From Thermoanaerobaculia bacterium (lineage in GTDB: Bacteria > Acidobacteriota > Thermoanaerobaculia > Multivoradales > Multivoraceae), in assembly GCA_963664405.1 (NCBI GenBank), contig OY761158.1, positions 3,264,001 through 3,328,000 on the forward strand: 64,000 nt of DNA, read 5' to 3'. The translations under genes and the position numbers were made by a program. Below are positions 1 through 64,000 of this stretch, in pieces (within the stretch, counting starts at the first letter, position 1; each line of letters starts with the position of its first letter). The notes under the pieces are model-generated. The model ran no database searches, had not been told where the DNA came from, and was given only the letters and a program-made list of their open reading frames with translations.

Positions 1-3000
1 CGGTCGGCTTCGGCCCGGTTCTGGGGCTTGCCGCCTGGGCGGGCTGGGCGTGGTCGGGTTGGCAACTCTGGTTCGGTCGGCGCAGGGAGCACCTTGTACC
101 GTGGCTATGGGTGACAATCGTCTTTTTCCATCAGGGCAGCCAATGGGTGAAGGCGATGCGATACCTCCTTCCGATATACCCGGCGCTTGCGCTGCTCGCC
201 GCTTATCTGTTGGTCTCCCTGTGGCGCTGGGGACGCAGCGCGACAGCGGCCGACGGCGTGTCACGGAGTTGGTTGCGCAGAGGAGCCGTGGCCGCGGGCT
301 TTGTGGTCTTAGTAGGCACGCTGGCATGGGCGTGGGCGTTCACGGCGATCTACCGGCAGCCCCACTCCCCCGCATCGCCGCATCCAGGTGGCTCTACGAG
401 AACGCCCCCCCAGGCGCCGTCATCGCCAACGAGGGGTGGGACGACGCCCTGCCTCTCCGCCTCGGTGGCCGCGATGCGTTCTCCATCTATCAGGGGCTGT
501 TGCTCCACCACTACGACGAGGACACGCCCCAGAAGCTTCAGACCGTCCTGGGCTCCCTCGAGCAGACTGACTACATCGTTCTCTCGAGCAATCGGCTCTA
601 CGACAGCATTCCGCGCCTTCCGATGCGCTACCCGATGACGATGCTCTACTACGAGCACCTCTTCGCGGGCGATCTCGGCTTCGAGAAAGTCGCCGAGTTC
701 ACGTCCTATCCACGCATCGCGGGCATCGAGATCCCGGATCAGTGGGTGGAGGAAGCGTTCTCGGTATACGACCACCCCAGGGTACAGATTTTTCGCAAGG
801 ACGCCAGCTGGGACATCGCCAACGCCAGGGCATTGCTCTCGGCGGGGGTCGACTGGGACGATATCAATCGCCTCTCGCCGCTCCAGGCCAAGGGCTTCAA
901 ATCGATGATGCTCGACGACGAACTGCTGGCGGCCCAGCGCGCCGGAGGCACCTGGTCGACTGAGCTTGGTGGACTTTTCGACGAGAGCGGCCTCTCCAAT
1001 CGCCACCCGATCGTCTTCTGGGTCGCAGCCCTTGTGCTCCTCGGTATCGTCGCGTTCCCGATCAGCTGGCTGGCGCTGTCGAGTCTGCCCGATGGGGGTT
1101 GGCTGGTCTCTCGCACCCTCGGTCTGCTGGTTACTGCCTGGCTTGCCTGGATGTTTGCATCCCTGCGATGGGTGACCTTCACCCGCGGCGGGGTGGCGTT
1201 CTCCCTCGTCCTCGTCGTCGCGGTCTCGGCCGTCGTCTTTTGGCGGCACCGTCACAGCTTGCTCGCTTTCCTGCGTAGTCGCTGGCGCCTTCTCCTCGTC
1301 GAAGAGATTGTTTTCTGGGGGCTCTTTGCGTTCCTTCTGATCGTTCGGCTATGGAATCCGGAGCTCTGGCATCCTGCGCGGGGCGGCGAGAAACCGATGG
1401 ATCTCGCCTACCTCAACGCGGTGGTACGCAGCGAGTATTTCCCGCCCTACGACCCCTGGTTTGCCGGCGGTTACCTCAACTACTACTACTTCGGTTTCGT
1501 ACTTACCGGCACGCTGATCCTGCTGACTGGCGTGGTGCCCACGATCGCCTACAACCTGGCCGTGCCCACATTCTTCGCTCTCACGGGCGGGCTGGCGTTC
1601 GTCGCGGCTTCGGCACTGATGACGGGTCTCCGCAGAAATCGGGGCGAGAAGGACTCTCCCCAGCTGTCTCGGCAGGCCGTTCAAAGTGGTGTCTTCGCGG
1701 CGGTGTTCGCCGTACTTCTGGGCAACCTGAGCGAGATTCGATTGCTCTTTCGTGGCCTCGTGAGGTTAGGTGGGGGGACGGAGGAGGCCTCTCTGGCTCA
1801 GGCGTCGACAGCCTGGTGGAAGGGGCTCGGAGCTTTGGCGCGTGGAGAGTCGATCCCGTTTCCGAACGATTGGTGGTTCTGGAACGCAAGTCGCGCGATC
1901 CCCCATCCTCAGACCGAGCCGCCGCCGATTACGGAGTTCCCGTTCTTTACTCATCTCTTTGCCGACCTGCACGCCCATCTGATGGCCATGCCACTCGGCC
2001 TCTTGTCCCTCGTGGTGGCGATTCGTCTCGCGTGCGGATCCGCTCTGTCGGGGCCCCTCCACGAGTCAAGGTCGGCACCGTTGGCGGGGCCGTTACGATC
2101 CCACCTGAGGGCTGATCTCCCCGCGCTTGCCATCCTCTCCCTGGCTGTCGGCGCTTTGTGGCCGACCAACACCTGGGACTTTCCGACCTACCTATGCCTA
2201 GCCGGCGCCGGCATCACCATCGGGGAGCTCCGCCGCCGAGCGTCGGTTAAGGTCTCGATCATCGCCGCTGCGGGCCGGTTCGCCGTGGTGGTAGTAGCGG
2301 GGCGGGTCCTCTTCTACCCGTTCCTGGCGAGCTTTGCTTCGGCCTACACTCGCCCCACTTTGTGGAAGGGCTCACGTACCCCTTTCGACGCTTTTTTGAC
2401 CGTGCACGGTTTCTTCCTGGTGCTGGTCTTGGCCTTCCTGGTTGGTAACGAGGGGCTTCGGAAAGAGCTGAGGGGACAACTACGCATTCTCCGTTTACGG
2501 GTGCGGTATCGCACCCGCCGCGTAAGGCTGCGTCGACTGCTGGTGGCGTGCCCGGGGCACCGTCTGGCCACACGAATCCAGGCTTGGTGTTGGCTTGGGC
2601 TCCTCCTTTTCGCCCTCGCTGTCTGGATCGCTGGCTTTCCCGTGGTGTCCCTGCTCCTCGTGCTCTTGGCACTGACCGCGACCCTGCTCTTGAACACCGA
2701 GCCCTCGCAGGGCGCCTTACGCACCCTTTGCTGCATGGTCCTCATCGCCCTGGGCCTTACCGGCGTCGTTGAATTTGTAGTGCTACAAGGTGACGTCGGC
2801 CGCATGAACACGGTGTTCAAATTCTACCTCCAGGTTTGGTTGCTGCTCTCTGTTGTTACCGGGCTCTCAGCCTCAATTCTCATCGAGCGCCGCCCTGTCG
2901 CCAAGACCTGGCTTGCGGTGACCGGTCCCCTCTTTCTGGTTGCGCTCCTGTATCCCGCCCTCGCTGCGCCTGCCCGGATCCGGGATCGGTACGGTGCAGA

Positions 3001-3505
3001 TGAGGGGCTGGGCCTCGACGGTCAGGCCTTCATGCGGACTGCTGTTCGCCACGAGTCGAACGGCAAGATCGAGCTTCGCTGGGACGACGAAGCGATCCGT
3101 TGGTTGCGTCGCTCCGTCGAAGGCTCGCCCGTCATTCTCGAGGCGAGTGTACCTCCCTACCGTTGGGGGAGTCGAGTCAGCATCTACACCGGCCTGCCCA
3201 CCGTGGTGGGTTGGGACTGGCACCAACGCCAGCAGCGGGCAGTGCTGCGCAACGATACCGTGCGCCATCGTGTCGACGACGTCCAGCAGGCATATACCGA
3301 GATGGACCTCGAAAACACGTTGGAATTGCTACGCCGCTACAGCGTGAGCTACGTCTATCTGGGGGGAGTTGAGAATTTATACTATCCAGGGCCTGGACTC
3401 GAGAAGTTCGAAAAGGACCCATTGGGGCGTTTCGAACTGGTCTTTGAGAACCCTGGCGTAAAGATCTTCAAGGTGGACTACTCGGTTGGGTCGACCGGCG
3501 GGTAG
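1..3505 (+). CDS. DUF2298 / Chlor_Arch_YYY-type large membrane protein (GT-C-like); 5' end outside window; one frameshift at about 367-371
   Basis: Frame 3 is open from the window start (..QWVKAMRYLLPIYP..AIYRQPHS) and switches at a C run to the 50..3505 frame (RIAASRWLYEN..). Motifs GGEKPMDLAYLNA, PPYDPWFAGGYLNYYYFG, FADLHAH, RMNTVFKFY, GLPTVVGW; many TM segments. Confidence 0.85.
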   Translation, partial: GRLRPGSGACRLGGLGVVGLATLVRSAQGAPCTVAMGDNRLFPSGQPMGEGDAIPPSDIPGACAARRLSVGLPVALGTQRDSGRRRVTELVAQRSRGRGLCGLSRHAGMGVGVHGDLPAAPLPRIAASRWLYENAPPGAVIANEGWDDALPLRLGGRDAFSIYQGLLLHHYDEDTPQKLQTVLGSLEQTDYIVLSSNRLYDSIPRLPMRYPMTMLYYEHLFAGDLGFEKVAEFTSYPRIAGIEIPDQWVEEAFSVYDHPRVQIFRKDASWDIANARALLSAGVDWDDINRLSPLQAKGFKSMMLDDELLAAQRAGGTWSTELGGLFDESGLSNRHPIVFWVAALVLLGIVAFPISWLALSSLPDGGWLVSRTLGLLVTAWLAWMFASLRWVTFTRGGVAFSLVLVVAVSAVVFWRHRHSLLAFLRSRWRLLLVEEIVFWGLFAFLLIVRLWNPELWHPARGGEKPMDLAYLNAVVRSEYFPPYDPWFAGGYLNYYYFGFVLTGTLILLTGVVPTIAYNLAVPTFFALTGGLAFVAASALMTGLRRNRGEKDSPQLSRQAVQSGVFAAVFAVLLGNLSEIRLLFRGLVRLGGGTEEASLAQASTAWWKGLGALARGESIPFPNDWWFWNASRAIPHPQTEPPPITEFPFFTHLFADLHAHLMAMPLGLLSLVVAIRLACGSALSGPLHESRSAPLAGPLRSHLRADLPALAILSLAVGALWPTNTWDFPTYLCLAGAGITIGELRRRASVKVSIIAAAGRFAVVVVAGRVLFYPFLASFASAYTRPTLWKGSRTPFDAFLTVHGFFLVLVLAFLVGNEGLRKELRGQLRILRLRVRYRTRRVRLRRLLVACPGHRLATRIQAWCWLGLLLFALAVWIAGFPVVSLLLVLLALTATLLLNTEPSQGALRTLCCMVLIALGLTGVVEFVVLQGDVGRMNTVFKFYLQVWLLLSVVTGLSASILIERRPVAKTWLAVTGPLFLVALLYPALAAPARIRDRYGADEGLGLDGQAFMRTAVRHESNGKIELRWDDEAIRWLRRSVEGSPVILEASVPPYRWGSRVSIYTGLPTVVGWDWHQRQQRAVLRNDTVRHRVDDVQQAYTEMDLENTLELLRRYSVSYVYLGGVENLYYPGPGLEKFEKDPLGRFELVFENPGVKIFKVDYSVGSTGG

Positions 3506-3583
3506 CCGGGGCGACCCCACGCGTTGCCCTGTGCTGGCCGATCCTCCCTGCCTACGCTTCGATGTCGATGTAGAGATCCCCGT

Positions 3584-4738
3584 TCATAGGTCACTTTCGA
3601 AGAAGATCTCAATCTCGTTCACGTGCACGAAGTTGTCGCGCTGCAGTCGCAGGATCTCGAAGCGCACCTGCCGTGTGGAGATGGCTTCGGGCAGAGCGAT
3701 GTAGGACCAGGCGGTGGGCGGGACGCGAGGCGCCAGCAGAACCTATGGGAAGGATGGGGTCTGAACGTCCAATCGTTGGGTGAGGCGGCAAGAAAGGCCC
3801 GCGCTACCTTGACTCGGATCGGCTCAGGAAAGGTGATTGTGATGACGAGGGGGTTGGTGCCGCCGCTTCGCACTGAGTGGCGCACCTCACCGTCGAGCAC
3901 GCCGCCAATCCGGATGAGGAATGGCTCATCGCTGGTGTCGATGCGAAGCGCGCCCTCAGACCAAGCAGCGGCAAGGTCCACACGCTCTAATTCGCCGATC
4001 GAGGCGCAAGCCCAGTTCACGGGCTCGCCGCCGAGCTGAGCCCGTCCCACGGGCCGGTCGGATGCCCGAAGGAGGGTCGCTAGAATCGGTGAGCTCGAAG
4101 GCGGGTAGAGTAAACGCTGCCGAGCCGGCGTTGTCCGCTCCGTGGGACGGCTCCCTTGCGGCGGCGGGACGATAGAGGGACATCTCAGTCTGCAGAGACG
4201 CTTCAGGGCACACGAAGGCTTGGCGTGGCGAGCAGAGCGAGAGCCGCTCCCACTCGCTCGAGTCGAAGTTGCTCGGACATTCGGGCGATAGAAGAAGTGC
4301 GCTCGCGGGACTTTCATCGCGCATGGCGAGCTGGTGGATCTTCCTTCCCGGAAAGTAGTACTCCCATCCCTCGACATGGTGCCTGAGCTGATACTGGCGG
4401 ACAACATGAGGTGCTGCGATGATCCATGTCTCCTCGGCGTGGCGAAGAGTTTCTGTCCTGTTGATCTCGTGGATCGCGAAGTACTTGAGGCTCGAGGCGA
4501 GGTCGCCACGCTGGTGGTCCATCTCGTCGGCGAAGAATCGGTAGCCCGGAACGACTGCCACGATAGCCACGGCGACCCAAAGCACGAGTTTCAGAGGCCT
4601 GCGGCTCTCGGCGGCGTTCGTGATACGGCTCTACCGGCAGCCTCACACGCCATCGCGATGACGAGCGCTACGACGGGAAGTAGTGGTATCTGCCGGTGCT
4701 CGCCGTTGACGATATCGGTGAGCGCGCTGTTGGTTTGG
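3584..4738 (-). pseudogene. Decayed partial duplicate of the 3' part of the 7677..10289 GT-C gene
   Basis: Colinear high DNA similarity to about 7677..8832 (GYRFFADEM, SSLKYFAIHEI, EGWEYYFPGRKIH, GGTNPLVIT). Reading is split over several frames and the 5' part is absent. Confidence 0.85.
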
Positions 4739-4992
4739 AGTCAGAGTCAGACCCATCCTTCTCAGCAGGTTCCGCGGCCAAAGGGCGCCCGTCGCGTTCC
4801 TAGGAGGGTCTTGATCACTTGAGCTTCTTACGATGCGCCCAGGGGCGAACTCAGCGCGCCGTGGCTCGATCCTCCGAGCACACGGGTGCGGCTGCCGAAC
4901 TGACTCGAGACAATGTACGATACCGCCAGTTTCGTCAACTCCCGGTGCTTGTCGGTCCTCGTGTGTGGGCATCCCGGTAGACCGACACATCC

Positions 4993-5736
4993 ATGGAGAC
5001 TCGACTGATGCTGGCCGCGAGAATACTGGCGCCTGGGTCCGAGCTTCGCGGCATCGTATTCGACGTCGACGGAACTCTCTATCGGCAGTCGCCGGTGCGC
5101 CATAGGGTAATGCTGCAGCTCGGGCTCAGCGCCTTCTCGTCACCCTGGGCGGCGGTTCGCGATGCAGTATGCATATCGGCGTATCGACGCGCCCACGAGG
5201 CGTTGAGGGGTCAGGTGGTGGGGTTGGACGTATTCGAAGCGCAAGCTGAGTTGGCAAGCGCTAAGGTACCGTTCTCTACGAAGCAAATCAAAAGCACTGC
5301 GAAGGTCTGGATGGAAGAGAAGCCACTAGACTTCATAAGAAGCGCCAGATGCAAGGGCTTGGTGCGATTCCTGGCCGCCTGCGGCGACCACCAACTGAAA
5401 CTTGGAGTGCTCTCCGACTACCCACCCCTCGCCAAGCTAGAAGCCCTGGAGGTCCGCTCGTTCTTCCACACACTGGGCTGGGCTCAGATGCCCGAAATAG
5501 GAGCTCTGAAGCCGAATCCGGCGGGCTTGAGCTGGGTGTTGGACCAATTGGGGGTCGCCCCCTGGCAGTCATTGTATGTCGGAGATCGTCCCGAGATTGA
5601 CGGCAGCCTGGCACAATCGGTCGGAGCGCAGTGGGTAATAGCCGGGACTGGCCGGCAGCAAAGGCATCGGGCACCTACCGAGGCACTTCACAGATTCACA
5701 GACTATGACCAGCTGCACGCACGAATCTTCGGCTGA
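4993..5736 (+). CDS. HAD-superfamily hydrolase (phosphatase)
   Basis: Motif I FDVDGTLY, LSD, KP.P, motif IV YVGDRPEID. Confidence 0.85.
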   Translation: METRLMLAARILAPGSELRGIVFDVDGTLYRQSPVRHRVMLQLGLSAFSSPWAAVRDAVCISAYRRAHEALRGQVVGLDVFEAQAELASAKVPFSTKQIKSTAKVWMEEKPLDFIRSARCKGLVRFLAACGDHQLKLGVLSDYPPLAKLEALEVRSFFHTLGWAQMPEIGALKPNPAGLSWVLDQLGVAPWQSLYVGDRPEIDGSLAQSVGAQWVIAGTGRQQRHRAPTEALHRFTDYDQLHARIFG

Positions 5737-6649
5737 GTCCAGCCGCGGGGGAGGGGTGCCCTGCTGGGTCTGTGGAGAGACCGATACCACGCTGTGGAAG
5801 GACACAGGGCTCGATGGAGATCTTCGACCCACCGATCTGCTTATCACCGACAAACGATACGGTCTGACTTTGGAGCTCTACCGCTGTTCGAGGTGCCGGT
5901 TCATTGGCGCCCGTTCCCGCGACGTCCAAGCGCTCAACGAGCTCTACGAGCAACTCGTCGATCCGGGCTACATCGAAAGCGAAGAAGGGCGACTTCGCCA
6001 GTGCCAGGGTATCTTGGCAAGACTGCTAGCCCAAAGGCGCGGCGCCGAGTCTCTTCTCGACGTAGGCGCAGCCAGCGGCCTGTTGGTTCGCGAGGCAATC
6101 AACTCGGGACTCGACGCTATGGGCATCGAGCCGAGCAAGTCGCTCTGTGAAGCGGCCGAGAAGATCCGCAGCCTGACCCTGATCAACGGCACGCTACCGG
6201 CTCCAGAGCTCGAGGGCCGGCGTTTCGACCTAGTAACGCTCGTCGACGTGATCGAGCACGTCAACGCGCCGGTGACCATGCTCGAGAACGCGGCCAACCA
6301 CCTCAACGACGCCGGCTTGATCCTGGTCATCACCCCAGACGTCGCCAGCATAACCGCCAGGCTGTTGGGTCGGCGCTGGTGGCACTTGCGGCTCGCCCAC
6401 GTAGGCTACTTCGAAAAGAGGTCGTTTGCCGTCGCGGCCGAAAAGGCCGGTCTTCGGATCGTCAAGACCGAGTGGGCGAAATGGAACTTCCAGCTGAGCT
6501 ATCTCGCCGAGAGGCTGCTGCAATACCGCATCTCGGCGCCGGTGTCTCCCGCCCTGAGATGGCTTCAGCAAAGCGAGAGATTCGGGCAGATCATCATTCC
6601 CCTGAACCTGTTCGACTCTCGCGCCTTCTACCTGACGCGCGCACGGTAG
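5705..6649 (+). CDS. Class I SAM-dependent methyltransferase with N-terminal Cys (CxxC..CxxC) region
   Basis: LLDVGAASG, FDLVTLVDVIEHV, ITPD; CWVC and CSRC pairs. Confidence 0.85.
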   Translation: MTSCTHESSAESSRGGGVPCWVCGETDTTLWKDTGLDGDLRPTDLLITDKRYGLTLELYRCSRCRFIGARSRDVQALNELYEQLVDPGYIESEEGRLRQCQGILARLLAQRRGAESLLDVGAASGLLVREAINSGLDAMGIEPSKSLCEAAEKIRSLTLINGTLPAPELEGRRFDLVTLVDVIEHVNAPVTMLENAANHLNDAGLILVITPDVASITARLLGRRWWHLRLAHVGYFEKRSFAVAAEKAGLRIVKTEWAKWNFQLSYLAERLLQYRISAPVSPALRWLQQSERFGQIIIPLNLFDSRAFYLTRAR

Positions 6650-6679
6650 CCACGCCACATACGAATTCGAGATAGGAAC

Positions 6680-7618
6680 CTGCAGAATCGAGCGACCATC
6701 GGCGGCCACCTAGGCATCTGCCGAATAGACCACTGGTTCAAGAACCTATTCATACTCCCAGGGATTGCGGTGGGGATCGCTGACAGGCCGAAATTCGACG
6801 TCCCCTTGCTCGTTGCCGACGCCTTGTTGGGTATCTTCTCCATCTGCCTCATCGCCTCCAGCAACTACGTGATCAACGAGCTGTTGGACGCGCAGAACGA
6901 CAGTCTCCACCCCAAGAAGAAGCTGCGGCCGGTGCCGACAGGGCGGGTGAACGTTTCATTGGCGTATTGGCAATGGCTGGTGCTGATGATTGCGGGCGTC
7001 GCCCTGGGCTGGTGGGTCTCCCCCGCGCTGGGGATCGTCGCGCTGGCATTGTGGGTGATGGGCTGCGTCTACAACATCCGGCCCGTTCGCACCAAGGATG
7101 TGCCCTATCTGGACGTAGTCTCCGAGGGAGTCAACAACCCCCTCCGTATGCTGGCGGGGTGGTACATCGCCGGTGCCGCGTTAGTGCCGCCGGCCTCGCT
7201 GCTGATGAGCTATTGGATGGTTGGCTGTTACTTCATGGCGCTGAAGCGGTTCGCAGAGAGGCGTATGATCAACTCAGATGATCTCGCCTCTGCCTATCGC
7301 CCGTCTTTTCGTCACTACACAGAGAATCGACTTCTCGTGTCGGTCATGTTCTACAGCTGCGCATCGATGCTCTTCTTCGGTGCCTTCCTCATGCGCTATC
7401 GGATCGAGCTTCTGCTGTCCTTCCCGCTCGTCGCGTGGGTGATGGCGAGCTACCTCCGGGTAGGTCTTCGTGACGATAGCCCTGTGCAGAACCCTGAGAA
7501 GCTCTATCGAGAAACAGGATTGATGGTCAGCCTGACGCTCTGCGTTGTAGTCATGACGGTGCTGTTCTTCGTCGATATTCCGCAGCTGGCGTTGATGCTT
7601 CAGGCGTGGCAGCGGTGA
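6680..7618 (+). CDS. UbiA-family prenyltransferase, polyprenyl-phosphate phosphoribosyltransferase (DPPR synthase)-like; start probably non-canonical
   Basis: RIDHWFKNLF upstream of the called GTG at 6770; SSNYVINELLD, DSLHPKKKLRP, KRFAE, YRPS; in-frame CTG at 6680 follows AGGA. Confidence 0.8.
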   Translation: MQNRATIGGHLGICRIDHWFKNLFILPGIAVGIADRPKFDVPLLVADALLGIFSICLIASSNYVINELLDAQNDSLHPKKKLRPVPTGRVNVSLAYWQWLVLMIAGVALGWWVSPALGIVALALWVMGCVYNIRPVRTKDVPYLDVVSEGVNNPLRMLAGWYIAGAALVPPASLLMSYWMVGCYFMALKRFAERRMINSDDLASAYRPSFRHYTENRLLVSVMFYSCASMLFFGAFLMRYRIELLLSFPLVAWVMASYLRVGLRDDSPVQNPEKLYRETGLMVSLTLCVVVMTVLFFVDIPQLALMLQAWQR

Positions 7619-7676
7619 ACGAAGCTCCTGAGATTTGTCGAGCTGCGCAGCGCGGTCGATGGGGAGATCCCGCTCA

Positions 7677-10289
7677 TCAGCCACTCTCGACGAAGAGCTC
7701 GATCTCGTTGAGGTGTACGAAGTTGTCGCGCTCCAGTCGCAGGACCTCGAAGCGCACTTCACTTGTGGAGATGGCCTCGGGCAGAGCGATGTAGGACCAG
7801 GTGTCGGGCGGGACACGAGGTGCTAACAGAACCTGATGGGAAGGGTGTGGTCTGAACGTCCAATCGTTGGGAGAGGCGGAAGGAAAGATCCGCGCCACTT
7901 TGACTCGGATCGGCTCGGGGAAGGTGAGCGTGATGACGAGGGGGTTGGTCCCGCCGCTCACCATTGAGTGCCGCACATTGCCGTCGAAGACTCCGTCGAC
8001 ACGGACGAGGAACGCCTCATCGCTGATCTCGATGCGAACCGCCTCCTCAGACCAGGCTGCGGCAAGGTCCACGCGCTCCAATTCCCCGATCGAGGCGCAA
8101 GTCGAGCTCACGGGCAGGCCGTCGAGCTGAGCCCACTCCGCGGGCCGCTCGGATGCCGAAGAAGGGTCGCTAAGACCTATGAGCTCAAACCCGGGTAGAG
8201 CAAACGTCGCCGAGCCGCTGTTCGCCACTCCGTGGGCCGGATTGGTTGTGGCGGCGGGACGATAGAGCAAGAGCTCTGGGTGCGGAGAGGTCGCTTCGGG
8301 GCACACGAAGGCCTGGCGTGGCGAACAGAACGAGAGCCTTTCCCACTCGCTCGGGTCGAAGTTGCTCGGGCACTCGGGGGATAGAAAGAGGGCATTCGGG
8401 GGACCCTCACCGCGAATCGCAAGTTTGTGGATTTTCCTTCCCGGAAAGTAGTACTCCCATCCCTCGATGTGGTGCGCGAGCTGATACTGACCGACAACCG
8501 CGGGTGCGGCGATGATCCACGTTTCTTCGGAGTCACGAAGAGTCTCTGTCGACTCGATCTCGTGGATCGCGAAGTACTTGAGGCTCGAAGCGAGGTCGCC
8601 ACGCAGGCGGCCCATCTCGTCGGCGAAGAATCGGTAGCCCGGAACAATCGCCACGAGAACCAGGGCGACCCAGAGCACGAGCTTCAGAGGCCGGGCAGTT
8701 CTAGGTGGCGTTCGTGATACGGCTCTGCCGGCAGCTTCGCACGCCATGGCGATAACGAGCGCTACGACCGGAAGGAGTGGCATCAGCCGGTGCTCGCCGT
8801 TGACCATGTCGGTGAGGGCGCTGTTGGTGAGGAGAAGGACGAGGAGGTAGAAGAGACAAAGGCCGAAGAGGCGTCGTGGGACCACCAGCAGGCCCACCAG
8901 CAGACCCGCCGCGAAGAGGAACGCGAGCGGCTTGAAAGGAAGCAACGGCTCGTGCGTGGGAAGCCACGAGGTAGTGGGGCGGTCGAAGAAGATGCGCAAA
9001 GACTGCCAGTAATTGGACACCAGAGTACTGAGGTCGGTGCCCGTTGTATCTGGGATGCGGTTCGAAACGAGGAAGATCTCCGGAGTTGTAGCGAGGATCA
9101 GGGGGCCGAATCCGATAAGCATGCCGACTACGGTCAGAAGACCGACGGCCAGAAGCCAACGCAGGCCCTCTCTGCGGGCGGCGAGCAGGGCCGCGATGGC
9201 CGCGAGGCCGAGAGACGCAAAGGCGGCCGCCTTGATAGCGCCGTGAAAGGTGAAAAGCACGCCGCTGAGTAACCCTAGGAAGCCGAAGTGCCTACAGTGC
9301 GGCTGTTTTCGCAGCACGAGGTAGGTGGCTGCGAAGAGCAATGGCATCCAGGCGATGTTGTAGACATGAAGGGACTCGTAGCGGCCGTAGAAGAGCAGGG
9401 TCGGCAGGCACAGAAGCGCAAGTGAGCCAATGAAGCTGGCCTGCGTACTCAACCAGCGCCGCGCGAGCACGAAGAACATCACGATGGTCGCAATGGCAAG
9501 GAGGGCCGGTGGCACCTTGAACGAAAGAGCGCTAGGGCCCAGCAGCAGATAGATGGGGCTCGTAAGGACGGTTGCCATGAGCCCGTAGCTGTTGATGTAG
9601 CCGTAGACGAAGAAGTCTTTGTAATCACCATCGAGAATACGCTGCACATCGAGCCCGGTATCGCGCACTGGGTCGCCTGCTACCACCATGGGGTAACTCT
9701 CGAGCGAGAAGAAGTAGGCGGCCACGGCCACAGCCAAGAGGATCGACAGTGCCAACCCATCGTTTCGTGAGAGGGAAGAGAGATGGCGGCGTACGCCTGC
9801 CAGGCCGGGTCTGCCGAGTAGAGCGACGCCGGTGACCGTCACCGTCACGATCCAGAGGGCAAGGGCTGCCCACTGGTAGCCCGTTGTCTTGATCGCTGCC
9901 AGCCCGAAGGTCGCCAGGTTGAGCAGCAAGAGAATCACGGAGCTCAGCAACCAAGGCCGGAGTCTCGGGAGGGTGACTATGATGCGGTTGGAGGTCTCGT
10001 CCACCCGCACGCCGACCAGGTCTCGGCCGCTGGGTGCGGCGGTGCGGGCCCCGTCCGACCTCTCTCTCGCGGTGATGAGTCCCAGTCCGAGGCAATGCGT
10101 GAGGAACCGAGCCCCGAGCTGCGAGTCGTCTTCAACGGGGGCGGCCTCGGCGAGGAAGCGCGCGATAACGTCGTCCCAACAGGTCTCCGTATCCTCCGGC
10201 AGGCTCGGGTGCTGCCGCGACAACTCCTCTGCAGTATCCGTCACACCCCAACCGATCAGCGCAGAGATGCATGCCTGCCCGGGGGTCAC
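7677..10289 (-). CDS. GT-C fold membrane glycosyltransferase (ArnT/PMT, GT39/83-like) with C-terminal soluble beta-rich domain
   Basis: More than 10 TM segments, loop GDPVRD, SFKVPPALL, HRLMPLLPV; soluble C-terminus ending VHLNEIELF. Confidence 0.7.
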   Translation of the reverse strand: MTPGQACISALIGWGVTDTAEELSRQHPSLPEDTETCWDDVIARFLAEAAPVEDDSQLGARFLTHCLGLGLITARERSDGARTAAPSGRDLVGVRVDETSNRIIVTLPRLRPWLLSSVILLLLNLATFGLAAIKTTGYQWAALALWIVTVTVTGVALLGRPGLAGVRRHLSSLSRNDGLALSILLAVAVAAYFFSLESYPMVVAGDPVRDTGLDVQRILDGDYKDFFVYGYINSYGLMATVLTSPIYLLLGPSALSFKVPPALLAIATIVMFFVLARRWLSTQASFIGSLALLCLPTLLFYGRYESLHVYNIAWMPLLFAATYLVLRKQPHCRHFGFLGLLSGVLFTFHGAIKAAAFASLGLAAIAALLAARREGLRWLLAVGLLTVVGMLIGFGPLILATTPEIFLVSNRIPDTTGTDLSTLVSNYWQSLRIFFDRPTTSWLPTHEPLLPFKPLAFLFAAGLLVGLLVVPRRLFGLCLFYLLVLLLTNSALTDMVNGEHRLMPLLPVVALVIAMACEAAGRAVSRTPPRTARPLKLVLWVALVLVAIVPGYRFFADEMGRLRGDLASSLKYFAIHEIESTETLRDSEETWIIAAPAVVGQYQLAHHIEGWEYYFPGRKIHKLAIRGEGPPNALFLSPECPSNFDPSEWERLSFCSPRQAFVCPEATSPHPELLLYRPAATTNPAHGVANSGSATFALPGFELIGLSDPSSASERPAEWAQLDGLPVSSTCASIGELERVDLAAAWSEEAVRIEISDEAFLVRVDGVFDGNVRHSMVSGGTNPLVITLTFPEPIRVKVARIFPSASPNDWTFRPHPSHQVLLAPRVPPDTWSYIALPEAISTSEVRFEVLRLERDNFVHLNEIELFVESG

Positions 10290-10481
10290 GTGGAGATTGT
10301 ACCTCGCCCTGACCGACCCTCGTTGCTGCGAGTACGGGCTCCATGGACGGCGCAGAGACGTGGGCGCAGGGGTATCCGCTTCGCAGCTACGGGGTGAGCT
10401 CGTCTACCTGAGAGGGGCGGAGAATCTATACTGAGTAGGCCCTGGCTTGGAGAAACTCGAGAACGATCCCTTTGCCTTCTC

Positions 10482-11468
10482 GTGACAAGTTTGCACCACA
10501 AACTCGGGAGCACTCTGTTCGGGCTCCTTCTCGGCGCAGTGGGTCTGTACTTGGCTTTCCGGGGCTTCGACCTTGACGAGCTTCTTGCCGTCCTCGGTCA
10601 GGTCGAGTGGGCTTGGATCGTGGGCGCCCTCGGGCTGACCGTCGCCGGCTTCGTCGTGCGCGGATGGCGATGGCGGACGCTTCTGCTTCCTCTTACACAC
10701 GCGACGCTGTGGGCCACCACCGCGGCGACGATGATCGGCTACTTCGGCAACAACGTGCTCCCGGCACGCCTCGGCGAGATCATGCGCGCCTACGTTCTCG
10801 CGCAGCGCCAGAAGAACATCGACACCGCCGTCTGCATTGGCTCCATCGCTGTCGAGCGCCTTCTCGATCTGGTCGCGGTCGCGATCCTCGCGGCACTCTC
10901 CATCCCGGCCCTCGGAAGCGACACCTTGTCGCTGGCCTCCTGGCTACCCGCTGCTCTCGCCACTCTCGTAGCTTCCGCTATCCTTTGGGGAGCCTCCCAC
11001 TCCCAGGCGCTGCGGCGACGCCTGCGCACTTGGTCACCGCCTCCAGAGAACTTCCCGGGTCGCTTCGGCGGACTCGTGGGCTCCTTCCTCAAGGGGCTAT
11101 TAGTGCTTGGCGAGAACCCGCACACAGGCGCTTTGCTCTTGCAGACGCTGATCCAATGGCTCGGCTATGTGGCAGGTGTCTGGATGCTTGCCCGCGGCGT
11201 CGGGCTACCTCTTTCCCTTGGCGAGGTCGGCGCGGTGATGGTGGCCACCAGCCTGGCCATCTCGATTCCGGCGGCACCCGGCTACGTCGGCACCTTCCAC
11301 GCGGCAAACGTGCTGCTACTTTCGGAAGTGCTGACCTACGACCCGGCCCAGGCCCAGACATTCGCAATTCTCAGCCACGCTGTGAGCTGGGTTCCGTCGG
11401 TTTTCCTGGGTGCCGCGGTTCTGGTCAGAGAGCCGGTTCGTCTGCGCGATCTCGATTTTACCGATTGA
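10482..11468 (+). CDS. Lysylphosphatidylglycerol synthase TM-domain / flippase-like membrane protein
   Basis: RGWRWRTLL, GYFGNNVLPARLGEIMRA, ERLLD, PAAPGYVGTFH. Confidence 0.9.
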   Translation: MTSLHHKLGSTLFGLLLGAVGLYLAFRGFDLDELLAVLGQVEWAWIVGALGLTVAGFVVRGWRWRTLLLPLTHATLWATTAATMIGYFGNNVLPARLGEIMRAYVLAQRQKNIDTAVCIGSIAVERLLDLVAVAILAALSIPALGSDTLSLASWLPAALATLVASAILWGASHSQALRRRLRTWSPPPENFPGRFGGLVGSFLKGLLVLGENPHTGALLLQTLIQWLGYVAGVWMLARGVGLPLSLGEVGAVMVATSLAISIPAAPGYVGTFHAANVLLLSEVLTYDPAQAQTFAILSHAVSWVPSVFLGAAVLVREPVRLRDLDFTD

Positions 11469-11475
11469 CTACGTA

Positions 11476-11620
11476 CTTTTCTCCTTCTGCCCGCTGGCGG
11501 CGTTGGCTAGGCGCCCCCGCGCTCCTCGACATATTGCCCAATATGCTTGCGTCGGCGCGCCTGGCCAGCGAACAGAATGACCTCGAGCTATGCAACACGA
11601 ACTTGGAAACGCTGGTCTAG
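11476..11620 (-). mobile_element. Partial palindromic MITE-like element, type A (one terminal arm missing)
   Basis: Reverse-orientation match to 32978..33143 and 58155..58319; ends CGAACTTGGAAACGCTGGTCTAG; the CTAG provides the stop of the GT2 gene. Confidence 0.85.
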
Positions 11621-13050
11621 TCGGCCGCAGAGCCCTCGGACCGGCGGACGATCGCGATAAGGGAGACTCCACGCCAGGGCAGGATTCTCTCGAGCAGCTT
11701 GAACAGCCATACCGACCAATCCACGAGCTTGAGCTGGAAGCGGCCGAAGTGCCGGCGGCGAAGAATCTTGCCGTTGAACCACCAGCCTGGCATCGAGGCC
11801 TTGTTGAAGCCGAAGAGCCTCTCGATCTCGAAGCCGGCTGCCTCGAGAGCCGCTGTCAGCGTCTTGCGGGTATAGCGGCACCTGTGCTCGAGGGTTTCGT
11901 CAAGAGTCCCGTAAAGCCATGGACCCTGCGGGACAAGGATGATCGCTCGTCCGCCCTCTCCGAGGGCGGATCGGATGTTGGTGAGCGCCGTGGCCTCGTC
12001 GGGTACGTGCTCCAAGACATTGAGGCACACCACTGTGTCGTACTTCTCTTCATGGCCCTCGAACGTGGCGGGGTTGTCGAGGTCGAGAGTGGCAACGTCC
12101 ATGTAGGGGCGGAACTCGCTCAGGCTGTTCAGATAGGCGAGATAGTGGGGATTGATGTCGGTCGCCGTGTAGTGCTCGCGAGGGATCAAGACGTTCGAGA
12201 TGTTGCCGAGACCCGCTCCGATCTCGAGTACCCGAGTCCCCACGTACGGCCGGATCTCCTCTCCCATCCAGCGGTTGAAGCGCGGCGTTCCGGAGAGTGA
12301 CACCAAGATGTTGGAGCCAAACTCGTCGTCGGTGTAGAGATCGTCCACGATCCACCAGTGAAGCATAGCGCCAAAGGCGAGAGCGCCGTCCCAAAAGCCG
12401 ATCTTCTTGCCCTCTTCGTAGGTCCGGCCCGCATAGGAGATCGGAACCTCGAAGATGCGAGCCTTGCGCTTCGCCAGCTTGAAGCTGAGCTCGATCTCCA
12501 GCCGGAAGTCGTTGCTACGGATGGGGATGGACTTGAGTAGCGGGGTGCGAACAGCCTTGTAGCAGGTCTCTACATCGGTCAGGTTGAGGTCGGTACAGAG
12601 ATCGGCAACGAAGGTGATCAGGCGATTGCCCAAGGTGTGGCGAAAGTAGAGCACTCGGCGCTGGGAGCCGCCGAGGAACCTCGAACCATAGACCGCGTCG
12701 GCCCCCTCCTCGATAAAAGGGCGGACGACGGCCACGAGGTCCTGAGGGTCGTACTCGAGGTCGGCGTCGTGAATGACGGTGACGGCTCCTTTGGCTCGAG
12801 CGATACCTGTTCGTACTGCTGCGCCCTTCCCCTGGTTCCCTTCGTGCTCCACATAGTCGATACGCTGCGGGTACTCGGCAGCGAGCTCGCGCAATATCTC
12901 TCGGGTCCCATCCGTCGAACCGTCGTCGACGACGATGACGTCGACCCGCTCCAGCAGCTCACTCTCGACCGCGAGCACGCGGCGGATGGACTCAGCTACG
13001 AGATAGCGCTCGTTGTAGACCGGAACGATGACGGAGAGGTAAATGCCCAT
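11617..13050 (-). CDS. Bifunctional GT2 glycosyltransferase (polyprenol-phosphate glycosyltransferase-like) and class I SAM methyltransferase
   Basis: LSVIVPVYNE, VVDDGSTDGT, NQGKGAA, HDADLEYDP, TDVETCYK; C-terminal VLEIGAGLGN, CLNVLEHV. Confidence 0.92.
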   Translation of the reverse strand: MGIYLSVIVPVYNERYLVAESIRRVLAVESELLERVDVIVVDDGSTDGTREILRELAAEYPQRIDYVEHEGNQGKGAAVRTGIARAKGAVTVIHDADLEYDPQDLVAVVRPFIEEGADAVYGSRFLGGSQRRVLYFRHTLGNRLITFVADLCTDLNLTDVETCYKAVRTPLLKSIPIRSNDFRLEIELSFKLAKRKARIFEVPISYAGRTYEEGKKIGFWDGALAFGAMLHWWIVDDLYTDDEFGSNILVSLSGTPRFNRWMGEEIRPYVGTRVLEIGAGLGNISNVLIPREHYTATDINPHYLAYLNSLSEFRPYMDVATLDLDNPATFEGHEEKYDTVVCLNVLEHVPDEATALTNIRSALGEGGRAIILVPQGPWLYGTLDETLEHRCRYTRKTLTAALEAAGFEIERLFGFNKASMPGWWFNGKILRRRHFGRFQLKLVDWSVWLFKLLERILPWRGVSLIAIVRRSEGSAAD

Positions 13051-13146
13051 GACTAGAAGACTGCGGGGGTCGCGTCCGAAGATTGCCACGAAGGGGGCCT
13101 GTGTCTCAAGGCCCACATTGACTGTATTGGTGCTGAGCGCTCCCGT

Positions 13147-15330
13147 TCAAGGTCGAAGTTGCGATTCTGGGAGACCAAGCGCGAGGGCGGTAAAGGCGTA
13201 ACGGTCGGTAAGGTTTTCTATGATCATCCAAGTGGGTTTCCCCGCCCCATGGCCCGCACGTGTTTCCACGCGCAGAAGCACGGGCTGTTCACAGCCCTGG
13301 GCGCGTTGAAGCTCGGCGGCGAATTTGTAGCTGTGCCATGGCACCACTCGATCGTCGTGGTCTCCGGTGGTAATCAGCGTAGGCGGGTAACACCTTCCAT
13401 CTTCGAGATTGTGGAGAGGCGAGTAGGAGATTTGGACTTCGAAATCTTCCTTGATCTCCGAGAGACCGTAATCGTCTGACCAGTTTCGGGCATTGGCACT
13501 GGGTAGGTGGTAGCGAAGCATGTCGAGAACGCCAACCGCAGGGAGTGCGGCGCCAAAGAGCTCCGGGCGCTGGGTCATCGCGGCCCCGACCAGGAGCCCG
13601 CCGTTGGAGCCGCCCTCGATGGCCAGCTTGGCGGACGAGGTCACTCCGCTTTCGATCAGCCATTCCGCAGCTGCGATGAAGTCATCGAAGACGTTCTGCT
13701 TGTTGAGCCGCGCACCGGCCAGATGCCACTCCTCCCCGTATTCACCTCCGCCACGCAGGTTGGCGACAGCAAAGACGCCTCCCATCTCCATCCAGACCAT
13801 GCGGCTGGTGCTGTAGGTCGGGGTGAGGGAGATGTCGAAGCCTCCGTATCCATAGAGGAGGGTCGGATTGGACCCATCGAGCTCGATCCCTTTGCGATGA
13901 GTGAGAAAGAGGGGCACACGAGTGCCGTCCTTGCTGGTAACGAAGACTTGGCGGGTTTCGAAGGCGTCGAAGTCCACTGGGATCTGTGGCTGGAAGAAGA
14001 GCGAGGACTCTGCACTGGCCACCTCGTGACGGTAGATCTGAGCAGGGCGGATAAAACTCTCGAATGAGAAGAAGGTGGCAGAGTCATGCCATGGACCGCC
14101 GAAACCGGCCGCGCTACCGACCCCCGGTAGCTCGAGCTCCCGCTCCCGTCGACCCGAAGGCAGCCAGACCTCTACCCGCGAAGTGGCATCGGACAGGTAG
14201 TGCGCGAAGAAGCGGCCTCCAACAGCGCTCGCGTTCTCGAGTACCTCGGTAGTTTCCGGGATGACCTCACGCCATCCTTGTTTCTCGCGGCGCCCGGCGT
14301 CCACGGCAATAACGCGGCCGCGCGGTGCGTCGTTGGTGGTTCGAAAGTAGAGGGTCGAGCCGTCGTTGGCGAGAAAGTCGTAGCGGGCATCCCAATCATC
14401 GAAGAACGGCCGAATGCCGCCGTCGGGCTGGCTCAGATCCCGGAGCCAGACTGCGTTCTCCAAGGAGCCCTCGGCGATGGTGATGACCAGCCATCGGCCG
14501 TCTTCGCTGACGTCGGCATAGGGGTTGCGTCCCGGATACTCAGGTTGGGCGAAGATCTCCTCGTCCTCGGACTGAGGCGCACCTAGGCGGTGGCGGAAAA
14601 CCCGAACCGGTTGCGAGCCGTCAGCATTACCTGCCGGGTCAGTGGGGTAGCTGCTGTAGTAGAAGCCCGAGGCATCGTGTTGCCAGGAGATGGAGGTGAA
14701 CTTGATGTGGGTGAGGAGGTCGCCGGTTTCTCGGCCGCTCGCGACCTCTCGCAGGTGCCAGTCGCGCCAATCCGAGCCGCCGTCGGAGGTGGCGTAGGCC
14801 AGGAAGCGAGCGTCAGGGCTGGTGGAGACTCCGGCTAGAGCGACGGTTCCGTCGTCACTGAAACGGTTGGGATCGAGGAGAACGCGAGGCTCGGCGCCTT
14901 CTTCCTCGACTACCCAGAGAACGTCCTGGTCTGCCAAGCCATCGTTACGAAAGTAGAAAGTATGCCCGGCACGACGCCAGGGCACTCCCGATCGCTCGTG
15001 GTTCCACAGCTCGGTGAGGCGGGCGTGGATTCTCTCTCTCGCCGGGATCGTCTCCAGGAAGGGCTTGGCGAGAAGGTTCTGTGCATCGACCCACTGCCGG
15101 GTCGGCTCGGCGTCGAGCTCTTCAAGCCAGCGGTAAGGGTCCGCGACCTCGACGCCATGATAGTTGTCGACCTGAGGGAAGCGCTTTGTTGGAGGGTAGT
15201 TGAGTGAGGTCTGTGGATCGCCTTTGTCAACGGTGCTCCGGGAGCACGCCATGGCTACCATCATGCCCGCGAAGAGGGCGCTCATGCACACGGCACCGGT
15301 TTCGCCGAACAGCGTTCCGTCGATCATCAT
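13147..15330 (-). CDS. Prolyl oligopeptidase (S9A), probable lipoprotein
   Basis: DPYRWLE, LLYGYGGF, GGSNGGLL, DDRV, GHGAGK; N-terminal AMAC lipobox-like motif. Start uncertain. Confidence 0.95.
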   Translation of the reverse strand: MMIDGTLFGETGAVCMSALFAGMMVAMACSRSTVDKGDPQTSLNYPPTKRFPQVDNYHGVEVADPYRWLEELDAEPTRQWVDAQNLLAKPFLETIPARERIHARLTELWNHERSGVPWRRAGHTFYFRNDGLADQDVLWVVEEEGAEPRVLLDPNRFSDDGTVALAGVSTSPDARFLAYATSDGGSDWRDWHLREVASGRETGDLLTHIKFTSISWQHDASGFYYSSYPTDPAGNADGSQPVRVFRHRLGAPQSEDEEIFAQPEYPGRNPYADVSEDGRWLVITIAEGSLENAVWLRDLSQPDGGIRPFFDDWDARYDFLANDGSTLYFRTTNDAPRGRVIAVDAGRREKQGWREVIPETTEVLENASAVGGRFFAHYLSDATSRVEVWLPSGRRERELELPGVGSAAGFGGPWHDSATFFSFESFIRPAQIYRHEVASAESSLFFQPQIPVDFDAFETRQVFVTSKDGTRVPLFLTHRKGIELDGSNPTLLYGYGGFDISLTPTYSTSRMVWMEMGGVFAVANLRGGGEYGEEWHLAGARLNKQNVFDDFIAAAEWLIESGVTSSAKLAIEGGSNGGLLVGAAMTQRPELFGAALPAVGVLDMLRYHLPSANARNWSDDYGLSEIKEDFEVQISYSPLHNLEDGRCYPPTLITTGDHDDRVVPWHSYKFAAELQRAQGCEQPVLLRVETRAGHGAGKPTWMIIENLTDRYAFTALALGLPESQLRP

Positions 15331-15551
15331 GGAGCGGATTCTGCCAGATATGAGATGTGAGCGCTAAAGATGAACTTCCGGCTCGAAGGAGGGTCTTCGT
15401 AACACTTTTTGTAACGTTGCAGGAGTATCGTCTCTTTGATAACGGGATGGTATCGCCGTTAAGGCGACTAGGCCGCGGTCACCCTGACCCCCGCAGCCAA
15501 CAGGGTGATCGCGGCTGCCACTTTTTCTGCGGGCCTTACCACCTCGCTGAA

Positions 15552-16109
15552 TCAAAGCGCCAAGCTCTGGGGCGTGACGATCTCGAGCAATTCGACTGCC
15601 GGTTCATTGTCGACGTTCACGGTTGCGATTCTTCCGAACGTGGTGGGTCGCTCGCGCTTCGAGTCGACGCCGAGCGCGTCGGCAAGCTCGTGGTTCAGCG
15701 AGATGCGAAGCAGGTCGTGGGTGACGACTCGAGTCATGAATCCGTGCTCGAGGAGGATGCGCCCTAAGGGGGTGTCTCGGGCGAGGATGCGCTGACGCAC
15801 CGGCTCGTCGCTGTAGTCCAGATTCAAACGTACGATCCCGAACTGCAGGATTCTTCGCGTCTCGGGGTGCAAGAGCTGAATCTTGCGCGCATAGAAGGGC
15901 TCGGCCGTGTGCTCCGACAACACCCGTAGCTCTAGGGTGGAATCGTGGAAGCTCTCCAGGGCGACCGTCATGTGCCCGTTATGGGCCAGCATCCTGCGAT
16001 AGGGATCAGGTACTTCAGCCGCGGCGATCGACTGGGCCTCGGGGATCGCGCTCGGGGGATCACCGCAGAGACGAAAGAAATCTTCGATCCGCCGGAGTTG
16101 CTGAGGCAC
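15552..16109 (-). CDS. Chorismate lyase-like / UTRA-fold protein
   Basis: LAHNGHMTVALE, YARKIQL, TPLGRIL, TFGR..LLEIV pattern typical of chorismate-lyase-like proteins. Confidence 0.6.
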   Translation of the reverse strand: MPQQLRRIEDFFRLCGDPPSAIPEAQSIAAAEVPDPYRRMLAHNGHMTVALESFHDSTLELRVLSEHTAEPFYARKIQLLHPETRRILQFGIVRLNLDYSDEPVRQRILARDTPLGRILLEHGFMTRVVTHDLLRISLNHELADALGVDSKRERPTTFGRIATVNVDNEPAVELLEIVTPQSLAL

Positions 16110-16317
16110 GACTCGCGGAGTCTACTCCAGCTTCGATGAGGCGATCTCCAGGCGACGTGTCCGTCGGGCCGCACGAGCACCGCGCCAGCGGGTCGCAGGC
16201 CGTAGAGGTTGCAGACACGCGACGAACCCTACCGCAAGAGAGTGCCGGCTGGGGAGGCTGCTCGGCCCTGTGCTCGTCGGCTAGACTCCCCCAGCGAGGG
16301 GTCGGGCGGCGAACAAG

Positions 16318-17268
16318 ATGGCAGCACAAGAGCGCAGAATCTGGGTTGATGGGGAGCTCGTTCCGTGGGCCGAGGCCACGGTGCATGTTCTCTCCCACTC
16401 GCTGCAGCGCGGCACCCTGGTTTTCGACTACATGAGAGTCTACGAGACGCAGAAGGGTCCCGCGATCTTTCGTCTCGGCCCTCACTTGGATCGCTTAGTG
16501 CACTCGTGCGACCTCGTAGGGCTTCCACTTCGTCGAGGTGCTGGGGAGCTTGCCGAAGCGACTCGAAGCACGGTGCGGGCAAACCCCGGCAGCCACTCGG
16601 TCAAGATCAGCGCCTATCTAGCTGCGATCGAGGTTGAGGTCGTGCCCCAGGACGACCATGTTTCTGTTGCCATCGCGGCCTACGATGTGATCGAAGATGT
16701 GGTCGGGCCCAACCGTGGGTCTCATCAACAGCGAGATCTGTTGAAGCTCTGGATCGAGAGGCGCAATCGTCGCCACGATGTTCTCGCCCCGCAAGCCAAG
16801 GTCGCCAGCAACTACGGAGGGACGATGTTGGCGAAGTGGCGTGCTCGTCGTAACGGTTACGACGAGATCCTGCTTCTCTCGGAAGACGGTTCGCTGGCCG
16901 AGTCGCCGACCACCAACATTTTTCTCGTCGACGACGCGGGACGCCTACTCACCCCGCCGGCGGAACAGGTGCTGCCCGGAGTGACCCGCGCTTCGATTCT
17001 GGAGATCGCGGCAGCGGAGGGCCTCGAATGCTCCGAGGAAGGTCTCTTTCCCGAGGATCTGATGGCGGCGTCAGAGGTGTTTCTAAGTGCGACTTCAGTC
17101 GGAGTCTGGCCGGTGATCTCCGTTGACGGCCAGCCGGTCGGGAGCGGTGAGCCGGGGCCGGTCACCGCTAGCCTGCGCGAGCGATTTCAAAGAATCGTCG
17201 GGGGGGAAGATCCCGCTTACGAGCATTGGCTAGACTTCGTAACTCAGGCTGTTCAAGCGGAGAAATAG
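16318..17268 (+). CDS. ilvE: Class IV PLP aminotransferase (branched-chain amino acid aminotransferase-like)
   Basis: IWVDGELVPW, IFRLGPHLDRL, AKVASNY, LPGVTR, EVFLSAT, PGPVT. Confidence 0.85.
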   Translation: MAAQERRIWVDGELVPWAEATVHVLSHSLQRGTLVFDYMRVYETQKGPAIFRLGPHLDRLVHSCDLVGLPLRRGAGELAEATRSTVRANPGSHSVKISAYLAAIEVEVVPQDDHVSVAIAAYDVIEDVVGPNRGSHQQRDLLKLWIERRNRRHDVLAPQAKVASNYGGTMLAKWRARRNGYDEILLLSEDGSLAESPTTNIFLVDDAGRLLTPPAEQVLPGVTRASILEIAAAEGLECSEEGLFPEDLMAASEVFLSATSVGVWPVISVDGQPVGSGEPGPVTASLRERFQRIVGGEDPAYEHWLDFVTQAVQAEK

Positions 17269-17269
17269 G

Positions 17270-18458
17270 ATGCCAGGACCCCTTGACGGAATTCGAGTCG
17301 TCGATTTGACCACCATGGTCTCCGGCCCGGTTGCAACCGCGATGCTCGCGGACCAGGGGGCGGAGGTGATCAAGGTGGAGTCGCTCAGCGGCGACCAGTC
17401 TCGAAGCATCGGCAACAGGCGTAACGGCCTGACCGCCGGTTTCTTTGCCTGTAACCGGGGAAAGAAGTCACTCAGTCTCGATCTGAAGAGAGACGATGCC
17501 AAGCAGGCGCTGCGCGAGCTGGTCAAGACAGCCGACGTCTTCGTGCAGAACTTCAGGCCCGGCGCGATCGACCGCATGGGATTCGGCGAAGAGGAGGTCA
17601 GGCGGCTACGAGAAGACATCATTTATGTCTCGATCAGCGGCTTCGGAGAAACCGGACCCTACGCCCACCAGCGTGTTTACGATCCGATCATTCAGGCGTT
17701 GAGCGGAGCCACCGACATTCAGGCCGATCGGGATACCCGTCGACCCAAGATGTTTCGCATCATCATCGCCGACAAGGTGACCTCGCTGACTGCCGCCCAG
17801 GCGATCTCTTCTGCGCTTTTTGCGCGTGAGCGCACAAAGCTTTGGGCAGCACGTCAAGCTCGCGATGTTGGACACTATGGTGTCCTTTTTTTGGCCCGAG
17901 GGGATGTCGGGCCTGACTTTCGTTGGAGATGAGATCGACGTCACCAAATATCAAGGAATGATGGATCTCATCTACGAGACCAAGAACGGCTACATCACCG
18001 CCGGGGCCGTCTCCGACGCGGAGTGGCAGGGCATGTGCGCCGCCTTGAACAAGCCCGAGTGGTTGGAAGACGAGCGTTTCAAGACCACAACCGCACGCTT
18101 TCGCAACGTCGAGGAGCGCAAGCGGCTCACAGCTGTCGAGATCGCGAAGTGGGACCGCGACGAGATCCTCCGACGTCTGGACGAGGAGACAGTACCGTCG
18201 GCTCCCCTGCTCAGTCGACTCGATCTGCTCGAGGATGCTCAGATCGCAGCCAACGGCACGATCGAGATCCACGAATTCGAGAACCACGGCAAGATCCGCC
18301 TCGCCCGTCCCGCGGCTCGCTTCGATCGGACCCCGAGCGAGATCAGGGCGCCGGCGCCGCTTTTGGGAGAGCATTCCGGGGAGATCCTTCGGGGGCTGGG
18401 GTATTCCGAAGAAGAGGTGCGGGAGCTGGAGAGCACCGGAGCTGTGAGCTCGGCTTGA
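17270..18458 (+). pseudogene. CaiB/BaiF family III CoA-transferase with a 1-nt frameshift at about 17841 (mutation or sequencing error)
   Basis: PLDGIRVVDL, LADQGAEVIKVE, NRGKKS, NFRPG in ORF 17270..17932; continues GQHVKLAML..APLLGEHS in the next frame; extra T in AAGCTTTGGG. Confidence 0.85.
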
Positions 18459-18547
18459 TGCGCCGGCCCCTACTTTTGGCTGGAGTATGATCTGCGGATC
18501 TCTCTCGGCGGACATCGGTGGATGCGAAGGGTCAAAGGAGGCGGAGC

Positions 18548-19963
18548 TTGAGCAACATTCCTGAACAGAGGGAAGCCGACCTTCCAGAGCGCAAGCATAG
18601 TTTCTGGCGCATGACCGGACCGGGTGCCATCACTGTGGGCCTGGCCATCGGCGCGGGCGAGTTGGCGGTATGGCCCTGGGTAACCGCCAAGTTCGGGGCG
18701 ACCATGCTCTGGGCGGCTGCGCTCGGCGTTTTTCTACAACTCTTCATCAATTTCGAGATCGGTCGCTGGGCCATTGCCACCGGGGAGAACCCCTACACTG
18801 GCTACGCACGCGTCTCGATCAAGTTTATCTACTTCTTCCTCGGTATCGGCTTTTTCGGCTTCTTCCTCCCCGGCTGGGCACGCATGTCAGGGGTTGCGGT
18901 CAAGGCGCTGTTTTTCGGACCCGACGGGCCAGGGCCGGATTGGGTCTGGACGGCGCTGACCTTTGTCGTGATCGCCCTCGTCCTCTACGGGCCGAAGTCG
19001 ATTTACGGCGCGGTCGAGAAGGCGATCACCGGGATGGTCGTAGTGATCACGGTGGGCCTTGTCTACCTTGCCGTCAAGGTCGGCACCGTGGACGCGTTGA
19101 AAGAGATGTGGGATGGTCTCCTCAACTTCCCCCATATCGAGCTCGACGACGAGTTCACCTTCAGTCGCTTCTTCGGCGCTGTGGTCTTTGCGGGCATCGG
19201 CGGCGCCGGCAATCTCTATTACGCCTTTTACCTCAGGGATAAACAGATCGGCATGGGGGCGCGAGTTCCCAAGCTGGTGAACCCTTTGCGCCAGAAAGAG
19301 TCGGTGGGGATCCAGACCGGCTTCACCTATCGGGACACGCCGGAGAATGCGCGTCGATTCCGTGATTGGTTCCGCTTCGTTGTTCTGGACCAGACCCTCT
19401 ACTTCTGGCTGCTCAACAGCCTCACCATGTTTCTGTTCATGTTCGGGGCGCTGACTGTGCTTCGTCCTCAGGGCATCGTGCCGGCGGAAGGGCAGTTCGT
19501 CTGGGACGAGTCGGTGATGTTCGAACAGATCATGGGTAGCAGCGGCCGCTATCTCTTTCTGATCATCGGCATCGCCGCCCTCTTCAGCTCTCAGCTCGGA
19601 GGCGTCGACGGTGTGGGTAGAAGCTGGGCCTACCAGCTCAGCGTCCACTTCCCCAAGCTGGGCAAGAAGTGGACGCAGAGCCAGTTCTATCTCTTCTTCA
19701 CCGTCTTCTACATGATCTTCGGCACGCTCTCGACCATGGTGCTCGAGGTCTTCGAGATCACCGCCCTCACCTTCATCTTCAACGCCGCCTTGCTTAGCGG
19801 CTTTGTGATGGCGGTCTACGTACCTCTGACGCTGTTCATCAATCTCACGGCGCTGCCCCCCTCGGCCCGACCGAAATGGCCAAACATCATCATGATGATC
19901 ATCGCCTCCATGGTCTACATCTCCTTCGCGCTCTACACCCTCTACGACGTCTTCATTGCGTAG
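18548..19963 (+). CDS. Nramp-like / APC-superfamily membrane transporter
   Basis: GPGAITVGLAIGAGE, EIGRWAIATGE, about 11 TM segments; AGGAGG before TTG at 18548. Confidence 0.75.
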   Translation: MSNIPEQREADLPERKHSFWRMTGPGAITVGLAIGAGELAVWPWVTAKFGATMLWAAALGVFLQLFINFEIGRWAIATGENPYTGYARVSIKFIYFFLGIGFFGFFLPGWARMSGVAVKALFFGPDGPGPDWVWTALTFVVIALVLYGPKSIYGAVEKAITGMVVVITVGLVYLAVKVGTVDALKEMWDGLLNFPHIELDDEFTFSRFFGAVVFAGIGGAGNLYYAFYLRDKQIGMGARVPKLVNPLRQKESVGIQTGFTYRDTPENARRFRDWFRFVVLDQTLYFWLLNSLTMFLFMFGALTVLRPQGIVPAEGQFVWDESVMFEQIMGSSGRYLFLIIGIAALFSSQLGGVDGVGRSWAYQLSVHFPKLGKKWTQSQFYLFFTVFYMIFGTLSTMVLEVFEITALTFIFNAALLSGFVMAVYVPLTLFINLTALPPSARPKWPNIIMMIIASMVYISFALYTLYDVFIA

Positions 19964-19967
19964 GGCG

Positions 19968-20204
19968 CTAGACCTCCTCGACGGCGAGGGCCCTGACCCA
20001 GCAGCCCTCAAGACGCTCGACGCTGAGCGGCATGCCGATGTAGAAGGCCCGGTCCTTCTTCAACTTATCGAGGTTGACCAGGGGATAGCAGACCGGGATG
20101 TTGTTGCCGAGCATGTTCCGGTGGGTCGGCGAGTTGTGAGGCTGCGGAGCTTTGAAGTCTGACTCAAAGGCGACACCTGGATAGCCGACGCCGAGCAGCT
20201 TGAT
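19968..20204 (-). pseudogene. C-terminal fragment of a cyclase / kynurenine formamidase family protein
   Basis: Manual translation IKLLGVGYPGVAFESDFKAPQPHNSPTHRNMLGNNIPVCYPLVNLDKLKKDRAFYIGMPLSVERLEGCWVRALAVEEV*; no start; abuts the next fragment. Confidence 0.7.
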
Positions 20205-21471
20205 GACCTGGGACCGCGAGAAGAATGTCGAGTGGGTGACCGAAGTCCCCGGCCGCGGCTGGTCGTCGCCGATCGTGTGGGGCGATCAGGTCTTCCTCAC
20301 CAGCGCGTTCCCCGACGAGAAGCTCGGGCGCTTGGAGCCCAAGGGCACCTTCCGCTGGATGGTCTACTCTCTCGACATCGAGACCGGAGAGATGCGCTGG
20401 TCTCGGGAGGCGCACGCCGGACCGGCGGATCCCATGTCGCAGCGCCGCCGCACCAACGGTTACGCGACCCCGACTCCGACCACCGATGGTGAGCGGGTCT
20501 ATGCTCTTTTTGGATCCCACGGGCTCTACGCCTACGAGCTCGACGGCACGCCGGCCTGGACCTACCCCATCGACAGGAGACAGACCTTCTTCGACTACGG
20601 CCACGCGGCTTCGCCGGTGGTGCACGAAGGCCAGGTCATCTTCACTTCGGACACGGAGGAGGAGTCCTACATCGCCTCGATCGACGCCGAGACCGGCAGG
20701 GAGCTGTGGAGAACAATTCGCAACGAGACCACCTCCTACGCCACCCCGCTGGTGTGGAAGAACGATCTGCGCACCGAGGTCCTGACCTCCGGGGTACGGC
20801 GAATTCGCTCCTACGATCTCGACGGCGAGCTGCTCTGGGAGATGGACGGAGGCATGGGCCAGAATCTCTCACCTTCGCCCTTCTCGAGCCATGGGTTGGC
20901 CTATGTCACCGCCGGGTACTACAAATACCCGCACCGACCGGTGTATGCGTTCAAAGCGGGGGCCAGTGGAGACATCAGCCTGCGCAGCTGGAGCGAGGGG
21001 AAAGAGAACGCGCCGAGAGGGGCCAGCGAGGAGCAGGTCGCCAAGATGGGCGGGGACATCTCGAAGGACTCTCTGAAGGAAGAGGAGCGCTCCAGCGAGT
21101 TCCTCGCCTGGTACCAGCCGGTGGCGGGACCCGAGGTCACCTCACCCCTGGTCGTCGGCGACTACTACTACACTCTGCTCGATCAGGGCTTCATCACCTG
21201 TCATGACGCCAAGACCGGTGAAGTGGTCTATGGCAAGACTCGCATCCCCGGCTATGACCGCTTCATGTCCTCACCCTGGTACTACAATGGAAGGATCTTC
21301 TTGCTCAGCGAGGACGGCAGGACGTTCGTCGTCAAACCCGGTCCCGAGTTCGAAGTCCTTCATCGCAACGAGCTCGACGAGCTCACCATCGCCACTCCAG
21401 CCATCGCACAGGGTCGATTGTTCATTCGCACGGAGTCACGGCTGTACTCCATTACCAAGAGCAGAGAGTAG
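20200..21471 (+). CDS. PQQ-binding-like beta-propeller repeat protein, likely 5'-truncated (no signal peptide)
   Basis: NVEWVTEVPGRGWSSPIVWGD, YATPTPTTDGERVYALFGS, ATPAIAQGRLFIRT. Confidence 0.8.
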   Translation: MMTWDREKNVEWVTEVPGRGWSSPIVWGDQVFLTSAFPDEKLGRLEPKGTFRWMVYSLDIETGEMRWSREAHAGPADPMSQRRRTNGYATPTPTTDGERVYALFGSHGLYAYELDGTPAWTYPIDRRQTFFDYGHAASPVVHEGQVIFTSDTEEESYIASIDAETGRELWRTIRNETTSYATPLVWKNDLRTEVLTSGVRRIRSYDLDGELLWEMDGGMGQNLSPSPFSSHGLAYVTAGYYKYPHRPVYAFKAGASGDISLRSWSEGKENAPRGASEEQVAKMGGDISKDSLKEEERSSEFLAWYQPVAGPEVTSPLVVGDYYYTLLDQGFITCHDAKTGEVVYGKTRIPGYDRFMSSPWYYNGRIFLLSEDGRTFVVKPGPEFEVLHRNELDELTIATPAIAQGRLFIRTESRLYSITKSRE

Positions 21472-21513
21472 AGTCATGCGCCGTGTTCGGCGCACTTTCA
21501 ACGGGGGGAGACC

Positions 21514-23403
21514 GTGAAGGTTGGGGCATTCTTTCCCCCCGCTAAGCGAGAGCGCGGGTCCTTTCGCCATCTCGGGCACCTGAAGCGTCTCGGCCCCTAC
21601 GTGCGGCAGTATGCCTGGGTTCTGAGCGTATCGGTCGGGGGCCTCTTGGTTACGCGCTTTTTCGACGCCATCGTGCCGCAGTTCATGCGGACAGCCATTG
21701 ACAGCCTCGTCGAGCCCGACACTCCGTCGAACGTGCTGTGGCCGGCGGTGGGGATCCTGGGCGTCGTCGCCGTCAGATTCGGCATCTATGTGTGGGCGCG
21801 TCGACTCTTGCGTCGGGTCTCGATCTCTGTCTCCTACGACTTGCGCAGACGACTCTTCGATCATATCCAGTACCAGGGGGCGGCTTTCTTCAACCGATAC
21901 GGGACCGGCGACCTCATGTCGCGTGCCGTCAATGACGTGGGAATGGTCCAGAGGGTGGTCTCCTTCGGCTGGGTCACCATCGTCATGTTCTTCTTCTCGA
22001 TCGGCACCGGCCTCTACTTCATGATCGGGATGTCGCCCGCGCTCACCGCCTGGGTTGTTTTGCCGATGCCGCTTGTAGCCATCGCCGGCTTTGTCATGGC
22101 TCGCGGCATGTTCCCCTACTTTCGCGCGCAGCAGGAGGCGCAGGCGGCGATCGCGTCTTTCACCCAGGAGAATCTGAACGGCATTCGCACCATCCAGGCG
22201 GCGGCCCAGGAAGACGAGGAGATTCGTCGCTTCCGAGAGGTCAGCACGGTGTTCGCGGACAAGGTCTATCGGGCGACGCGCTACGCCGCGAGCATGAAGT
22301 TGATGATGCCGTTTCTGTCGATGATCTCGATCGTGGTCGTCCTCTTCTACGGCGGCACCTTGGTGCAGCGGGGGGAGATCACCGTCGGCACCTTCTCGGC
22401 GTTTTTTGCCTACCTTGCGATGGTGACCGGCTCGGTAAGCAGTATCGGCATGTCGGTGCAGATGTTCACCTCCGCCGCCGCCGGTACTCAGCGGATCTTC
22501 GAGCTGCTCGACAGCGAGCCCGAGATCGTCGAGACCTCTGCCGAGGATCTCCCGCAAGAGATCCGCGGCGATCTCGAGTTTCGCGGCCTCTCCTATCGCT
22601 ATCCCGAAGCGGCGAGATCCGCCCTCGAGGGCATCGATCTGCATGTCTCGTCCGGCGAGACCATTGCCTTTCTCGGCCGAGTCGGCTCGGGTAAGTCCAC
22701 TCTCTTGCGCGCGGTCGTGCGTCTCGTGGATACGCCTGCCGGGAGGGTTTTCCTGGATGGGCGAGATGTCTGCGACTACCCCCTCCATCGACTGCGCGAG
22801 GTGGTTACGCTGGTGCCGCAGGATCCGTTCCTGTTCTCCGCCACTCTGCGCGCGAATCTGAGTTACGACGATCCGAGCCGTTCCGATGAGCAGATCTGGG
22901 AGGCCGCGGAGGCGGCCGGCCTGGCACAGACCATCCGCGAGCTCAGCGAGGGTCTCGATACGGTGGTCGGCGAGCGCGGCATCACGCTCTCAGGTGGCCA
23001 GAGACAGCGAGCGACTCTGGCGCGCGGACTCATCCGCGAGGCTCCGGTGCTGCTGATGGACGACTGCTTCTCCAGCGTCGACACAGCGACCGAGGAGCTG
23101 ATCCTGAGTGGTCTCGAGAGAATGCGGGAAGGAAAGACGACCTTGCTGATCTCACACCGGGTCTCTACCGCGCGCCACGCGAACCGAATCTTCGTTCTCG
23201 ACGAGGGGCGGGTGCTCGAGTCGGGCACTCACGAGGAGCTGTTGGCGCTTGGCGGTTACTACGCCGATCTCGAGGCCGTCCAACGAAACCAGGATCAGGA
23301 TCGCGCCCGCAAAGACCGCTTGGTGCGGAACCTTCAAGATTCCCAAGAGCGGGAGGAGCCCGCACAGCGGGGAGAGCCCGCGGTAGCGAGTACGGAATCA
23401 TGA
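21514..23403 (+). CDS. ABC exporter, fused permease and ATPase (heterodimer subunit 1)
   Basis: TGDLMSR, Walker [22 protein letters not shown] (degenerate Walker B), SHR. Confidence 0.92.
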   Translation: MKVGAFFPPAKRERGSFRHLGHLKRLGPYVRQYAWVLSVSVGGLLVTRFFDAIVPQFMRTAIDSLVEPDTPSNVLWPAVGILGVVAVRFGIYVWARRLLRRVSISVSYDLRRRLFDHIQYQGAAFFNRYGTGDLMSRAVNDVGMVQRVVSFGWVTIVMFFFSIGTGLYFMIGMSPALTAWVVLPMPLVAIAGFVMARGMFPYFRAQQEAQAAIASFTQENLNGIRTIQAAAQEDEEIRRFREVSTVFADKVYRATRYAASMKLMMPFLSMISIVVVLFYGGTLVQRGEITVGTFSAFFAYLAMVTGSVSSIGMSVQMFTSAAAGTQRIFELLDSEPEIVETSAEDLPQEIRGDLEFRGLSYRYPEAARSALEGIDLHVSSGETIAFLGRVGSGKSTLLRAVVRLVDTPAGRVFLDGRDVCDYPLHRLREVVTLVPQDPFLFSATLRANLSYDDPSRSDEQIWEAAEAAGLAQTIRELSEGLDTVVGERGITLSGGQRQRATLARGLIREAPVLLMDDCFSSVDTATEELILSGLERMREGKTTLLISHRVSTARHANRIFVLDEGRVLESGTHEELLALGGYYADLEAVQRNQDQDRARKDRLVRNLQDSQEREEPAQRGEPAVASTES

Positions 23404-25394
23404 GCGAAGCCGCCTTGGTACCTCCGGCGAAGAACTACTCTGCGTTTGACGCAGATCTCACCCATAAGGCGCTCAATGTTCGCCTTTTCGTCCGCCTCCT
23501 GGGATGGATGAAGCCCTATCGCTTTACTCTGATCTCGAGCATGGCGCTGGTGGTTGTCGCCGCCGCAAGCAGCGTCATGATGCCGGTGATCACCGGCCGA
23601 GTGATCATCGACATGGTGCTCCTGCCCAATCCACAGTCGGCCGACTTACCCGACTACGGGTTGATCGCGGCAACCCGCTTTCTGGCCGAGCTCTTCAGCG
23701 TCGAGATGCTGACGGCAGCAGTTTTTCTCTACGTCGGGCTCGTCATCGTCCAGACTCTCTTGCGCTACGCGCACCAACTGACTTTGGCCAGCGCCGCGCT
23801 CAAGGGGCTTCGCGACCTGCGAGTCGATCTCTTCACCGCACTCGAGCGTAAGCCCGCGTCGTTCTTCGATCATGTTGCGGTCGGGCGGCTGATGACTCGA
23901 GTGACCAATGACGTCGGAGCCCTCTTCGACCTACTCAGCGGCTTCGGCATGCTGGCCGGCGAGTTCGTCCCTTTCTTTCTCGCCGTGTTTCTGATGCTCC
24001 ACCTCAGTAGCCAGTTGACCGGCATGCTGATGTTCGTGGTGCCGGTGGCGGCGGTGGGCACCTACATTTTCCGGGTGGCGATGCGCCAGATCTTCCGCCT
24101 CGTTCGCAACTCGGTCTCCGCGTTGAACCAGTACATGCAGGAAGATCTGATGGGCATCGAGATCGTCCAGCTCTCAGGGCGAGAGGCAATGAACTCGCAG
24201 GCCTACGGAGAGCTCAACAGCGAAAACCGCCGCCAGCAGTTCCGCGCCGTCGACTATGAGGTGGTGTTCGAGACCTTCAATACCAGTTTGGGCAGCATCG
24301 CGACCGCCTTGATCGTCTGGTACGGCGGAGGGCAGGTCGTGCAGAATGAGATCTCTCTCGGCTCGATGGTGCTCTTCACTCAGCTCATCGGCATGATGGT
24401 GACGCCGGTCATCGCCGTCGGTCAGCAGTTCAACAGTCTGTTTCGGTCGATGGCGTCGGGTGAGCGGATCTTCCAGGCCTTGGATTGGAAAGAGACGCTG
24501 CACGAGCCCGCCCATCCGGTGGTCCTTCCCGAGCGTCTCGAGGGAGACGTCGAGCTTCGGAATGTGAGCTTCAGCTACGCGGTCGGCGGCCCGGTATTGA
24601 AGGACGTGTCCTTCAAGATCGCTCCGGGTGAGAAGCTCGCGATCGTCGGCCCCACCGGCTCGGGGAAGAGCACCGTCATTCGCCTACTCGTCCGTTTCTA
24701 CGACATCGAAGACAAGACGATCTTCATCGACGGCATCGACGTCAACGACATCCTCAGTCGCGACCTACGCAAGCGAGTGGGCGTCGTGTTGCAGGATTTT
24801 CACGTCTTCTCAGGCTCGGTACTCGACAACATCACGCTGAACAACCCCGCGATCAGTCGCGAGCGGGCCGAGTGGGCTGCTGAGGTGGTGCACGCCGATC
24901 GCTTCATCCGCGAGCTTCCGGAGGGCTACGACAGCATCCTGGCGGAGCGCGGTCAGAACCTGTCGCAGGGGCAGCGTCAACTGCTCGCCTTCGCAAGAGT
25001 GCTCGCCGCCGACCCCGAGATCCTGGTGCTCGACGAGGCCACCGCCAATATCGACACCGCCACCGAGCTCATCATTCAAGACGCGTTACACCGGCTGACC
25101 GAGGGCCGCACCTCGATCATCATCGCCCACCGTCTGCAGACGATCCAGGAGTGCGACAGGGTGCTGGTTCTCCACCACGGGGTGGTCGAGGAGCTCGGCA
25201 CCCACGACGAGCTCATCGCCCACGGCGGCATCTACCACACCCTCCACGAGCTTCAATTTCAGGACGACGAAGTCACCGCCTCCCTCAAAGGCGAGGCGGT
25301 GGAAGACGGCGAAGGTCAGCCGCCGAAGCCGCCAAAGGCGAGCCCGTCGGCCGAAGACGACCCCTGGGTCCCCGGCGTCGAGCCGATTGCTTAG
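23400..25394 (+). CDS. ABC exporter, fused permease and ATPase (heterodimer subunit 2)
   Basis: GRLMTRVTND, GPTGSGKS, LSQGQRQ, LVLDEAT, AHRL; ATGA overlap with the upstream gene. Confidence 0.92.
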   Translation: MSEAALVPPAKNYSAFDADLTHKALNVRLFVRLLGWMKPYRFTLISSMALVVVAAASSVMMPVITGRVIIDMVLLPNPQSADLPDYGLIAATRFLAELFSVEMLTAAVFLYVGLVIVQTLLRYAHQLTLASAALKGLRDLRVDLFTALERKPASFFDHVAVGRLMTRVTNDVGALFDLLSGFGMLAGEFVPFFLAVFLMLHLSSQLTGMLMFVVPVAAVGTYIFRVAMRQIFRLVRNSVSALNQYMQEDLMGIEIVQLSGREAMNSQAYGELNSENRRQQFRAVDYEVVFETFNTSLGSIATALIVWYGGGQVVQNEISLGSMVLFTQLIGMMVTPVIAVGQQFNSLFRSMASGERIFQALDWKETLHEPAHPVVLPERLEGDVELRNVSFSYAVGGPVLKDVSFKIAPGEKLAIVGPTGSGKSTVIRLLVRFYDIEDKTIFIDGIDVNDILSRDLRKRVGVVLQDFHVFSGSVLDNITLNNPAISRERAEWAAEVVHADRFIRELPEGYDSILAERGQNLSQGQRQLLAFARVLAADPEILVLDEATANIDTATELIIQDALHRLTEGRTSIIIAHRLQTIQECDRVLVLHHGVVEELGTHDELIAHGGIYHTLHELQFQDDEVTASLKGEAVEDGEGQPPKPPKASPSAEDDPWVPGVEPIA

Positions 25395-25395
25395 G

Positions 25396-25589
25396 CGTCG
25401 TTTTCGCTCGGGCCGGCCGCGGGAGGGGTCTCGAAGGGCGCGGGGAGCGTGCGGGCCGGGGTGCTTCGCGGGTTACCTAAGCACTCGTAGTGAAGCCGCC
25501 TTGCTTCGGTATGTTTATGCTGCGCACCCCGGCCCCCACGCTCCCCGCGCCCCCGAGACCCCTCCCGCGGCCTGCGGGGGCGAGCGACG
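25396..25589. repeat. Long GC-rich inverted repeat (stem about 50 bp) between convergent genes
   Basis: Arms 25415..25464 (GGCCGCGGGAGGGGTCTCG..GGGGTGC) and 25524..25572 (GCACCCC..CGAGACCCCTCCCGCGGCC), with weaker outer pairing. Confidence 0.8.
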
Positions 25590-25644
25590 TGGGCGACGGT
25601 TGGTGTCGCACCCACAGGGTCCGTACCAAGATACGCTCGTAGCA

Positions 25645-27153
25645 CTACCACTGCGGATTGTCGCTGCCGAGTGGGCGGGCGCCGAAGGACCAGTATGGCT
25701 GTGTCTCCGACATCTGCAGCGCGGGCGCCAAGTGCGTCATCTCTCCATACGGTGTGTCATGAGTCTCGAAGAAGTGGTCTATTCCACCCGCCTGCGACGA
25801 TGATGGGTTGCCTTCTATTAGTCGATATAGCGAGTCTTTGCGGAGGTCGCGACTGAATATATTTGTTTCTCCGCCGAGAGACGCCAACGATGCCAGATCG
25901 CCTGGGGAGCTCGTTCCCAGTCTGAGATACCACATGGCGGTTTGAGTGAGCGATACCTGCACATGCCAGGACCCACCCTCTGTTGCACGTCTGCGCAGCG
26001 CCTCGAGTACGCCATAGGCCGCGAAATACCCAGTGGTGTAGTCATTCATCGGCGCTGGAGCTAATCGTGGAGCGCCAGGATCTTCCCCGGCAGCGAGCGC
26101 ACGGTCCAGATCCGCCGCTAGCGGGGCTCTTTCGCCCTGAAGAAGTGCGATGCCGGATACCGTTTGGGCGAGCTGCTCCCATCCTGGTCTGTTCGCCCAC
26201 GGACCATGATGCCCGTAGCAGTTCTCGGACACATACACGATTCCGGGTCGCAGCTGAGCCATCGCTTCCGGGCCAAAGCCTCGCTTATCCAAGGTCCCTT
26301 TACGGAACCCCTGATTGAATACATCAGCATCTCTCGCCAGGTTTCTCAGGACTTCCGCATCCTGGGCACTGTTCAGATCAATGTGTATCTGACGTTTACC
26401 GTGCCCCGTATCCATCTCGGCCATTTCCATCGTCGGCAAACTCGGAGATGCCACATGGAGGACCTGGGCGCCGTGCTCCGCGAGAGTTCGTGCGCTTGTC
26501 GGGCCTGCGAGCACTCGTGTGAGGTCCAAGACGCGTAGATCTGAAAGCGGTCGGGATCCGGTTTTGTGACCTTCGACCGGGGAGTCTCCGATTCTTGTGA
26601 TTTCAACCGCTGGCCTGTTGATCAGATCCTTTCCCTGGGGGTGACCGATCCACTCTTCCGAGCTCCTCATCGCGGCCCCGGTCACTCCTTGCTCGATGAG
26701 CGCCTCTTCAAGCTCGAACACATTTTGCTTCGACATTGCTTTCGCAATGGTCGCTACGTCGGCCTCTTCGTCGATGCCGAGTTGTTTCGCGATCACCGGC
26801 GCGTCGTTGAAGGATCGATGGAGATGAAAGAATCTTCCATCGCCACAGCGAAAGATGCGAGTCATGCTCTGGTTCCTATGCGTCTTGGGCATATTCTCTA
26901 GAGCAAGCCAGCTCATCGAGTTCAACGATGCAGCCGCATGACGGATGTCAATACTGAGCCTCTGTGCCTTGTGGCCTTGCTGCTGCCAGATCTCATCGAT
27001 CTTTGCGCCGACCAGGGCATGTACGACCGCGGCACCCTCCGCAAGATGAAGGGGAGAGTAGTAGATAGGGTCCGAGCCGATGATCTCGATATCGGCTTCC
27101 GGAACAGGGAGGCCGGCCAGGCGGATCGCCCGTTCAATGTCTTGTTTATGCAC
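25645..27153 (-). CDS. CaiB/BaiF family III CoA-transferase (long two-lobe type)
   Basis: PLSDLRVLDLTRVLAGPT, LAEHGAQVL, DTGHGKR, GWEQLAQ. Confidence 0.9.
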   Translation of the reverse strand: MHKQDIERAIRLAGLPVPEADIEIIGSDPIYYSPLHLAEGAAVVHALVGAKIDEIWQQQGHKAQRLSIDIRHAAASLNSMSWLALENMPKTHRNQSMTRIFRCGDGRFFHLHRSFNDAPVIAKQLGIDEEADVATIAKAMSKQNVFELEEALIEQGVTGAAMRSSEEWIGHPQGKDLINRPAVEITRIGDSPVEGHKTGSRPLSDLRVLDLTRVLAGPTSARTLAEHGAQVLHVASPSLPTMEMAEMDTGHGKRQIHIDLNSAQDAEVLRNLARDADVFNQGFRKGTLDKRGFGPEAMAQLRPGIVYVSENCYGHHGPWANRPGWEQLAQTVSGIALLQGERAPLAADLDRALAAGEDPGAPRLAPAPMNDYTTGYFAAYGVLEALRRRATEGGSWHVQVSLTQTAMWYLRLGTSSPGDLASLASLGGETNIFSRDLRKDSLYRLIEGNPSSSQAGGIDHFFETHDTPYGEMTHLAPALQMSETQPYWSFGARPLGSDNPQW

Positions 27154-27343
27154 TGCTGGTCGCTCTCCTGTCCTTCCATCTACGCGTAGGGAGGATCGCG
27201 ACGACGTGAGCCTCCCTCGCTAAGCCCCCAGGCGCAGCCCCCCCGAGCGGGCCTCACTAGGCAGCCCCCCTGGGCGGGCCCCCCTGAAGCGGCCGGTCCG
27301 GCGATATCGACCGCCGAAGGAACTCTCTCGCCAGGACTACCGG

Positions 27344-28171
27344 CTAACGACCCGTGAATACAGGCTGCTCTTTCGCGAGGAAGGCTTTGACGGCGGTTCG
27401 ATGATCCTCGGTGCGTCCGCAGTGAACGTGATGCGTCGCCTCCAGGTCGAGGCAGTCATCGACGTCGCCTGACAACGCCCGATTGAGGTTTTCCTTCATG
27501 TAGCGATAGGCGATGGTCGGCCCGTTGGCCAGTCGGCTGGCGATCGCGGCGGTCTTCTCCGCCAGCTCTTCCGGCTCGCAGACCCAGTTGGTCAGGCCCA
27601 GTGCCAGCGCTTCTTGCGCGCTCACTCGATCGGATAGGTAGTAGAGCTCACGCGCTTTGGCGGAGCCTACGAGCTGAGTCAGGAAATAGGTGCCGCCGTA
27701 GTCTCCGGAGAAGCCGACACGGGCGAATGCGGTGGTGAGGAGGGCATTCGACGCCATGATGCGAAGATCACAGGCCAGCGCTAGACCGAGCCCTGCGCCA
27801 GCGGCGGCGCCAGGAAGAGACGCGATCGTGGGCTTGGGCATTTTGAAGAGCTTGCCGGCGGTTGCGCGCTGATTGACGCGCTGGCGATGAATGGCGGCGT
27901 CGAGCGAGATCTCTTCGCCACCGCCGTCGTTGCGAGAGGCCATGCCCTTTACGTCGCCGCCGGCACAGAATCCCTTTCCGGCGCCGGTAAGCACGATGCA
28001 TTTCACCGCCGGATTGAGCTCCAGGTCGGCCAGCACGGTTGCCAGGGCGCTGGTCATCTCGCCCGACATCGCGTTTCTGGCTTGAGGCCGGTTCATGGTC
28101 AGGGTCGCGACGCCGTCACTCAGGCTCCCTAGCAGATCCTCGGTTCCCGTTTCGATCTTTGATTCGCTCAT
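27344..28171 (-). CDS. Enoyl-CoA hydratase/isomerase family protein
   Basis: LTMNRP, FCAGGDV, GAAAGAG, LACDLRI. Confidence 0.92.
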   Translation of the reverse strand: MSESKIETGTEDLLGSLSDGVATLTMNRPQARNAMSGEMTSALATVLADLELNPAVKCIVLTGAGKGFCAGGDVKGMASRNDGGGEEISLDAAIHRQRVNQRATAGKLFKMPKPTIASLPGAAAGAGLGLALACDLRIMASNALLTTAFARVGFSGDYGGTYFLTQLVGSAKARELYYLSDRVSAQEALALGLTNWVCEPEELAEKTAAIASRLANGPTIAYRYMKENLNRALSGDVDDCLDLEATHHVHCGRTEDHRTAVKAFLAKEQPVFTGR

Positions 28172-28252
28172 TCTCTTTACTCCCTGAAAGTCTATTAGCT
28201 GCTTCCAAATGCGGTGGTGGAGATCGTCCGAGTCATCATCTCCCTTTCAGCC

Positions 28253-28337
28253 ATGCGCCGTCCTCGGCGCCAACAGCAAGAACTAGAAGAGAAATGATAT
28301 CCATCATTTCTTCCTCAGATATGCGCCGTCCTCGGCG
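28253..28337. repeat. 17-bp direct repeat flanking a hairpin, at the truncation point of the SDR gene
   Basis: ATGCGCCGTCCTCGGCG at 28253 and 28321; AGAAATGAT-ATCC-ATCATTTCT between them. Confidence 0.7.
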
Positions 28338-28650
28338 TGTCCTCGGCCTTCTTCATGCTCGATCCGCCACCCGCGTTGTTGACCATGATGTCGAGGCGGC
28401 CGAATCTGTCGACCGTCTGCTTGATCAGGTTGTCGACGTCGTCAGGCTTGGTGATGTCGGTGGCGAGCGCGAGGGACTGGGCTCCGAGGGCCTCGATCTC
28501 CGCTGCGACCTTGTCCAGGTTCTCCTGCTTGCGGCTCGCTACCACGACGTTGGCACCGGCTCTCGCGTACTCGAGCGAGATATGTGTCCCGATCCCACCC
28601 GCGCCGCCGGTGACGATGGCGGTCTTGCCCTGCAGATCAAACTTCGACAT
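28315..28650 (-). pseudogene. N-terminal fragment of a short-chain dehydrogenase/reductase
   Basis: TGGAGGIG, GRLDIMVNNAG, then ends before the catalytic YxxxK. Confidence 0.88.
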
Positions 28651-28754
28651 TCAGGCCCTTTGTCAGATAGTTGAACGGTCGGAGGCTCGAAGGGCTGACT
28701 ATCTCGCTGCAATTGAGCGCTGTCAAGGTCCCGCGAGCGGCGTTGAAGGAGGCA

Positions 28755-29921
28755 TCACCGAGCTGGCCAGCGCCACGGGGGGGTGCTGAAGCGGTCCTGG
28801 TCGAGGGCATGGGTCTCGCCAAGCTCTTTGTCGAGTCGGATGTGGTTCACGCTCTCGGATGGGCCGAGAGTGTCGATGAGCCCGGCCGCGTGAGACACCA
28901 CCCAGAGCTGCGTCTTTTTCGCGCATTTCTTCATCAAAGGGCCGAGGGCCGGGAGCAGCTCCGGGTGCAGGCTGGTCTCGGGCTCGTTGAGCACCATCAT
29001 CGAGGGCGGGCGCGGAGTGTGGAGCGCGGCGATCCAGCGCAAATAGCGCAGGGTGCCGTCGGAGAGCTCCGCTTGAGACAGCGGCCTGAGCAGGCCGTGC
29101 TGGAGGAACTCCAGTTGAAAACGGTCTCCGAGCACTTGCACGCGGACCTCGGCTCCGGGGAAGGCATCGCTGACCGCGAGATCGAGCCCCGCCGCGTCGC
29201 CGATCTCACGGATCGTCTGCCAGGCGGCGGCGAGGTCGTGTCCGTCGTTGCTGAGCGCGGGGGTGCGGGTGCCGATCTGAGGTTGGCGTGCCGGTGAGCC
29301 GCTGTCCGAGCGAAAGTGGTCATAGAAGCGCCCTGAGCGGAGGGTGCGCCTCATCAGCAGGTTCTCCGGCGTCCGCTCCGGATCGGCCAGCTGCGCCAGC
29401 ATGCTGTCGAAGGGTTGGAGATTCTGCTCGATCACTGACCATTCCCCGGCCTCGTCCCTGGCACGAACCACAGCACCGCGACGGTCGACCAGAGCGCGGC
29501 GCTCGTGCCATGAATCGCCGTGCCAGATCACCTCGCGCTTGATCTCCGGATCGTGGTTGAAGAGAGTCTTGGCGCTGGGCGGGGGCAGTCCGAAGTCGAT
29601 CGCGAAGCCGAGGTCCTCACCGGAGAAGCTGAGTCGCAAGGCGACCCTTTTCTTTCGCGGCCCCCCCTGAACCGGCTCTTCGCCACGCCGGACCGAGCGG
29701 GAGGCTTGCTCCGGCCCAGCCCACAGCACCGACTCGAGCCCGCCTTCGGCGGCGATAGTCTGGTGCGCGGTGCCCTGCGCGGTCTCGCACACCAAGCGCA
29801 GGCCGCGATACAGGTTCGACTTTCCACTGCCGTTCGGGCCGGTAACCAGGTTCAACGAGCCCAGGGGGAGGATCAGCTCTCGGAGGGAACGGTAGCCTGC
29901 AACCGCGAAGGTCTTGATCAC
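28755..29921 (-). CDS. ABC/AAA-type predicted ATPase (RecF/SMC-like N-terminus)
   Basis: GYRSL, Walker A GPNGSGKS, ELSDGTLRYL, LNEPETSLHP, VVSH. Confidence 0.88.
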   Translation of the reverse strand: MIKTFAVAGYRSLRELILPLGSLNLVTGPNGSGKSNLYRGLRLVCETAQGTAHQTIAAEGGLESVLWAGPEQASRSVRRGEEPVQGGPRKKRVALRLSFSGEDLGFAIDFGLPPPSAKTLFNHDPEIKREVIWHGDSWHERRALVDRRGAVVRARDEAGEWSVIEQNLQPFDSMLAQLADPERTPENLLMRRTLRSGRFYDHFRSDSGSPARQPQIGTRTPALSNDGHDLAAAWQTIREIGDAAGLDLAVSDAFPGAEVRVQVLGDRFQLEFLQHGLLRPLSQAELSDGTLRYLRWIAALHTPRPPSMMVLNEPETSLHPELLPALGPLMKKCAKKTQLWVVSHAAGLIDTLGPSESVNHIRLDKELGETHALDQDRFSTPPWRWPAR

Positions 29922-30124
29922 GCTCACCCTCGAGTCAAGAACCGATGCTGGCTTCGTTCGGAGACCTCGACCTGACCGATCCACGACCGCGCGCGACGTG
30001 CGAGGCGATCGCCGCTTCCCTCGCCGCACATCTGTCTTCGGTCGGACATACGCCCACTCTACTGAGCTTCATATATCTTCGCCACAAACTTTGCACACTG
30101 TTGTGGGATACTCCCGAGCGCTGA

Positions 30125-30845
30125 ATGACTGCGCTGCGCCCACTGATCGTCACGCTCCTTCTGCCGTTGATGGCAGTCGTCGGAGCCGCTCTCGCGAGTG
30201 AGCCGAGCCACGGCATCGCCTACTTCGGCAACCTCAAATACCCGAAGGACATGACTCACTTCCCCTACGCCAATCCCGACGCCCCCAAGGAAGGCAGAAT
30301 CAGTACGTGGCTACCCGGCTCCTTCAACAATCTACATCCCTATAAAGAGGGGATCACGGTGGCGGTCGGGATGACCTATGCCCGCCCCGCCTCCACCTCG
30401 GATCGGCTGACCAAGGGAAGCGAGGATGAGCTGTCCTCGGTCTACTGCCTGCTGTGCGAGACGGTCGAAGTCGCCGACGATTATGCCTGGGTCGCCTATA
30501 CGTTGCGCGAGGGCGCGCGCTGGCACGACGGAGTGCCTGTAACCGTCGACGACGCGTCCTATGGACTTTCGACACAGTGAAGCGAGAGGGTGACGTGGGG
30601 GCCAAGAGCGCCTATCGCGACATTCTGAGTGTCGAGCAGACCGGACCTCGCTCTTTCCGCTTTCACCTCCGAGATGGGCCGATCAGGACGCGCCGGCTGG
30701 TGATGCAGACAGCGAGCTTCATGCCCCTGGCGAAACACTATTGGAAAGACAAGGACTTCAGCGAAACGACCATCGTGCCGCCCCTGGGCAACGGGGCCTA
30801 TCGTGTCAAGGAGGTGGATCTGGGCCACAAGATCGTCTTCGAACC
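30125..30845 (+). pseudogene. YejA-like extracellular solute-binding protein (family 5); frameshifted at about 30555 and 3'-truncated
   Basis: Signal peptide, HGIAYFGNLKYP, HFPYANPDAPK, ARWHDGVPVT; next frame WTFD..PPLGNGAY..KIVFE, then fused out of frame to an ATPase. Confidence 0.8.
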
Positions 30846-32045
30846 CTGGAGCTGTTGGAGCTGGTCGGGCTGCAGAACGCCGAAGAACGGTTGAAGTCCT
30901 TCCCTCATCAACTGTCCGGCGGGCAACGTCAGCGAGTGATGATTGCGATGGCTCTGGCCAACGAGCCGGACCTTCTGATCGCCGACGAGCCGACCACGGC
31001 GCTGGATGTAACGATCCAAGCGCAGATTCTGAGCCTGATGAAGTCGCTTCAAGAGAAGCTCGGAATGGCAATGCTGCTGATTACTCATGATCTCGGCATT
31101 GTTCGCTTCATGGCGGAGCGCACCTACGTTATGGAAAGTGGCTTCCTCGTCGAGGAAGGCGAGACCCGCCAGCTCTTCAACTCGCCGCAGCATCCCTATA
31201 CGAGGAAGCTCTTGGACGCTGAGCCGAAAGGACTCTGCTCGATCCCTGACGGAGGCCGAATCCTGATCGAGACCAGGGACCTGGTGGTGAGATATCCGTT
31301 GGGTGGGTGGCCGAAGAAGAAGTTTCTGCGGGCGGTCGACGGAGTTTCGATTCAGGTACGCGAAGGCCACAGCCTCGGTGTTGTCGGCGAGTCCGGCAGC
31401 GGCAAGACCACACTCGGAATGGCGATGGTGCGGTTAATCGGAAGTCAGGGGGAGATCCTCTTTGACGGCAGAAACATCCAGGGGCTCAGCTACAGAGAAA
31501 CGAGGCCTCTTCGCAAGGAAATACAGATCGTCTTTCAGGATCCGTACGGCAGCCTCTCTCCGCGCCTGACCGTCCGTCAGATTATCGAAGAGGGCCTGGT
31601 GGTAAATATGCCCGAGCTCAGCGGAGAGAATCGCCGCCGGCGCGTGACCGAGATTCTTGGGGAAGTCGGTCTCCCGTCGGATATTCAGAAGCGATATCCG
31701 CATGAGTTTTCGGGGGGCCAGCGCCAACGAATTGCCATCGCCCGGGCGATGATTCTGAAACCACGCTTCGTCGTTCTCGACGAGCCGTCGTCTTCTCTGG
31801 ATATGACGGTCCAGGCACAGATCATCGAGCTGCTCAGAGAGCTTCAAGAGCGCCACGGCCTAACCTATTTGTTTATTAGCCACGATCTCAAAGTCGTGCG
31901 ATCGCTCTGTGACGAGATCGTTGTGATGAAAGACGGCAAGATCGTTGAACAAGGCGCGTCGGAACAGATCTATGCCGAGCCCAAGTACGAATACACGAAA
32001 GAGCTGATGCGCGCCGCTTTCGAGTTGGATGCCAGCCTGCAGTAA
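30839..32045 (+). pseudogene. YejF-like double-domain ABC ATPase lacking its N-terminal Walker A region
   Basis: Starts mid-domain at [30 protein letters not shown]; second domain has GESGSGKT and HEFSGGQRQR. Confidence 0.85.
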
Positions 32046-32071
32046 GTCAATTGTCGTGTAGAGAGGAGCTC

Positions 32072-32567
32072 ATGAGCGAAAATGTTTATTGGACCTGGGA
32101 GGCAGATATCAAGCCGGGCGAGGAGGAGGGGTTCAAGGCTCTCGCCGCACGATGGGAGGAAATCGCGGCAATGGACCCGAAAACGCTGTACAGTAACTGG
32201 ACCATCAGCGAAGATGGTAAATCGGTTCGGGTCGATCAGCGCTTCCTAGTGTCGTGTCCCGGAAATGCCTGCCTAATAGATCGAGGTCATTTCGTTCGCT
32301 GCCAAGGCGCGGCGAGGCAGGCATATTGGGAAATCTGTCGGCGAGGCGTAACGAAGGCAGCGAGCGAAAGGGGCCGAGCTATTGGGTAGGCATTTCTGGG
32401 ACACGACACTAGATTCGGCTGCGGCGATGGCGCAGTATCACGTGAATGACTGTTGGGGACAGCTGGATAATCACCTTCAGCCGACTTCGATGGTGATTTG
32501 TGGCGATTACAGAGAGGATCTAGACTGGCTGAGAACGCACGGTGCTCGGTTCATGAAGCTCGTGTAG
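32072..32567 (+). pseudogene. Small ABM-like (dimeric alpha/beta barrel) protein interrupted by a MITE
   Basis: Removing the 163-bp insert restores ..VDQRF-L-DSAAAMAQ.. in one frame; GGAG RBS before the ATG. Confidence 0.7.
32246..32412. mobile_element. Palindromic MITE-like element, type B, with CTAG duplication
   Basis: CTAG-TGTCGTGTCCCGGAAATGCCTGCCTAATAG ... CTATTGGGTAGGCATTTCTGGGACACGACA-CTAG; core resembles type A. Confidence 0.9.
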
Positions 32568-32621
32568 TCAGACCCTGCGGTCGATTTCGTCGAGATAACT
32601 TTGGCGCGGAAGGGGAGTTTG

Positions 32622-32981
32622 ATGGCCTGGAAAGAGTTGGACCTAGGTAACAAGTCGGCTAAAGAGCTTCTAGCTCTACAGAAGAAGGTCGCCGCAGCAC
32701 AGGCGAAAATGACGGCGAAGGGGAAGACAGCCCTTCTAAAGCGTTGGCGCTCCGAAGCGAAGAAGGCCGGATTCACTTTCGAGGAAGTGCTCGAAGCGGC
32801 TTCCAGAAGGGCGACTTCGAAGAGCAGGCGCACGAAGTCGAAGAGCAAAGGTGCGAAGGTTCCAATGAAGTACCGCAATCCGAAGGACGCAACAGAAGCG
32901 TGGTCGGGCCGTGGGCGGACGCCGCGTTGGATGCAGGCGCTCCTCACCAAAGGCAAGAAGAAAGAGGACTTTCTCATCTAG
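32622..32981 (+). CDS. hns: H-NS family nucleoid-associated protein
   Basis: C-terminal KYRNP..WSGRGRTPRW..EDFLI motif; N-terminal coiled-coil. Confidence 0.88.
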   Translation: MAWKELDLGNKSAKELLALQKKVAAAQAKMTAKGKTALLKRWRSEAKKAGFTFEEVLEAASRRATSKSRRTKSKSKGAKVPMKYRNPKDATEAWSGRGRTPRWMQALLTKGKKKEDFLI

Positions 32982-33143
32982 ACCAGCGTTTCCAAAGTTC
33001 GTGCTGCATAGCTCGAGGTCATTCTGTTCGCTGGCTAGGCGCGCTGACGCAGGCATATTGGGCAATATGTCGAGGAGGCGAAACGACGCCAGCGGGCAGA
33101 AGGGCCCGAGATATGTGCGCGAACTTTGGAAACACTGGTCTGG
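32978..33143 (+). mobile_element. Palindromic MITE-like element, type A
   Basis: CTAG-ACCAGCGTTTCCAAAGTTCG ... CGAACTTTGGAAACACTGGT-CTGG; inserted at the TAG stop of hns. Confidence 0.9.
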
Positions 33144-33301
33144 TCTGCGCGTCTGAATGAGGACTCCCGGCCTTCGCCTCTCTCGGGCTCTGAAGGGGGC
33201 GAGCATTCTGGCCCTCGCCTGCACGGCGCTGGTCTGGGGTGCGTTGCTGGCGTCGGTGTGGAGGTCGGGCGAGCTGGTCGGGCGCTCCTCGCGGCGCACT
33301 C

Positions 33302-34555
33302 TCAGCTGCCGAAATCCCAGCCTTCGCCGCGGTGATAGTTCTTGAGCACGTTCTTGGCGATGAGGATCTTGTGAACCTCGTCGGGACCGTCGGCGATGCG
33401 CAGAGTCCTGGCTCCCAGGTACATCCCGGCCAGGGGTAGGTCGCCGGAGACGCCGGCCGCTCCCCAGACCTGGATGGCGCGGTCGACCACCCGGTGATAG
33501 GCCGCCGGGACGAAGACCTTGATCGCCGAGATGTCGGTGCGCACGCTCTCTCCGAGCTCCATCCTCTCCGCCGTGTGCAGCGTCATCAGTCGCGCTGCCT
33601 GGATGTCGATATAGGAGTCGGCGATGAAGCCTTGGATGAACTGCTTGGTCTCGAGTCTGCCGCCATGGACGTCGCGAGTGGCGGCGCGATGCACCATCAG
33701 GTCGAAGGCCCGCCACATCTGGCCGATCGAGTTCATGCAGTGGTACACGCGGCCGGCGCCGAGACGGTCCTGGGCCGCCTGATGCCCCGATCCGGGTTGG
33801 CCGAGCTGGTTCTCGAGCGGAACCCGAACGTTGTCGTAGATGATCTCGCAATGATCGCTTGGGCGTCCCCAGACCGGCACTCCCCGCACGATATTCACCC
33901 CGGGTGTGTCGGTGGGCACGATGATCTGAGTCATCTGCGAGTTGCGACCCGTGGCCCCGCCCGCCTCGCCGGTGCGACACATCACGATCAGGAAGTCAGC
34001 CGCCTTGCCATTCGAAGTGAACCACTTGTGACCGTTGATCACCCACTCGTCACCGTCTTTTGTGGCGGAGGTCTTGAGCGAGCGAGGGTCCGACCCTGGG
34101 CTGTCGGGCTCGGTCATGGAGAAGCCGGACTGCATCTTGCCTTCGGTCAGCGGCACCAACCACTTCTTCTTCTGCTCTTCGGTGCCGTACTTGAGGAGGA
34201 TCTTCTGGTTCCCCGAGTTGGGAGCCACGACGCCGAAAAGTGCCGCGCCTCCGGAGCAGTAGGCCAGGATCTCATTCATGTAGGCGTGCTCCAGAAAGTC
34301 GAGCCCGCAACCGCCGTATTCGGGAGGAAGGTGGGGTGCCCACAGTCCGGCCTTCTTCACCCTGCCCTGGATCTGTTGTCTCAGCTCGTGAGCTTCCTTG
34401 GCTTGGCTCTCGCTGACGCCCTGTTGCCTCCATACCCAGATCCGGTTCTCGTTGGGCAGGATGTCCTGGTTGATGATCTCTGCCGTACTCATCCGAATGT
34501 CGTTGACTCGGTCGCTGAGACTGGCGATCGGCTTGACGTTCATGGCCGTATTCAT
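33302..34555 (-). CDS. Acyl-CoA dehydrogenase
   Basis: SGFSMTEP, INGHKWFTS, AQDRLGAGR, RIADGPDEVH. Confidence 0.93.
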   Translation of the reverse strand: MNTAMNVKPIASLSDRVNDIRMSTAEIINQDILPNENRIWVWRQQGVSESQAKEAHELRQQIQGRVKKAGLWAPHLPPEYGGCGLDFLEHAYMNEILAYCSGGAALFGVVAPNSGNQKILLKYGTEEQKKKWLVPLTEGKMQSGFSMTEPDSPGSDPRSLKTSATKDGDEWVINGHKWFTSNGKAADFLIVMCRTGEAGGATGRNSQMTQIIVPTDTPGVNIVRGVPVWGRPSDHCEIIYDNVRVPLENQLGQPGSGHQAAQDRLGAGRVYHCMNSIGQMWRAFDLMVHRAATRDVHGGRLETKQFIQGFIADSYIDIQAARLMTLHTAERMELGESVRTDISAIKVFVPAAYHRVVDRAIQVWGAAGVSGDLPLAGMYLGARTLRIADGPDEVHKILIAKNVLKNYHRGEGWDFGS

Positions 34556-34569
34556 CGAAGTCTCCGATC

Positions 34570-35709
34570 TCAGTAGCCTTGGATCTCGGCAAAGCGGTTG
34601 CGATGAAAAGCGGCGTCGCCGAAGGTCATCTCCGCCACCCGCGCCCGCTTCATGAAGAGGCCGATGTCGTGCTCGTCGGTCATGCCGATACCGCCGTGCA
34701 TCTGCAGGGCTTCGTTGGTGATCAGAATGTAGGCGTCCGAGCAGCGCGCCTTGGCGTTGGATACCTGCAAGCGCGCGTCGTCGTCGCCGGAGTCGACCGC
34801 ACGTGCGGCCGCCATCACCACCGATCGCGAGAGCTCCTTCTCGATGAACATCTTCGCCGCCCGGTGCTTGAGCGCCTGGAAGGTGCCGATCAGCACGCCG
34901 AACTGCTCGCGCTCGTTGAGATAAGCGACGGTGCGATCGAGAGCTTCGTTCATGCCCCCGAGCATCTCGCCGCAGAGTGCCACGGTGGCTCGGTCGGCGG
35001 CTGCGGTGAGCGTGTCGAGCCCGCCCCCGACTTCACCGATGACGTCGCCCTGGCCGACCTTGACGCCTTCGAGGCGCACGATTGCGGCATTGCGCGAGTC
35101 GACCCGGCTCTGTCGCACCGAGGAGACTCCTTGGCGATCGGCCGGCACTAGAAAGAGGGTGATGCCCGAGCTGTCTTTGGCGTCGCCTGCGGATCGCGAG
35201 GAGATGATCCAGCCGTCTGCCAGATGGCCGTCGATGACCTGGATCTTCTCGCCGTTGAGCTCCCACCCCTCCCCATTCGCGCTCGCCATCGTCTCGACGT
35301 GTGCGAGGTCGTAACGCGAGCCGCTCTCCTGATAGGCGACGGCAACCCGCTTCTCGCCGGTGATGGTGGGTTCCACCCAGGCGGCCTTCTGTTCGTCGTT
35401 GGCCTGGCCAAACAGGCTGCCGGCGAGGACGACTGCCGAGATATAGGGCTCCGGCGCCAACCCACGCCCGAGGGCTTCGGTGATGAGCACGACCTCGGCA
35501 AGGCCCAGTCCGAGGCCGCCATCGTCCTCGGCAAACGGGATTGCGGTCCATCCTAGGTCGGCCATTTCCTTCCATACCAGGGGCGAGTAGCCGAGCGCAT
35601 CGTCGGCTTCGCGCAACTCGCGTAGACGCAGGATCGCGTCGTTCTTGGTCATGAAATCAGCGGCGGTCTTTGCCAGCATCTGCTGGGCGCCATCGAGTAC
35701 GAGTTTCAT
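34570..35709 (-). CDS. Acyl-CoA dehydrogenase (probable non-catalytic partner subunit)
   Basis: REQFGVLIGTFQALKH, QMHGGIGMTDEHD. Confidence 0.92.
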   Translation of the reverse strand: MKLVLDGAQQMLAKTAADFMTKNDAILRLRELREADDALGYSPLVWKEMADLGWTAIPFAEDDGGLGLGLAEVVLITEALGRGLAPEPYISAVVLAGSLFGQANDEQKAAWVEPTITGEKRVAVAYQESGSRYDLAHVETMASANGEGWELNGEKIQVIDGHLADGWIISSRSAGDAKDSSGITLFLVPADRQGVSSVRQSRVDSRNAAIVRLEGVKVGQGDVIGEVGGGLDTLTAAADRATVALCGEMLGGMNEALDRTVAYLNEREQFGVLIGTFQALKHRAAKMFIEKELSRSVVMAAARAVDSGDDDARLQVSNAKARCSDAYILITNEALQMHGGIGMTDEHDIGLFMKRARVAEMTFGDAAFHRNRFAEIQGY

Positions 35710-35721
35710 ATTTTCACTTCC

Positions 35722-36906
35722 TCAATCGGGGAGATTCAGCACTCGCTTGGCGATGATGTTGAGTTGGATCTCCGAGGTGCCACCCTCGATGCTGTTTGCC
35801 CGCGAGCGCAGCCAGGTGCGTGTTTGGCGCAGCTCGCTGTTCTCGAAGCCCTCGCCCGTCCATCCCAGGGCCTGAGGCCCACGGATCGAGAGCATGAGCT
35901 CTTCCCGGCGCATGTTGAGCTCGGTGCCGTAGTACTTGAACATCGAGCTCTCCGGCCCGGGCTGATTCCCTGCCTCGAGCGAGTCGACGTGGCGCTTGGT
36001 GGTCGTGCCGAAAGACAATGCGTCCATCTCGTTCTGGATCACGCGATCGCGCAGCGCCGGCTCTGCAATGCGTCCATGCTCTTCGCCGACGTGCTTCTTT
36101 GCGAGGTTGGCGAGGAATGCGCGCTGGGCGCCTCCTCCCATGCCTCCGATGCTGCTTCGCTCGTGGCCGAGCAGGGCTTTGGCCACTGTCCAGCCGCTGT
36201 TGGCGTCGCCGATGACATTGGCCACCGGCACGCTCACGTTTTCGAAGAAGGTCTCACAGAAGGGCGACGCGCCCGAGATCAGGCGAATCGGCTTGGCCTG
36301 GACCCCTGGGCTCGTCATGTCGACCAGAATAAAGGTGATGCCGGCCTGCTTCTTCACCGACGGGTCGGTACGCACCAACATGAAGATCCAGTCGGCCTGG
36401 TCGGCGCCACTGGTCCAGATCTTCTGGCCGTTGATGATGTAGACGTCGCCATCGCGCACTGCGGAGGTCTGGAGCGATGCCAGGTCGGATCCGGAGTTGG
36501 GCTCCGAGTAGCCTTGACACCAGCGAATCTCGCCACTACAGATCTTGGGAATGTGCTCGCGCCTCTGCTCCTCGGTGCCGTATTGGAGCAGCGTCGGTCC
36601 GATCATGCTGGTGCCGAAGCCGCTCAGCGGAGGCGGCACACCCAGTCGGCGAATCTCTTCGCCGATGATCAGGGCCTCTTCCTTGCTGTGCCCGCCGCCG
36701 CCATACTCTCTGGGCCAGGCCGGGGCCGTCCACCCACGCGTCGCCGCGATCTCCATCCACTGCTTGGACTCGGGGTATCTGTAGACGGCCCTCTTACCGC
36801 CGCCGGGAAACGCCTCCTGTTCACCGGCCTTGCCGCGCATCAATGGGGGGACGTTCTCCTCCAGCCAGGCACGTGTCTCTTCGCGAAAGTTGTCGAGATC
36901 GGACAT
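35722..36906 (-). CDS. Acyl-CoA dehydrogenase
   Basis: WCQGYSEPNSGSDLASL, INGQKIWTS, IEGGTSEIQ. Confidence 0.93.
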   Translation of the reverse strand: MSDLDNFREETRAWLEENVPPLMRGKAGEQEAFPGGGKRAVYRYPESKQWMEIAATRGWTAPAWPREYGGGGHSKEEALIIGEEIRRLGVPPPLSGFGTSMIGPTLLQYGTEEQRREHIPKICSGEIRWCQGYSEPNSGSDLASLQTSAVRDGDVYIINGQKIWTSGADQADWIFMLVRTDPSVKKQAGITFILVDMTSPGVQAKPIRLISGASPFCETFFENVSVPVANVIGDANSGWTVAKALLGHERSSIGGMGGGAQRAFLANLAKKHVGEEHGRIAEPALRDRVIQNEMDALSFGTTTKRHVDSLEAGNQPGPESSMFKYYGTELNMRREELMLSIRGPQALGWTGEGFENSELRQTRTWLRSRANSIEGGTSEIQLNIIAKRVLNLPD

Positions 36907-37071
36907 CTTTTTCTACACCTCTTGCAGGAACGGCACCGGTTTTCGATGCCACCTTTTTCTCAAAACGCGGCAGAAGGGTAGCAGATTGAGCCCTCGAGAT
37001 CAGGGCGTCTGGCGCTTGTTCTGAATCTAGGCTCGAAAGGGTAGATTGGGCCCGAATGCGTCAGTTTCCTA

Positions 37072-37238
37072 CTAGTACATGGGGCCACAAGTACGGTTAC
37101 GTTTCGAACGTCGATGCGCCTCGCCAGCAAGGCGCGCGACTGAGGCGTACCTGGGAGTACGTCGCAAGGAGCGCAACGCCGCTGGAGAGGATGCAGCGTC
37201 GTTCCAAACGTGTACGTATTTGTGGCCGCATGTACTAG
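37072..37238. mobile_element. Palindromic MITE-like element, type C, with CTAG duplication
   Basis: CTAG-TACATGGGGCCACAAGTACG ... CGTATTTGTGGCCGCATGTA-CTAG; core CAAGGCGCGCGA..GTCG..GCAACG. Confidence 0.88.
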
Positions 37239-37261
37239 CGGTCCGTCGAGGAGGGCGAGGT

Positions 37262-38065
37262 ATGAAGACAATCTCTGAAGGTCTGGTGTTGGTCGAAGTA
37301 GAGGGCTCCAGCGCTTGTTTCGTCCTCAATCGGCCGCAGAAGAAGAACGCGATGACCAACGAGATGTTGTGGACCTTCCACGACTCGCTGCAGCAAGCGA
37401 TCGCGGACGATCGTGTGCGCACGATCCTGGTTCGGGGCGAGGGCCCCTGCTTCTCGTCGGGGCGTGATCTCAAGGAATTCACCGGCGAGGCGATGTTGCA
37501 GGACTCCTCGGTGGATCGATGTACTGAGCCCTTCCTTCGCACCCTGACTCTGTTGCTCGACTCTCCGAAGCCGACAGTGGCAGCCGTACATGGCTTTGCC
37601 CTCGGCGGCGGTCAGGCGCTCAGTCTGGCTTGCGATTTCGTTGTTGCCGAGCGTAGCGCTCAGTTCGGCAATGTGGAGATGGCATACGGCTTTCCGGCGG
37701 CTATGAACCTGGTGCTGCTTTCCAAGCACCTCGGCCGGCGCTTGGCATTGGAGATCGCCATGACGGGCGAGATCTATACCGCTGAGCGCTACTACGAGCT
37801 GGGTCTGATCAATCGTCTAGTTGAGGACGGGGGTCTGGACGAAGCCACTCGCGATTTCTCGAGCGTGCTCAACGCCCGTGAGCCCTGGGCGGTTCGTCGC
37901 ACCAAAGAGGCCTTCAGAGCCGCAGAGGAGGCGACCCTTTCGGCCGGCCTCCACATCGGAGATCAGCTCAACCAGCTGCTCCAGCTCGGCGGTCAGAGCC
38001 AGCGCTTTCACAGCGGCAGTGCCGACGTCAGGGGCGAGCTCAAGAAGGATCTTGGCGAAGACTGA
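37262..38065 (+). CDS. Enoyl-CoA hydratase/isomerase family protein
   Basis: LNRPQKKNAM, FSSGRDL, GFALGGG, LACDFV; GAGG before ATG at 37262. Confidence 0.9.
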   Translation: MKTISEGLVLVEVEGSSACFVLNRPQKKNAMTNEMLWTFHDSLQQAIADDRVRTILVRGEGPCFSSGRDLKEFTGEAMLQDSSVDRCTEPFLRTLTLLLDSPKPTVAAVHGFALGGGQALSLACDFVVAERSAQFGNVEMAYGFPAAMNLVLLSKHLGRRLALEIAMTGEIYTAERYYELGLINRLVEDGGLDEATRDFSSVLNAREPWAVRRTKEAFRAAEEATLSAGLHIGDQLNQLLQLGGQSQRFHSGSADVRGELKKDLGED

Positions 38066-38094
38066 CTCGCCGGCACGCTCTGTCCGATTCCAAG

Positions 38095-39153
38095 CTATTC
38101 CGCGGCCGGCGCGGCCGCCGGTTCGGGTTCGCGCGGACCGAGTAGGACCGCCCAGCAGCGGGTGCTCTCTCTCGACTCGAGTGCGAGTTTGATCGCCATC
38201 GTCAGAGGCACCGACAACAACATGCCGACAACGCCGAGAATCCAGCCCCAGAGAAAGATCGAGAAGAAAACGACCAGCGGCGAGAGTCCCATTCCTCCCC
38301 CCATTACCCTCGGCTCGATAAAGCCTCCGACAGTAGCGTTGATTACCAGATAGCCCAGAGCCACCAGGGCGGCGGTCCCCGGACCGAGCTGAAGGTAGGC
38401 GACGATCACCGCCGGAATCGCGGCAATGAACGAGCCGATATTCGGAATGAAGTTGAGCAGGAAAGCGACCAGGCCCCAGATGAGGGCGAAATCAACACCG
38501 AAGAGTCGGAGAAAGACGTAGACCGTGACACCGGTGAACAGACTGATGATCGTTTTGAGACCGAGATAGCGATTGAGTGAGCGATTCAGCGTCTGCAGCC
38601 GTTCCAGGGTTTCGTCGGAGCTCTTGAACGCGGCACGGACCTTACCCGGGAAGTGCGATGCTTCGAGCAGCATGAAGACCAGAGCAAAGAAGATGAGGAA
38701 TCCGCTGCCGAAGACACCACTGACCCCGGTCAGGAGGTTCCCGGCGAATCCAAGGGCCGCGCCCGGGTCGACCCATTTGACGATCTCGTCTCCGGAGATC
38801 GGGAGATCGCCGGAGTCGACGCGACCCAGGAGCGAGAGCAGATCATCGCGCAGACGCTCTTGGTAGATCGGAAGGCGAGAGAAGAAGGGACCCAGCGAGC
38901 CTGCCACCACCGAGACCAGGAAAGCGAGCGTGCTCCCCATTACCAGGACCACGACAGCGACCGCGACGGGAGAGGGGACTCGGAACCTGACCAGCCACCG
39001 GACAGGTCCGATCGCGATGCCGGCCAGAAACGCGGCGAGTAGAAAGGGCACGAGCACGACGCGCGCCTGTTGAAGACCGAGGATGATACCCACGATCGCC
39101 GCCGTGCCCAGGAGCGCGGTCAGCCAGCGCGGGAGCCCGATTTGCTGTGCCAC
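38095..39153 (-). CDS. AI-2E family transporter
   Basis: LLNFIPNIGS, IEPRVMG, LSPLVV, WGWILG, LSVPLT. Confidence 0.92.
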   Translation of the reverse strand: MAQQIGLPRWLTALLGTAAIVGIILGLQQARVVLVPFLLAAFLAGIAIGPVRWLVRFRVPSPVAVAVVVLVMGSTLAFLVSVVAGSLGPFFSRLPIYQERLRDDLLSLLGRVDSGDLPISGDEIVKWVDPGAALGFAGNLLTGVSGVFGSGFLIFFALVFMLLEASHFPGKVRAAFKSSDETLERLQTLNRSLNRYLGLKTIISLFTGVTVYVFLRLFGVDFALIWGLVAFLLNFIPNIGSFIAAIPAVIVAYLQLGPGTAALVALGYLVINATVGGFIEPRVMGGGMGLSPLVVFFSIFLWGWILGVVGMLLSVPLTMAIKLALESRESTRCWAVLLGPREPEPAAAPAAE

Positions 39154-41245
39154 GGTCGCAGTTTACATGCCAAGCGGTGAGTGCACCTCGATCGCTGCTA
39201 GCGGGGGGAGCGAGACCGGAGGTGTCAAGGAGCTGAGGTGCGCTTGTACTTACTTCAGTCGGGTAGGGCCAGGGCGATGAGCTCGGGCACCGAGCCGCGA
39301 GTCGTCAGGACGATGTACTGTCTTCCGTCGATCGAGTAGGTCATCGGCGTTCCCAGACCGGGAGCCGGTAGAGGCACCTCGCCGACGACCTCGCCGGTCT
39401 TCTTGTCGCGTGCGACCAGGAGTGGGCCGCGAGCTCCGGTCTGGTCCCACTGGCCTTGAATCAACAGGGTCTTGGTGAGCAGAGGGCCGGTGTAGGTGTC
39501 GCCGCCGAGAGGCGGGAGATCGAGGCCCGCGAGACGCGGGTGGTCACGTAGCTTTCCGCCGTCGCCGAGAGGCTGCATCCAGACCTTGTCGCCGGCGTTC
39601 ATGTTGTAGGCGGTCATGCTGGTGTAGGGCGGCTTCCAAAGCGGAAGATCTTCGGGCATCCGCGGCCGCGCGCCGAGACCACCGTGGGTAAAACGCAGAG
39701 TGCCGCCTTCTTCTTTGTTGGGGGTGTAGAAGGTGATCATCGACATCCGATTGCGAGAGGGCACGTAGAGCCAGCCGGTCTCGGGGTCGACGGCCGCTCC
39801 GTACCAGTTGGCGCCGCCTCCGGTACTGGGTCGGAAGAGCATTCCCTGTTTGCCCCCAGGAACCTTCAGCGTTGGCGGCGTGTAGAGCGGGCCGAGATCG
39901 AAGTCCTTCACCGCCTCGATCGCCATGGCTCGGATCTCGGGGGTGAAATCGACCAGGTCGTCGATAGCCGTTCCTTGCGCCTCGAAGGGCGGTGGCTTGC
40001 TGGGAAAGGGCTGCGTTGGCCAGGCGACGTCTCCCGGCATCGTAGCTGGGGGAACGGGTCGCTCGGGGATCGGCCACACCGGCTCGCCGGTGGCGCGATC
40101 GAATACGTAGACGAATCCCTGTTTAGTGGCCTGTGCCACCGCCTTGATCCGGCGCCCGTCGACCGTGATATCGATCAGATTTGGCGCTGACGCGAGATCG
40201 TAGTCCCAAAGTCCGTGGTGAACCATCTGGAAGTGCCAGACCTTCTCTCCGGTCATGACGTCGACGCACACCAGGCTCTCGGAGTAGAGATTGGCGCCCG
40301 GCCTATGGCCTCCCCAGAAGTCATTGGTGGCGGTCCCGATGGGAAGATAGACGTAGCCGAGCTCTTCGTCACCGCTCATGATCGACCACACATTGGCGTT
40401 GCCCGAGTACTTCCAGGAGTCGTCCTCCCAAGTCTCGACGCCCTCGTCACCCGCCTGCGGCACGGTGCGGAAGACCCATCGCATCGCACCTGTCTTAGCG
40501 TCCCAGCCACGCACCCAGCCGGGGATCGACTCCATGGTAATGCGGCGGTCCGCGATCGAGGCTCCCGTGATGACGACGTCGCGCACCACGATGGGCGGTG
40601 ACTGCATCGAGTAGAGAAGGGCGTTCAGGTAGTCCCGCTCGCCGCGGTTGGCCCGGGGTAGCCCCTCCATCAAGTCGACACGTCCATCGACTCCGAAGTC
40701 GGGGCATGGACGCCCGGTCTTGGCGTCGACGGCGAGCAGATAGCCGTCTCCGGTGCCCCAATAGATACGCTCGTCGTCACCGTCGCTCCACCGGGCGACG
40801 CCACGCTGGTTCCAGATCACGGTCATCGAAGTGGTGCCGCTCTCGTAACTCTTGGGGTTGTAGATCCACAGGGTTTCGCCTGTCGAGGCATCGACCGCGG
40901 CGCCCTGGGACAGCGGCGTATTGAGGAAGAGCCTGCCGTCGGCCATCAGCGGCGTCGCCTTGAGGTTGGTGATCATCGGGTTGCGGCCCGCACGCCAGAG
41001 CATTGGATCCTCACGCTCGAGCGCGGCGAAGATCTCTCTGCGGTCAGCCTGCCACTCGCCGCCGTCCTCCGACTTGGTGAGGAAGGCGTCGGCCGATCGC
41101 CAGCGCCACGCCACCTCGAGCTCTTCGAAGTTGGAGCGATCGATCTGGTCGAGGGCCGAGTACTTGGTGCTGCCGGTGTCGCCACCGTGGCTCGGCCACT
41201 GGTCGATGGGGGAGCCGTATTGGGCGCCGACACTCGTTGCGCTAA

Positions 41246-43250
41246 GGGTCGGCGCGGAAATAAGTTTCCAGTATCTGGGGTGACCATACCACTGCCCCCT
41301 TCTTCAGCCACCGCATAATCCTCCGGTACGCGCCTTGTTTGCAAGGTTTAGAGCTAGCATAGCCCTGCCCGCATTTGGTATAGTTTCCCCTGTCACCTCT
41401 TTTGGAAGGGGAACTATACCAAATGGTACGAGCCGAAGATCGTGATGCAACAGTGCGCGAGCTCTTGATGAGCGAACAGATGGCCACCATGGATGAGCTC
41501 AAGGACGCCATGGGAACCCGAGCCACCATGACGGTCTACCGTTCGCTGTCTCGATTGGGCTATTTGGCCAGCTACTCGGATCGAGGGCGGTTCTATACCT
41601 TGAACGAGATTCCCGATTTCGACGATCTGGGTTTGTGGTCGTGCGGTTCGGCGAGGTTCAGTCGGCATGGCAGCCTCCTCGAAACTGCGGTGGCTGCCGT
41701 GGACCGGTCCGCTGCCGGCTATACGGCTTCTGAACTCGAGCTCCTGCTGCAGGTCGAGGTCAAGCACGCGATGTTGCACCTCGTTCGTCGCAAGAGAATC
41801 GTACGATCCAGAGTTGGGAAGAGGTTCGTATACTTGTGCTCGGAAACAGGGCGCCGTCGTCAGCAGAAGCTGATGCGCAACGAACGGCAGGCTCTCCAGG
41901 ATGTAGCTGCCAGCCTCGTTCCAGAAGTGCTCCCCGAGGAGCTCAGGGCTGCCATCGTTTTATTCTTCAGCCTGCTAGACGAACGCCAGCGGCGGCTCTT
42001 CGCTGGCCTGGAAGCGACCAAGCTCGGGCATGGCGGCGACCGGAAGATCGCCGATCTTCTGGACCTGGACCCTCATACAGTCGCAAAAGGACGTCGCGAG
42101 CTCTTCGGCGGCTCCGTGGAGCGCGGAAGAGTTCGAAGAGCAGGCGGTGGCAACCAACGAGTGGAAAAAAAACGCCCGAGATAGTCGATGGAATCCATTC
42201 CATACTCGAGGCCGATATAGCTGGTGATCCCATGTCATCAAGAAGATGGACGCACGAGACCGCTGCAAGGGTGGCCCAATGCCTTGCCGAACGCCTTGAC
42301 ATCATCGTATCGGCTACGGTGGTGCGTCGATTGCTCGCAGACCTGAACTATTCCCTCAAGAGCAATAGGAAATGTCTGTCTTCGGGGAACTCCCCAGATC
42401 GTGATGCACAGTTCAAGGCCATCAAGCAACTGCGCGAGGATTTCACAAGCGCTGGCGACCCGATCATCAGCGTCGATACGAAGAAGAAGGAGCTGATCGG
42501 TCGGTTCAAGAACCAGGGACAGACATGGTGCCGCGAGGCCAAGCGGGTCAAGGATCACGACTTCCGGTCCGAAGCTCTCGCCATCGCCTCCCCCTATGGG
42601 ATCTACGATCTTCAGAGGAACTTCGGCGTTCTCGTCGTCGGACAGTCGTCGGACACGCCGGAGTTCGCCGTCAACAGCATCGCGACCTGGTGGCTCAACT
42701 ACGGTCGATCTCAGTATCCGGCGGCTCAGCGTCTCCTCATTCTTGCTGACAGCGGCGCAAGCAACGGCGCACGGCTTCGAGCCTGGAAGAAGTACCTCCA
42801 GGAGAAGCTCTCAGACAAGTGCGGCCTCATCATCACCGTAGCCCACTATCCAACCGGCACCAGTAAATGGAATCCCATCGAGCACAGGATGTTCAGCGAG
42901 ATCAGCAAGAACTGGGCCGGAGTTCCTCTCGAGAGTTTCGAGATCCTGGTCAATCTCGTCCGCAACACGACGACATCCACCGGACTGCGCGTCGAGCCGT
43001 GCCGTGATCAACGCCAATACGAGAAAGGGGTCAGGGTATCGGACAAGGAAATGCTGCAGCTCGCGGTGGCCAGGAGCGACTTCCTAGGAAAGTGGAACTA
43101 CACGCTCTCGCCGAGACCGCGAACCGAGCAGCAAGAGCTTGCCCCACAGCCTGGGCTCAGCTCACCACCACCTCCAATGCAGCGACCGCCCTGTGGCGCC
43201 TCGGCCTCACACGCTCCGGCGATAATGTGAAGTTATTTCCGCGCCGACCC
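41246..43250 (+). mobile_element. ISAzo13-family insertion sequence, 2005 bp, TAA target duplication
   Basis: Inverted ends GGGTCGGCGCGGAAATAA / TTATTTCCGCGCCGACCC; TAA at 41243-45 and 43251-53. Confidence 0.92.
41423..43230 (+). CDS. ISAzo13-family transposase in two ORFs joined by a probable -1 frameshift
   Basis: LDERQRRLFAG in ORF1; GAA AAA AAA C slip site at about 42164-42173; ORF2 has ISVDTKKKELIG, DHDF, ADSG.SN, GTSKWNPIEHR. Confidence 0.9.
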
Positions 43251-43295
43251 TAAGCAGCGTCGCGAGGGCCGCCGGCGCGCGGAAGCTTCGCGTGG

Positions 43296-44201
43296 TCAAT
43301 TGCCCTTGCGCTTGAATAGGTCCTTCAAGCGTGGCCGGCGGCCGCTATCCTTCTTCTTGGCATCCCCGCTCTGCTGTCCCTCGATTTGGGAGAGGTCCGG
43401 TACCACCTGGGTCTCGGTATAGTCCGCCGGGAACTCGAAGGTCGACGGGGGAACCGACTCCTCGCGCAAGGTCGTCACTTCGGTGGTCGACACCGAGGTC
43501 GTGACCCGGCCCTTCTTATCGGTCGTTTTGGTGGTCACGACGGTTTTCAGGGGCACTCCGTCTACCTGGCCGAAGGTGGTTTCCATGATCTCGTCGAGAC
43601 CCTCGAACATCCCAGTCAGACGTTTGTCCGGCCGCAGCCATACCGAGAAGGCGCGGGTGTCGAAGCCGTCGGCAAGCCACATATCTTGGATCATTTCGAC
43701 AATCTGCATCCGCTTGATGCCCATGACCGCCATCTTCATCGTGTAGCCGGTACGAAAACGAAGGTGTTTGGTGCTGCGGCCCAGGATCGATCCACCCGGC
43801 TCCTCGAGGAGCTGCTCCGAGGAGAGATTGGTGAACTCGATCTTGAACAGCCCTCCCATGCCCTCCATCGCCTGGCCCAGAGTGTCCATCATCTGGCCGA
43901 GGTTGAACTCTGCCCAGGTCTTGTCTTTGGTGTTGACCAGGTACATGAGCTCGCCCGCGTCTTTAGTCACAATGTAGGAGCCCGGCCCGAAGAGACCGTC
44001 GCCATTTCCTTGTTCCATCTGAATCTTGGTGGCGTCACCTTCCACCCACACGAACACGGTCATCCGATCGTCCCGACGCTTGCCCTGGGCGTCGGTAGTT
44101 GTAACCGCTTCGTAGTAATACCCGGCTCTCGCCGCCGTGCTCACGAACACGAGCGCGGTCACGATCATCGCCAAGGCGGCTCGATATCCCTTCATTTTCA
44201 T
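43296..44201 (-). CDS. Secreted DUF4412-like protein
   Basis: Signal peptide, beta-rich body, C-terminal VPPSTFEFPADY motif. Confidence 0.65.
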   Translation of the reverse strand: MKMKGYRAALAMIVTALVFVSTAARAGYYYEAVTTTDAQGKRRDDRMTVFVWVEGDATKIQMEQGNGDGLFGPGSYIVTKDAGELMYLVNTKDKTWAEFNLGQMMDTLGQAMEGMGGLFKIEFTNLSSEQLLEEPGGSILGRSTKHLRFRTGYTMKMAVMGIKRMQIVEMIQDMWLADGFDTRAFSVWLRPDKRLTGMFEGLDEIMETTFGQVDGVPLKTVVTTKTTDKKGRVTTSVSTTEVTTLREESVPPSTFEFPADYTETQVVPDLSQIEGQQSGDAKKKDSGRRPRLKDLFKRKGN

Positions 44202-44415
44202 CTCGTTCTCTCCGGAGTCATCTCATCACCGCGAGCTCAGAAAGAGACCGGTGCTCGGGGAATCGTAACGTCATTACACTTTCGGACCAAGTGTCGGAAG
44301 GAGCCTCTCGCCCTTCCCTGGAGCGATGCTCGACCCCCGAGTCAAGCCCTGCAAGGAGGGCATGCTTTCAACTAGACTCGGTCGTCTCTTAGCTCAGAGG
44401 CGCCAGGGAACCCGA

Positions 44416-45084
44416 ATGAGAAACAAGGCAGCGCTTCATATGAAATGGGTGCGAAGGGTCTGTCCCGTCTGGTCGCTCTTTTTTCGAGCCTTCTTTGGAG
44501 CACGAGTGCGGGCTATGAGAAACCTCCCGAGCTCGGGTGCCTTCATCCTGGCGCCCAACCATCAGAGCTTCTTCGACGGACAGCTCTTGGGATGTCCACT
44601 GGATCGTCCCATCTTCTTCATGGTCTCGGCCCCGTATTTCAAAATCCCTGTCATCGGCTCTTTCTTGAATGCTGTCGGTTGTATTCCCATAGGTGGCGGG
44701 GGAGGGCAGGAGGCTTATCGAGCCGGCCTAGAGGTGCTCGAGGAAGGGTATTGCCTCGCGGTCTTTCCCGAGGGGCACAGGAGTAGAGACGGGAGCTTGC
44801 TCAATCTGCAGTTGGGCGCGGCAAGAATGGCCCACCTCACCGGGACACCGATCGTACCGGTGAGTGTCGTAGGCGCGTTCGAGGCTTGGCCCAGGAACCG
44901 CATGCTGCCACGACCCTTCCGACCCATCACCGTCAAGTACCACCGGCCGATTCCTTGTCCGGTGGTCCCCAAGGACCAACTGAGAGTCGAGAGTCGCAGG
45001 ACCACCGAGAAGCTCGGGCGGGTGTTGCGTCGTCGCCTGGCGGCATGGGAGGTTGTTCGGCGCCGCGTCTCCGGCGGAGGATAG
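44416..45084 (+). CDS. Lysophospholipid acyltransferase (PlsC-like)
   Basis: NHQSFFD, FPEGHRS, PIVPV. Confidence 0.88.
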   Translation: MRNKAALHMKWVRRVCPVWSLFFRAFFGARVRAMRNLPSSGAFILAPNHQSFFDGQLLGCPLDRPIFFMVSAPYFKIPVIGSFLNAVGCIPIGGGGGQEAYRAGLEVLEEGYCLAVFPEGHRSRDGSLLNLQLGAARMAHLTGTPIVPVSVVGAFEAWPRNRMLPRPFRPITVKYHRPIPCPVVPKDQLRVESRRTTEKLGRVLRRRLAAWEVVRRRVSGGG

Positions 45085-45088
45085 TCCT

Positions 45089-46015
45089 ATGCCAATCTGC
45101 CCCTACATTTACTGCCGGTCGCCGCTCGACGAGGATGGTTCCGACTGCGCCGTGTGCGGCCACCCGCAGAGCGAAGCTGAGCTCATGAGCCCGTCTTTTC
45201 TGGCGCAGGCCGATGTCGAGGGTCTGCCGGATTCGATTCTGGACATGCACCAGATCCTGCCGTCTCATAAGGGCATGCTCGAGGTGCAGCTACTGGCGAT
45301 GCAGAAGTTCCGCATCGAGCGGGCCCTTCTCCAATCTGCGCCAGATCAGGCGCACTCACTCTTCGGTAATGCGAGGCTCCTCGAGCTGGTGGAACAGCGG
45401 CCGGAGACCTTTTGGATCTCTCAATTCATCGACCCGCGGATGCCGAACGCGCTGTCGATCCTCGAGGACGTGGCGGCGAAGGGCGCCAAAGTGGTGAAAC
45501 TGCTGCCACCCGCCGGCTTCAGGCTCGACGACCCGGCTCATGATCCTTTCCTCTCCCGCATGGAGGAGATGGGACTCGTGGCCATGGTCCATACCGGTTT
45601 CATCACCGCTCGGCACAAGGACGAGGAAGCCAAGGCGGGCGCCTTTATGAGCTCAGTTTACGCCAACCCTCTGACCCTCGACATGCCGGCACGCAAGTTC
45701 CCACGCCTGACGATCATTCTCTGCCACCTCGGCGGCGCGATCTGGCACGAGGAGGGAGCGCAGATGGTGACGCAGCACGACAACGTGTGGGGGGATGTGA
45801 GCGGTTTCGGGCTATTCGCTCTTCAGCGATTGCTACAGACTCGAGCCGCCGTAGACTGGAGCAAGGTGTTCTGGGGTAATGATTCTGTTCCCTTCGCCTA
45901 CCCTCTCAATCTGCGGCTGCTTCTTGCCAGCCTGCGGCAGGCTGGGGCAGAGGCTCTGTTACCCCCGCTGCTCTTCGAGAACGGTCGCGATTTCGCAGCT
46001 GCATTTCTCCCATGA
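45089..46015 (+). CDS. Amidohydrolase_2-family protein with N-terminal Cys4 segment
   Basis: ILDMHQ, VKLLP, MVHTG, FPRLTIILCHLGG, NVWGDVS, FWGND.P; N-terminal CPYIYC..CAVC. Confidence 0.75.
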   Translation: MPICPYIYCRSPLDEDGSDCAVCGHPQSEAELMSPSFLAQADVEGLPDSILDMHQILPSHKGMLEVQLLAMQKFRIERALLQSAPDQAHSLFGNARLLELVEQRPETFWISQFIDPRMPNALSILEDVAAKGAKVVKLLPPAGFRLDDPAHDPFLSRMEEMGLVAMVHTGFITARHKDEEAKAGAFMSSVYANPLTLDMPARKFPRLTIILCHLGGAIWHEEGAQMVTQHDNVWGDVSGFGLFALQRLLQTRAAVDWSKVFWGNDSVPFAYPLNLRLLLASLRQAGAEALLPPLLFENGRDFAAAFLP

Positions 46016-46617
46016 GCTCGCCCGTCAACCGGCTCCCATTTCTCGTCATCAGGAGGCTATTGAAGCTTCTTTTGGCGCTTCCGGCGCGCGCGAAGTGGGG
46101 TCTCGATGTCGATCATGGAGAGCGACTGCCGCGGACTCGGGAACCGCTGATCCTGGCCTGCAATCATGCAGCTCTCTTGGACACGGTCTTTCTGATCTTG
46201 GCGCTGCGACCTCGGTTTACGGTCTGCGGTGCCAAGCCGAGCTACTTCCGGACCACTGCCAGGCGCTTCCTCATGGCGGTCGCTAATATTCTGCGGGTCG
46301 ACGACAAGGAAGTTTTTCTGGCCGATTGCCGTCGCTTGCTCCTCGCCGGAGAGATTGTCCTGATCTACCCGGAGATGGGGCGCAACCCGGAGGGGCTTGG
46401 CGCGTTCCAGACTTGGGCCGCGGAGGTGTCTCTCGACAACGGCGTTCCTCTTTTGCCTTGCTATCTCCACGGCACCACTCGCGGTCATAGCGGCGGCGTC
46501 CGCTTGAGAGTCGGTGACCGGATCCGGCCGCGAGGCACGGCAGGCGAGCTCACGGCTCGACTGCGCGAGGCGATCAGCGCTCTCGCCCAGCCGGCAGGGG
46601 CCGCCGAAACGCCATGA
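46012..46617 (+). CDS. Second PlsC-like acyltransferase
   Basis: NHAALLD, IYPEMGR, PLLPCYL; ATGA overlap with the upstream gene. Confidence 0.8.
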   Translation: MSSPVNRLPFLVIRRLLKLLLALPARAKWGLDVDHGERLPRTREPLILACNHAALLDTVFLILALRPRFTVCGAKPSYFRTTARRFLMAVANILRVDDKEVFLADCRRLLLAGEIVLIYPEMGRNPEGLGAFQTWAAEVSLDNGVPLLPCYLHGTTRGHSGGVRLRVGDRIRPRGTAGELTARLREAISALAQPAGAAETP

Positions 46618-47597
46618 TCCTGGTGACCGGCGCCAATGGCTTTCTCGGACCCCACGTGGTCGAGAGTTTGACCGAAGCGTCTCCGGGGAACGGTGTACGC
46701 GCTGTGCTGCGGAACGCTGACGAGCGATTCAGCTCGCGTTTCCCAGATGTCGAGGTCAAGGAGGGAGATCTTCGCGACGAATCGCTCGTGGCCGATGCCG
46801 TGGCGGGAGTGACGGCCGTCGTTCACTTGGCGTCCAAGAACATCGATCGCGACGGTTCGGGTTTCGACGTCAACGTGGAGAGCACCGAGAAATTGTGCCG
46901 CGCGGCGCAGGCCGCGGGAGTGCGACGCCTCATCTACACCAGTTCGGTCGGTGTCTACGGCCACGGGGCCCATCGCGGTGCCGACGAGACGACTCCAGTG
47001 CGACCCGACACGGCTCTCAGCATCTCGAAGGCGGCAGCAGAGGCCATCGTGCTCGAACATCACCGTACGGGCGCCTTCCGTGCCACGGTCCTGCGCCCCC
47101 GATTCGTCTATGGCGCAGGAGACACCTCCCTACTGCCGCGACTGATCGGAGCCGCCCGCAAGTACCCGTTTTTGATCTCCGGCGGCAGGGCTCGCATCTC
47201 GTTGGTGCTCGCCGACGATCTTGCGCAGGTCATCCTGCGCTTCGCCACCGACGAGACCGAAGTCTCGGGCGCCGGAGACCCGGTACTCCACGTCACCTCG
47301 GGCGAGACGCTTTCCTATCGCGAGCTCGTCTCCACTCTCTGCGCGGCGTTCGGCTATCGGTCGCCACGCTTCAGCCTGCCGATCTGGCTGGTATTGGCGC
47401 CGCTTCTTCTACGCGAGAGACTTCTTGGTCAGGACCCCGAGACTGTACGGGGTATCTCCTCCCTGCGCGTTAGAATGATTGCGCAGGACAACGAGTTCTC
47501 CAATCACAAGCTTCTCCAGCGCTTTCCGGATCTGAGCTTCACCTCGTTTGCGGAAGGCTTCGAGAGCTCTCTCGACTATTACCAGCGCTTCGCGTGA
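46614..47597 (+). CDS. NAD-dependent epimerase/dehydratase (extended SDR); catalytic Tyr apparently replaced (LSISK)
   Basis: ILVTGANGFLG, VVHLAS, YTSSVGVYG, LSISKAAAE, LRPRFVYG. Confidence 0.85.
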   Translation: MILVTGANGFLGPHVVESLTEASPGNGVRAVLRNADERFSSRFPDVEVKEGDLRDESLVADAVAGVTAVVHLASKNIDRDGSGFDVNVESTEKLCRAAQAAGVRRLIYTSSVGVYGHGAHRGADETTPVRPDTALSISKAAAEAIVLEHHRTGAFRATVLRPRFVYGAGDTSLLPRLIGAARKYPFLISGGRARISLVLADDLAQVILRFATDETEVSGAGDPVLHVTSGETLSYRELVSTLCAAFGYRSPRFSLPIWLVLAPLLLRERLLGQDPETVRGISSLRVRMIAQDNEFSNHKLLQRFPDLSFTSFAEGFESSLDYYQRFA

Positions 47598-47601
47598 GCG
47601 G

Positions 47602-48252
47602 ATGAAGGTTTCGATCAAGAGCCTTCTCAAGGGGGCTCGGGAAGCACGTGGTCACGTTGCGCTCATCGACGTGTTCACGTCGACCACCCTGATCGCGACC
47701 TTGCTGGACCGGGGTGCGACAGAGGTCGTCCCGGTGCGCTCCGTGCGTGAGGCCATGGCGATCCGGGCCGGCCGTCCCGACACGATTCTGATGGGAGAGA
47801 GATGGGGCAAGAAGATCCCGAGCTTCGATCACAACACTTCCTGCGTACGCGCCAGTACGCTCGACGTCGCCGATCGGCAGGTGGTGGTGTCGACCACGAA
47901 TGGAACCCTGGGAATCCTCAGTGTGGAGAAGGCCGACCGCCTCTTTCTTGGCTGTTTCCGCAACGCAGCGGCGCTGGCCCAGCGATTGGCGGAAGCTGAT
48001 GAAGTGACCCTGGTGCCGATAGGGCTTGCCCACGGGAGGATCAGGGCTATCGAAGACGAGCTCTGTGCCGAGGCGGTGAGACGCTACCTTCTGGGTGAGG
48101 ATGTCGGGTTCGCGGCTCTTGAGCAACGCATTCGTCGAGACCTCTCGAGCCGAGTGAGAAACGTGAGCCGCCGTTCCGATGTCGATTACTGCCTCGAGCT
48201 CAACGCTGTCGATATCGTGCCTGAGCTCCGCGGCAAGATCATCAGAGCCTAG
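47602..48252 (+). CDS. 2-phosphosulfolactate phosphatase (ComB)-family acid phosphatase
   Basis: LIDVF, GER.G, STTNGT, GCFRNA, EDELCA, DVDYC. Confidence 0.8.
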   Translation: MKVSIKSLLKGAREARGHVALIDVFTSTTLIATLLDRGATEVVPVRSVREAMAIRAGRPDTILMGERWGKKIPSFDHNTSCVRASTLDVADRQVVVSTTNGTLGILSVEKADRLFLGCFRNAAALAQRLAEADEVTLVPIGLAHGRIRAIEDELCAEAVRRYLLGEDVGFAALEQRIRRDLSSRVRNVSRRSDVDYCLELNAVDIVPELRGKIIRA

Positions 48253-49806
48253 GAGTCTGCGCGGCAGGAGTGCGGGTACGGTGAAGCTTCGATCGCGCTG
48301 CAGAATGGACGCCGCATTGGGTTTCGGATGGCGGAGAGTGCGTTGAGCAAGCCTGACGAGGCGTCAGGAAGCGCGATGCGGGTCGTATAGTGAGCTCTAA
48401 CTCGGTGGCATGGCCCGGAGCGGCTCATGAAGCCGCTTGGAGGACGTGGAAGCGCTTCAAGTTGACGGCCAGACACACCAGATCCCACTCGTGGCCGACG
48501 TTGTCTTGGCCCCGGAGGCTGAATCGTCGGAAGCCCAAGACCTCTTTGATCCAACCGATCACCGGTTCCACGACCGCCTTGCGCCGTCGGTAGCGTTGCT
48601 TGCCGGCGTCGCTGGCGAGTTTGTTCTGCATGCGGCGAGACGCTGCGAGCCTCTTGGTCACCTCACGCTTCTTTCCCTCTCGACCCAAGGAGATGTGAGC
48701 TTCAATGCCTCGTTTCTCGAGCTCGAGAAACGTCGCCTCGCTGCGATACCCCGCATCCGCCAAGACCTGCTCGGGATCCTCCCCCATCGCCGCCTTCGCC
48801 CGCGACAGCAACGGCATCATCTCGCCCACGTCCGCGGCGTTGTTCGTCAGGCTCGTCGAGACGATCATCTGCGACTCTTCCTCCACCGCCAACTGGCCGT
48901 TGTAGCACTGATCGTAGCCATGGACCGTTTTCATGATCCGACTCTGCGGATCGGTGAAGTTGTCCTGGGCCCGGTCCTCCGGTACACCAAAATCGCGCGC
49001 GAAGGGCCGCCCGCGACGAGGCGGGTCGTCGTCGTCAACCTCCTTACGGCCGCGCTCTCGGTCCTTTTCGGCCTGGCGCGCCTCGAGCCTCTCCTTCGCC
49101 TGCTGGATCTTCGCCAAGCGCTGCTCGCGCCGCTGCAGCTCGGCCGGCAGCTCATCGCCGCGCACCTGCGCACCATGCTCCACATCCTCTGCCGTATCCA
49201 CCGCCTCGGCCTGCGACAGGAGCTCGGCGATCTCCTCTTGCAGACGCTTCTCCTCCTCCAGCATCCGAGCGTAGCTCATCGACTTGCGCTTGCTCGCGTT
49301 GGCCTTGACCTTCGTACCGTCCACCACCAACGTCCCCATACGCAGCACCCCGGCCTCACGAGCGATCTGCACCACCTGCACGAACAGCGCCCGGAATGCC
49401 GCTAAATGAAGCTGACGAAACTCACATATCGTGCGATGCGCCGGGGAGTTGCCCGCCGCCAGATAACGATACGCCACGTCCTCCTCGAGCTTGCGCGCGA
49501 TGCCGCGCGACGAATACGTCCCCGTCCCATACGCATACAACATCACCTTCACCATCATCCGAGGATCGAACGGCTGATTCCGACGACCATCCCCCTCGTA
49601 ACGAGCGTAAAACGACGACAGATCCAGCGCCTCCACCGTCTCGGAGATGAAGTACACCAAGTGGCCCTCCGGCAACCAGTCACGAGGGCTCGGGGCTAGC
49701 AGATACAGCTGATCCGGAGCATACGGACGAAACGACGTTGGCATGCCACAACTCTACTCCGTCTTCGATCTCTTCACTAAACACTCCGTTTCTGCCGCGC
49801 AGACTC
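48253..49806 (-). mobile_element. IS1182-family insertion sequence with CTAG target duplication
   Basis: Inverted ends GAGTCTGCGCGGCAG / CTGCCGCGCAGACTC; CTAG at 48249-52 and 49807-10. Confidence 0.92.
48425..49744 (-). CDS. IS1182-family DDE transposase
   Basis: DWLPEGHL, DPRMM, SSRGI, VDGTKVKANAS, TDPQSRIM, LADAGY, VEPVIGWIK, RFSLRG. Confidence 0.93.
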   Translation of the reverse strand: MPTSFRPYAPDQLYLLAPSPRDWLPEGHLVYFISETVEALDLSSFYARYEGDGRRNQPFDPRMMVKVMLYAYGTGTYSSRGIARKLEEDVAYRYLAAGNSPAHRTICEFRQLHLAAFRALFVQVVQIAREAGVLRMGTLVVDGTKVKANASKRKSMSYARMLEEEKRLQEEIAELLSQAEAVDTAEDVEHGAQVRGDELPAELQRREQRLAKIQQAKERLEARQAEKDRERGRKEVDDDDPPRRGRPFARDFGVPEDRAQDNFTDPQSRIMKTVHGYDQCYNGQLAVEEESQMIVSTSLTNNAADVGEMMPLLSRAKAAMGEDPEQVLADAGYRSEATFLELEKRGIEAHISLGREGKKREVTKRLAASRRMQNKLASDAGKQRYRRRKAVVEPVIGWIKEVLGFRRFSLRGQDNVGHEWDLVCLAVNLKRFHVLQAAS

Positions 49807-49829
49807 CTAGCCAGAAGAAATGATGAGTA

Positions 49830-50744
49830 TCATTTCCTCTGGCTAGTTGCCTTTGGCGCCGAGGACGGCGCACTCAGTTCTTGCTTCTTATTCGCTTCGG
49901 GCAGCGTCTGCGCCTCGGGCGCCGCTTGTGGGGGTGTCTTTTCTTCGCTGCTCCAGCCCAGGCCGGCTCCGTCGGGAAGGAAAAAGTCGCGCACGTCATG
50001 CTCAGAGATGTGGTCGCTCACCAGGTTGAGGAGCCCCTCGAAAGTGAGATGCACTCCGCGTTTGGCAACCATCCTCTGACCCAATCCGATGAAGCCGCCC
50101 GGCTCGGTGTGGGTGAAGTACTCGACCGCGGTGCAATCTTCGCTCAGGGGAATCATCAGCCAGGAGCCCCGGCTCGACTTGAGCGCCGGCATCTTCTTCG
50201 CCACGTCCGCGATCGGAGGGTTCTCCGTGTCGGCACTGTCGATCTCGTCAGTCCAGGTCAGCTCCCACAGGTTGCCGTCGGATTGTCGATATAGATCCGC
50301 GCTCATCCGGATCCGGCTCAACCACCAGCGACCGATGCCCCATCGTTGGAAGGTCTGGAAGAGAAGGCGCTCACTACCACGGGGGTCCCCACCAATGACT
50401 TCGGAGTGCTTGACCGGTATGTAGTCGCCCTCCAGATCGTGATGATCCTCGTCATTGACCGCTTTCCAGAGCTTCTCTATAGGTAGCTCGACGATGAGGA
50501 CACCAAACCCCTTCAGTCCGGAGCGGCTGACAAAAACCTCGCCGACGCGATCGACGGCTGACTGATAAAGCTCGGTGGGTACAGCGTTTTCGAAGCTCTT
50601 CGTACGTGAAGCCCGCTCCAGCTGGAGGTCGTCGAGTGTTTCGAGAAGCTGATCCGGAGAGGGGCAGGCTGCCATTGTCGGGCTCACCATTGAGCTGAGC
50701 GCTACGAGAACGGCGCCGAGGGTACCGATGCCTCTTATTGACAT
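49830..50744 (-). CDS. Secreted START/SRPBCC-like (putative lipid-binding) protein
   Basis: Signal peptide; RGSWLMIP and VEYFTHTEPGG resemble the START C-terminal motif. Confidence 0.55.
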   Translation of the reverse strand: MSIRGIGTLGAVLVALSSMVSPTMAACPSPDQLLETLDDLQLERASRTKSFENAVPTELYQSAVDRVGEVFVSRSGLKGFGVLIVELPIEKLWKAVNDEDHHDLEGDYIPVKHSEVIGGDPRGSERLLFQTFQRWGIGRWWLSRIRMSADLYRQSDGNLWELTWTDEIDSADTENPPIADVAKKMPALKSSRGSWLMIPLSEDCTAVEYFTHTEPGGFIGLGQRMVAKRGVHLTFEGLLNLVSDHISEHDVRDFFLPDGAGLGWSSEEKTPPQAAPEAQTLPEANKKQELSAPSSAPKATSQRK

Positions 50745-50760
50745 CACCTCCACGCCACCT

Positions 50761-52158
50761 TCATTCAGAGGCGACCGCCGGAACCGATCTCTCGGTGGTC
50801 AAGAACGAAAGCGCATCTGACGAAGACACCGGCCGCCCAGGATCGAGGGCCGCATCGTTGACAAGGAAGAATCCGGACGAGGAGAGGGAGTCCAGGCCCC
50901 CATGGGTACCCTCGAGGAGGCCGCCCTTGATCCTGGCGACGAGGTAAGCGGCTTTTCGTCCCCAGGCGTAGCCCGGTTCGATCGAGAACAGAACACTGGC
51001 GGCGTGCTTGACATAGGTTCCGGTGAGACTGTCGATGATGCGCTTGGGTGCGTTGGGATACGGGGCCTCGATGCTGTGGACGAGCCAGTCCTCGCTCTTG
51101 GCGAATCCGTCGTCGTCCAGCGCTCCAGTGGCCCGTAACCGTGACACTGCGGTTGATAGCGCCAGCGGGTCGCCGCCGGTCGGCTCGTAACTGTATCGGG
51201 GGCCGTCAGGAGTTTCTCGCCACCCAAGCCGTGCCGAGGCCTCTCCGGCCAACACGGTCACCTCCTGGCTGCCCGACACAAAGGCCGCCAGCTCCACATT
51301 CGGATGAGCGGCGATGCTCTCTGCGGCATCACGAGCTCGACGATCTTGCACATAGATTGCGCCGAAGTTGACGAGCCCGAAGGTCGGGGCGACCGCATCA
51401 TTCGGGCCCTCGAGACGGGAACGTAGGTTGAAGCCCGACCGGCGGAGCTGGCGCTTCAAGCCCTTGGCCCGCCGCACCTTCTCGTCGGTGTTGCCATGGT
51501 CGGACAACAGAACCAGGCGCAGGCATCGGCTCGTCTGCTGTCGGTACTGCTCCTGCAGGGCCTCGAGTCGCGGGTCGAGCTCGAGTAGAAAGCGGAGAGT
51601 GCTCTGGTAACCGTGGAGGTGAGTCAGACTGTCAGTGCGCGCGAGATAGACGACAAGGAAGTCCTGGTCGCTTGCCAGAACCGTTTCCTCCATCTGGGCT
51701 AGCTCGGCAAAGGCTAAACGGCGCGGGGTCAAATATCCCATGGCGTGCTTCCAGGAGCCTTGCCGCTCTTTCTCCACGACATCCCTCCAGGCGTAGGCGC
51801 GCTTCTTGGCCCCGAAGGGCAACTTGCCCACCATCCTGTTGCGATCGCGGTCGAAGTGCGGGATCTCGTAGCCGGCGACGGGACCGACATCCAGGGGCTG
51901 GAGAATGGCGGAGAAGCTCACATTGGTCATCGATGGAAAAGTGGCGACAAGTGGCCTCTGCGTCTGCCAGCCGTCGAAAGCGCCTTGCTCACGGGCCAGT
52001 CCAATAACGGAGTAGGGCACCCCATCCAGAGCCAGAACGACTGTCGTCTGATCCTCACTCGAGGAGTCGCAAGCCACCGCGGCATGGCCGGGCTGCGTCA
52101 CGCTCCAGATCACCACGATTCCGCAGGCTACGGAGCTCGGTGAGAGGCCGAGCCTCAC
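50761..52158 (-). CDS. Alkaline-phosphatase-superfamily (NPP/phosphodiesterase-like) enzyme, probably exported
   Basis: LALDGVPY, TFPSMT, DSLTH..G, LSDHG, THG; GTG start overlaps the PKS stop (GTGA). Confidence 0.78.
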   Translation of the reverse strand: MRLGLSPSSVACGIVVIWSVTQPGHAAVACDSSSEDQTTVVLALDGVPYSVIGLAREQGAFDGWQTQRPLVATFPSMTNVSFSAILQPLDVGPVAGYEIPHFDRDRNRMVGKLPFGAKKRAYAWRDVVEKERQGSWKHAMGYLTPRRLAFAELAQMEETVLASDQDFLVVYLARTDSLTHLHGYQSTLRFLLELDPRLEALQEQYRQQTSRCLRLVLLSDHGNTDEKVRRAKGLKRQLRRSGFNLRSRLEGPNDAVAPTFGLVNFGAIYVQDRRARDAAESIAAHPNVELAAFVSGSQEVTVLAGEASARLGWRETPDGPRYSYEPTGGDPLALSTAVSRLRATGALDDDGFAKSEDWLVHSIEAPYPNAPKRIIDSLTGTYVKHAASVLFSIEPGYAWGRKAAYLVARIKGGLLEGTHGGLDSLSSSGFFLVNDAALDPGRPVSSSDALSFLTTERSVPAVASE

Positions 52159-55100
52159 ACCTCTCCCCACCGTGCACGCTGGTACTCCGGTGTATCCGCG
52201 GCGGCACCGTACAGCTCGATTCCTCCCAGCTTCAGATCGCCGCTGCGTAACTCGACATGGGAACCGCTGAGGCGCATCGTCGAGGTATCGATACTCCGGA
52301 TCGTCGGCGACCAAAGTGTCACGGGGTCGTCTGCGCCGATCACCTCAGCGAGGCGGATGTGGACCGCCAGCAGAATGAAGTGAGAATCGAACGATTCGTG
52401 CTCCAGTGCGTGAGCACGGGCGGTGAGGAATTGTCGAGTCCACTCGACCAGCTGGGTCGCTGAAACATGATCCACATCACTATCGCGAAGGGCGTGCTCC
52501 GGAGTCGGTAGGAGGGCCGTTGCAGCGACGCCTTCGTCCGACACCACCGGCTCCGAGATCAATACGTTCTCGCTCCGCTGCTTGTGAACCAAGCGGCGGC
52601 TTGCCGCTCGCTGCGGCCCCGGCATCCGCTCGTGGCCGCCGACGAGATCGACAGGGCGCATAAGGCCTTCGAAGGTTGCACACCGCTGACTCCCGCCGAT
52701 GGAGCCGCGCACACGCCACCGCTCGGATTCGCGGGTCAAGCCCTCTGAAGTGATCTTGAGGGGCGTATCCAGATCTCCCCAGCTCTCGAAACGGATTCTG
52801 AGCTCCTCCAGTTGCAGCCGGCGGCGTAGCGACTCGCCGCCGAGAGCCATAGCGAGCCACTCGCTGAGCTGCTGAACGGCCTCGACAAAGAGCAAGCCTG
52901 GTACGTGATCGTAGGGATGATCGAAATAGAAAGGGTGCGTCTGGTCGACAACGATTCGCGCTTCGAGCTTTCCGTCGTTGTTGACGATCTGTTCGAGCAC
53001 CCGATTGCGCGGGTCCCTACGTAATTGCAGCACTCCTGTGGGCGCTACCAGGATTTCGATGGGCGCCCCTTCCTGCCCGGGGCCTACAGTTGACTCGTTG
53101 GCGGCCAGACCCACCGCAGTCGCGCCTTCTGCACTCAGATGCGGTCTTAGCGTCTCGACGATGTCGCCAACCGTGCTCACCTCCGCCCAATCCAGCTCCT
53201 GCTCCTCCAGCGCCGGAACGTCCTCCCCCAGAGCGAGGACCAGCTCGACCAACCCGATCGAAGAGAGGCCGAGACCGCGAACTTGGGTCTCGAGCGAGAG
53301 CTCCGAGGCCAGGTGGCCGGTGATCGCTGCGAGTCGCGCCACTACGATGGCGTGCGCCGGATCTGAGGGCGTAGGGAGTGCTTCTGGGGCCGTCGCCGCG
53401 GATATGGGCTCGACGAGGGCTCGCGGCTTGGTGGCCTCACCTTTGAGCCAGTACGGCCGGCGCTGGAACGGGTACCTTGGCAGGGTGCTGACACGACGCG
53501 TAGGCGCGCCGAAGAACTGACTCCAATCGGGTGTGGCACCAAGCTCGAAAAGACCTCCGAGCGTGCTGACCATTCGTCTCGAATCGGACGTCCCTGGTCG
53601 CAGACTGGCAAATCCCTTGGTGTCGGGCCCCAGGCACCCTCGGGCCAGAGAGAGCAGGACCGGCGTGCTGCCCACCTCGAGCAGGGCGTCGTAACCCTCC
53701 TCGGCCAGGGCAGCCATACATTCGGCAAAGCGCACTGTAGAGCGGGCTTGGGTGAGCCAGTACGAGGGAGACGAGAGCTCCTCCGTCGCTCGCTTACCTG
53801 TGACGTTGGAGAAGAAAGGCACCGACGGGCTAGTGCAGGCGAGGTCTCGAATGCCACGCTCGAGCTTCGGTAGCACAGGGTCGAGAAGCGCTGAGTGGAA
53901 GGCTCGCCTCACCGGCAGCCGCTTACCGGAAACACCTATCTCTCGCAGGCGCTCGTCCAGCCGATCGAGAGATGTGCTGCGGCCGGTGAACACCGTCTGC
54001 AGCGGCGAATTGACGGCTGCCACCTCCACCTCGGGGGCCACCTCTTCGAGCAGAGCGAGAGCCCTCTCTTCGCTCATCTCGACCGCCAACATCGACCCCT
54101 CGGCGGAGCTTTCCTGCATCACTCGTCCGCGCAGCGCTACGAGTCTGAGCGCGGCGTCCAGGTCGAGGGCGCCGGCGACGCAGGCAGCAACGATCTCGCC
54201 GACGCTGTGACCAAGAACCGCCGCCGGGGTGATACCCCACGCCTTCCACAGCTGAGCCAGCCCATACTCGAGTGCGAAGATCGCCGGTTGGGAGTAAACG
54301 GTCTCGTCGAGAGTCGCCGAATCCGTGCCGAACATGACCTCCAACAGAGGGCGATCGAGCTCGCGGTCGAGAACCTCGGCGCAGCGTTGTACGCTTTGAC
54401 GAAAGAGCGGCTCACGGTCGAATAGCTCCGACCCCATGCCGGTGTATTGAGAGCCCTGACCGGTGAAGAGGAAGGCAATCCTGAGCCCACTTCGGGATGC
54501 CGGCCGTGCCTCAGCGTTCCACTCCGAGAGCGCCCGCTGCACTTCTTCGGTCGACTCCGCAACGATCGCGGCGCGGTAAGGAAGGGCTTCCCGTTGCGTG
54601 GCGGCAGCGTTGCAGAGGGCGCCTAGCTCGCTTTCGTCCGTTTGTTCCAAGAGGCTGGCGTATCTCGTGCACAGTTGCCGCAATGCGGTCGGGGTCTCGG
54701 CTGCAAGCGCCAGCAGCGGCTGAAGCGCAGTGGCCGGTGGGCCGGTGGCCGGTTCCGCGGCGACCGATTCGAGGACGATGTGGGCGTTGGTTCCGCCGAT
54801 TCCGAACGAGCTCACGCCCGCCACCTGTGATTCGCCGTTGTTCGTTTCCCAGGGCTCAAAGCGGGTCTGTACCGCCAGGTTGAGTCGCTCGAAGGGGATG
54901 TAGGGGTTGGCGTTGTGGAAGCCGAGGCTGGGAACGAAGGAGCGGTGGTGCATCATCAAACAGCACTTGACCACGCCGGTGACTCCCGCGGCCGACTCGA
55001 GATGGCCGACGTTGGTCTTCGAAGAACCGACACGGCAGGGCGCCTCGGGCGGGCGGCCTCGGCCCACCGTCCGACCCAACGCCTTCGCTTCGATCGGGTC

Positions 55101-56036
55101 ACCGAGGAGAGTCCCGGTGCCGTGTGCCTCGACGTAGTCAACGCGGCTAGGTTCGACGCCGGCCCGCTGGTAGGCCTGGCCGAGAACCATTTCCTGTGCC
55201 CGGCCGTTCGGTGCCATCAATCCGTTACTGGGTCCGTCCTGGTTGACGGCGCTTCCGCGAATCACCGCGTAGATCCGGTCGCCATCGCACTGGGCCGCCG
55301 CCAGCGGGCGTAGGACCAGCATCGCTGCGCCCTCGCCGCGCACATAGCCGTTGGCGCTGGCGTCAAAAGTCTTGCAGCGACCGTCTGGCGACAAGACCCC
55401 TGCCTCGGCGAGGCTCGCCGAGCTCAGGCTGTCGAGAAGCAGGCTCACGCCGCCGGCGAGCGCGAGATCGGTATCGCCGCGCGCGAGCCCCTCGCATGCG
55501 AGGTGGATGGCTACCAGCGATGACGAGCAGGCGGTGTCCACCGCAAGGCTCGGACCGTGGACACCGAGAAAATAGGACAAGCGATTGGCCGCGATGCTGC
55601 ACAGAGCTCCGGTGAGCTGTACTGCGTCCCTCTGGCCGGGTGACGCCGCGCTCTGCAAGGCGTAGCCGCTGCCCGAGATGCCGATGTAGACCCCCGCGGC
55701 GCTCCGCCGGAGGGCGGAAGGCACGATGCCGCTGTCCTCCAGAGCGTGCCATGCGAGCTCCAGAAGGAGTCGCTGTTGGGGGTCCATGTAATCTGCCTCG
55801 CGGGGTGAGATGCGAAAGAACGGTGCGTCGAACTCTGCGATGTCGTTCAACAGCGCCGCGTGCCCCAGATCCCTCACTCGTTCCCGGTCCCAGTCACCGA
55901 GGGCCGACACGTCGGTGACACCATGTCGTCCTTCCCTCAACAGATCCCAGAAGGCGTCGAGGTCAGGGGCGCCCGGCAATCGGCACGCCATACCGACGAT
56001 GGCTACACTCTCGTCAGGCTGTGCTTTCGAGCTCAT
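52155..56036 (-). CDS. Monomodular type I PKS: KS-AT-ACP fused to two AfsA-like hotdog domains
   Basis: KS DTACSSS, HGTGT, GHLE; AT GHSVG and AFHS; ACP LGLSS; AfsA-like HPFYFDHPYDHVPGLLFVEAVQQ and LVHKQRSENVLIS..DHVSATQLVEWTRQ; no KR, DH, ER or TE motifs seen. Confidence 0.88.
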   Translation of the reverse strand: MSSKAQPDESVAIVGMACRLPGAPDLDAFWDLLREGRHGVTDVSALGDWDRERVRDLGHAALLNDIAEFDAPFFRISPREADYMDPQQRLLLELAWHALEDSGIVPSALRRSAAGVYIGISGSGYALQSAASPGQRDAVQLTGALCSIAANRLSYFLGVHGPSLAVDTACSSSLVAIHLACEGLARGDTDLALAGGVSLLLDSLSSASLAEAGVLSPDGRCKTFDASANGYVRGEGAAMLVLRPLAAAQCDGDRIYAVIRGSAVNQDGPSNGLMAPNGRAQEMVLGQAYQRAGVEPSRVDYVEAHGTGTLLGDPIEAKALGRTVGRGRPPEAPCRVGSSKTNVGHLESAAGVTGVVKCCLMMHHRSFVPSLGFHNANPYIPFERLNLAVQTRFEPWETNNGESQVAGVSSFGIGGTNAHIVLESVAAEPATGPPATALQPLLALAAETPTALRQLCTRYASLLEQTDESELGALCNAAATQREALPYRAAIVAESTEEVQRALSEWNAEARPASRSGLRIAFLFTGQGSQYTGMGSELFDREPLFRQSVQRCAEVLDRELDRPLLEVMFGTDSATLDETVYSQPAIFALEYGLAQLWKAWGITPAAVLGHSVGEIVAACVAGALDLDAALRLVALRGRVMQESSAEGSMLAVEMSEERALALLEEVAPEVEVAAVNSPLQTVFTGRSTSLDRLDERLREIGVSGKRLPVRRAFHSALLDPVLPKLERGIRDLACTSPSVPFFSNVTGKRATEELSSPSYWLTQARSTVRFAECMAALAEEGYDALLEVGSTPVLLSLARGCLGPDTKGFASLRPGTSDSRRMVSTLGGLFELGATPDWSQFFGAPTRRVSTLPRYPFQRRPYWLKGEATKPRALVEPISAATAPEALPTPSDPAHAIVVARLAAITGHLASELSLETQVRGLGLSSIGLVELVLALGEDVPALEEQELDWAEVSTVGDIVETLRPHLSAEGATAVGLAANESTVGPGQEGAPIEILVAPTGVLQLRRDPRNRVLEQIVNNDGKLEARIVVDQTHPFYFDHPYDHVPGLLFVEAVQQLSEWLAMALGGESLRRRLQLEELRIRFESWGDLDTPLKITSEGLTRESERWRVRGSIGGSQRCATFEGLMRPVDLVGGHERMPGPQRAASRRLVHKQRSENVLISEPVVSDEGVAATALLPTPEHALRDSDVDHVSATQLVEWTRQFLTARAHALEHESFDSHFILLAVHIRLAEVIGADDPVTLWSPTIRSIDTSTMRLSGSHVELRSGDLKLGGIELYGAAADTPEYQRARWGEV

Positions 56037-56274
56037 CCTTGAGGAATCGGGCCAGCTCGTCGATGCTGGGATAGTCGAAGAACATCGTGGGCTCCAGCTC
56101 GACCTCCAGCCAGTCCTCGAGATCCGCTGTTATGGCGATCGCAGCGAGCGAGTCCAAGCCGTAGTCGGCGAGAGGGCGATCGGCATCCAACGGCGTTTCG
56201 ACGCCGAGCCTCTCGCGTAGTCTTGCGAGCAGCCAGGCCCGGATACTGTCCGTGGTTGGCGCCGGCGAGCTCAC
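56014..56274 (-). CDS. Acyl carrier protein
   Basis: YGLDSLAAI, LEDWL, FDYPSIDELA. Confidence 0.92.
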   Translation of the reverse strand: MSSPAPTTDSIRAWLLARLRERLGVETPLDADRPLADYGLDSLAAIAITADLEDWLEVELEPTMFFDYPSIDELARFLKDELESTA

Positions 56275-58133
56275 GTGACCTCGCCGAGCTCTCCGGATTG
56301 AAAACGTTGCCTGGCAATGTAGCGTTGAGGCTTGCCGCTCGGGGTCTTCGTCAAGGCGCCGGCGTCCAGAGCCACCAGAGTGTGGACGTTCAGGCCATGC
56401 TGGGCGAGGACGGCATGGCGGATCTGGGAGCTCACGCTCGGCCGCTCTTCCGGAGGCACATCGCGCATCTCGACACCGATGACCAGCCGCTCCCCGTCAT
56501 CTGCGTCCACCGAGAAGGCGACGATTCGGTCCGCCCGCAGGGGGGCGTGGGTACTTGCGACTGTCTGCTCGATGTCTTGAGGGTGATGGTTGGCACCGCT
56601 GAAGACCATTAGGTCCTTGTAGCGGCCGGTGACGAAGACCTCCTGGTCGTAGATGACTCCGGTATCGCCGGTGCGCAGAAAAAACGCTCCGGGGATCTGC
56701 CCAAGCCGCGCCCCGAAGGTTGCTGCCGAGCTCTCTGCGTGCCCGAAGTACCCCTCTGCTACATGAGAGCTGGCTACCCAGATCTCGCCTACGCCCCCCT
56801 CCGGGCAGGTTTCGAGCGATTCGGGATCCACGATCCGGAGAATCGCATCACCGACTGGAGAGCCGCAGCTAACCAAGGGGACCGCCCCTGCGGATCCCTC
56901 GTTGACCGCCACCGCCTTGCCGTGGCGCAGCCCCTCGCGGTCGAAACACCGAGAGCGAAGGCCTCGGCGCCCTGTGACGATGAGCGTCGACTCGGCCAGC
57001 CCGTAGCAGGGGAAGATTGCCTCGGGGTTCAGACCACAAGGTTCGAAGGCATCGATAAATCGGCGCACTGTGTCGGCTCGGACTGGCTCTCCGCCCACGA
57101 CAACGATTCGCAGGCTGCTGAGATCGAGATTGCGGCGTGAGTCTTCCGTGGTTTTGGCGACGCAGAGCTCGAGGGCGAAGTTAGGGACCGCGGTGAGCGT
57201 TGCCTGGTTTTCAGAAATGGCCCTGAGCCATGTCAATGGGCGCTTGAGAAAGGTCATCGGCGAGAGTTGGACCTGGGACGAGCCGCTCAGGATCTGGAAA
57301 AGCATGCAACCGATCAAGCCCATGTCGTGCGTTGCGGGCAGCCAACTGACGCAGATCTCGCGCTGCGGTCGGAGCTCGCCCAGGTCGTTTATTGCGGTAG
57401 CGTTGCTAGTCAAATGCTTCTGGGCAACGGCAACGCCCTTGGGGTCCGATGTCGAGCCGGATGTGTATTGGAGCAGGCTCAAGGCATCGGGCTCCCAGAC
57501 TGGTTGCTGCCAGGCTTCGGCCAGGCTGTCGTCGATCTCGTCGACTGCGATCCAACGTGCTACCGCCAGCGCTGGAACTTGCTCAGTCATATCGGTGGCA
57601 TGGTCGGCAAGCTCGGAGGTGGTCAGCAGTGTCGACGCGTCGGCATCTTTGGCGATGAGGGCAAAGCGTTGCAGGGCGCCGAGCACACGCTTCTGGGCCC
57701 GTCGTGCCGATGTGCGACGGCCGAAGCGCATCCCGGCAGGCGGCTGGACAGGTACTGCCACCATGGCAGCGTACTGGCAACCCATGAAGGCGGCGAGGAA
57801 CTCTATGCCCGGCTTGAACAGTAGGACGATACGGGCACCGGGCGACTCCTCCCGCTGTAGACGGGCCGCGATGGCGCGGGCGCGCTGATCCAGATCGCTG
57901 AACGTGTAGCTGTCACGGACCTCGAGACTGTCGGTGAGAAAGGTCACCGCAACTCGATCCCCGCACTCCGCGGCATACCGCCGAAGAGCGAACGGCAGCA
58001 GATCCTGACCGTCTTCGCGGTGTGGTAGCGGTTGGCTCTTAGGCTTAGACTCCGTCAGCCCTTCGCGTCCCCTCCCGGCGGCGCCGGGTCCGTGGCTAGT
58101 GTTTCGAGGCGTGGCGAATCCTAGCAGGATCAA
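56271..58133 (-). CDS. Fatty acyl-AMP ligase (FAAL); start uncertain
   Basis: LQYTSGSTSDPKGV, SWLPATHDMGLIG, PCYGLAE, LRTGD, TGRYKDL, KTPSGK.QR. Confidence 0.92.
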   Translation of the reverse strand: MILLGFATPRNTSHGPGAAGRGREGLTESKPKSQPLPHREDGQDLLPFALRRYAAECGDRVAVTFLTDSLEVRDSYTFSDLDQRARAIAARLQREESPGARIVLLFKPGIEFLAAFMGCQYAAMVAVPVQPPAGMRFGRRTSARRAQKRVLGALQRFALIAKDADASTLLTTSELADHATDMTEQVPALAVARWIAVDEIDDSLAEAWQQPVWEPDALSLLQYTSGSTSDPKGVAVAQKHLTSNATAINDLGELRPQREICVSWLPATHDMGLIGCMLFQILSGSSQVQLSPMTFLKRPLTWLRAISENQATLTAVPNFALELCVAKTTEDSRRNLDLSSLRIVVVGGEPVRADTVRRFIDAFEPCGLNPEAIFPCYGLAESTLIVTGRRGLRSRCFDREGLRHGKAVAVNEGSAGAVPLVSCGSPVGDAILRIVDPESLETCPEGGVGEIWVASSHVAEGYFGHAESSAATFGARLGQIPGAFFLRTGDTGVIYDQEVFVTGRYKDLMVFSGANHHPQDIEQTVASTHAPLRADRIVAFSVDADDGERLVIGVEMRDVPPEERPSVSSQIRHAVLAQHGLNVHTLVALDAGALTKTPSGKPQRYIARQRFQSGELGEVT

Positions 58134-58154
58134 AACCGGTTGCCCAGCGTCGGC

Positions 58155-58319
58155 CTAGACCAGCGTTTCCAAAGTTCGTGTACATAGCTCGAGGTCATTC
58201 TGTTCGCTGGCCAGGCGCGCCGACGCAGGCATATTGGGCAATATGTCGAGGAGGCGAAACGCCGTCAGCGGACAGAAGGGGCCGAGATATGTGCGCGAAC
58301 TTTGGAAACGCTGGTCTAG
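58155..58319 (+). mobile_element. Palindromic MITE-like element, type A, complete, with CTAG duplication
   Basis: CTAG-ACCAGCGTTTCCAAAGTTCG ... CGAACTTTGGAAACGCTGGT-CTAG. Confidence 0.92.
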
Positions 58320-58574
58320 GGCCTCTGAGCACAAGAACCGCCAGTGTCGTTGCAGGTCGTTTTGCCATCTCTGCCCTCTCCTCTTCGGGCTATAGGCTGC
58401 CGATGCCACTACACTTCAACATTCGGAGCTTCTCTCTATCGACTGCGGTTTCGCACTTTACCGTTGTCAGATATTGGGGTGGGGTTCAGTTGTTATTAGC
58501 TATATGACAATATATAGAGTCGGCTGTTTTTCTCACGCTGCGGGAAGCAAGGTTGCGAAAGTGAAGGAGAGCTC

Positions 58575-59024
58575 ATGAAGAAGGCTCGGCCGTTGATGTT
58601 GCTGGCGGCTGCCGCGATTCTGCTTGCAGGAGGGCACCTATCGCTTGTCCAGCCCGACGGTGCCTCGTCAGACACGCCTCATGAGCTGACCCTGGCTCCG
58701 GGTGAGCAAGGTTTGCGGGCATATATCGACCCCGTTACCGGCCAATTCACCGCTCCGCCGCCGGGTGTGAGCAGAAGCCTTGCCGACCCGGAGCGCCGGA
58801 TGCTCAATCGTTCCGATGTCGGTCTACAGAGTCGCACTTTAGCGGACGGTACTGTCATCCTAGATCTCGAGGGACGCTTCATGAGTCTAGCGGTGGCGAC
58901 CCTCGGCACCGCCGAAGGCGTGTCGGTGGATTGCGTCCAGGACTCGGCTCGAGCCGAGGCTTGTCTCACCGATCAGACGGAGGGTCGCAGCGAGGCAGGA
59001 GAACACGGCCGAGATGTCCGATAG
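58575..59024 (+). CDS. Secreted hypothetical protein (post-PEP-CTERM-1-like / propeptide-like)
   Basis: AAGGAG RBS, signal peptide, LRAYIDPVTG and DGTVILDLEGRFMS motifs. Confidence 0.6.
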   Translation: MKKARPLMLLAAAAILLAGGHLSLVQPDGASSDTPHELTLAPGEQGLRAYIDPVTGQFTAPPPGVSRSLADPERRMLNRSDVGLQSRTLADGTVILDLEGRFMSLAVATLGTAEGVSVDCVQDSARAEACLTDQTEGRSEAGEHGRDVR

Positions 59025-59526
59025 CTCCCCAGCTCGTCGAAGAGCTCCCCTTTTTGTTGGCCTGTTGGCGCTCTTGGGGGTTCTCTCCTCTCAAGCGGCG
59101 ACGCTGACGATCGTGAACTCGGATGGCCCGGGCGAAGGGTTCAACGACGCTAGTGCGGTTACGCCGGTGGGTGGAAACACCGGGACGACTCTGGGTCAGC
59201 AACGCCTGATCGCCTTTCAGGCCGCCGCCGACATCTGGGGGGCAGTGCTCGAGAGCGTGGTAGAGATCCGGATTCAAGCGAGCTTCGACCCCTTGAGCTG
59301 CAGCCCCAGCTCGGCCATTCTCGGTTCGGCTGTAGCCCTTCAGATCGTCAGAGACTTTCCCGGCGCCCCCTTCGCCGGTACCTGGTACCACGTCGCGCTG
59401 GGCAATGCACTTGCGGGGGTTGACCTATCCATCGGCGACGACATCCGGGCGATCTTCAATAGCGCTATCGACAACAACAACAATTGCCTGGCGGGGCCAA
59501 TTAGTACCTCGGTCTCGACCACCTAG
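59014..59526 (+). pseudogene. N-terminal fragment of a secreted zinc-peptidase/PA-domain-type protein
   Basis: DGPGEGFND, PVGGNTGTTLGQQRL, AADIWG; then an apparent frameshift and TAG (N*YLGLDH), and truncation at a CTAG. Confidence 0.65.
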
Positions 59527-59535
59527 GAATCTCCT

Positions 59536-60489
59536 TTGGTTTACGAGAACATAATCGAGGTCATCGGCCACACCCCCTTGGTCAAGCTGCACGCGATGGC
59601 AGAAGGTCTTGCCTGCAACCTCTACGGCAAGTGCGAGTTCTTGAGTCCAGGGGGCTCCGTCAAAGATCGCATCGCTCGCCAGATGATCGTCGACGCGGAG
59701 AAGAGTGGACGCATCAAACCGGGCGACACGCTGATCGAGGCCACCAGTGGCAATACCGGGATCGGCATGGCGCTGGCGGGGGCTGCTCTGGGGTACGAAG
59801 TGATCATCACGATGCCGGAAAAGATGAGCAAGGAGAAGCAGGTGATCTTAGAGGCGCTCGGCGCCAGGATCGTTCGGACTCCTACCGCCGCCGCCTGGGA
59901 TTCGCCCGAGTCTCATATCGAGGTAGCCAAGAAGATTCAGCGAGAGACGCCCAATTCACACATCCTCGATCAGTACACGAACGACTCCAATCCTCAGGCC
60001 CATTACCTCGGCACTGGGCAAGAGATCGTCGATGACCTGAATGGAGAGGTCGACATGGTAGTGATCGGGGCCGGCACCGGCGGCACTTTGACCGGAGTCG
60101 CTAGGAAGGTCAAAGAGCACTGTCCTGATGCGATCATTGTCGCGGCAGACCCCGAAGGCTCGATCCTCGCTGGACCCGACGCGATCGAGTCCTACCAGGT
60201 TGAAGGCATCGGCTACGACTTCATCCCCAGGGTCTTGGACCGCGCTCTCGTCGATCGTTGGGTAAAGACCAACGATGCAGAGTCCTTCCGCTTGGCGCGT
60301 CGATTGATTCGCGAAGAGGGCCTGCTGGTCGGTGGATCCTCGGGAGCGGCGATGATGGCGGCCTACGAGGCGGCCGCTACCCTCGAGGAAGGGCACAACT
60401 GTGTGGTGCTCTTGCCCGATGGGATTCGCAATTATCTGAGCAAGTTCGTAGACAAAGACTGGCGACAGGCTCAGGGTTTCGTCGATTGA
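59536..60489 (+). CDS. PLP-dependent cystathionine beta-synthase / cysteine synthase family protein (no CBS domains)
   Basis: PGGSVKDRIA, EATSGNTG, MPEKMS.EK, GAGTGGT, VEGIGYDF, LPDGIRNYLSKF. Confidence 0.92.
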   Translation: MVYENIIEVIGHTPLVKLHAMAEGLACNLYGKCEFLSPGGSVKDRIARQMIVDAEKSGRIKPGDTLIEATSGNTGIGMALAGAALGYEVIITMPEKMSKEKQVILEALGARIVRTPTAAAWDSPESHIEVAKKIQRETPNSHILDQYTNDSNPQAHYLGTGQEIVDDLNGEVDMVVIGAGTGGTLTGVARKVKEHCPDAIIVAADPEGSILAGPDAIESYQVEGIGYDFIPRVLDRALVDRWVKTNDAESFRLARRLIREEGLLVGGSSGAAMMAAYEAAATLEEGHNCVVLLPDGIRNYLSKFVDKDWRQAQGFVD

Positions 60490-60492
60490 GGG

Positions 60493-60551
60493 CGGAGGAT
60501 CATCACCGCGCCTCGGATGAGGTCGATGGATGCGATGCGGGAGCGGCTCAT
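60493..60551 (-). pseudogene. 19-codon N-terminal stub of a DUF1624/HGSNAT-like membrane protein
   Basis: MSRSRIASIDLIRGAVMIL matches the R..SID..RG..M motif, then runs into the 3' end of the opposite-strand gene. Confidence 0.55.
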
Positions 60552-60831
60552 CGTTTGCTTGCGTGAATGAAGAGGCGTGGACTCTGCGCGGTGTAGGTCA
60601 CCGAATACGCTCGGCGAGTGAGGACTCCTGCCTCGTCGGTCTCGTCGTACCACCCTGCCAGCTTCTGTCGGTGAGCGGCGTCGAATGGCCCCAGGGTCGC
60701 GAAGCGGGTGTAGGTTCGGCCGGCGTGCGGATTTCGGCGGGTGAAGAAGGGTTTGGGGACGGGGTGTTGATGGCTGCGAGAAAGCGCATCCCGTTGGCTG
60801 CGAGCGCAGTTTCCGGGATGGAGTGAGCTGA

Positions 60832-61176
60832 GGGCTCATTCCCGACCCGCCCCGGCGGCACTCTGGGTACCGACAGTACCCGCCAGAGACGATCCCGCGC
60901 CTGCTCTTCATCAGGCGCGCCAAAGAGATCGGCTTCTCCCTCAAAGAGATCCTCGAGCTCCTGTCTCTGCGCGTGGATCCAGACAAGACCTGTTGCGATG
61001 TGAAAGCGCAGACCGAGGAGAAGATGCGCGAGATCGACGCCAAGATGAAATCGCTCCGCAGGATGAAGCGAGCCCTCGGCACGCTCTCCGCCTCATGTAG
61101 CGGGAGCGGTCCAACCAGTGAGTGCCCCATCTTGGACGCCCTCGGCGCCGTCGGAAGCTCCACTGAAAGCCTTTGA
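60832..61176 (+). pseudogene. MerR-family metal-responsive regulator lacking its N-terminal HTH start
   Basis: GLIPDPPRRHSGYRQY, FIRRAKEIGFSLKEI, TCCDV, C-x7-CPILDAL; in-frame TGA immediately upstream. Confidence 0.85.
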
Positions 61177-61224
61177 ACTAACCTGCCCTGCCTGTCAGGG
61201 CGCAAAAAGGAGGTACTAGATACC

Positions 61225-61493
61225 ATGGAGCAGAAACGAATTATTGAGATCTTCAGTGCCGAATGCCCAGCGTGCCAAAAGACGATTGATCTCGTCTCTA
61301 GCATCGCTTGCCCATCGTGTGAGCTGAGCATTCTGGACATGTCAGACGCCGAAGTGGCAGCCCGCGCCAAGAACCTTGGTGGCGCTCGGTACCCGCCGTC
61401 GTGATCGATGGCAAGCTAGCCGACTGCTGTGCCGGGCGAGGCCCGGACGAAGCAGGTCTGCGATCCGCAGGTATTGGTGTCGCCTTGGTCTAG
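61225..61493 (+). pseudogene. Small Cys-rich thioredoxin-fold protein with 1-nt frameshift at about 61381
   Basis: AGGAGG RBS; IEIFSAECPAC..ACPSC; after the shift RSVPAVVIDGKLADCCAGRG. Confidence 0.75.
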
Positions 61494-61600
61494 AGTTCTT
61501 CGGGCCTCCGGCATACAGCCGGGGGCCTCTTTTCATTTCCGCAAACCTGGCCCACCACAAGGGACTGTCCCCCAGTAGAAAGAGACGAGGAGGTGAAGTT

Positions 61601-61945
61601 ATGACCCGATTCCAAACTTCAAGAACGACAGCCATGGGGATGATGCTGGGGGTGTTGCTCGCCAGCCCTCCGCTCGCATTCGGCGACGACTCGAAGGACA
61701 AACCTCGACAGGTGATCTCCACGTTCGCTGTTACCGGCATGATATGAGGCGGCTGCGAAGCATCGGTCCGTGAGGCCGTAGGCAAGCTCGAGGGCGTCAA
61801 AAAGGTGGAGGCCTCTGTCGAGGAGGAGAAGGCCACCGTTGCCCATGACTCGACGAAGGTGACCGTCGAGCAGATTGCAGCCACGATCGAGAAGTTGGGT
61901 TTCGAGTGTGGGCTCCAGAAGAGCGAACCCGACAGCGACTCCTGA
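61601..61945 (+). CDS. Periplasmic heavy-metal-associated (MerP/CopZ-like) protein with in-frame TGA, probable selenoprotein
   Basis: GGAGG RBS, signal peptide, FAVTGMI-TGA-GGC then a complete HMA fold (VREAVGKLEGV..ATVAHD..IAATIEKLGF). Confidence 0.8.
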
Positions 61946-62069
61946 ACCGACCTAGGGCTCCCCTTCTCCCGTTTCTTCAACCCCGCCTGCCTTCGCGGGC
62001 GGTTGGCACCTTCCGCTACAGAAGGCGCCATCGCCGCCAAGGTTTTGAAACCTGACCGACACGGCCCTC

Positions 62070-62278
62070 CTAAGTGTTGATTCCCATAAGGTTGTTCAGT
62101 TCGAGCCTGGAGTTAGGTGGTCGTCCGCCAAGAGCTGAATGGGCTCGATGTTTGTTGTAGAAGTGGAGATATCTGGGTAAGAGATCGGAGCGCTCGCGCG
62201 AGGAGTGGAAGGTGAAGGCGTAGGCCCACTCTCGTTGGAGCGTTTGGATGAATCTCTCGGCTTTCCCGTTGGGCTCAA
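62070..62278 (-). mobile_element. IS481-family transposase 3' remnant with element end
   Basis: NGKAERFIQTLQREWAY, YN..R.HSALGG.PP, NNLMGINT*; end sequence TGTTG. Confidence 0.85.
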
Positions 62279-62281
62279 TGG

Positions 62282-62563
62282 TCGAATGCACCCGATACAG
62301 ATTGTGAGCAACGACGTTTTCGGGTAACCCATCCGTTCCACCCGCTGTTGGGGCGTGAGTACGAGCTGGCTCACTATCGCCAGTGCTGGGGCGAGGACCG
62401 GGTCTTCTACCTGGATGAATGCGAGGAGCTACGCTCCCTTCCAGCGCGTTGGACGAGTGCGGTGGCCGAGGACCCCGTGGTTGTCCTCTCCGCAGGCAGA
62501 TCGATGTACCGCTTGGCCGACCTGCTCGAGCTCGCCAAGCTGACCCGGGAGAGCGAGCGATGA
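62282..62563 (+). CDS. DUF5372 (Y4bD/Y4pK-like) protein; no start codon upstream of its conserved motif
   Basis: FRVTHPFHPL, WGEDRV, SLPARWT, RLADLLEL. Confidence 0.7.
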   Translation, partial: SNAPDTDCEQRRFRVTHPFHPLLGREYELAHYRQCWGEDRVFYLDECEELRSLPARWTSAVAEDPVVVLSAGRSMYRLADLLELAKLTRESER

Positions 62564-62775
62564 AGAGCTGCGCGAGGACGGTTGAGGGGCACCGTGCGTA
62601 AAGGAGATTATGCCGTGAATGTAATCACAATTATGTCGGGAAGAGTGCCAGAGTGTGACCAGGAGTGTAGAGATAGGCCAATTTAATGCACGATCTATCG
62701 GTACTCTCTTGGTGGACACCCCTTGACAGAGGATCCATGAAAGGCATAATTAGAATTACATTCCATGAGGAGACC

Positions 62776-63243
62776 ATGCCGCGACGCAGACCCGACCCGA
62801 AAGCCGAGGCCCTCCGTCAACGAGGGTGCCTTCATCCCCAGCCGGAGAAGGTCTCGGACGATTTGTTCACCTCGAGCGAGTTCTTCGACCCTCGAGACCT
62901 CGTGCAGGTCAAGTACGAGATGCTGCGCCGTGTCCGGGTGGACAGACACACGGTGAGCCGGAGCGCGGCAAGCTTCGGGTTGTCGCGCCCATCCTTCTAC
63001 CACGCCCAGGTGGTTTACGAAGAAGGCGGCCTACCCGCGTTGCTGCCAAGAAAGCCGGGGCCGCGCCGCGCCCACAAGCTATCCGAGGAGGTCGTCGAGG
63101 CCCTGCACGACAGGCTGGAGGGGGAGCCGGACGCAGATGCAACCGCCCTGGTCGAGTGGGTGCAGAAGCGCTTTGGCATCTCGATCCATCCGCGCAGCAT
63201 TGAGCGAGCCCTGGCTCGCCAGGAAAAAAAACGCCGGCCATGA
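62776..63243 (+). CDS. Helix-turn-helix protein of the recombinase element
   Basis: GAGGAG RBS; FFDPRDLVQVKYEMLR, FGLSRPSFY, PGPRRAHKL, HPRSIERAL. Confidence 0.8.
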   Translation: MPRRRPDPKAEALRQRGCLHPQPEKVSDDLFTSSEFFDPRDLVQVKYEMLRRVRVDRHTVSRSAASFGLSRPSFYHAQVVYEEGGLPALLPRKPGPRRAHKLSEEVVEALHDRLEGEPDADATALVEWVQKRFGISIHPRSIERALARQEKKRRP

Positions 63244-63527
63244 GCGCGACACGCCAGCAGAACGCTCCGGCCCATGTCGCTCGCTACGAGGAGCTCCGAG
63301 GACATGCGGCGAAGCGGCAGCTCCTATCGGTTCGGTTCGGCTTGGCCGTTCTCCTGCGACAAGGGCTGGCCGCTTGGGTTGAACAGGGGTCCAAGATGCC
63401 CGCGCCGACCCCGGCACCGTCCGCCGAGATAGCCAGGCCGTCCGCACTGCCTCACGATACGAGCGCGGATCTGATCAACGTGCTGGCCGCCATGGCTCTC
63501 AGCCATCTAGAGGAGAACCACGCATGA
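63240..63527 (+). CDS. Small hypothetical protein of the recombinase element
   Basis: RYEELR, GLAVLLRQGLAAW; ATGA overlaps at both ends. Confidence 0.7.
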   Translation: MSATRQQNAPAHVARYEELRGHAAKRQLLSVRFGLAVLLRQGLAAWVEQGSKMPAPTPAPSAEIARPSALPHDTSADLINVLAAMALSHLEENHA

Positions 63528-64000
63528 GCGCAAGCGCCCACCAGAAGGTGACCCCAAGCCACCTGCGACGCGATGCGTACCTGTATGTTCGCCAGTCGAC
63601 CGTGCGCCAGGTGTTCGAGAATACGGAGAGCACGAGACGCCAGTACGCGTTGCGAGAGCGCGCGGTGGCGATGGGATGGCCCATCGAGCGAGTCATCGTG
63701 ATCGACTCGGACCTGGGTAAGTCCGCAGCTTCCAGCGTCGACCGCGAGGGCTTTCAGAAGCTCGTCGGCGAGGTCGGTATGGGCCGAGCCGGGATCGTTC
63801 TCGGGCTGGAGGTTTCGCGCCTGGCACGCAATAGCACGGACTGGCATCGACTGCTGGAGATCTGCGCGCTGACCGACACGCTGATCCTTGACGAGGACGG
63901 GGTCTACAGCCCGAGTGATTTCAACGATCGCCTTCTGCTCGGGCTCAAGGGCACGATGAGCGAGGCGGAGCTTCACGTGATGCGGGCTCGGCTGCGCGGA
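63524..64000 (+). CDS. Large serine recombinase, N-terminal catalytic domain (runs off the window)
   Basis: Manual translation YLYVRQST, IDSDLGKS, REGFQKL, EVSRLARNS, NDRLLLGLKGTMSEAEL. Confidence 0.9.
   Translation, partial: MSASAHQKVTPSHLRRDAYLYVRQSTVRQVFENTESTRRQYALRERAVAMGWPIERVIVIDSDLGKSAASSVDREGFQKLVGEVGMGRAGIVLGLEVSRLARNSTDWHRLLEICALTDTLILDEDGVYSPSDFNDRLLLGLKGTMSEAELHVMRARLRG

Follow-up and report, generated by a model that had tools for sequence, protein, structure and literature searches.

Mycolic condensation in Mycobacterium relies on FadD32-Pks13 (NF040607, NF038339), in which a long acyl chain activated by a FAAL is handed to an ACP. Pks13 has a single KS-AT-ACP, catalyzes one Claisen condensation, and transfers the 3-oxo product to a polyol hydroxyl instead of hydrolyzing it. 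In Pks13 the last domain is a TE, the acceptor is trehalose, and the AT takes a long carboxyacyl chain. The locus described here also combines a FAAL with a single KS-AT-ACP, for which one condensation and release onto a hydroxyl are likewise proposed, while an AfsA-type domain is found where Pks13 has the TE used with trehalose. Pks13 and FadD32 were among the best named matches, and Pks13 scored far below the equivalog cut-offs (696 vs. 2100).

The chemistry of the AfsA family is established, as reported in PMC11877004. The AfsA-like phosphorylated-butenolide-synthase (PBS) domain of GdsF released a 3-keto thioester onto dihydroxyacetone phosphate (DHAP) in vitro, as reported in PMC7756379. 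As described for GdsF/GlaE of the gladiostatin/gladiofungin trans-AT PKS of Burkholderia gladioli (PMC7756379, PMC7756420), the AfsA-type didomain follows the last type I PKS ACP and replaces a TE, the final module stops at a 3-keto thioester, and candidate phosphatase genes lie within the cluster; the present locus is similar in these respects. By those descriptions the Burkholderia line is multimodular and trans-AT with a glutarimide starter, whereas here a single cis-AT module is primed by FAAL and ACP and is accompanied by AGPAT-like acyltransferases, an SDR, a ComB-like phosphatase, an amidohydrolase, and an exported NPP/START pair.

AfsA, ScbA, and BarX of Streptomyces (PF03756, NF041195) share with this locus the Pfam family, two hotdog repeats, the E-x-x-R-Q and DHxxDH.PG motifs, and the presumed reaction of a beta-ketoacyl-ACP with DHAP. 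They differ in repeat order and equivalog score, and the present host is diderm (Omp85, 157 bits) with no ArpA-type receptor near the locus. The Streptomyces enzymes are stand-alone, whereas the domain here is fused to a PKS; therefore, it would not draw on FAS intermediates.

In the salinipostin (spt) cluster of Salinispora, as described in bioRxiv 10.1101/2020.10.11.335315 and PMC8209734, an AfsA homologue is clustered with an AMP-ligase (PF00501), an ACP (PF00550), and an NAD-binding reductase, which is similar to the present gene set. In that system, the route to a lipid-like phosphoester product branches off at a phosphorylated GBL, which is retained as an intermediate. Within the same descriptions, Spt9 is not PKS-fused, the cluster has no START, NPP, or AGPAT genes, and the host is an actinomycete. 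The diphosphate kinase Spt6 and Spt7 were missing from the present locus.

Organization of the PKS operon

The window, that is, the whole 64-kb stretch of DNA analyzed, contained the following genes of the PKS operon:

56271-58133, minus strand, FAAL (PF00501, AMP-binding, 208.9 bits; PF23024, 34.7 bits)
56014-56274, minus strand, stand-alone ACP (PF00550, 65.2 bits; GLDS42L motif)
52155-56036, minus strand, PKS KS-AT-ACP-AfsA/AfsA, 1293 aa (KS, AT, and AfsA above Pfam cut-offs)
50761-52158, minus strand, exported NPP/alkaline-phosphatase-superfamily (AlkP) enzyme, 465 aa (PF01663, 41.7 bits)
49830-50744, minus strand, exported START/SRPBCC-fold protein, 304 aa (AF2 model and Foldseek)

The five minus-strand ORFs of the first-pass annotation were all present where it had placed them, and the limits of the AlkP and START genes were corrected to those listed. 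All junctions of the operon were coupled, and the five genes were translationally coupled. The FAAL stop and ACP start overlapped as GTGA, the ACP and PKS genes overlapped by 23 nt, and the PKS stop and AlkP start again overlapped as GTGA. The latter overlap placed the AlkP start at GTG 52158, preceded by GGGGAGAGG, in place of a rejected start at 52314. The START gene began at ATG 50744 after a 16-nt gap with GGAGG ahead. An ORF at 56033-56317 overlapping the ACP gene was rejected as being in the wrong frame.

The FAAL start, TTG, was uncertain; no other ATG, GTG, or TTG codon preceded the AMP-binding domain. The motifs YTSGSTSDPKG, YGLAE, TGD, and GRYKD were present. The top NCBIfam models were fatty-acid--AMP ligases, each below its cut-off, and the closest solved chains included FadD32, FadD23, FadD28, and a Fatty Acyl-Adenylate Ligase chain (3pbk).

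Domain composition of the PKS

The following domains were located within the PKS:

54747-56012, minus strand, KS domain, about residues 9-430 (PF00109, 280 bits; PF02801, 144 bits)
53649-54473, minus strand, AT domain, residues 522-796 (PF00698, 213.5 bits)
53151-53345, minus strand, internal ACP, residues 898-962 (PP-binding, 18.3 bits; GLSS926I motif)
52722-53021, minus strand, AfsA/PBS repeat 1, FabZ-like "H" repeat (PF03756, 61 bits)
52305-52592, minus strand, AfsA/PBS repeat 2, "R" repeat (PF03756, 50.2 bits)

Pfam and the motif scan agreed on the domain calls and on the intact KS triad that had been read from the translation. The KS contained DTAC170SSS, H305GTGT, and NVGH345, with C170, H305, and H345 all present, and its closest solved chain was the CurL KS-AT (748 bits). 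The AT carried the malonyl-type motifs claimed for it (GHS611VG, R636, and RAFHS at 711-715), and by these motif rules its substrate is presumably malonyl. The internal ACP was weak, at 18.3 bits against a Pfam cut-off of 20.8; its GLSS926I motif was retained in four related proteins (P0007-P0009 and P0013). No KR, DH, ER, or TE domain was found in the PKS by Pfam. A crude motif scan of the PKS found neither a KR nor a DH motif, and GxSxG of TE type occurred only as that of the AT itself and one within the KS. The earlier reading of a PKS with no reductive or TE domains was thus upheld.

AfsA-type didomain

AfsA (PF03756) matched the PKS C-terminus in two stretches, with 102.3 bits for the whole protein (cut-off 24) and 107.9 bits for the C-terminal 313 aa. 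FabA scored 14.5 and 17.1 bits on the same two sequences, below its cut-off of 23. The C-terminus was accordingly AfsA and not FabA, as the first-pass annotation had proposed. Repeat 1, whose best AfsA stretch was residues 1006-1104, contained DHPYDH1044VPG...E1052AVQ, and repeat 2 contained DHVSA...E1198WTR1201Q. In 128 type-A domains, the columns of E1198, R1201, and Q1202 were conserved at 97%, 82%, and 99%, respectively. Repeat 1 had Gln1055 at the position of an Arg reported as essential in ScbA (R81/R243, PMC13454427), and position 1113 was Ile, compared with Gln in 89% of the 128 relatives.

Assignment to the ScbA/BarX equivalog was rejected: the score was 82 bits (cut-off 200), and the two repeats were in reversed order relative to classical ScbA/AfsA. 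Among 47 proteins with 450 aa or more, query included, 46 had the repeat order of this PKS; the 47th (P0010) was not classifiable. The AfsA motif was close to the C-terminus in 46 of these 47. We infer that the repeat order is common to GdsF, whose PBS was tested biochemically, and this PKS.

The first-pass annotation had been unaware of a characterized FAAL-primed, monomodular cis-AT PKS-AfsA fusion. The architecture was not unique. An exhaustive search listed 152 matches, 38 of which had at least 1000 aa. Among 12 matches scanned with Pfam, four were single-chain FAAL-ACP-KS-AT-...-AfsA proteins: P0014 and P0018 were FAAL-ACP-KS-AT-(ACP)-AfsA, and P0066 and P0131 were FAAL-ACP-KS-AT-DH-ACP-TE-AfsA. 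The link between FAAL and PBS therefore recurs within single polypeptides. Terminal AfsA domains on orphan assembly lines were already published, as reported in PMC7756420. In P0041, a fully reducing module (DH-ER-KR) was joined to an AfsA/PBS-type domain; therefore, a butenolide is not an obligatory outcome of this domain.

The didomain might not use DHAP, acting instead on another hydroxyl acceptor (for example a lipid head group, glycerol-3-phosphate, or another sugar phosphate) or as a hydrolase/dehydratase-type hotdog. The swapped repeat order relative to characterized stand-alone enzymes, the Gln and Ile replacements, the reducing module of P0041, and the coexistence of TE and AfsA in P0066 and P0131 are in line with this. 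However, the AfsA score greatly exceeded that of FabA, the H-motif and E-x-x-R-Q motif were kept, the swapped order was shared by nearly all of the relatives compared, and the sole assayed PKS-fused domain uses DHAP as reported in PMC7756379. This reading is considered unlikely, and the AfsA-like domain probably releases the once-extended chain onto a sugar phosphate.

Convergent operon and neighborhood conservation

A second operon, convergent with the PKS operon, and an insertion sequence (IS) between the two were located as follows:

44326-45084, plus strand, AGPAT/PlsC-type acyltransferase 1 (PF01553, 90.5 bits)
45053-46015, plus strand, Amidohydrolase_2-family protein (PF04909, 74.2 bits)
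46012-46617, plus strand, AGPAT/PlsC-type acyltransferase 2 (PF01553, 45.1 bits)
46614-47597, plus strand, extended SDR, epimerase/3beta-HSD family (PF01370, 126 bits)
47548-48252, plus strand, ComB-like 2-phosphosulfolactate-phosphatase-family protein (PF04029, 139.8 bits)
48244-49805, minus strand, IS element (DDE transposase ORF 48425-49744; PF01609, PF13751, and PF05598 match)

Acyltransferase 1 was most like acyl-ACP--phospholipid O-acyltransferase (NF006386, 89 bits, below cut-off). The best NCBIfam matches of the SDR were HpnA (112.9 bits) and OleD, a 2-alkyl-3-oxoalkanoate reductase (98 bits), both below their cut-offs. The ComB-like protein scored 121.8 bits with NF002057, below cut-off, with no signal peptide noted, and its true start is probably near 47599. 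The IS lies between the two operons and outside the pathway. In runs X7 and X12, the contig records covered 47500-48243 and resumed at about 49806-49818, with the IS absent.

In another genus of the same family (G012), the convergent five-gene operon adjoined PKS/AlkP/START. The contig of G012 ended within the PKS, so the comparison covered the PBS region onward. Identities were 38% for the PBS region, 48% for AlkP-like, and 46% for START-like; in the convergent operon they were 51% for acyltransferase 1, 65% for the amidohydrolase, 60% for acyltransferase 2, 56% for the SDR, and 59% for ComB-like (51-65%). Metagenome contig L022 carried, in order, AlkP (58%), START (56%), convergent ComB (72%), and SDR (59%, fragment). 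In P0010, the PBS domain was followed by AlkP-like sequence (56% identity). The conserved presence of the convergent operon, complete in G012 and partial in L022, contradicted the view that the five minus-strand genes form a self-contained line.

Exported phosphoesterase and START-like proteins

The PF01663 match of the AlkP-like protein exceeded its cut-off of 23, which confirmed the superfamily. Its model (pLDDT 75) had ENPP6, PhnA, ENPP1/5/7, and autotaxin as best PDB folds. By inspection, the N-terminus was hydrophobic and signal-like in 11 of 11 aligned homologues, in which ALDG, FPSMT, D176, H180, SDHGN, and THG were invariant. The START-like protein had no Pfam match. Its AF2 model (pLDDT 83) had 3qsz, a STAR-related lipid transfer protein, as the best Foldseek match (E 7e-10), with CERT START domains next. 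In the alignment, a signal peptide was followed by invariant C27-P28, and C204 was also invariant. An Atlas search with the START-like gene gave only a lead, toward START / Polyketide_cyc families. From the signal peptides in the alignments, both proteins are predicted to be exported. Therefore, any phosphate removal by the AlkP-like enzyme would take place outside the cytoplasm. No transporter for a phosphorylated intermediate was found in the cluster.

The first-pass annotation had the five genes acting alone, with AlkP dephosphorylating the product to a free 2-acyl-3-hydroxymethylbutenolide. The translational coupling and the conserved PBS-AlkP-START adjacency fit this proposal, and alkaline phosphatases dephosphorylate butenolide/GBL phosphates in vitro, as reported in PMC7756379 and PMC11877004. 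However, the aligned AlkP-like homologues all carry a signal peptide, the protein of this locus folds most like phosphodiesterases (ENPP6, ENPP7, autotaxin), AlkP/START pairs are also found without PBS, and a ComB-like cytoplasmic phosphatase and four more enzymes are conserved alongside. The proposal thus has a low probability. Its route of FAAL loading, one extension, and AfsA release on DHAP fits the domains, with chemistry precedented by GdsF as reported in PMC7756379; it was the self-contained line that did not stand. AlkP remains a superfamily member of NPP type, and the ComB-like phosphatase is the better candidate for phosphate removal.

Of 48 metagenome loci, 13 had START and NPP genes together and none had PBS, and START-like genes in two genomes (G028, G132) adjoined unrelated genes; therefore, the role of the pair would not depend on this PKS. 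The pair could then be an independent periplasmic module unrelated to the PKS product, for example for phospholipid/phosphoester scavenging. This is quite unlikely. The AlkP start overlaps the PKS stop, and the adjacency is kept in P0010, in L022, and in G012 despite the low identity of its PBS region. Elsewhere, GNAT and SDR genes accompany the pair, and an aminotransferase does so in one locus (L058), which is a lipid-like context too.

Regulators and upstream region

Fifteen TetR_N genes were found in the genome, none of them within 3264001-3328000, and the nearest among those listed was more than 1 Mb away; the earlier statement that the window holds no TetR/ArpA-type receptor was confirmed. 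A classical diffusible gamma-butyrolactone/butenolide hormone, with the SDR as reductase, the ComB-like protein as phosphatase, and a receptor encoded elsewhere in the genome, would match the canonical A-factor route of AfsA, reductase, and phosphatase as reported in PMC11877004 and is in line with the presence of TetR_N genes, but it is very unlikely given the distant TetR genes, FAAL priming that implies a long chain, and the score below the ScbA/BarX cut-off. A lipid is also the product suggested by the pair of AGPAT-like acyltransferases and by the export of the START and NPP proteins.

Upstream of the FAAL gene, one further element was located:

58154-58320, no strand assigned, MITE-like element, 167 bp (38-nt terminal inverted repeats)

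Its inverted repeat (I1) was 92% complementary, and 20 nt lay between the element and the FAAL start codon. About 40 near-full-length genomic copies had 96-100% identity. Contig depth at this site was very high, and contigs broke there.

Proposed pathway

The explanation we favor, and consider somewhat more probable than its opposite, is that FAAL-ACP-PKS-AlkP-START is the core of a cluster of about 13.8 kb (44326-58133), composed of two convergent operons with a recent IS interruption and acting as follows. The FAAL would adenylate a fatty acid and load it onto the stand-alone ACP. The single non-reducing cis-AT module (KS-AT-ACP) would add one malonyl unit to give a 3-oxoacyl-S-ACP. The PBS didomain would move the 3-oxoacyl chain onto the hydroxyl of DHAP, and an aldol condensation could then turn the DHAP ester into a long-chain 2-acyl-3-(phosphooxymethyl)butenolide.

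The phosphorylated intermediate may then be tailored in the cytoplasm by the convergent operon. The OleD/HpnA-like SDR would carry out reduction, the ComB-like phosphatase would take off the phosphate, the two AGPAT-like acyltransferases would O-acylate the product, and the amidohydrolase_2 enzyme may provide one further step toward a lipid-like product. The NPP-type phosphoesterase and the START-fold lipid binder may act on or carry this lipid, or its phosphoester form, in the periplasm.

The product of the cluster is apparently a lipid that is exported, not a bacterial hormone of the classical kind. As a candidate FAAL-primed PKS with AfsA-type release, it is a good target for genome mining.

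Organization of the PKS Operon

The genome (G000), 6.78 Mb in one contig, has a GC content of about 62%. Five minus-strand open reading frames had been claimed in the first-pass annotation, and they were found at 49830–58133, encoding a putative FAAL, an ACP, a PKS, an AlkP-superfamily protein, and a START-like protein. The genes were closely coupled. GTGA overlaps were present at the FAAL/ACP and PKS/AlkP junctions, the ACP and PKS genes overlapped by 23 nt, and a 16-nt gap with GGAGG preceded the START-like gene. The AlkP-superfamily gene started with GTG at 52158. Promoter and terminator scans gave matches at or under the shuffle expectation.

The putative FAAL scored 208.9 bits for AMP-binding in Pfam. 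Its top NCBIfam models were fatty-acid–AMP ligases (392, 368, and 357 bits, each under its own cut-off), and many of the solved chains closest to it were themselves FAALs, including FadD32, FadD23, FadD28, and 3pbk (Fatty Acyl-Adenylate Ligase). The stand-alone ACP, translationally coupled to the adjoining FAAL, had 86 aa and a PP-binding score of 65 bits.

The PKS of the window (P0001, 1293 aa) showed KS and AT domains above the Pfam cut-offs, and an internal ACP just below (18.3 vs 20.8). The residues C170, H305, H345, S611, R636, and S926 were present with these domains on one chain, which identified P0001 as a type I cis-AT module. The motifs GHS611VG, RAFHS, and GLSS926I were intact, and the best solved relative of the KS-AT part was the CurL KS-AT. 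The KS triad that had been read as intact was thus borne out by C170, H305, and H345. The proposed lack of reductive or TE domains also held, since KR, DH, ER, and TE were absent from P0001 by Pfam and the motif scan concurred. Because P0001 has only non-reducing domains, a 3-oxoacyl thioester should sit on the ACP after one extension.

Identification of the C-Terminal Didomain

P0001 belonged to the AfsA family (PF03756), scoring 102.3 bits (cut-off 24) over two stretches that formed two tandem hotdog repeats. The repeats matched with 61 and 50.2 bits in six frames, and they were the only AfsA repeats in the whole G000 genome. The C-terminus had been assigned to AfsA, with a FabA/DH/PT-type or TE hotdog as the result that would speak against it. 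That case did not arise: the C-terminal 313 aa alone scored 107.9 bits for AfsA, vs 14.5–17.1 bits for FabA on P0001, under its cut-off of 23. The score for the ScbA/BarX equivalog (NF041195) was 82 bits, and its cut-off is 200. Judged by sequence, the C-terminal domain of P0001 is not a classical ScbA/BarX enzyme.

In PMC13454427, E78, R81, E240, and R243 of ScbA, an E-x-x-R in each repeat, are reported as essential. The likely counterparts in P0001 were E1052, Q1055, E1198, and R1201, matched through the positions of the motifs and the annotated ScbA/BarX protein P0176, not through ScbA itself. Repeat 1 reads E1052-A-V-Q1055, so one ScbA-essential Arg was apparently lost; repeat 2 has E1198-W-T-R1201. 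The same Gln for Arg was found in repeat 1 of the related proteins P0007–P0009; Arg was retained in P0013. Residue 1113 was Ile in P0001 and Gln in 89% of 128 related domains; P0007 also had Ile at this position when its sequence was read by eye. Q1055 and I1113 may be signs of a differing pocket.

The term phosphorylated butenolide synthase (PBS) for such didomains was coined by Nakou et al., who showed that the GdsF ACP-PBS didomain releases 3-keto thioesters in a DHAP-dependent manner (PMC7756379). The PBS region of P0001 had no match at E up to 1 among PDB sequences.

Order of the Two Hotdog Repeats

In P0001, repeat 1 carried DHPYDH1044VPG followed by E1052-A-V-Q, and repeat 2 carried E1198-W-T-R1201-Q. 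Classical ScbA-like proteins, including the annotated ScbA/BarX protein from a Streptomyces plasmid, had the repeat with only E-x-x-R-Q first and the FabZ-like DHxxDH.PG repeat second. Consistent with this, residues 1005–1111 of P0001 (repeat 1) aligned to positions 178–275 of the NF041195 profile, which is its second repeat. Window positions 52158–53021 (P0001 residues about 1006–1293) were compared with P0076, P0089, P0091, P0123, P0127, and P0176 for repeat order.

The order was then counted over P0001, the 152 phmmer matches listed, and P0176. Of the 47 proteins with 450 aa or more, 46 had the H-motif repeat first, among them P0001; of the shorter ones, 82 had it first and 22 second. Repeats 1 and 2 of domains with the H-motif repeat first (A1 and A2; first 60 of 128 sequences) and second (B1 and B2; 15 sequences) were aligned by hhalign. 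The crossed pairs scored 214.6 (A1-B2) and 125.9 (A2-B1), vs 42.6 (A1-B1) and 82.5 (A2-B2) for the uncrossed pairs. Because the position of DHxxDH defined the groups, part of the A1-B2 match follows from the grouping itself, and only the A2-B1 preference is independent. In hmmsearch, an HMM of the type-A second repeat had its highest score on the N-terminal repeat of every one of the 15 full-length classical proteins. In the comparison of 128 domains, the columns of D1039, H1040, D1043, and H1044 were 100% conserved by construction. PKS-fused domains and many stand-alone "AfsA-related" ones carry their repeats in the order opposite to that of classical ScbA/AfsA proteins, which looks like a circular swap of a pseudo-dimer.

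It may be asked whether the clade with swapped repeats has another acceptor or activity. The repeat order and the replaced residues of P0001 would suit such a reading, and its AfsA score and the biochemistry of GdsF would suit release onto DHAP. A different acceptor or activity was considered unlikely.

Distribution of the Architecture

A word-indexed search covering only proteins of 711–2263 aa gave four close relatives of P0001 (P0007–P0010). Exhaustive phmmer gave 761 proteins at E up to 0.001, and 38 of the 152 matches listed had at least 1000 aa. A Pfam scan of twelve phmmer matches showed four kinds of architecture: KS-AT-AfsA (P0013, with the fragment P0012 as AT-AfsA); KS then AfsA without AT, about 1100–1200 aa (P0015, P0019, P0023, P0024, and P0026); one-chain FAAL-ACP-KS-AT-AfsA (P0014 and P0018) or FAAL-ACP-KS-AT-DH-ACP-TE-AfsA (P0066 and P0131); and fully reducing KS-AT-DH-ER-KR-ACP-AfsA (P0041). 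The AfsA didomain was therefore combined with DH-ER-KR in P0041 and with TE too in P0066 and P0131. Since no butenolide can arise from a saturated acyl chain, the didomain of these three proteins may be a plain acyl-ACP:DHAP acyltransferase.

Among 40 relatives searched for PBS, a clear orthologue was found only in G012, a genome of the same family and another genus. At the phylum level (300 other genomes and G000), weak matches occurred in 4 other genomes, and the search of genome contigs gave a single weak match of 35 residues in an actinobacterial MAG. P0007 and P0160 were placed on one contig only by the shared value of 20,559 bp listed for the longest contig. No characterized FAAL-primed PKS-AfsA system was found in the literature searched; the orphan AfsA-terminated lines of PMC7756420 (Figure 4G and SI) may comprise some that are built in this way.

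A stand-alone "AfsA-related hotdog" gene was observed on the Aliiroseovarius crassostreae plasmid NZ_CP080787 (L021, 5605–7805), followed by NAD(P)/FAD oxidoreductase and MFS transporter genes. Nearby genes encoded an MMPL transporter and a protein for sorting outer membrane lipoproteins, and this looks like a further proteobacterial lipid-export context.

Conserved Neighborhood and Mobile Elements

Features around the PKS operon (window positions)
44326–48252, plus strand: convergent operon for two AGPAT-type acyltransferases with an amidohydrolase_2 encoded between them, followed by an extended SDR and a ComB-like phosphatase
48244–49805: IS encoding a DDE transposase, lying between the genes for the START-like protein and the convergent ComB-like phosphatase
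58154–58320: MITE-like element of 167 bp with 38-nt inverted ends; about 40 near-identical copies in the genome
62686–63243, plus strand: ORF whose HTH_32/HTH_29/HTH_28 domains are of the kind usual at transposase N-termini

The extended SDR of the convergent operon had HpnA and OleD (2-alkyl-3-oxoalkanoate reductase) as its top NCBIfam similarities. In G012, all five genes of the convergent operon were kept beside the PKS, AlkP-like, and START-like genes with 51–65% identity. The PBS-ending PKS of G012 was truncated by the contig end (38% identity in the PBS region) and was followed by the AlkP-like (48%) and START-like (46%) genes. In the locus L022, ComB-like (72%) and SDR (59%) genes directly followed the AlkP-START genes, convergent as in the window. 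In P0010, the PBS domain read into AlkP-like sequence with 56% identity. A minus-strand ORF at 47539–48126 was rejected as a gene: it was unrelated to L007:13840–14535 (minus strand), and the plus-strand ComB-like gene is the real one there.

The five minus-strand genes had been taken as a self-contained line. Their domains suggest priming, extension, and release functions, and the conservation of the convergent operon in G012 and partly in L022 contradicts self-containment. A five-gene line sufficient by itself is therefore improbable.

Contig records from the sequencing runs X7 and X12 did not have the IS, which indicates a recent insertion polymorphic among close strains. Several runs with small shares carried seawater or marine-sediment labels, from which no habitat is concluded. 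With its end 20 nt ahead of the FAAL start codon, the MITE copy could affect the promoter of the PKS operon. The HTH ORF, the IS, and the MITE suggest that the region is rich in mobile elements.

Probably Exported NPP-Like and START-Like Proteins

The AlkP-superfamily protein had a hydrophobic signal-like N-terminus, as did all ten aligned homologues. Its PF01663 score of 41.7 bits (cut-off 23), from an alignment covering only part of the profile, placed it in the NPP/alkaline phosphatase superfamily. ALDG, FPSMT, D176, H180, SDHGN, and THG were invariant across 11 sequences (D45, F74–T78, D220–N223, and T418–G420); from known NPP motifs, these are presumably the metal sites. The predicted structure had a pLDDT of 75, and its best Foldseek match was ENPP6 (E 3e-8, TM 0.46/0.53), with PhnA, ENPP1/5/7, autotaxin, and Xanthomonas (Xac) NPP as further folds. 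These enzymes are mostly phosphodiesterases, and several act on lipids.

The START-like protein gave no match in Pfam and NCBIfam, and the Atlas search gave leads only. Its model (pLDDT 83) had the helix-grip fold of START/SRPBCC proteins and was closest to 3qsz (E 7e-10, TMt 0.70), followed by CERT START domains. A signal peptide preceded an invariant Cys-Pro, and a second Cys was also invariant. The START alignment (A2) retains a 547-aa ORF from L007, of which the C-terminal part is spurious and overlaps an opposite-strand ComB-like gene.

The G000 genome is that of a diderm (Omp85, 157 bits). Given the signal-like N-termini and the diderm genome, the NPP-like and START-like proteins are most likely periplasmic or secreted. 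The AlkP-superfamily enzyme had been proposed to dephosphorylate the butenolide phosphate; its likely export is a misfit with a cytoplasmic dephosphorylation.

The START-like genes of two further genomes (G028 and G132) adjoined unrelated genes. The START alignment retrieved 48 metagenome loci (L022–L069). In 13 of them START had an AlkP-like gene as its neighbor; 7 with 1.5 kb or more on each side had none, and the remaining 28 were too short to judge. PBS was found in none of the 48 and KS-AT in one. The spread of the START family exceeds its association with the PKS. Secreted START/NPP pairs were seen, for example, at L024:10049–12012, L058:2938–5073, and L023:5072–7041, usually with START first, opposite to the window. 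Neighbors in some loci were GNAT genes (L024 and L058), a class I/II aminotransferase gene (L058), and SDR genes (L024/L025). An epimerase beside START in L042 was not counted as an orthologue of the window SDR, with only 33–35% identity.

That the exported pair is unrelated to the PKS would agree with these loci; in G012, both genes followed the PBS-ending PKS. Such a chance association was regarded as quite unlikely.

Proposed Pathway and Product

A TetR/ArpA-type receptor had been reported as missing. In agreement, none of the 15 TetR_N matches of the genome lay within 3264001–3328000, and the nearest listed were at about 2.14 Mb and 4.70 Mb. A cluster-situated TetR receptor, which marks classical GBL/butenolide hormone systems, was thus not found in the window. 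A classical hormone with its receptor encoded far away would fit the distant TetR_N matches and the AfsA domain, and the larger conserved cluster points away from it; this is very unlikely.

In the best-supported model, the FAAL-primed, one-extension, non-reducing PKS would make a 3-oxoacyl chain, which the PBS domain would off-load onto DHAP. Tailoring of the phosphorylated butenolide or the open ester to a lipid-like product would fall to the SDR, the ComB-like phosphatase, both acyltransferases, and the amidohydrolase. This product would then be processed or carried by the exported pair of NPP-type enzyme and START-fold protein. The early steps would follow from domain logic and the biochemistry of relatives, and the later steps are suggested by family names and the conserved neighborhood. 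The pathway as a whole is held to be somewhat probable.

The observations of the first-pass annotation on this locus were confirmed. Its interpretation was supported in part, with a larger conserved cluster in place of the self-contained line. The locus is an AfsA/PBS-terminated PKS of a known kind in that larger cluster, and is not categorically new. The larger conserved cluster favors a lipid over a hormone as product.

A further reading is held to be rather unlikely. The AfsA didomain of this clade might be a bacterial acyl-ACP:DHAP O-acyltransferase and open a hitherto unknown way of making envelope lipids of Gram-negative bacteria that derive from DHAP or a butenolide and bear several acyl chains. 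The head would be reduced, dephosphorylated, and O-acylated (AGPAT-like), a dedicated START carrier and an NPP phosphoesterase would act in the periplasm, and many uncultured bacteria would employ the pair again alongside other genes for building lipids.

AfsA chemistry is familiar from actinomycete hormones and one pair of Burkholderia antifungals. In the present cluster, AfsA release concludes a fatty-acid-primed PKS of the smallest size possible, amid lipid-type tailoring and exported lipid-handling proteins. Two leads reach past this genome, namely the swapped hotdog repeats of PKS-fused domains and the recurrent secreted START and NPP pair. Expression and lipidomics of the locus would be worth the effort. 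Should the product be confirmed, the cluster would provide a compact, engineerable off-loading module, and butenolide/DHAP chemistry would reach beyond signaling to the lipid or envelope biology of Gram-negative bacteria.
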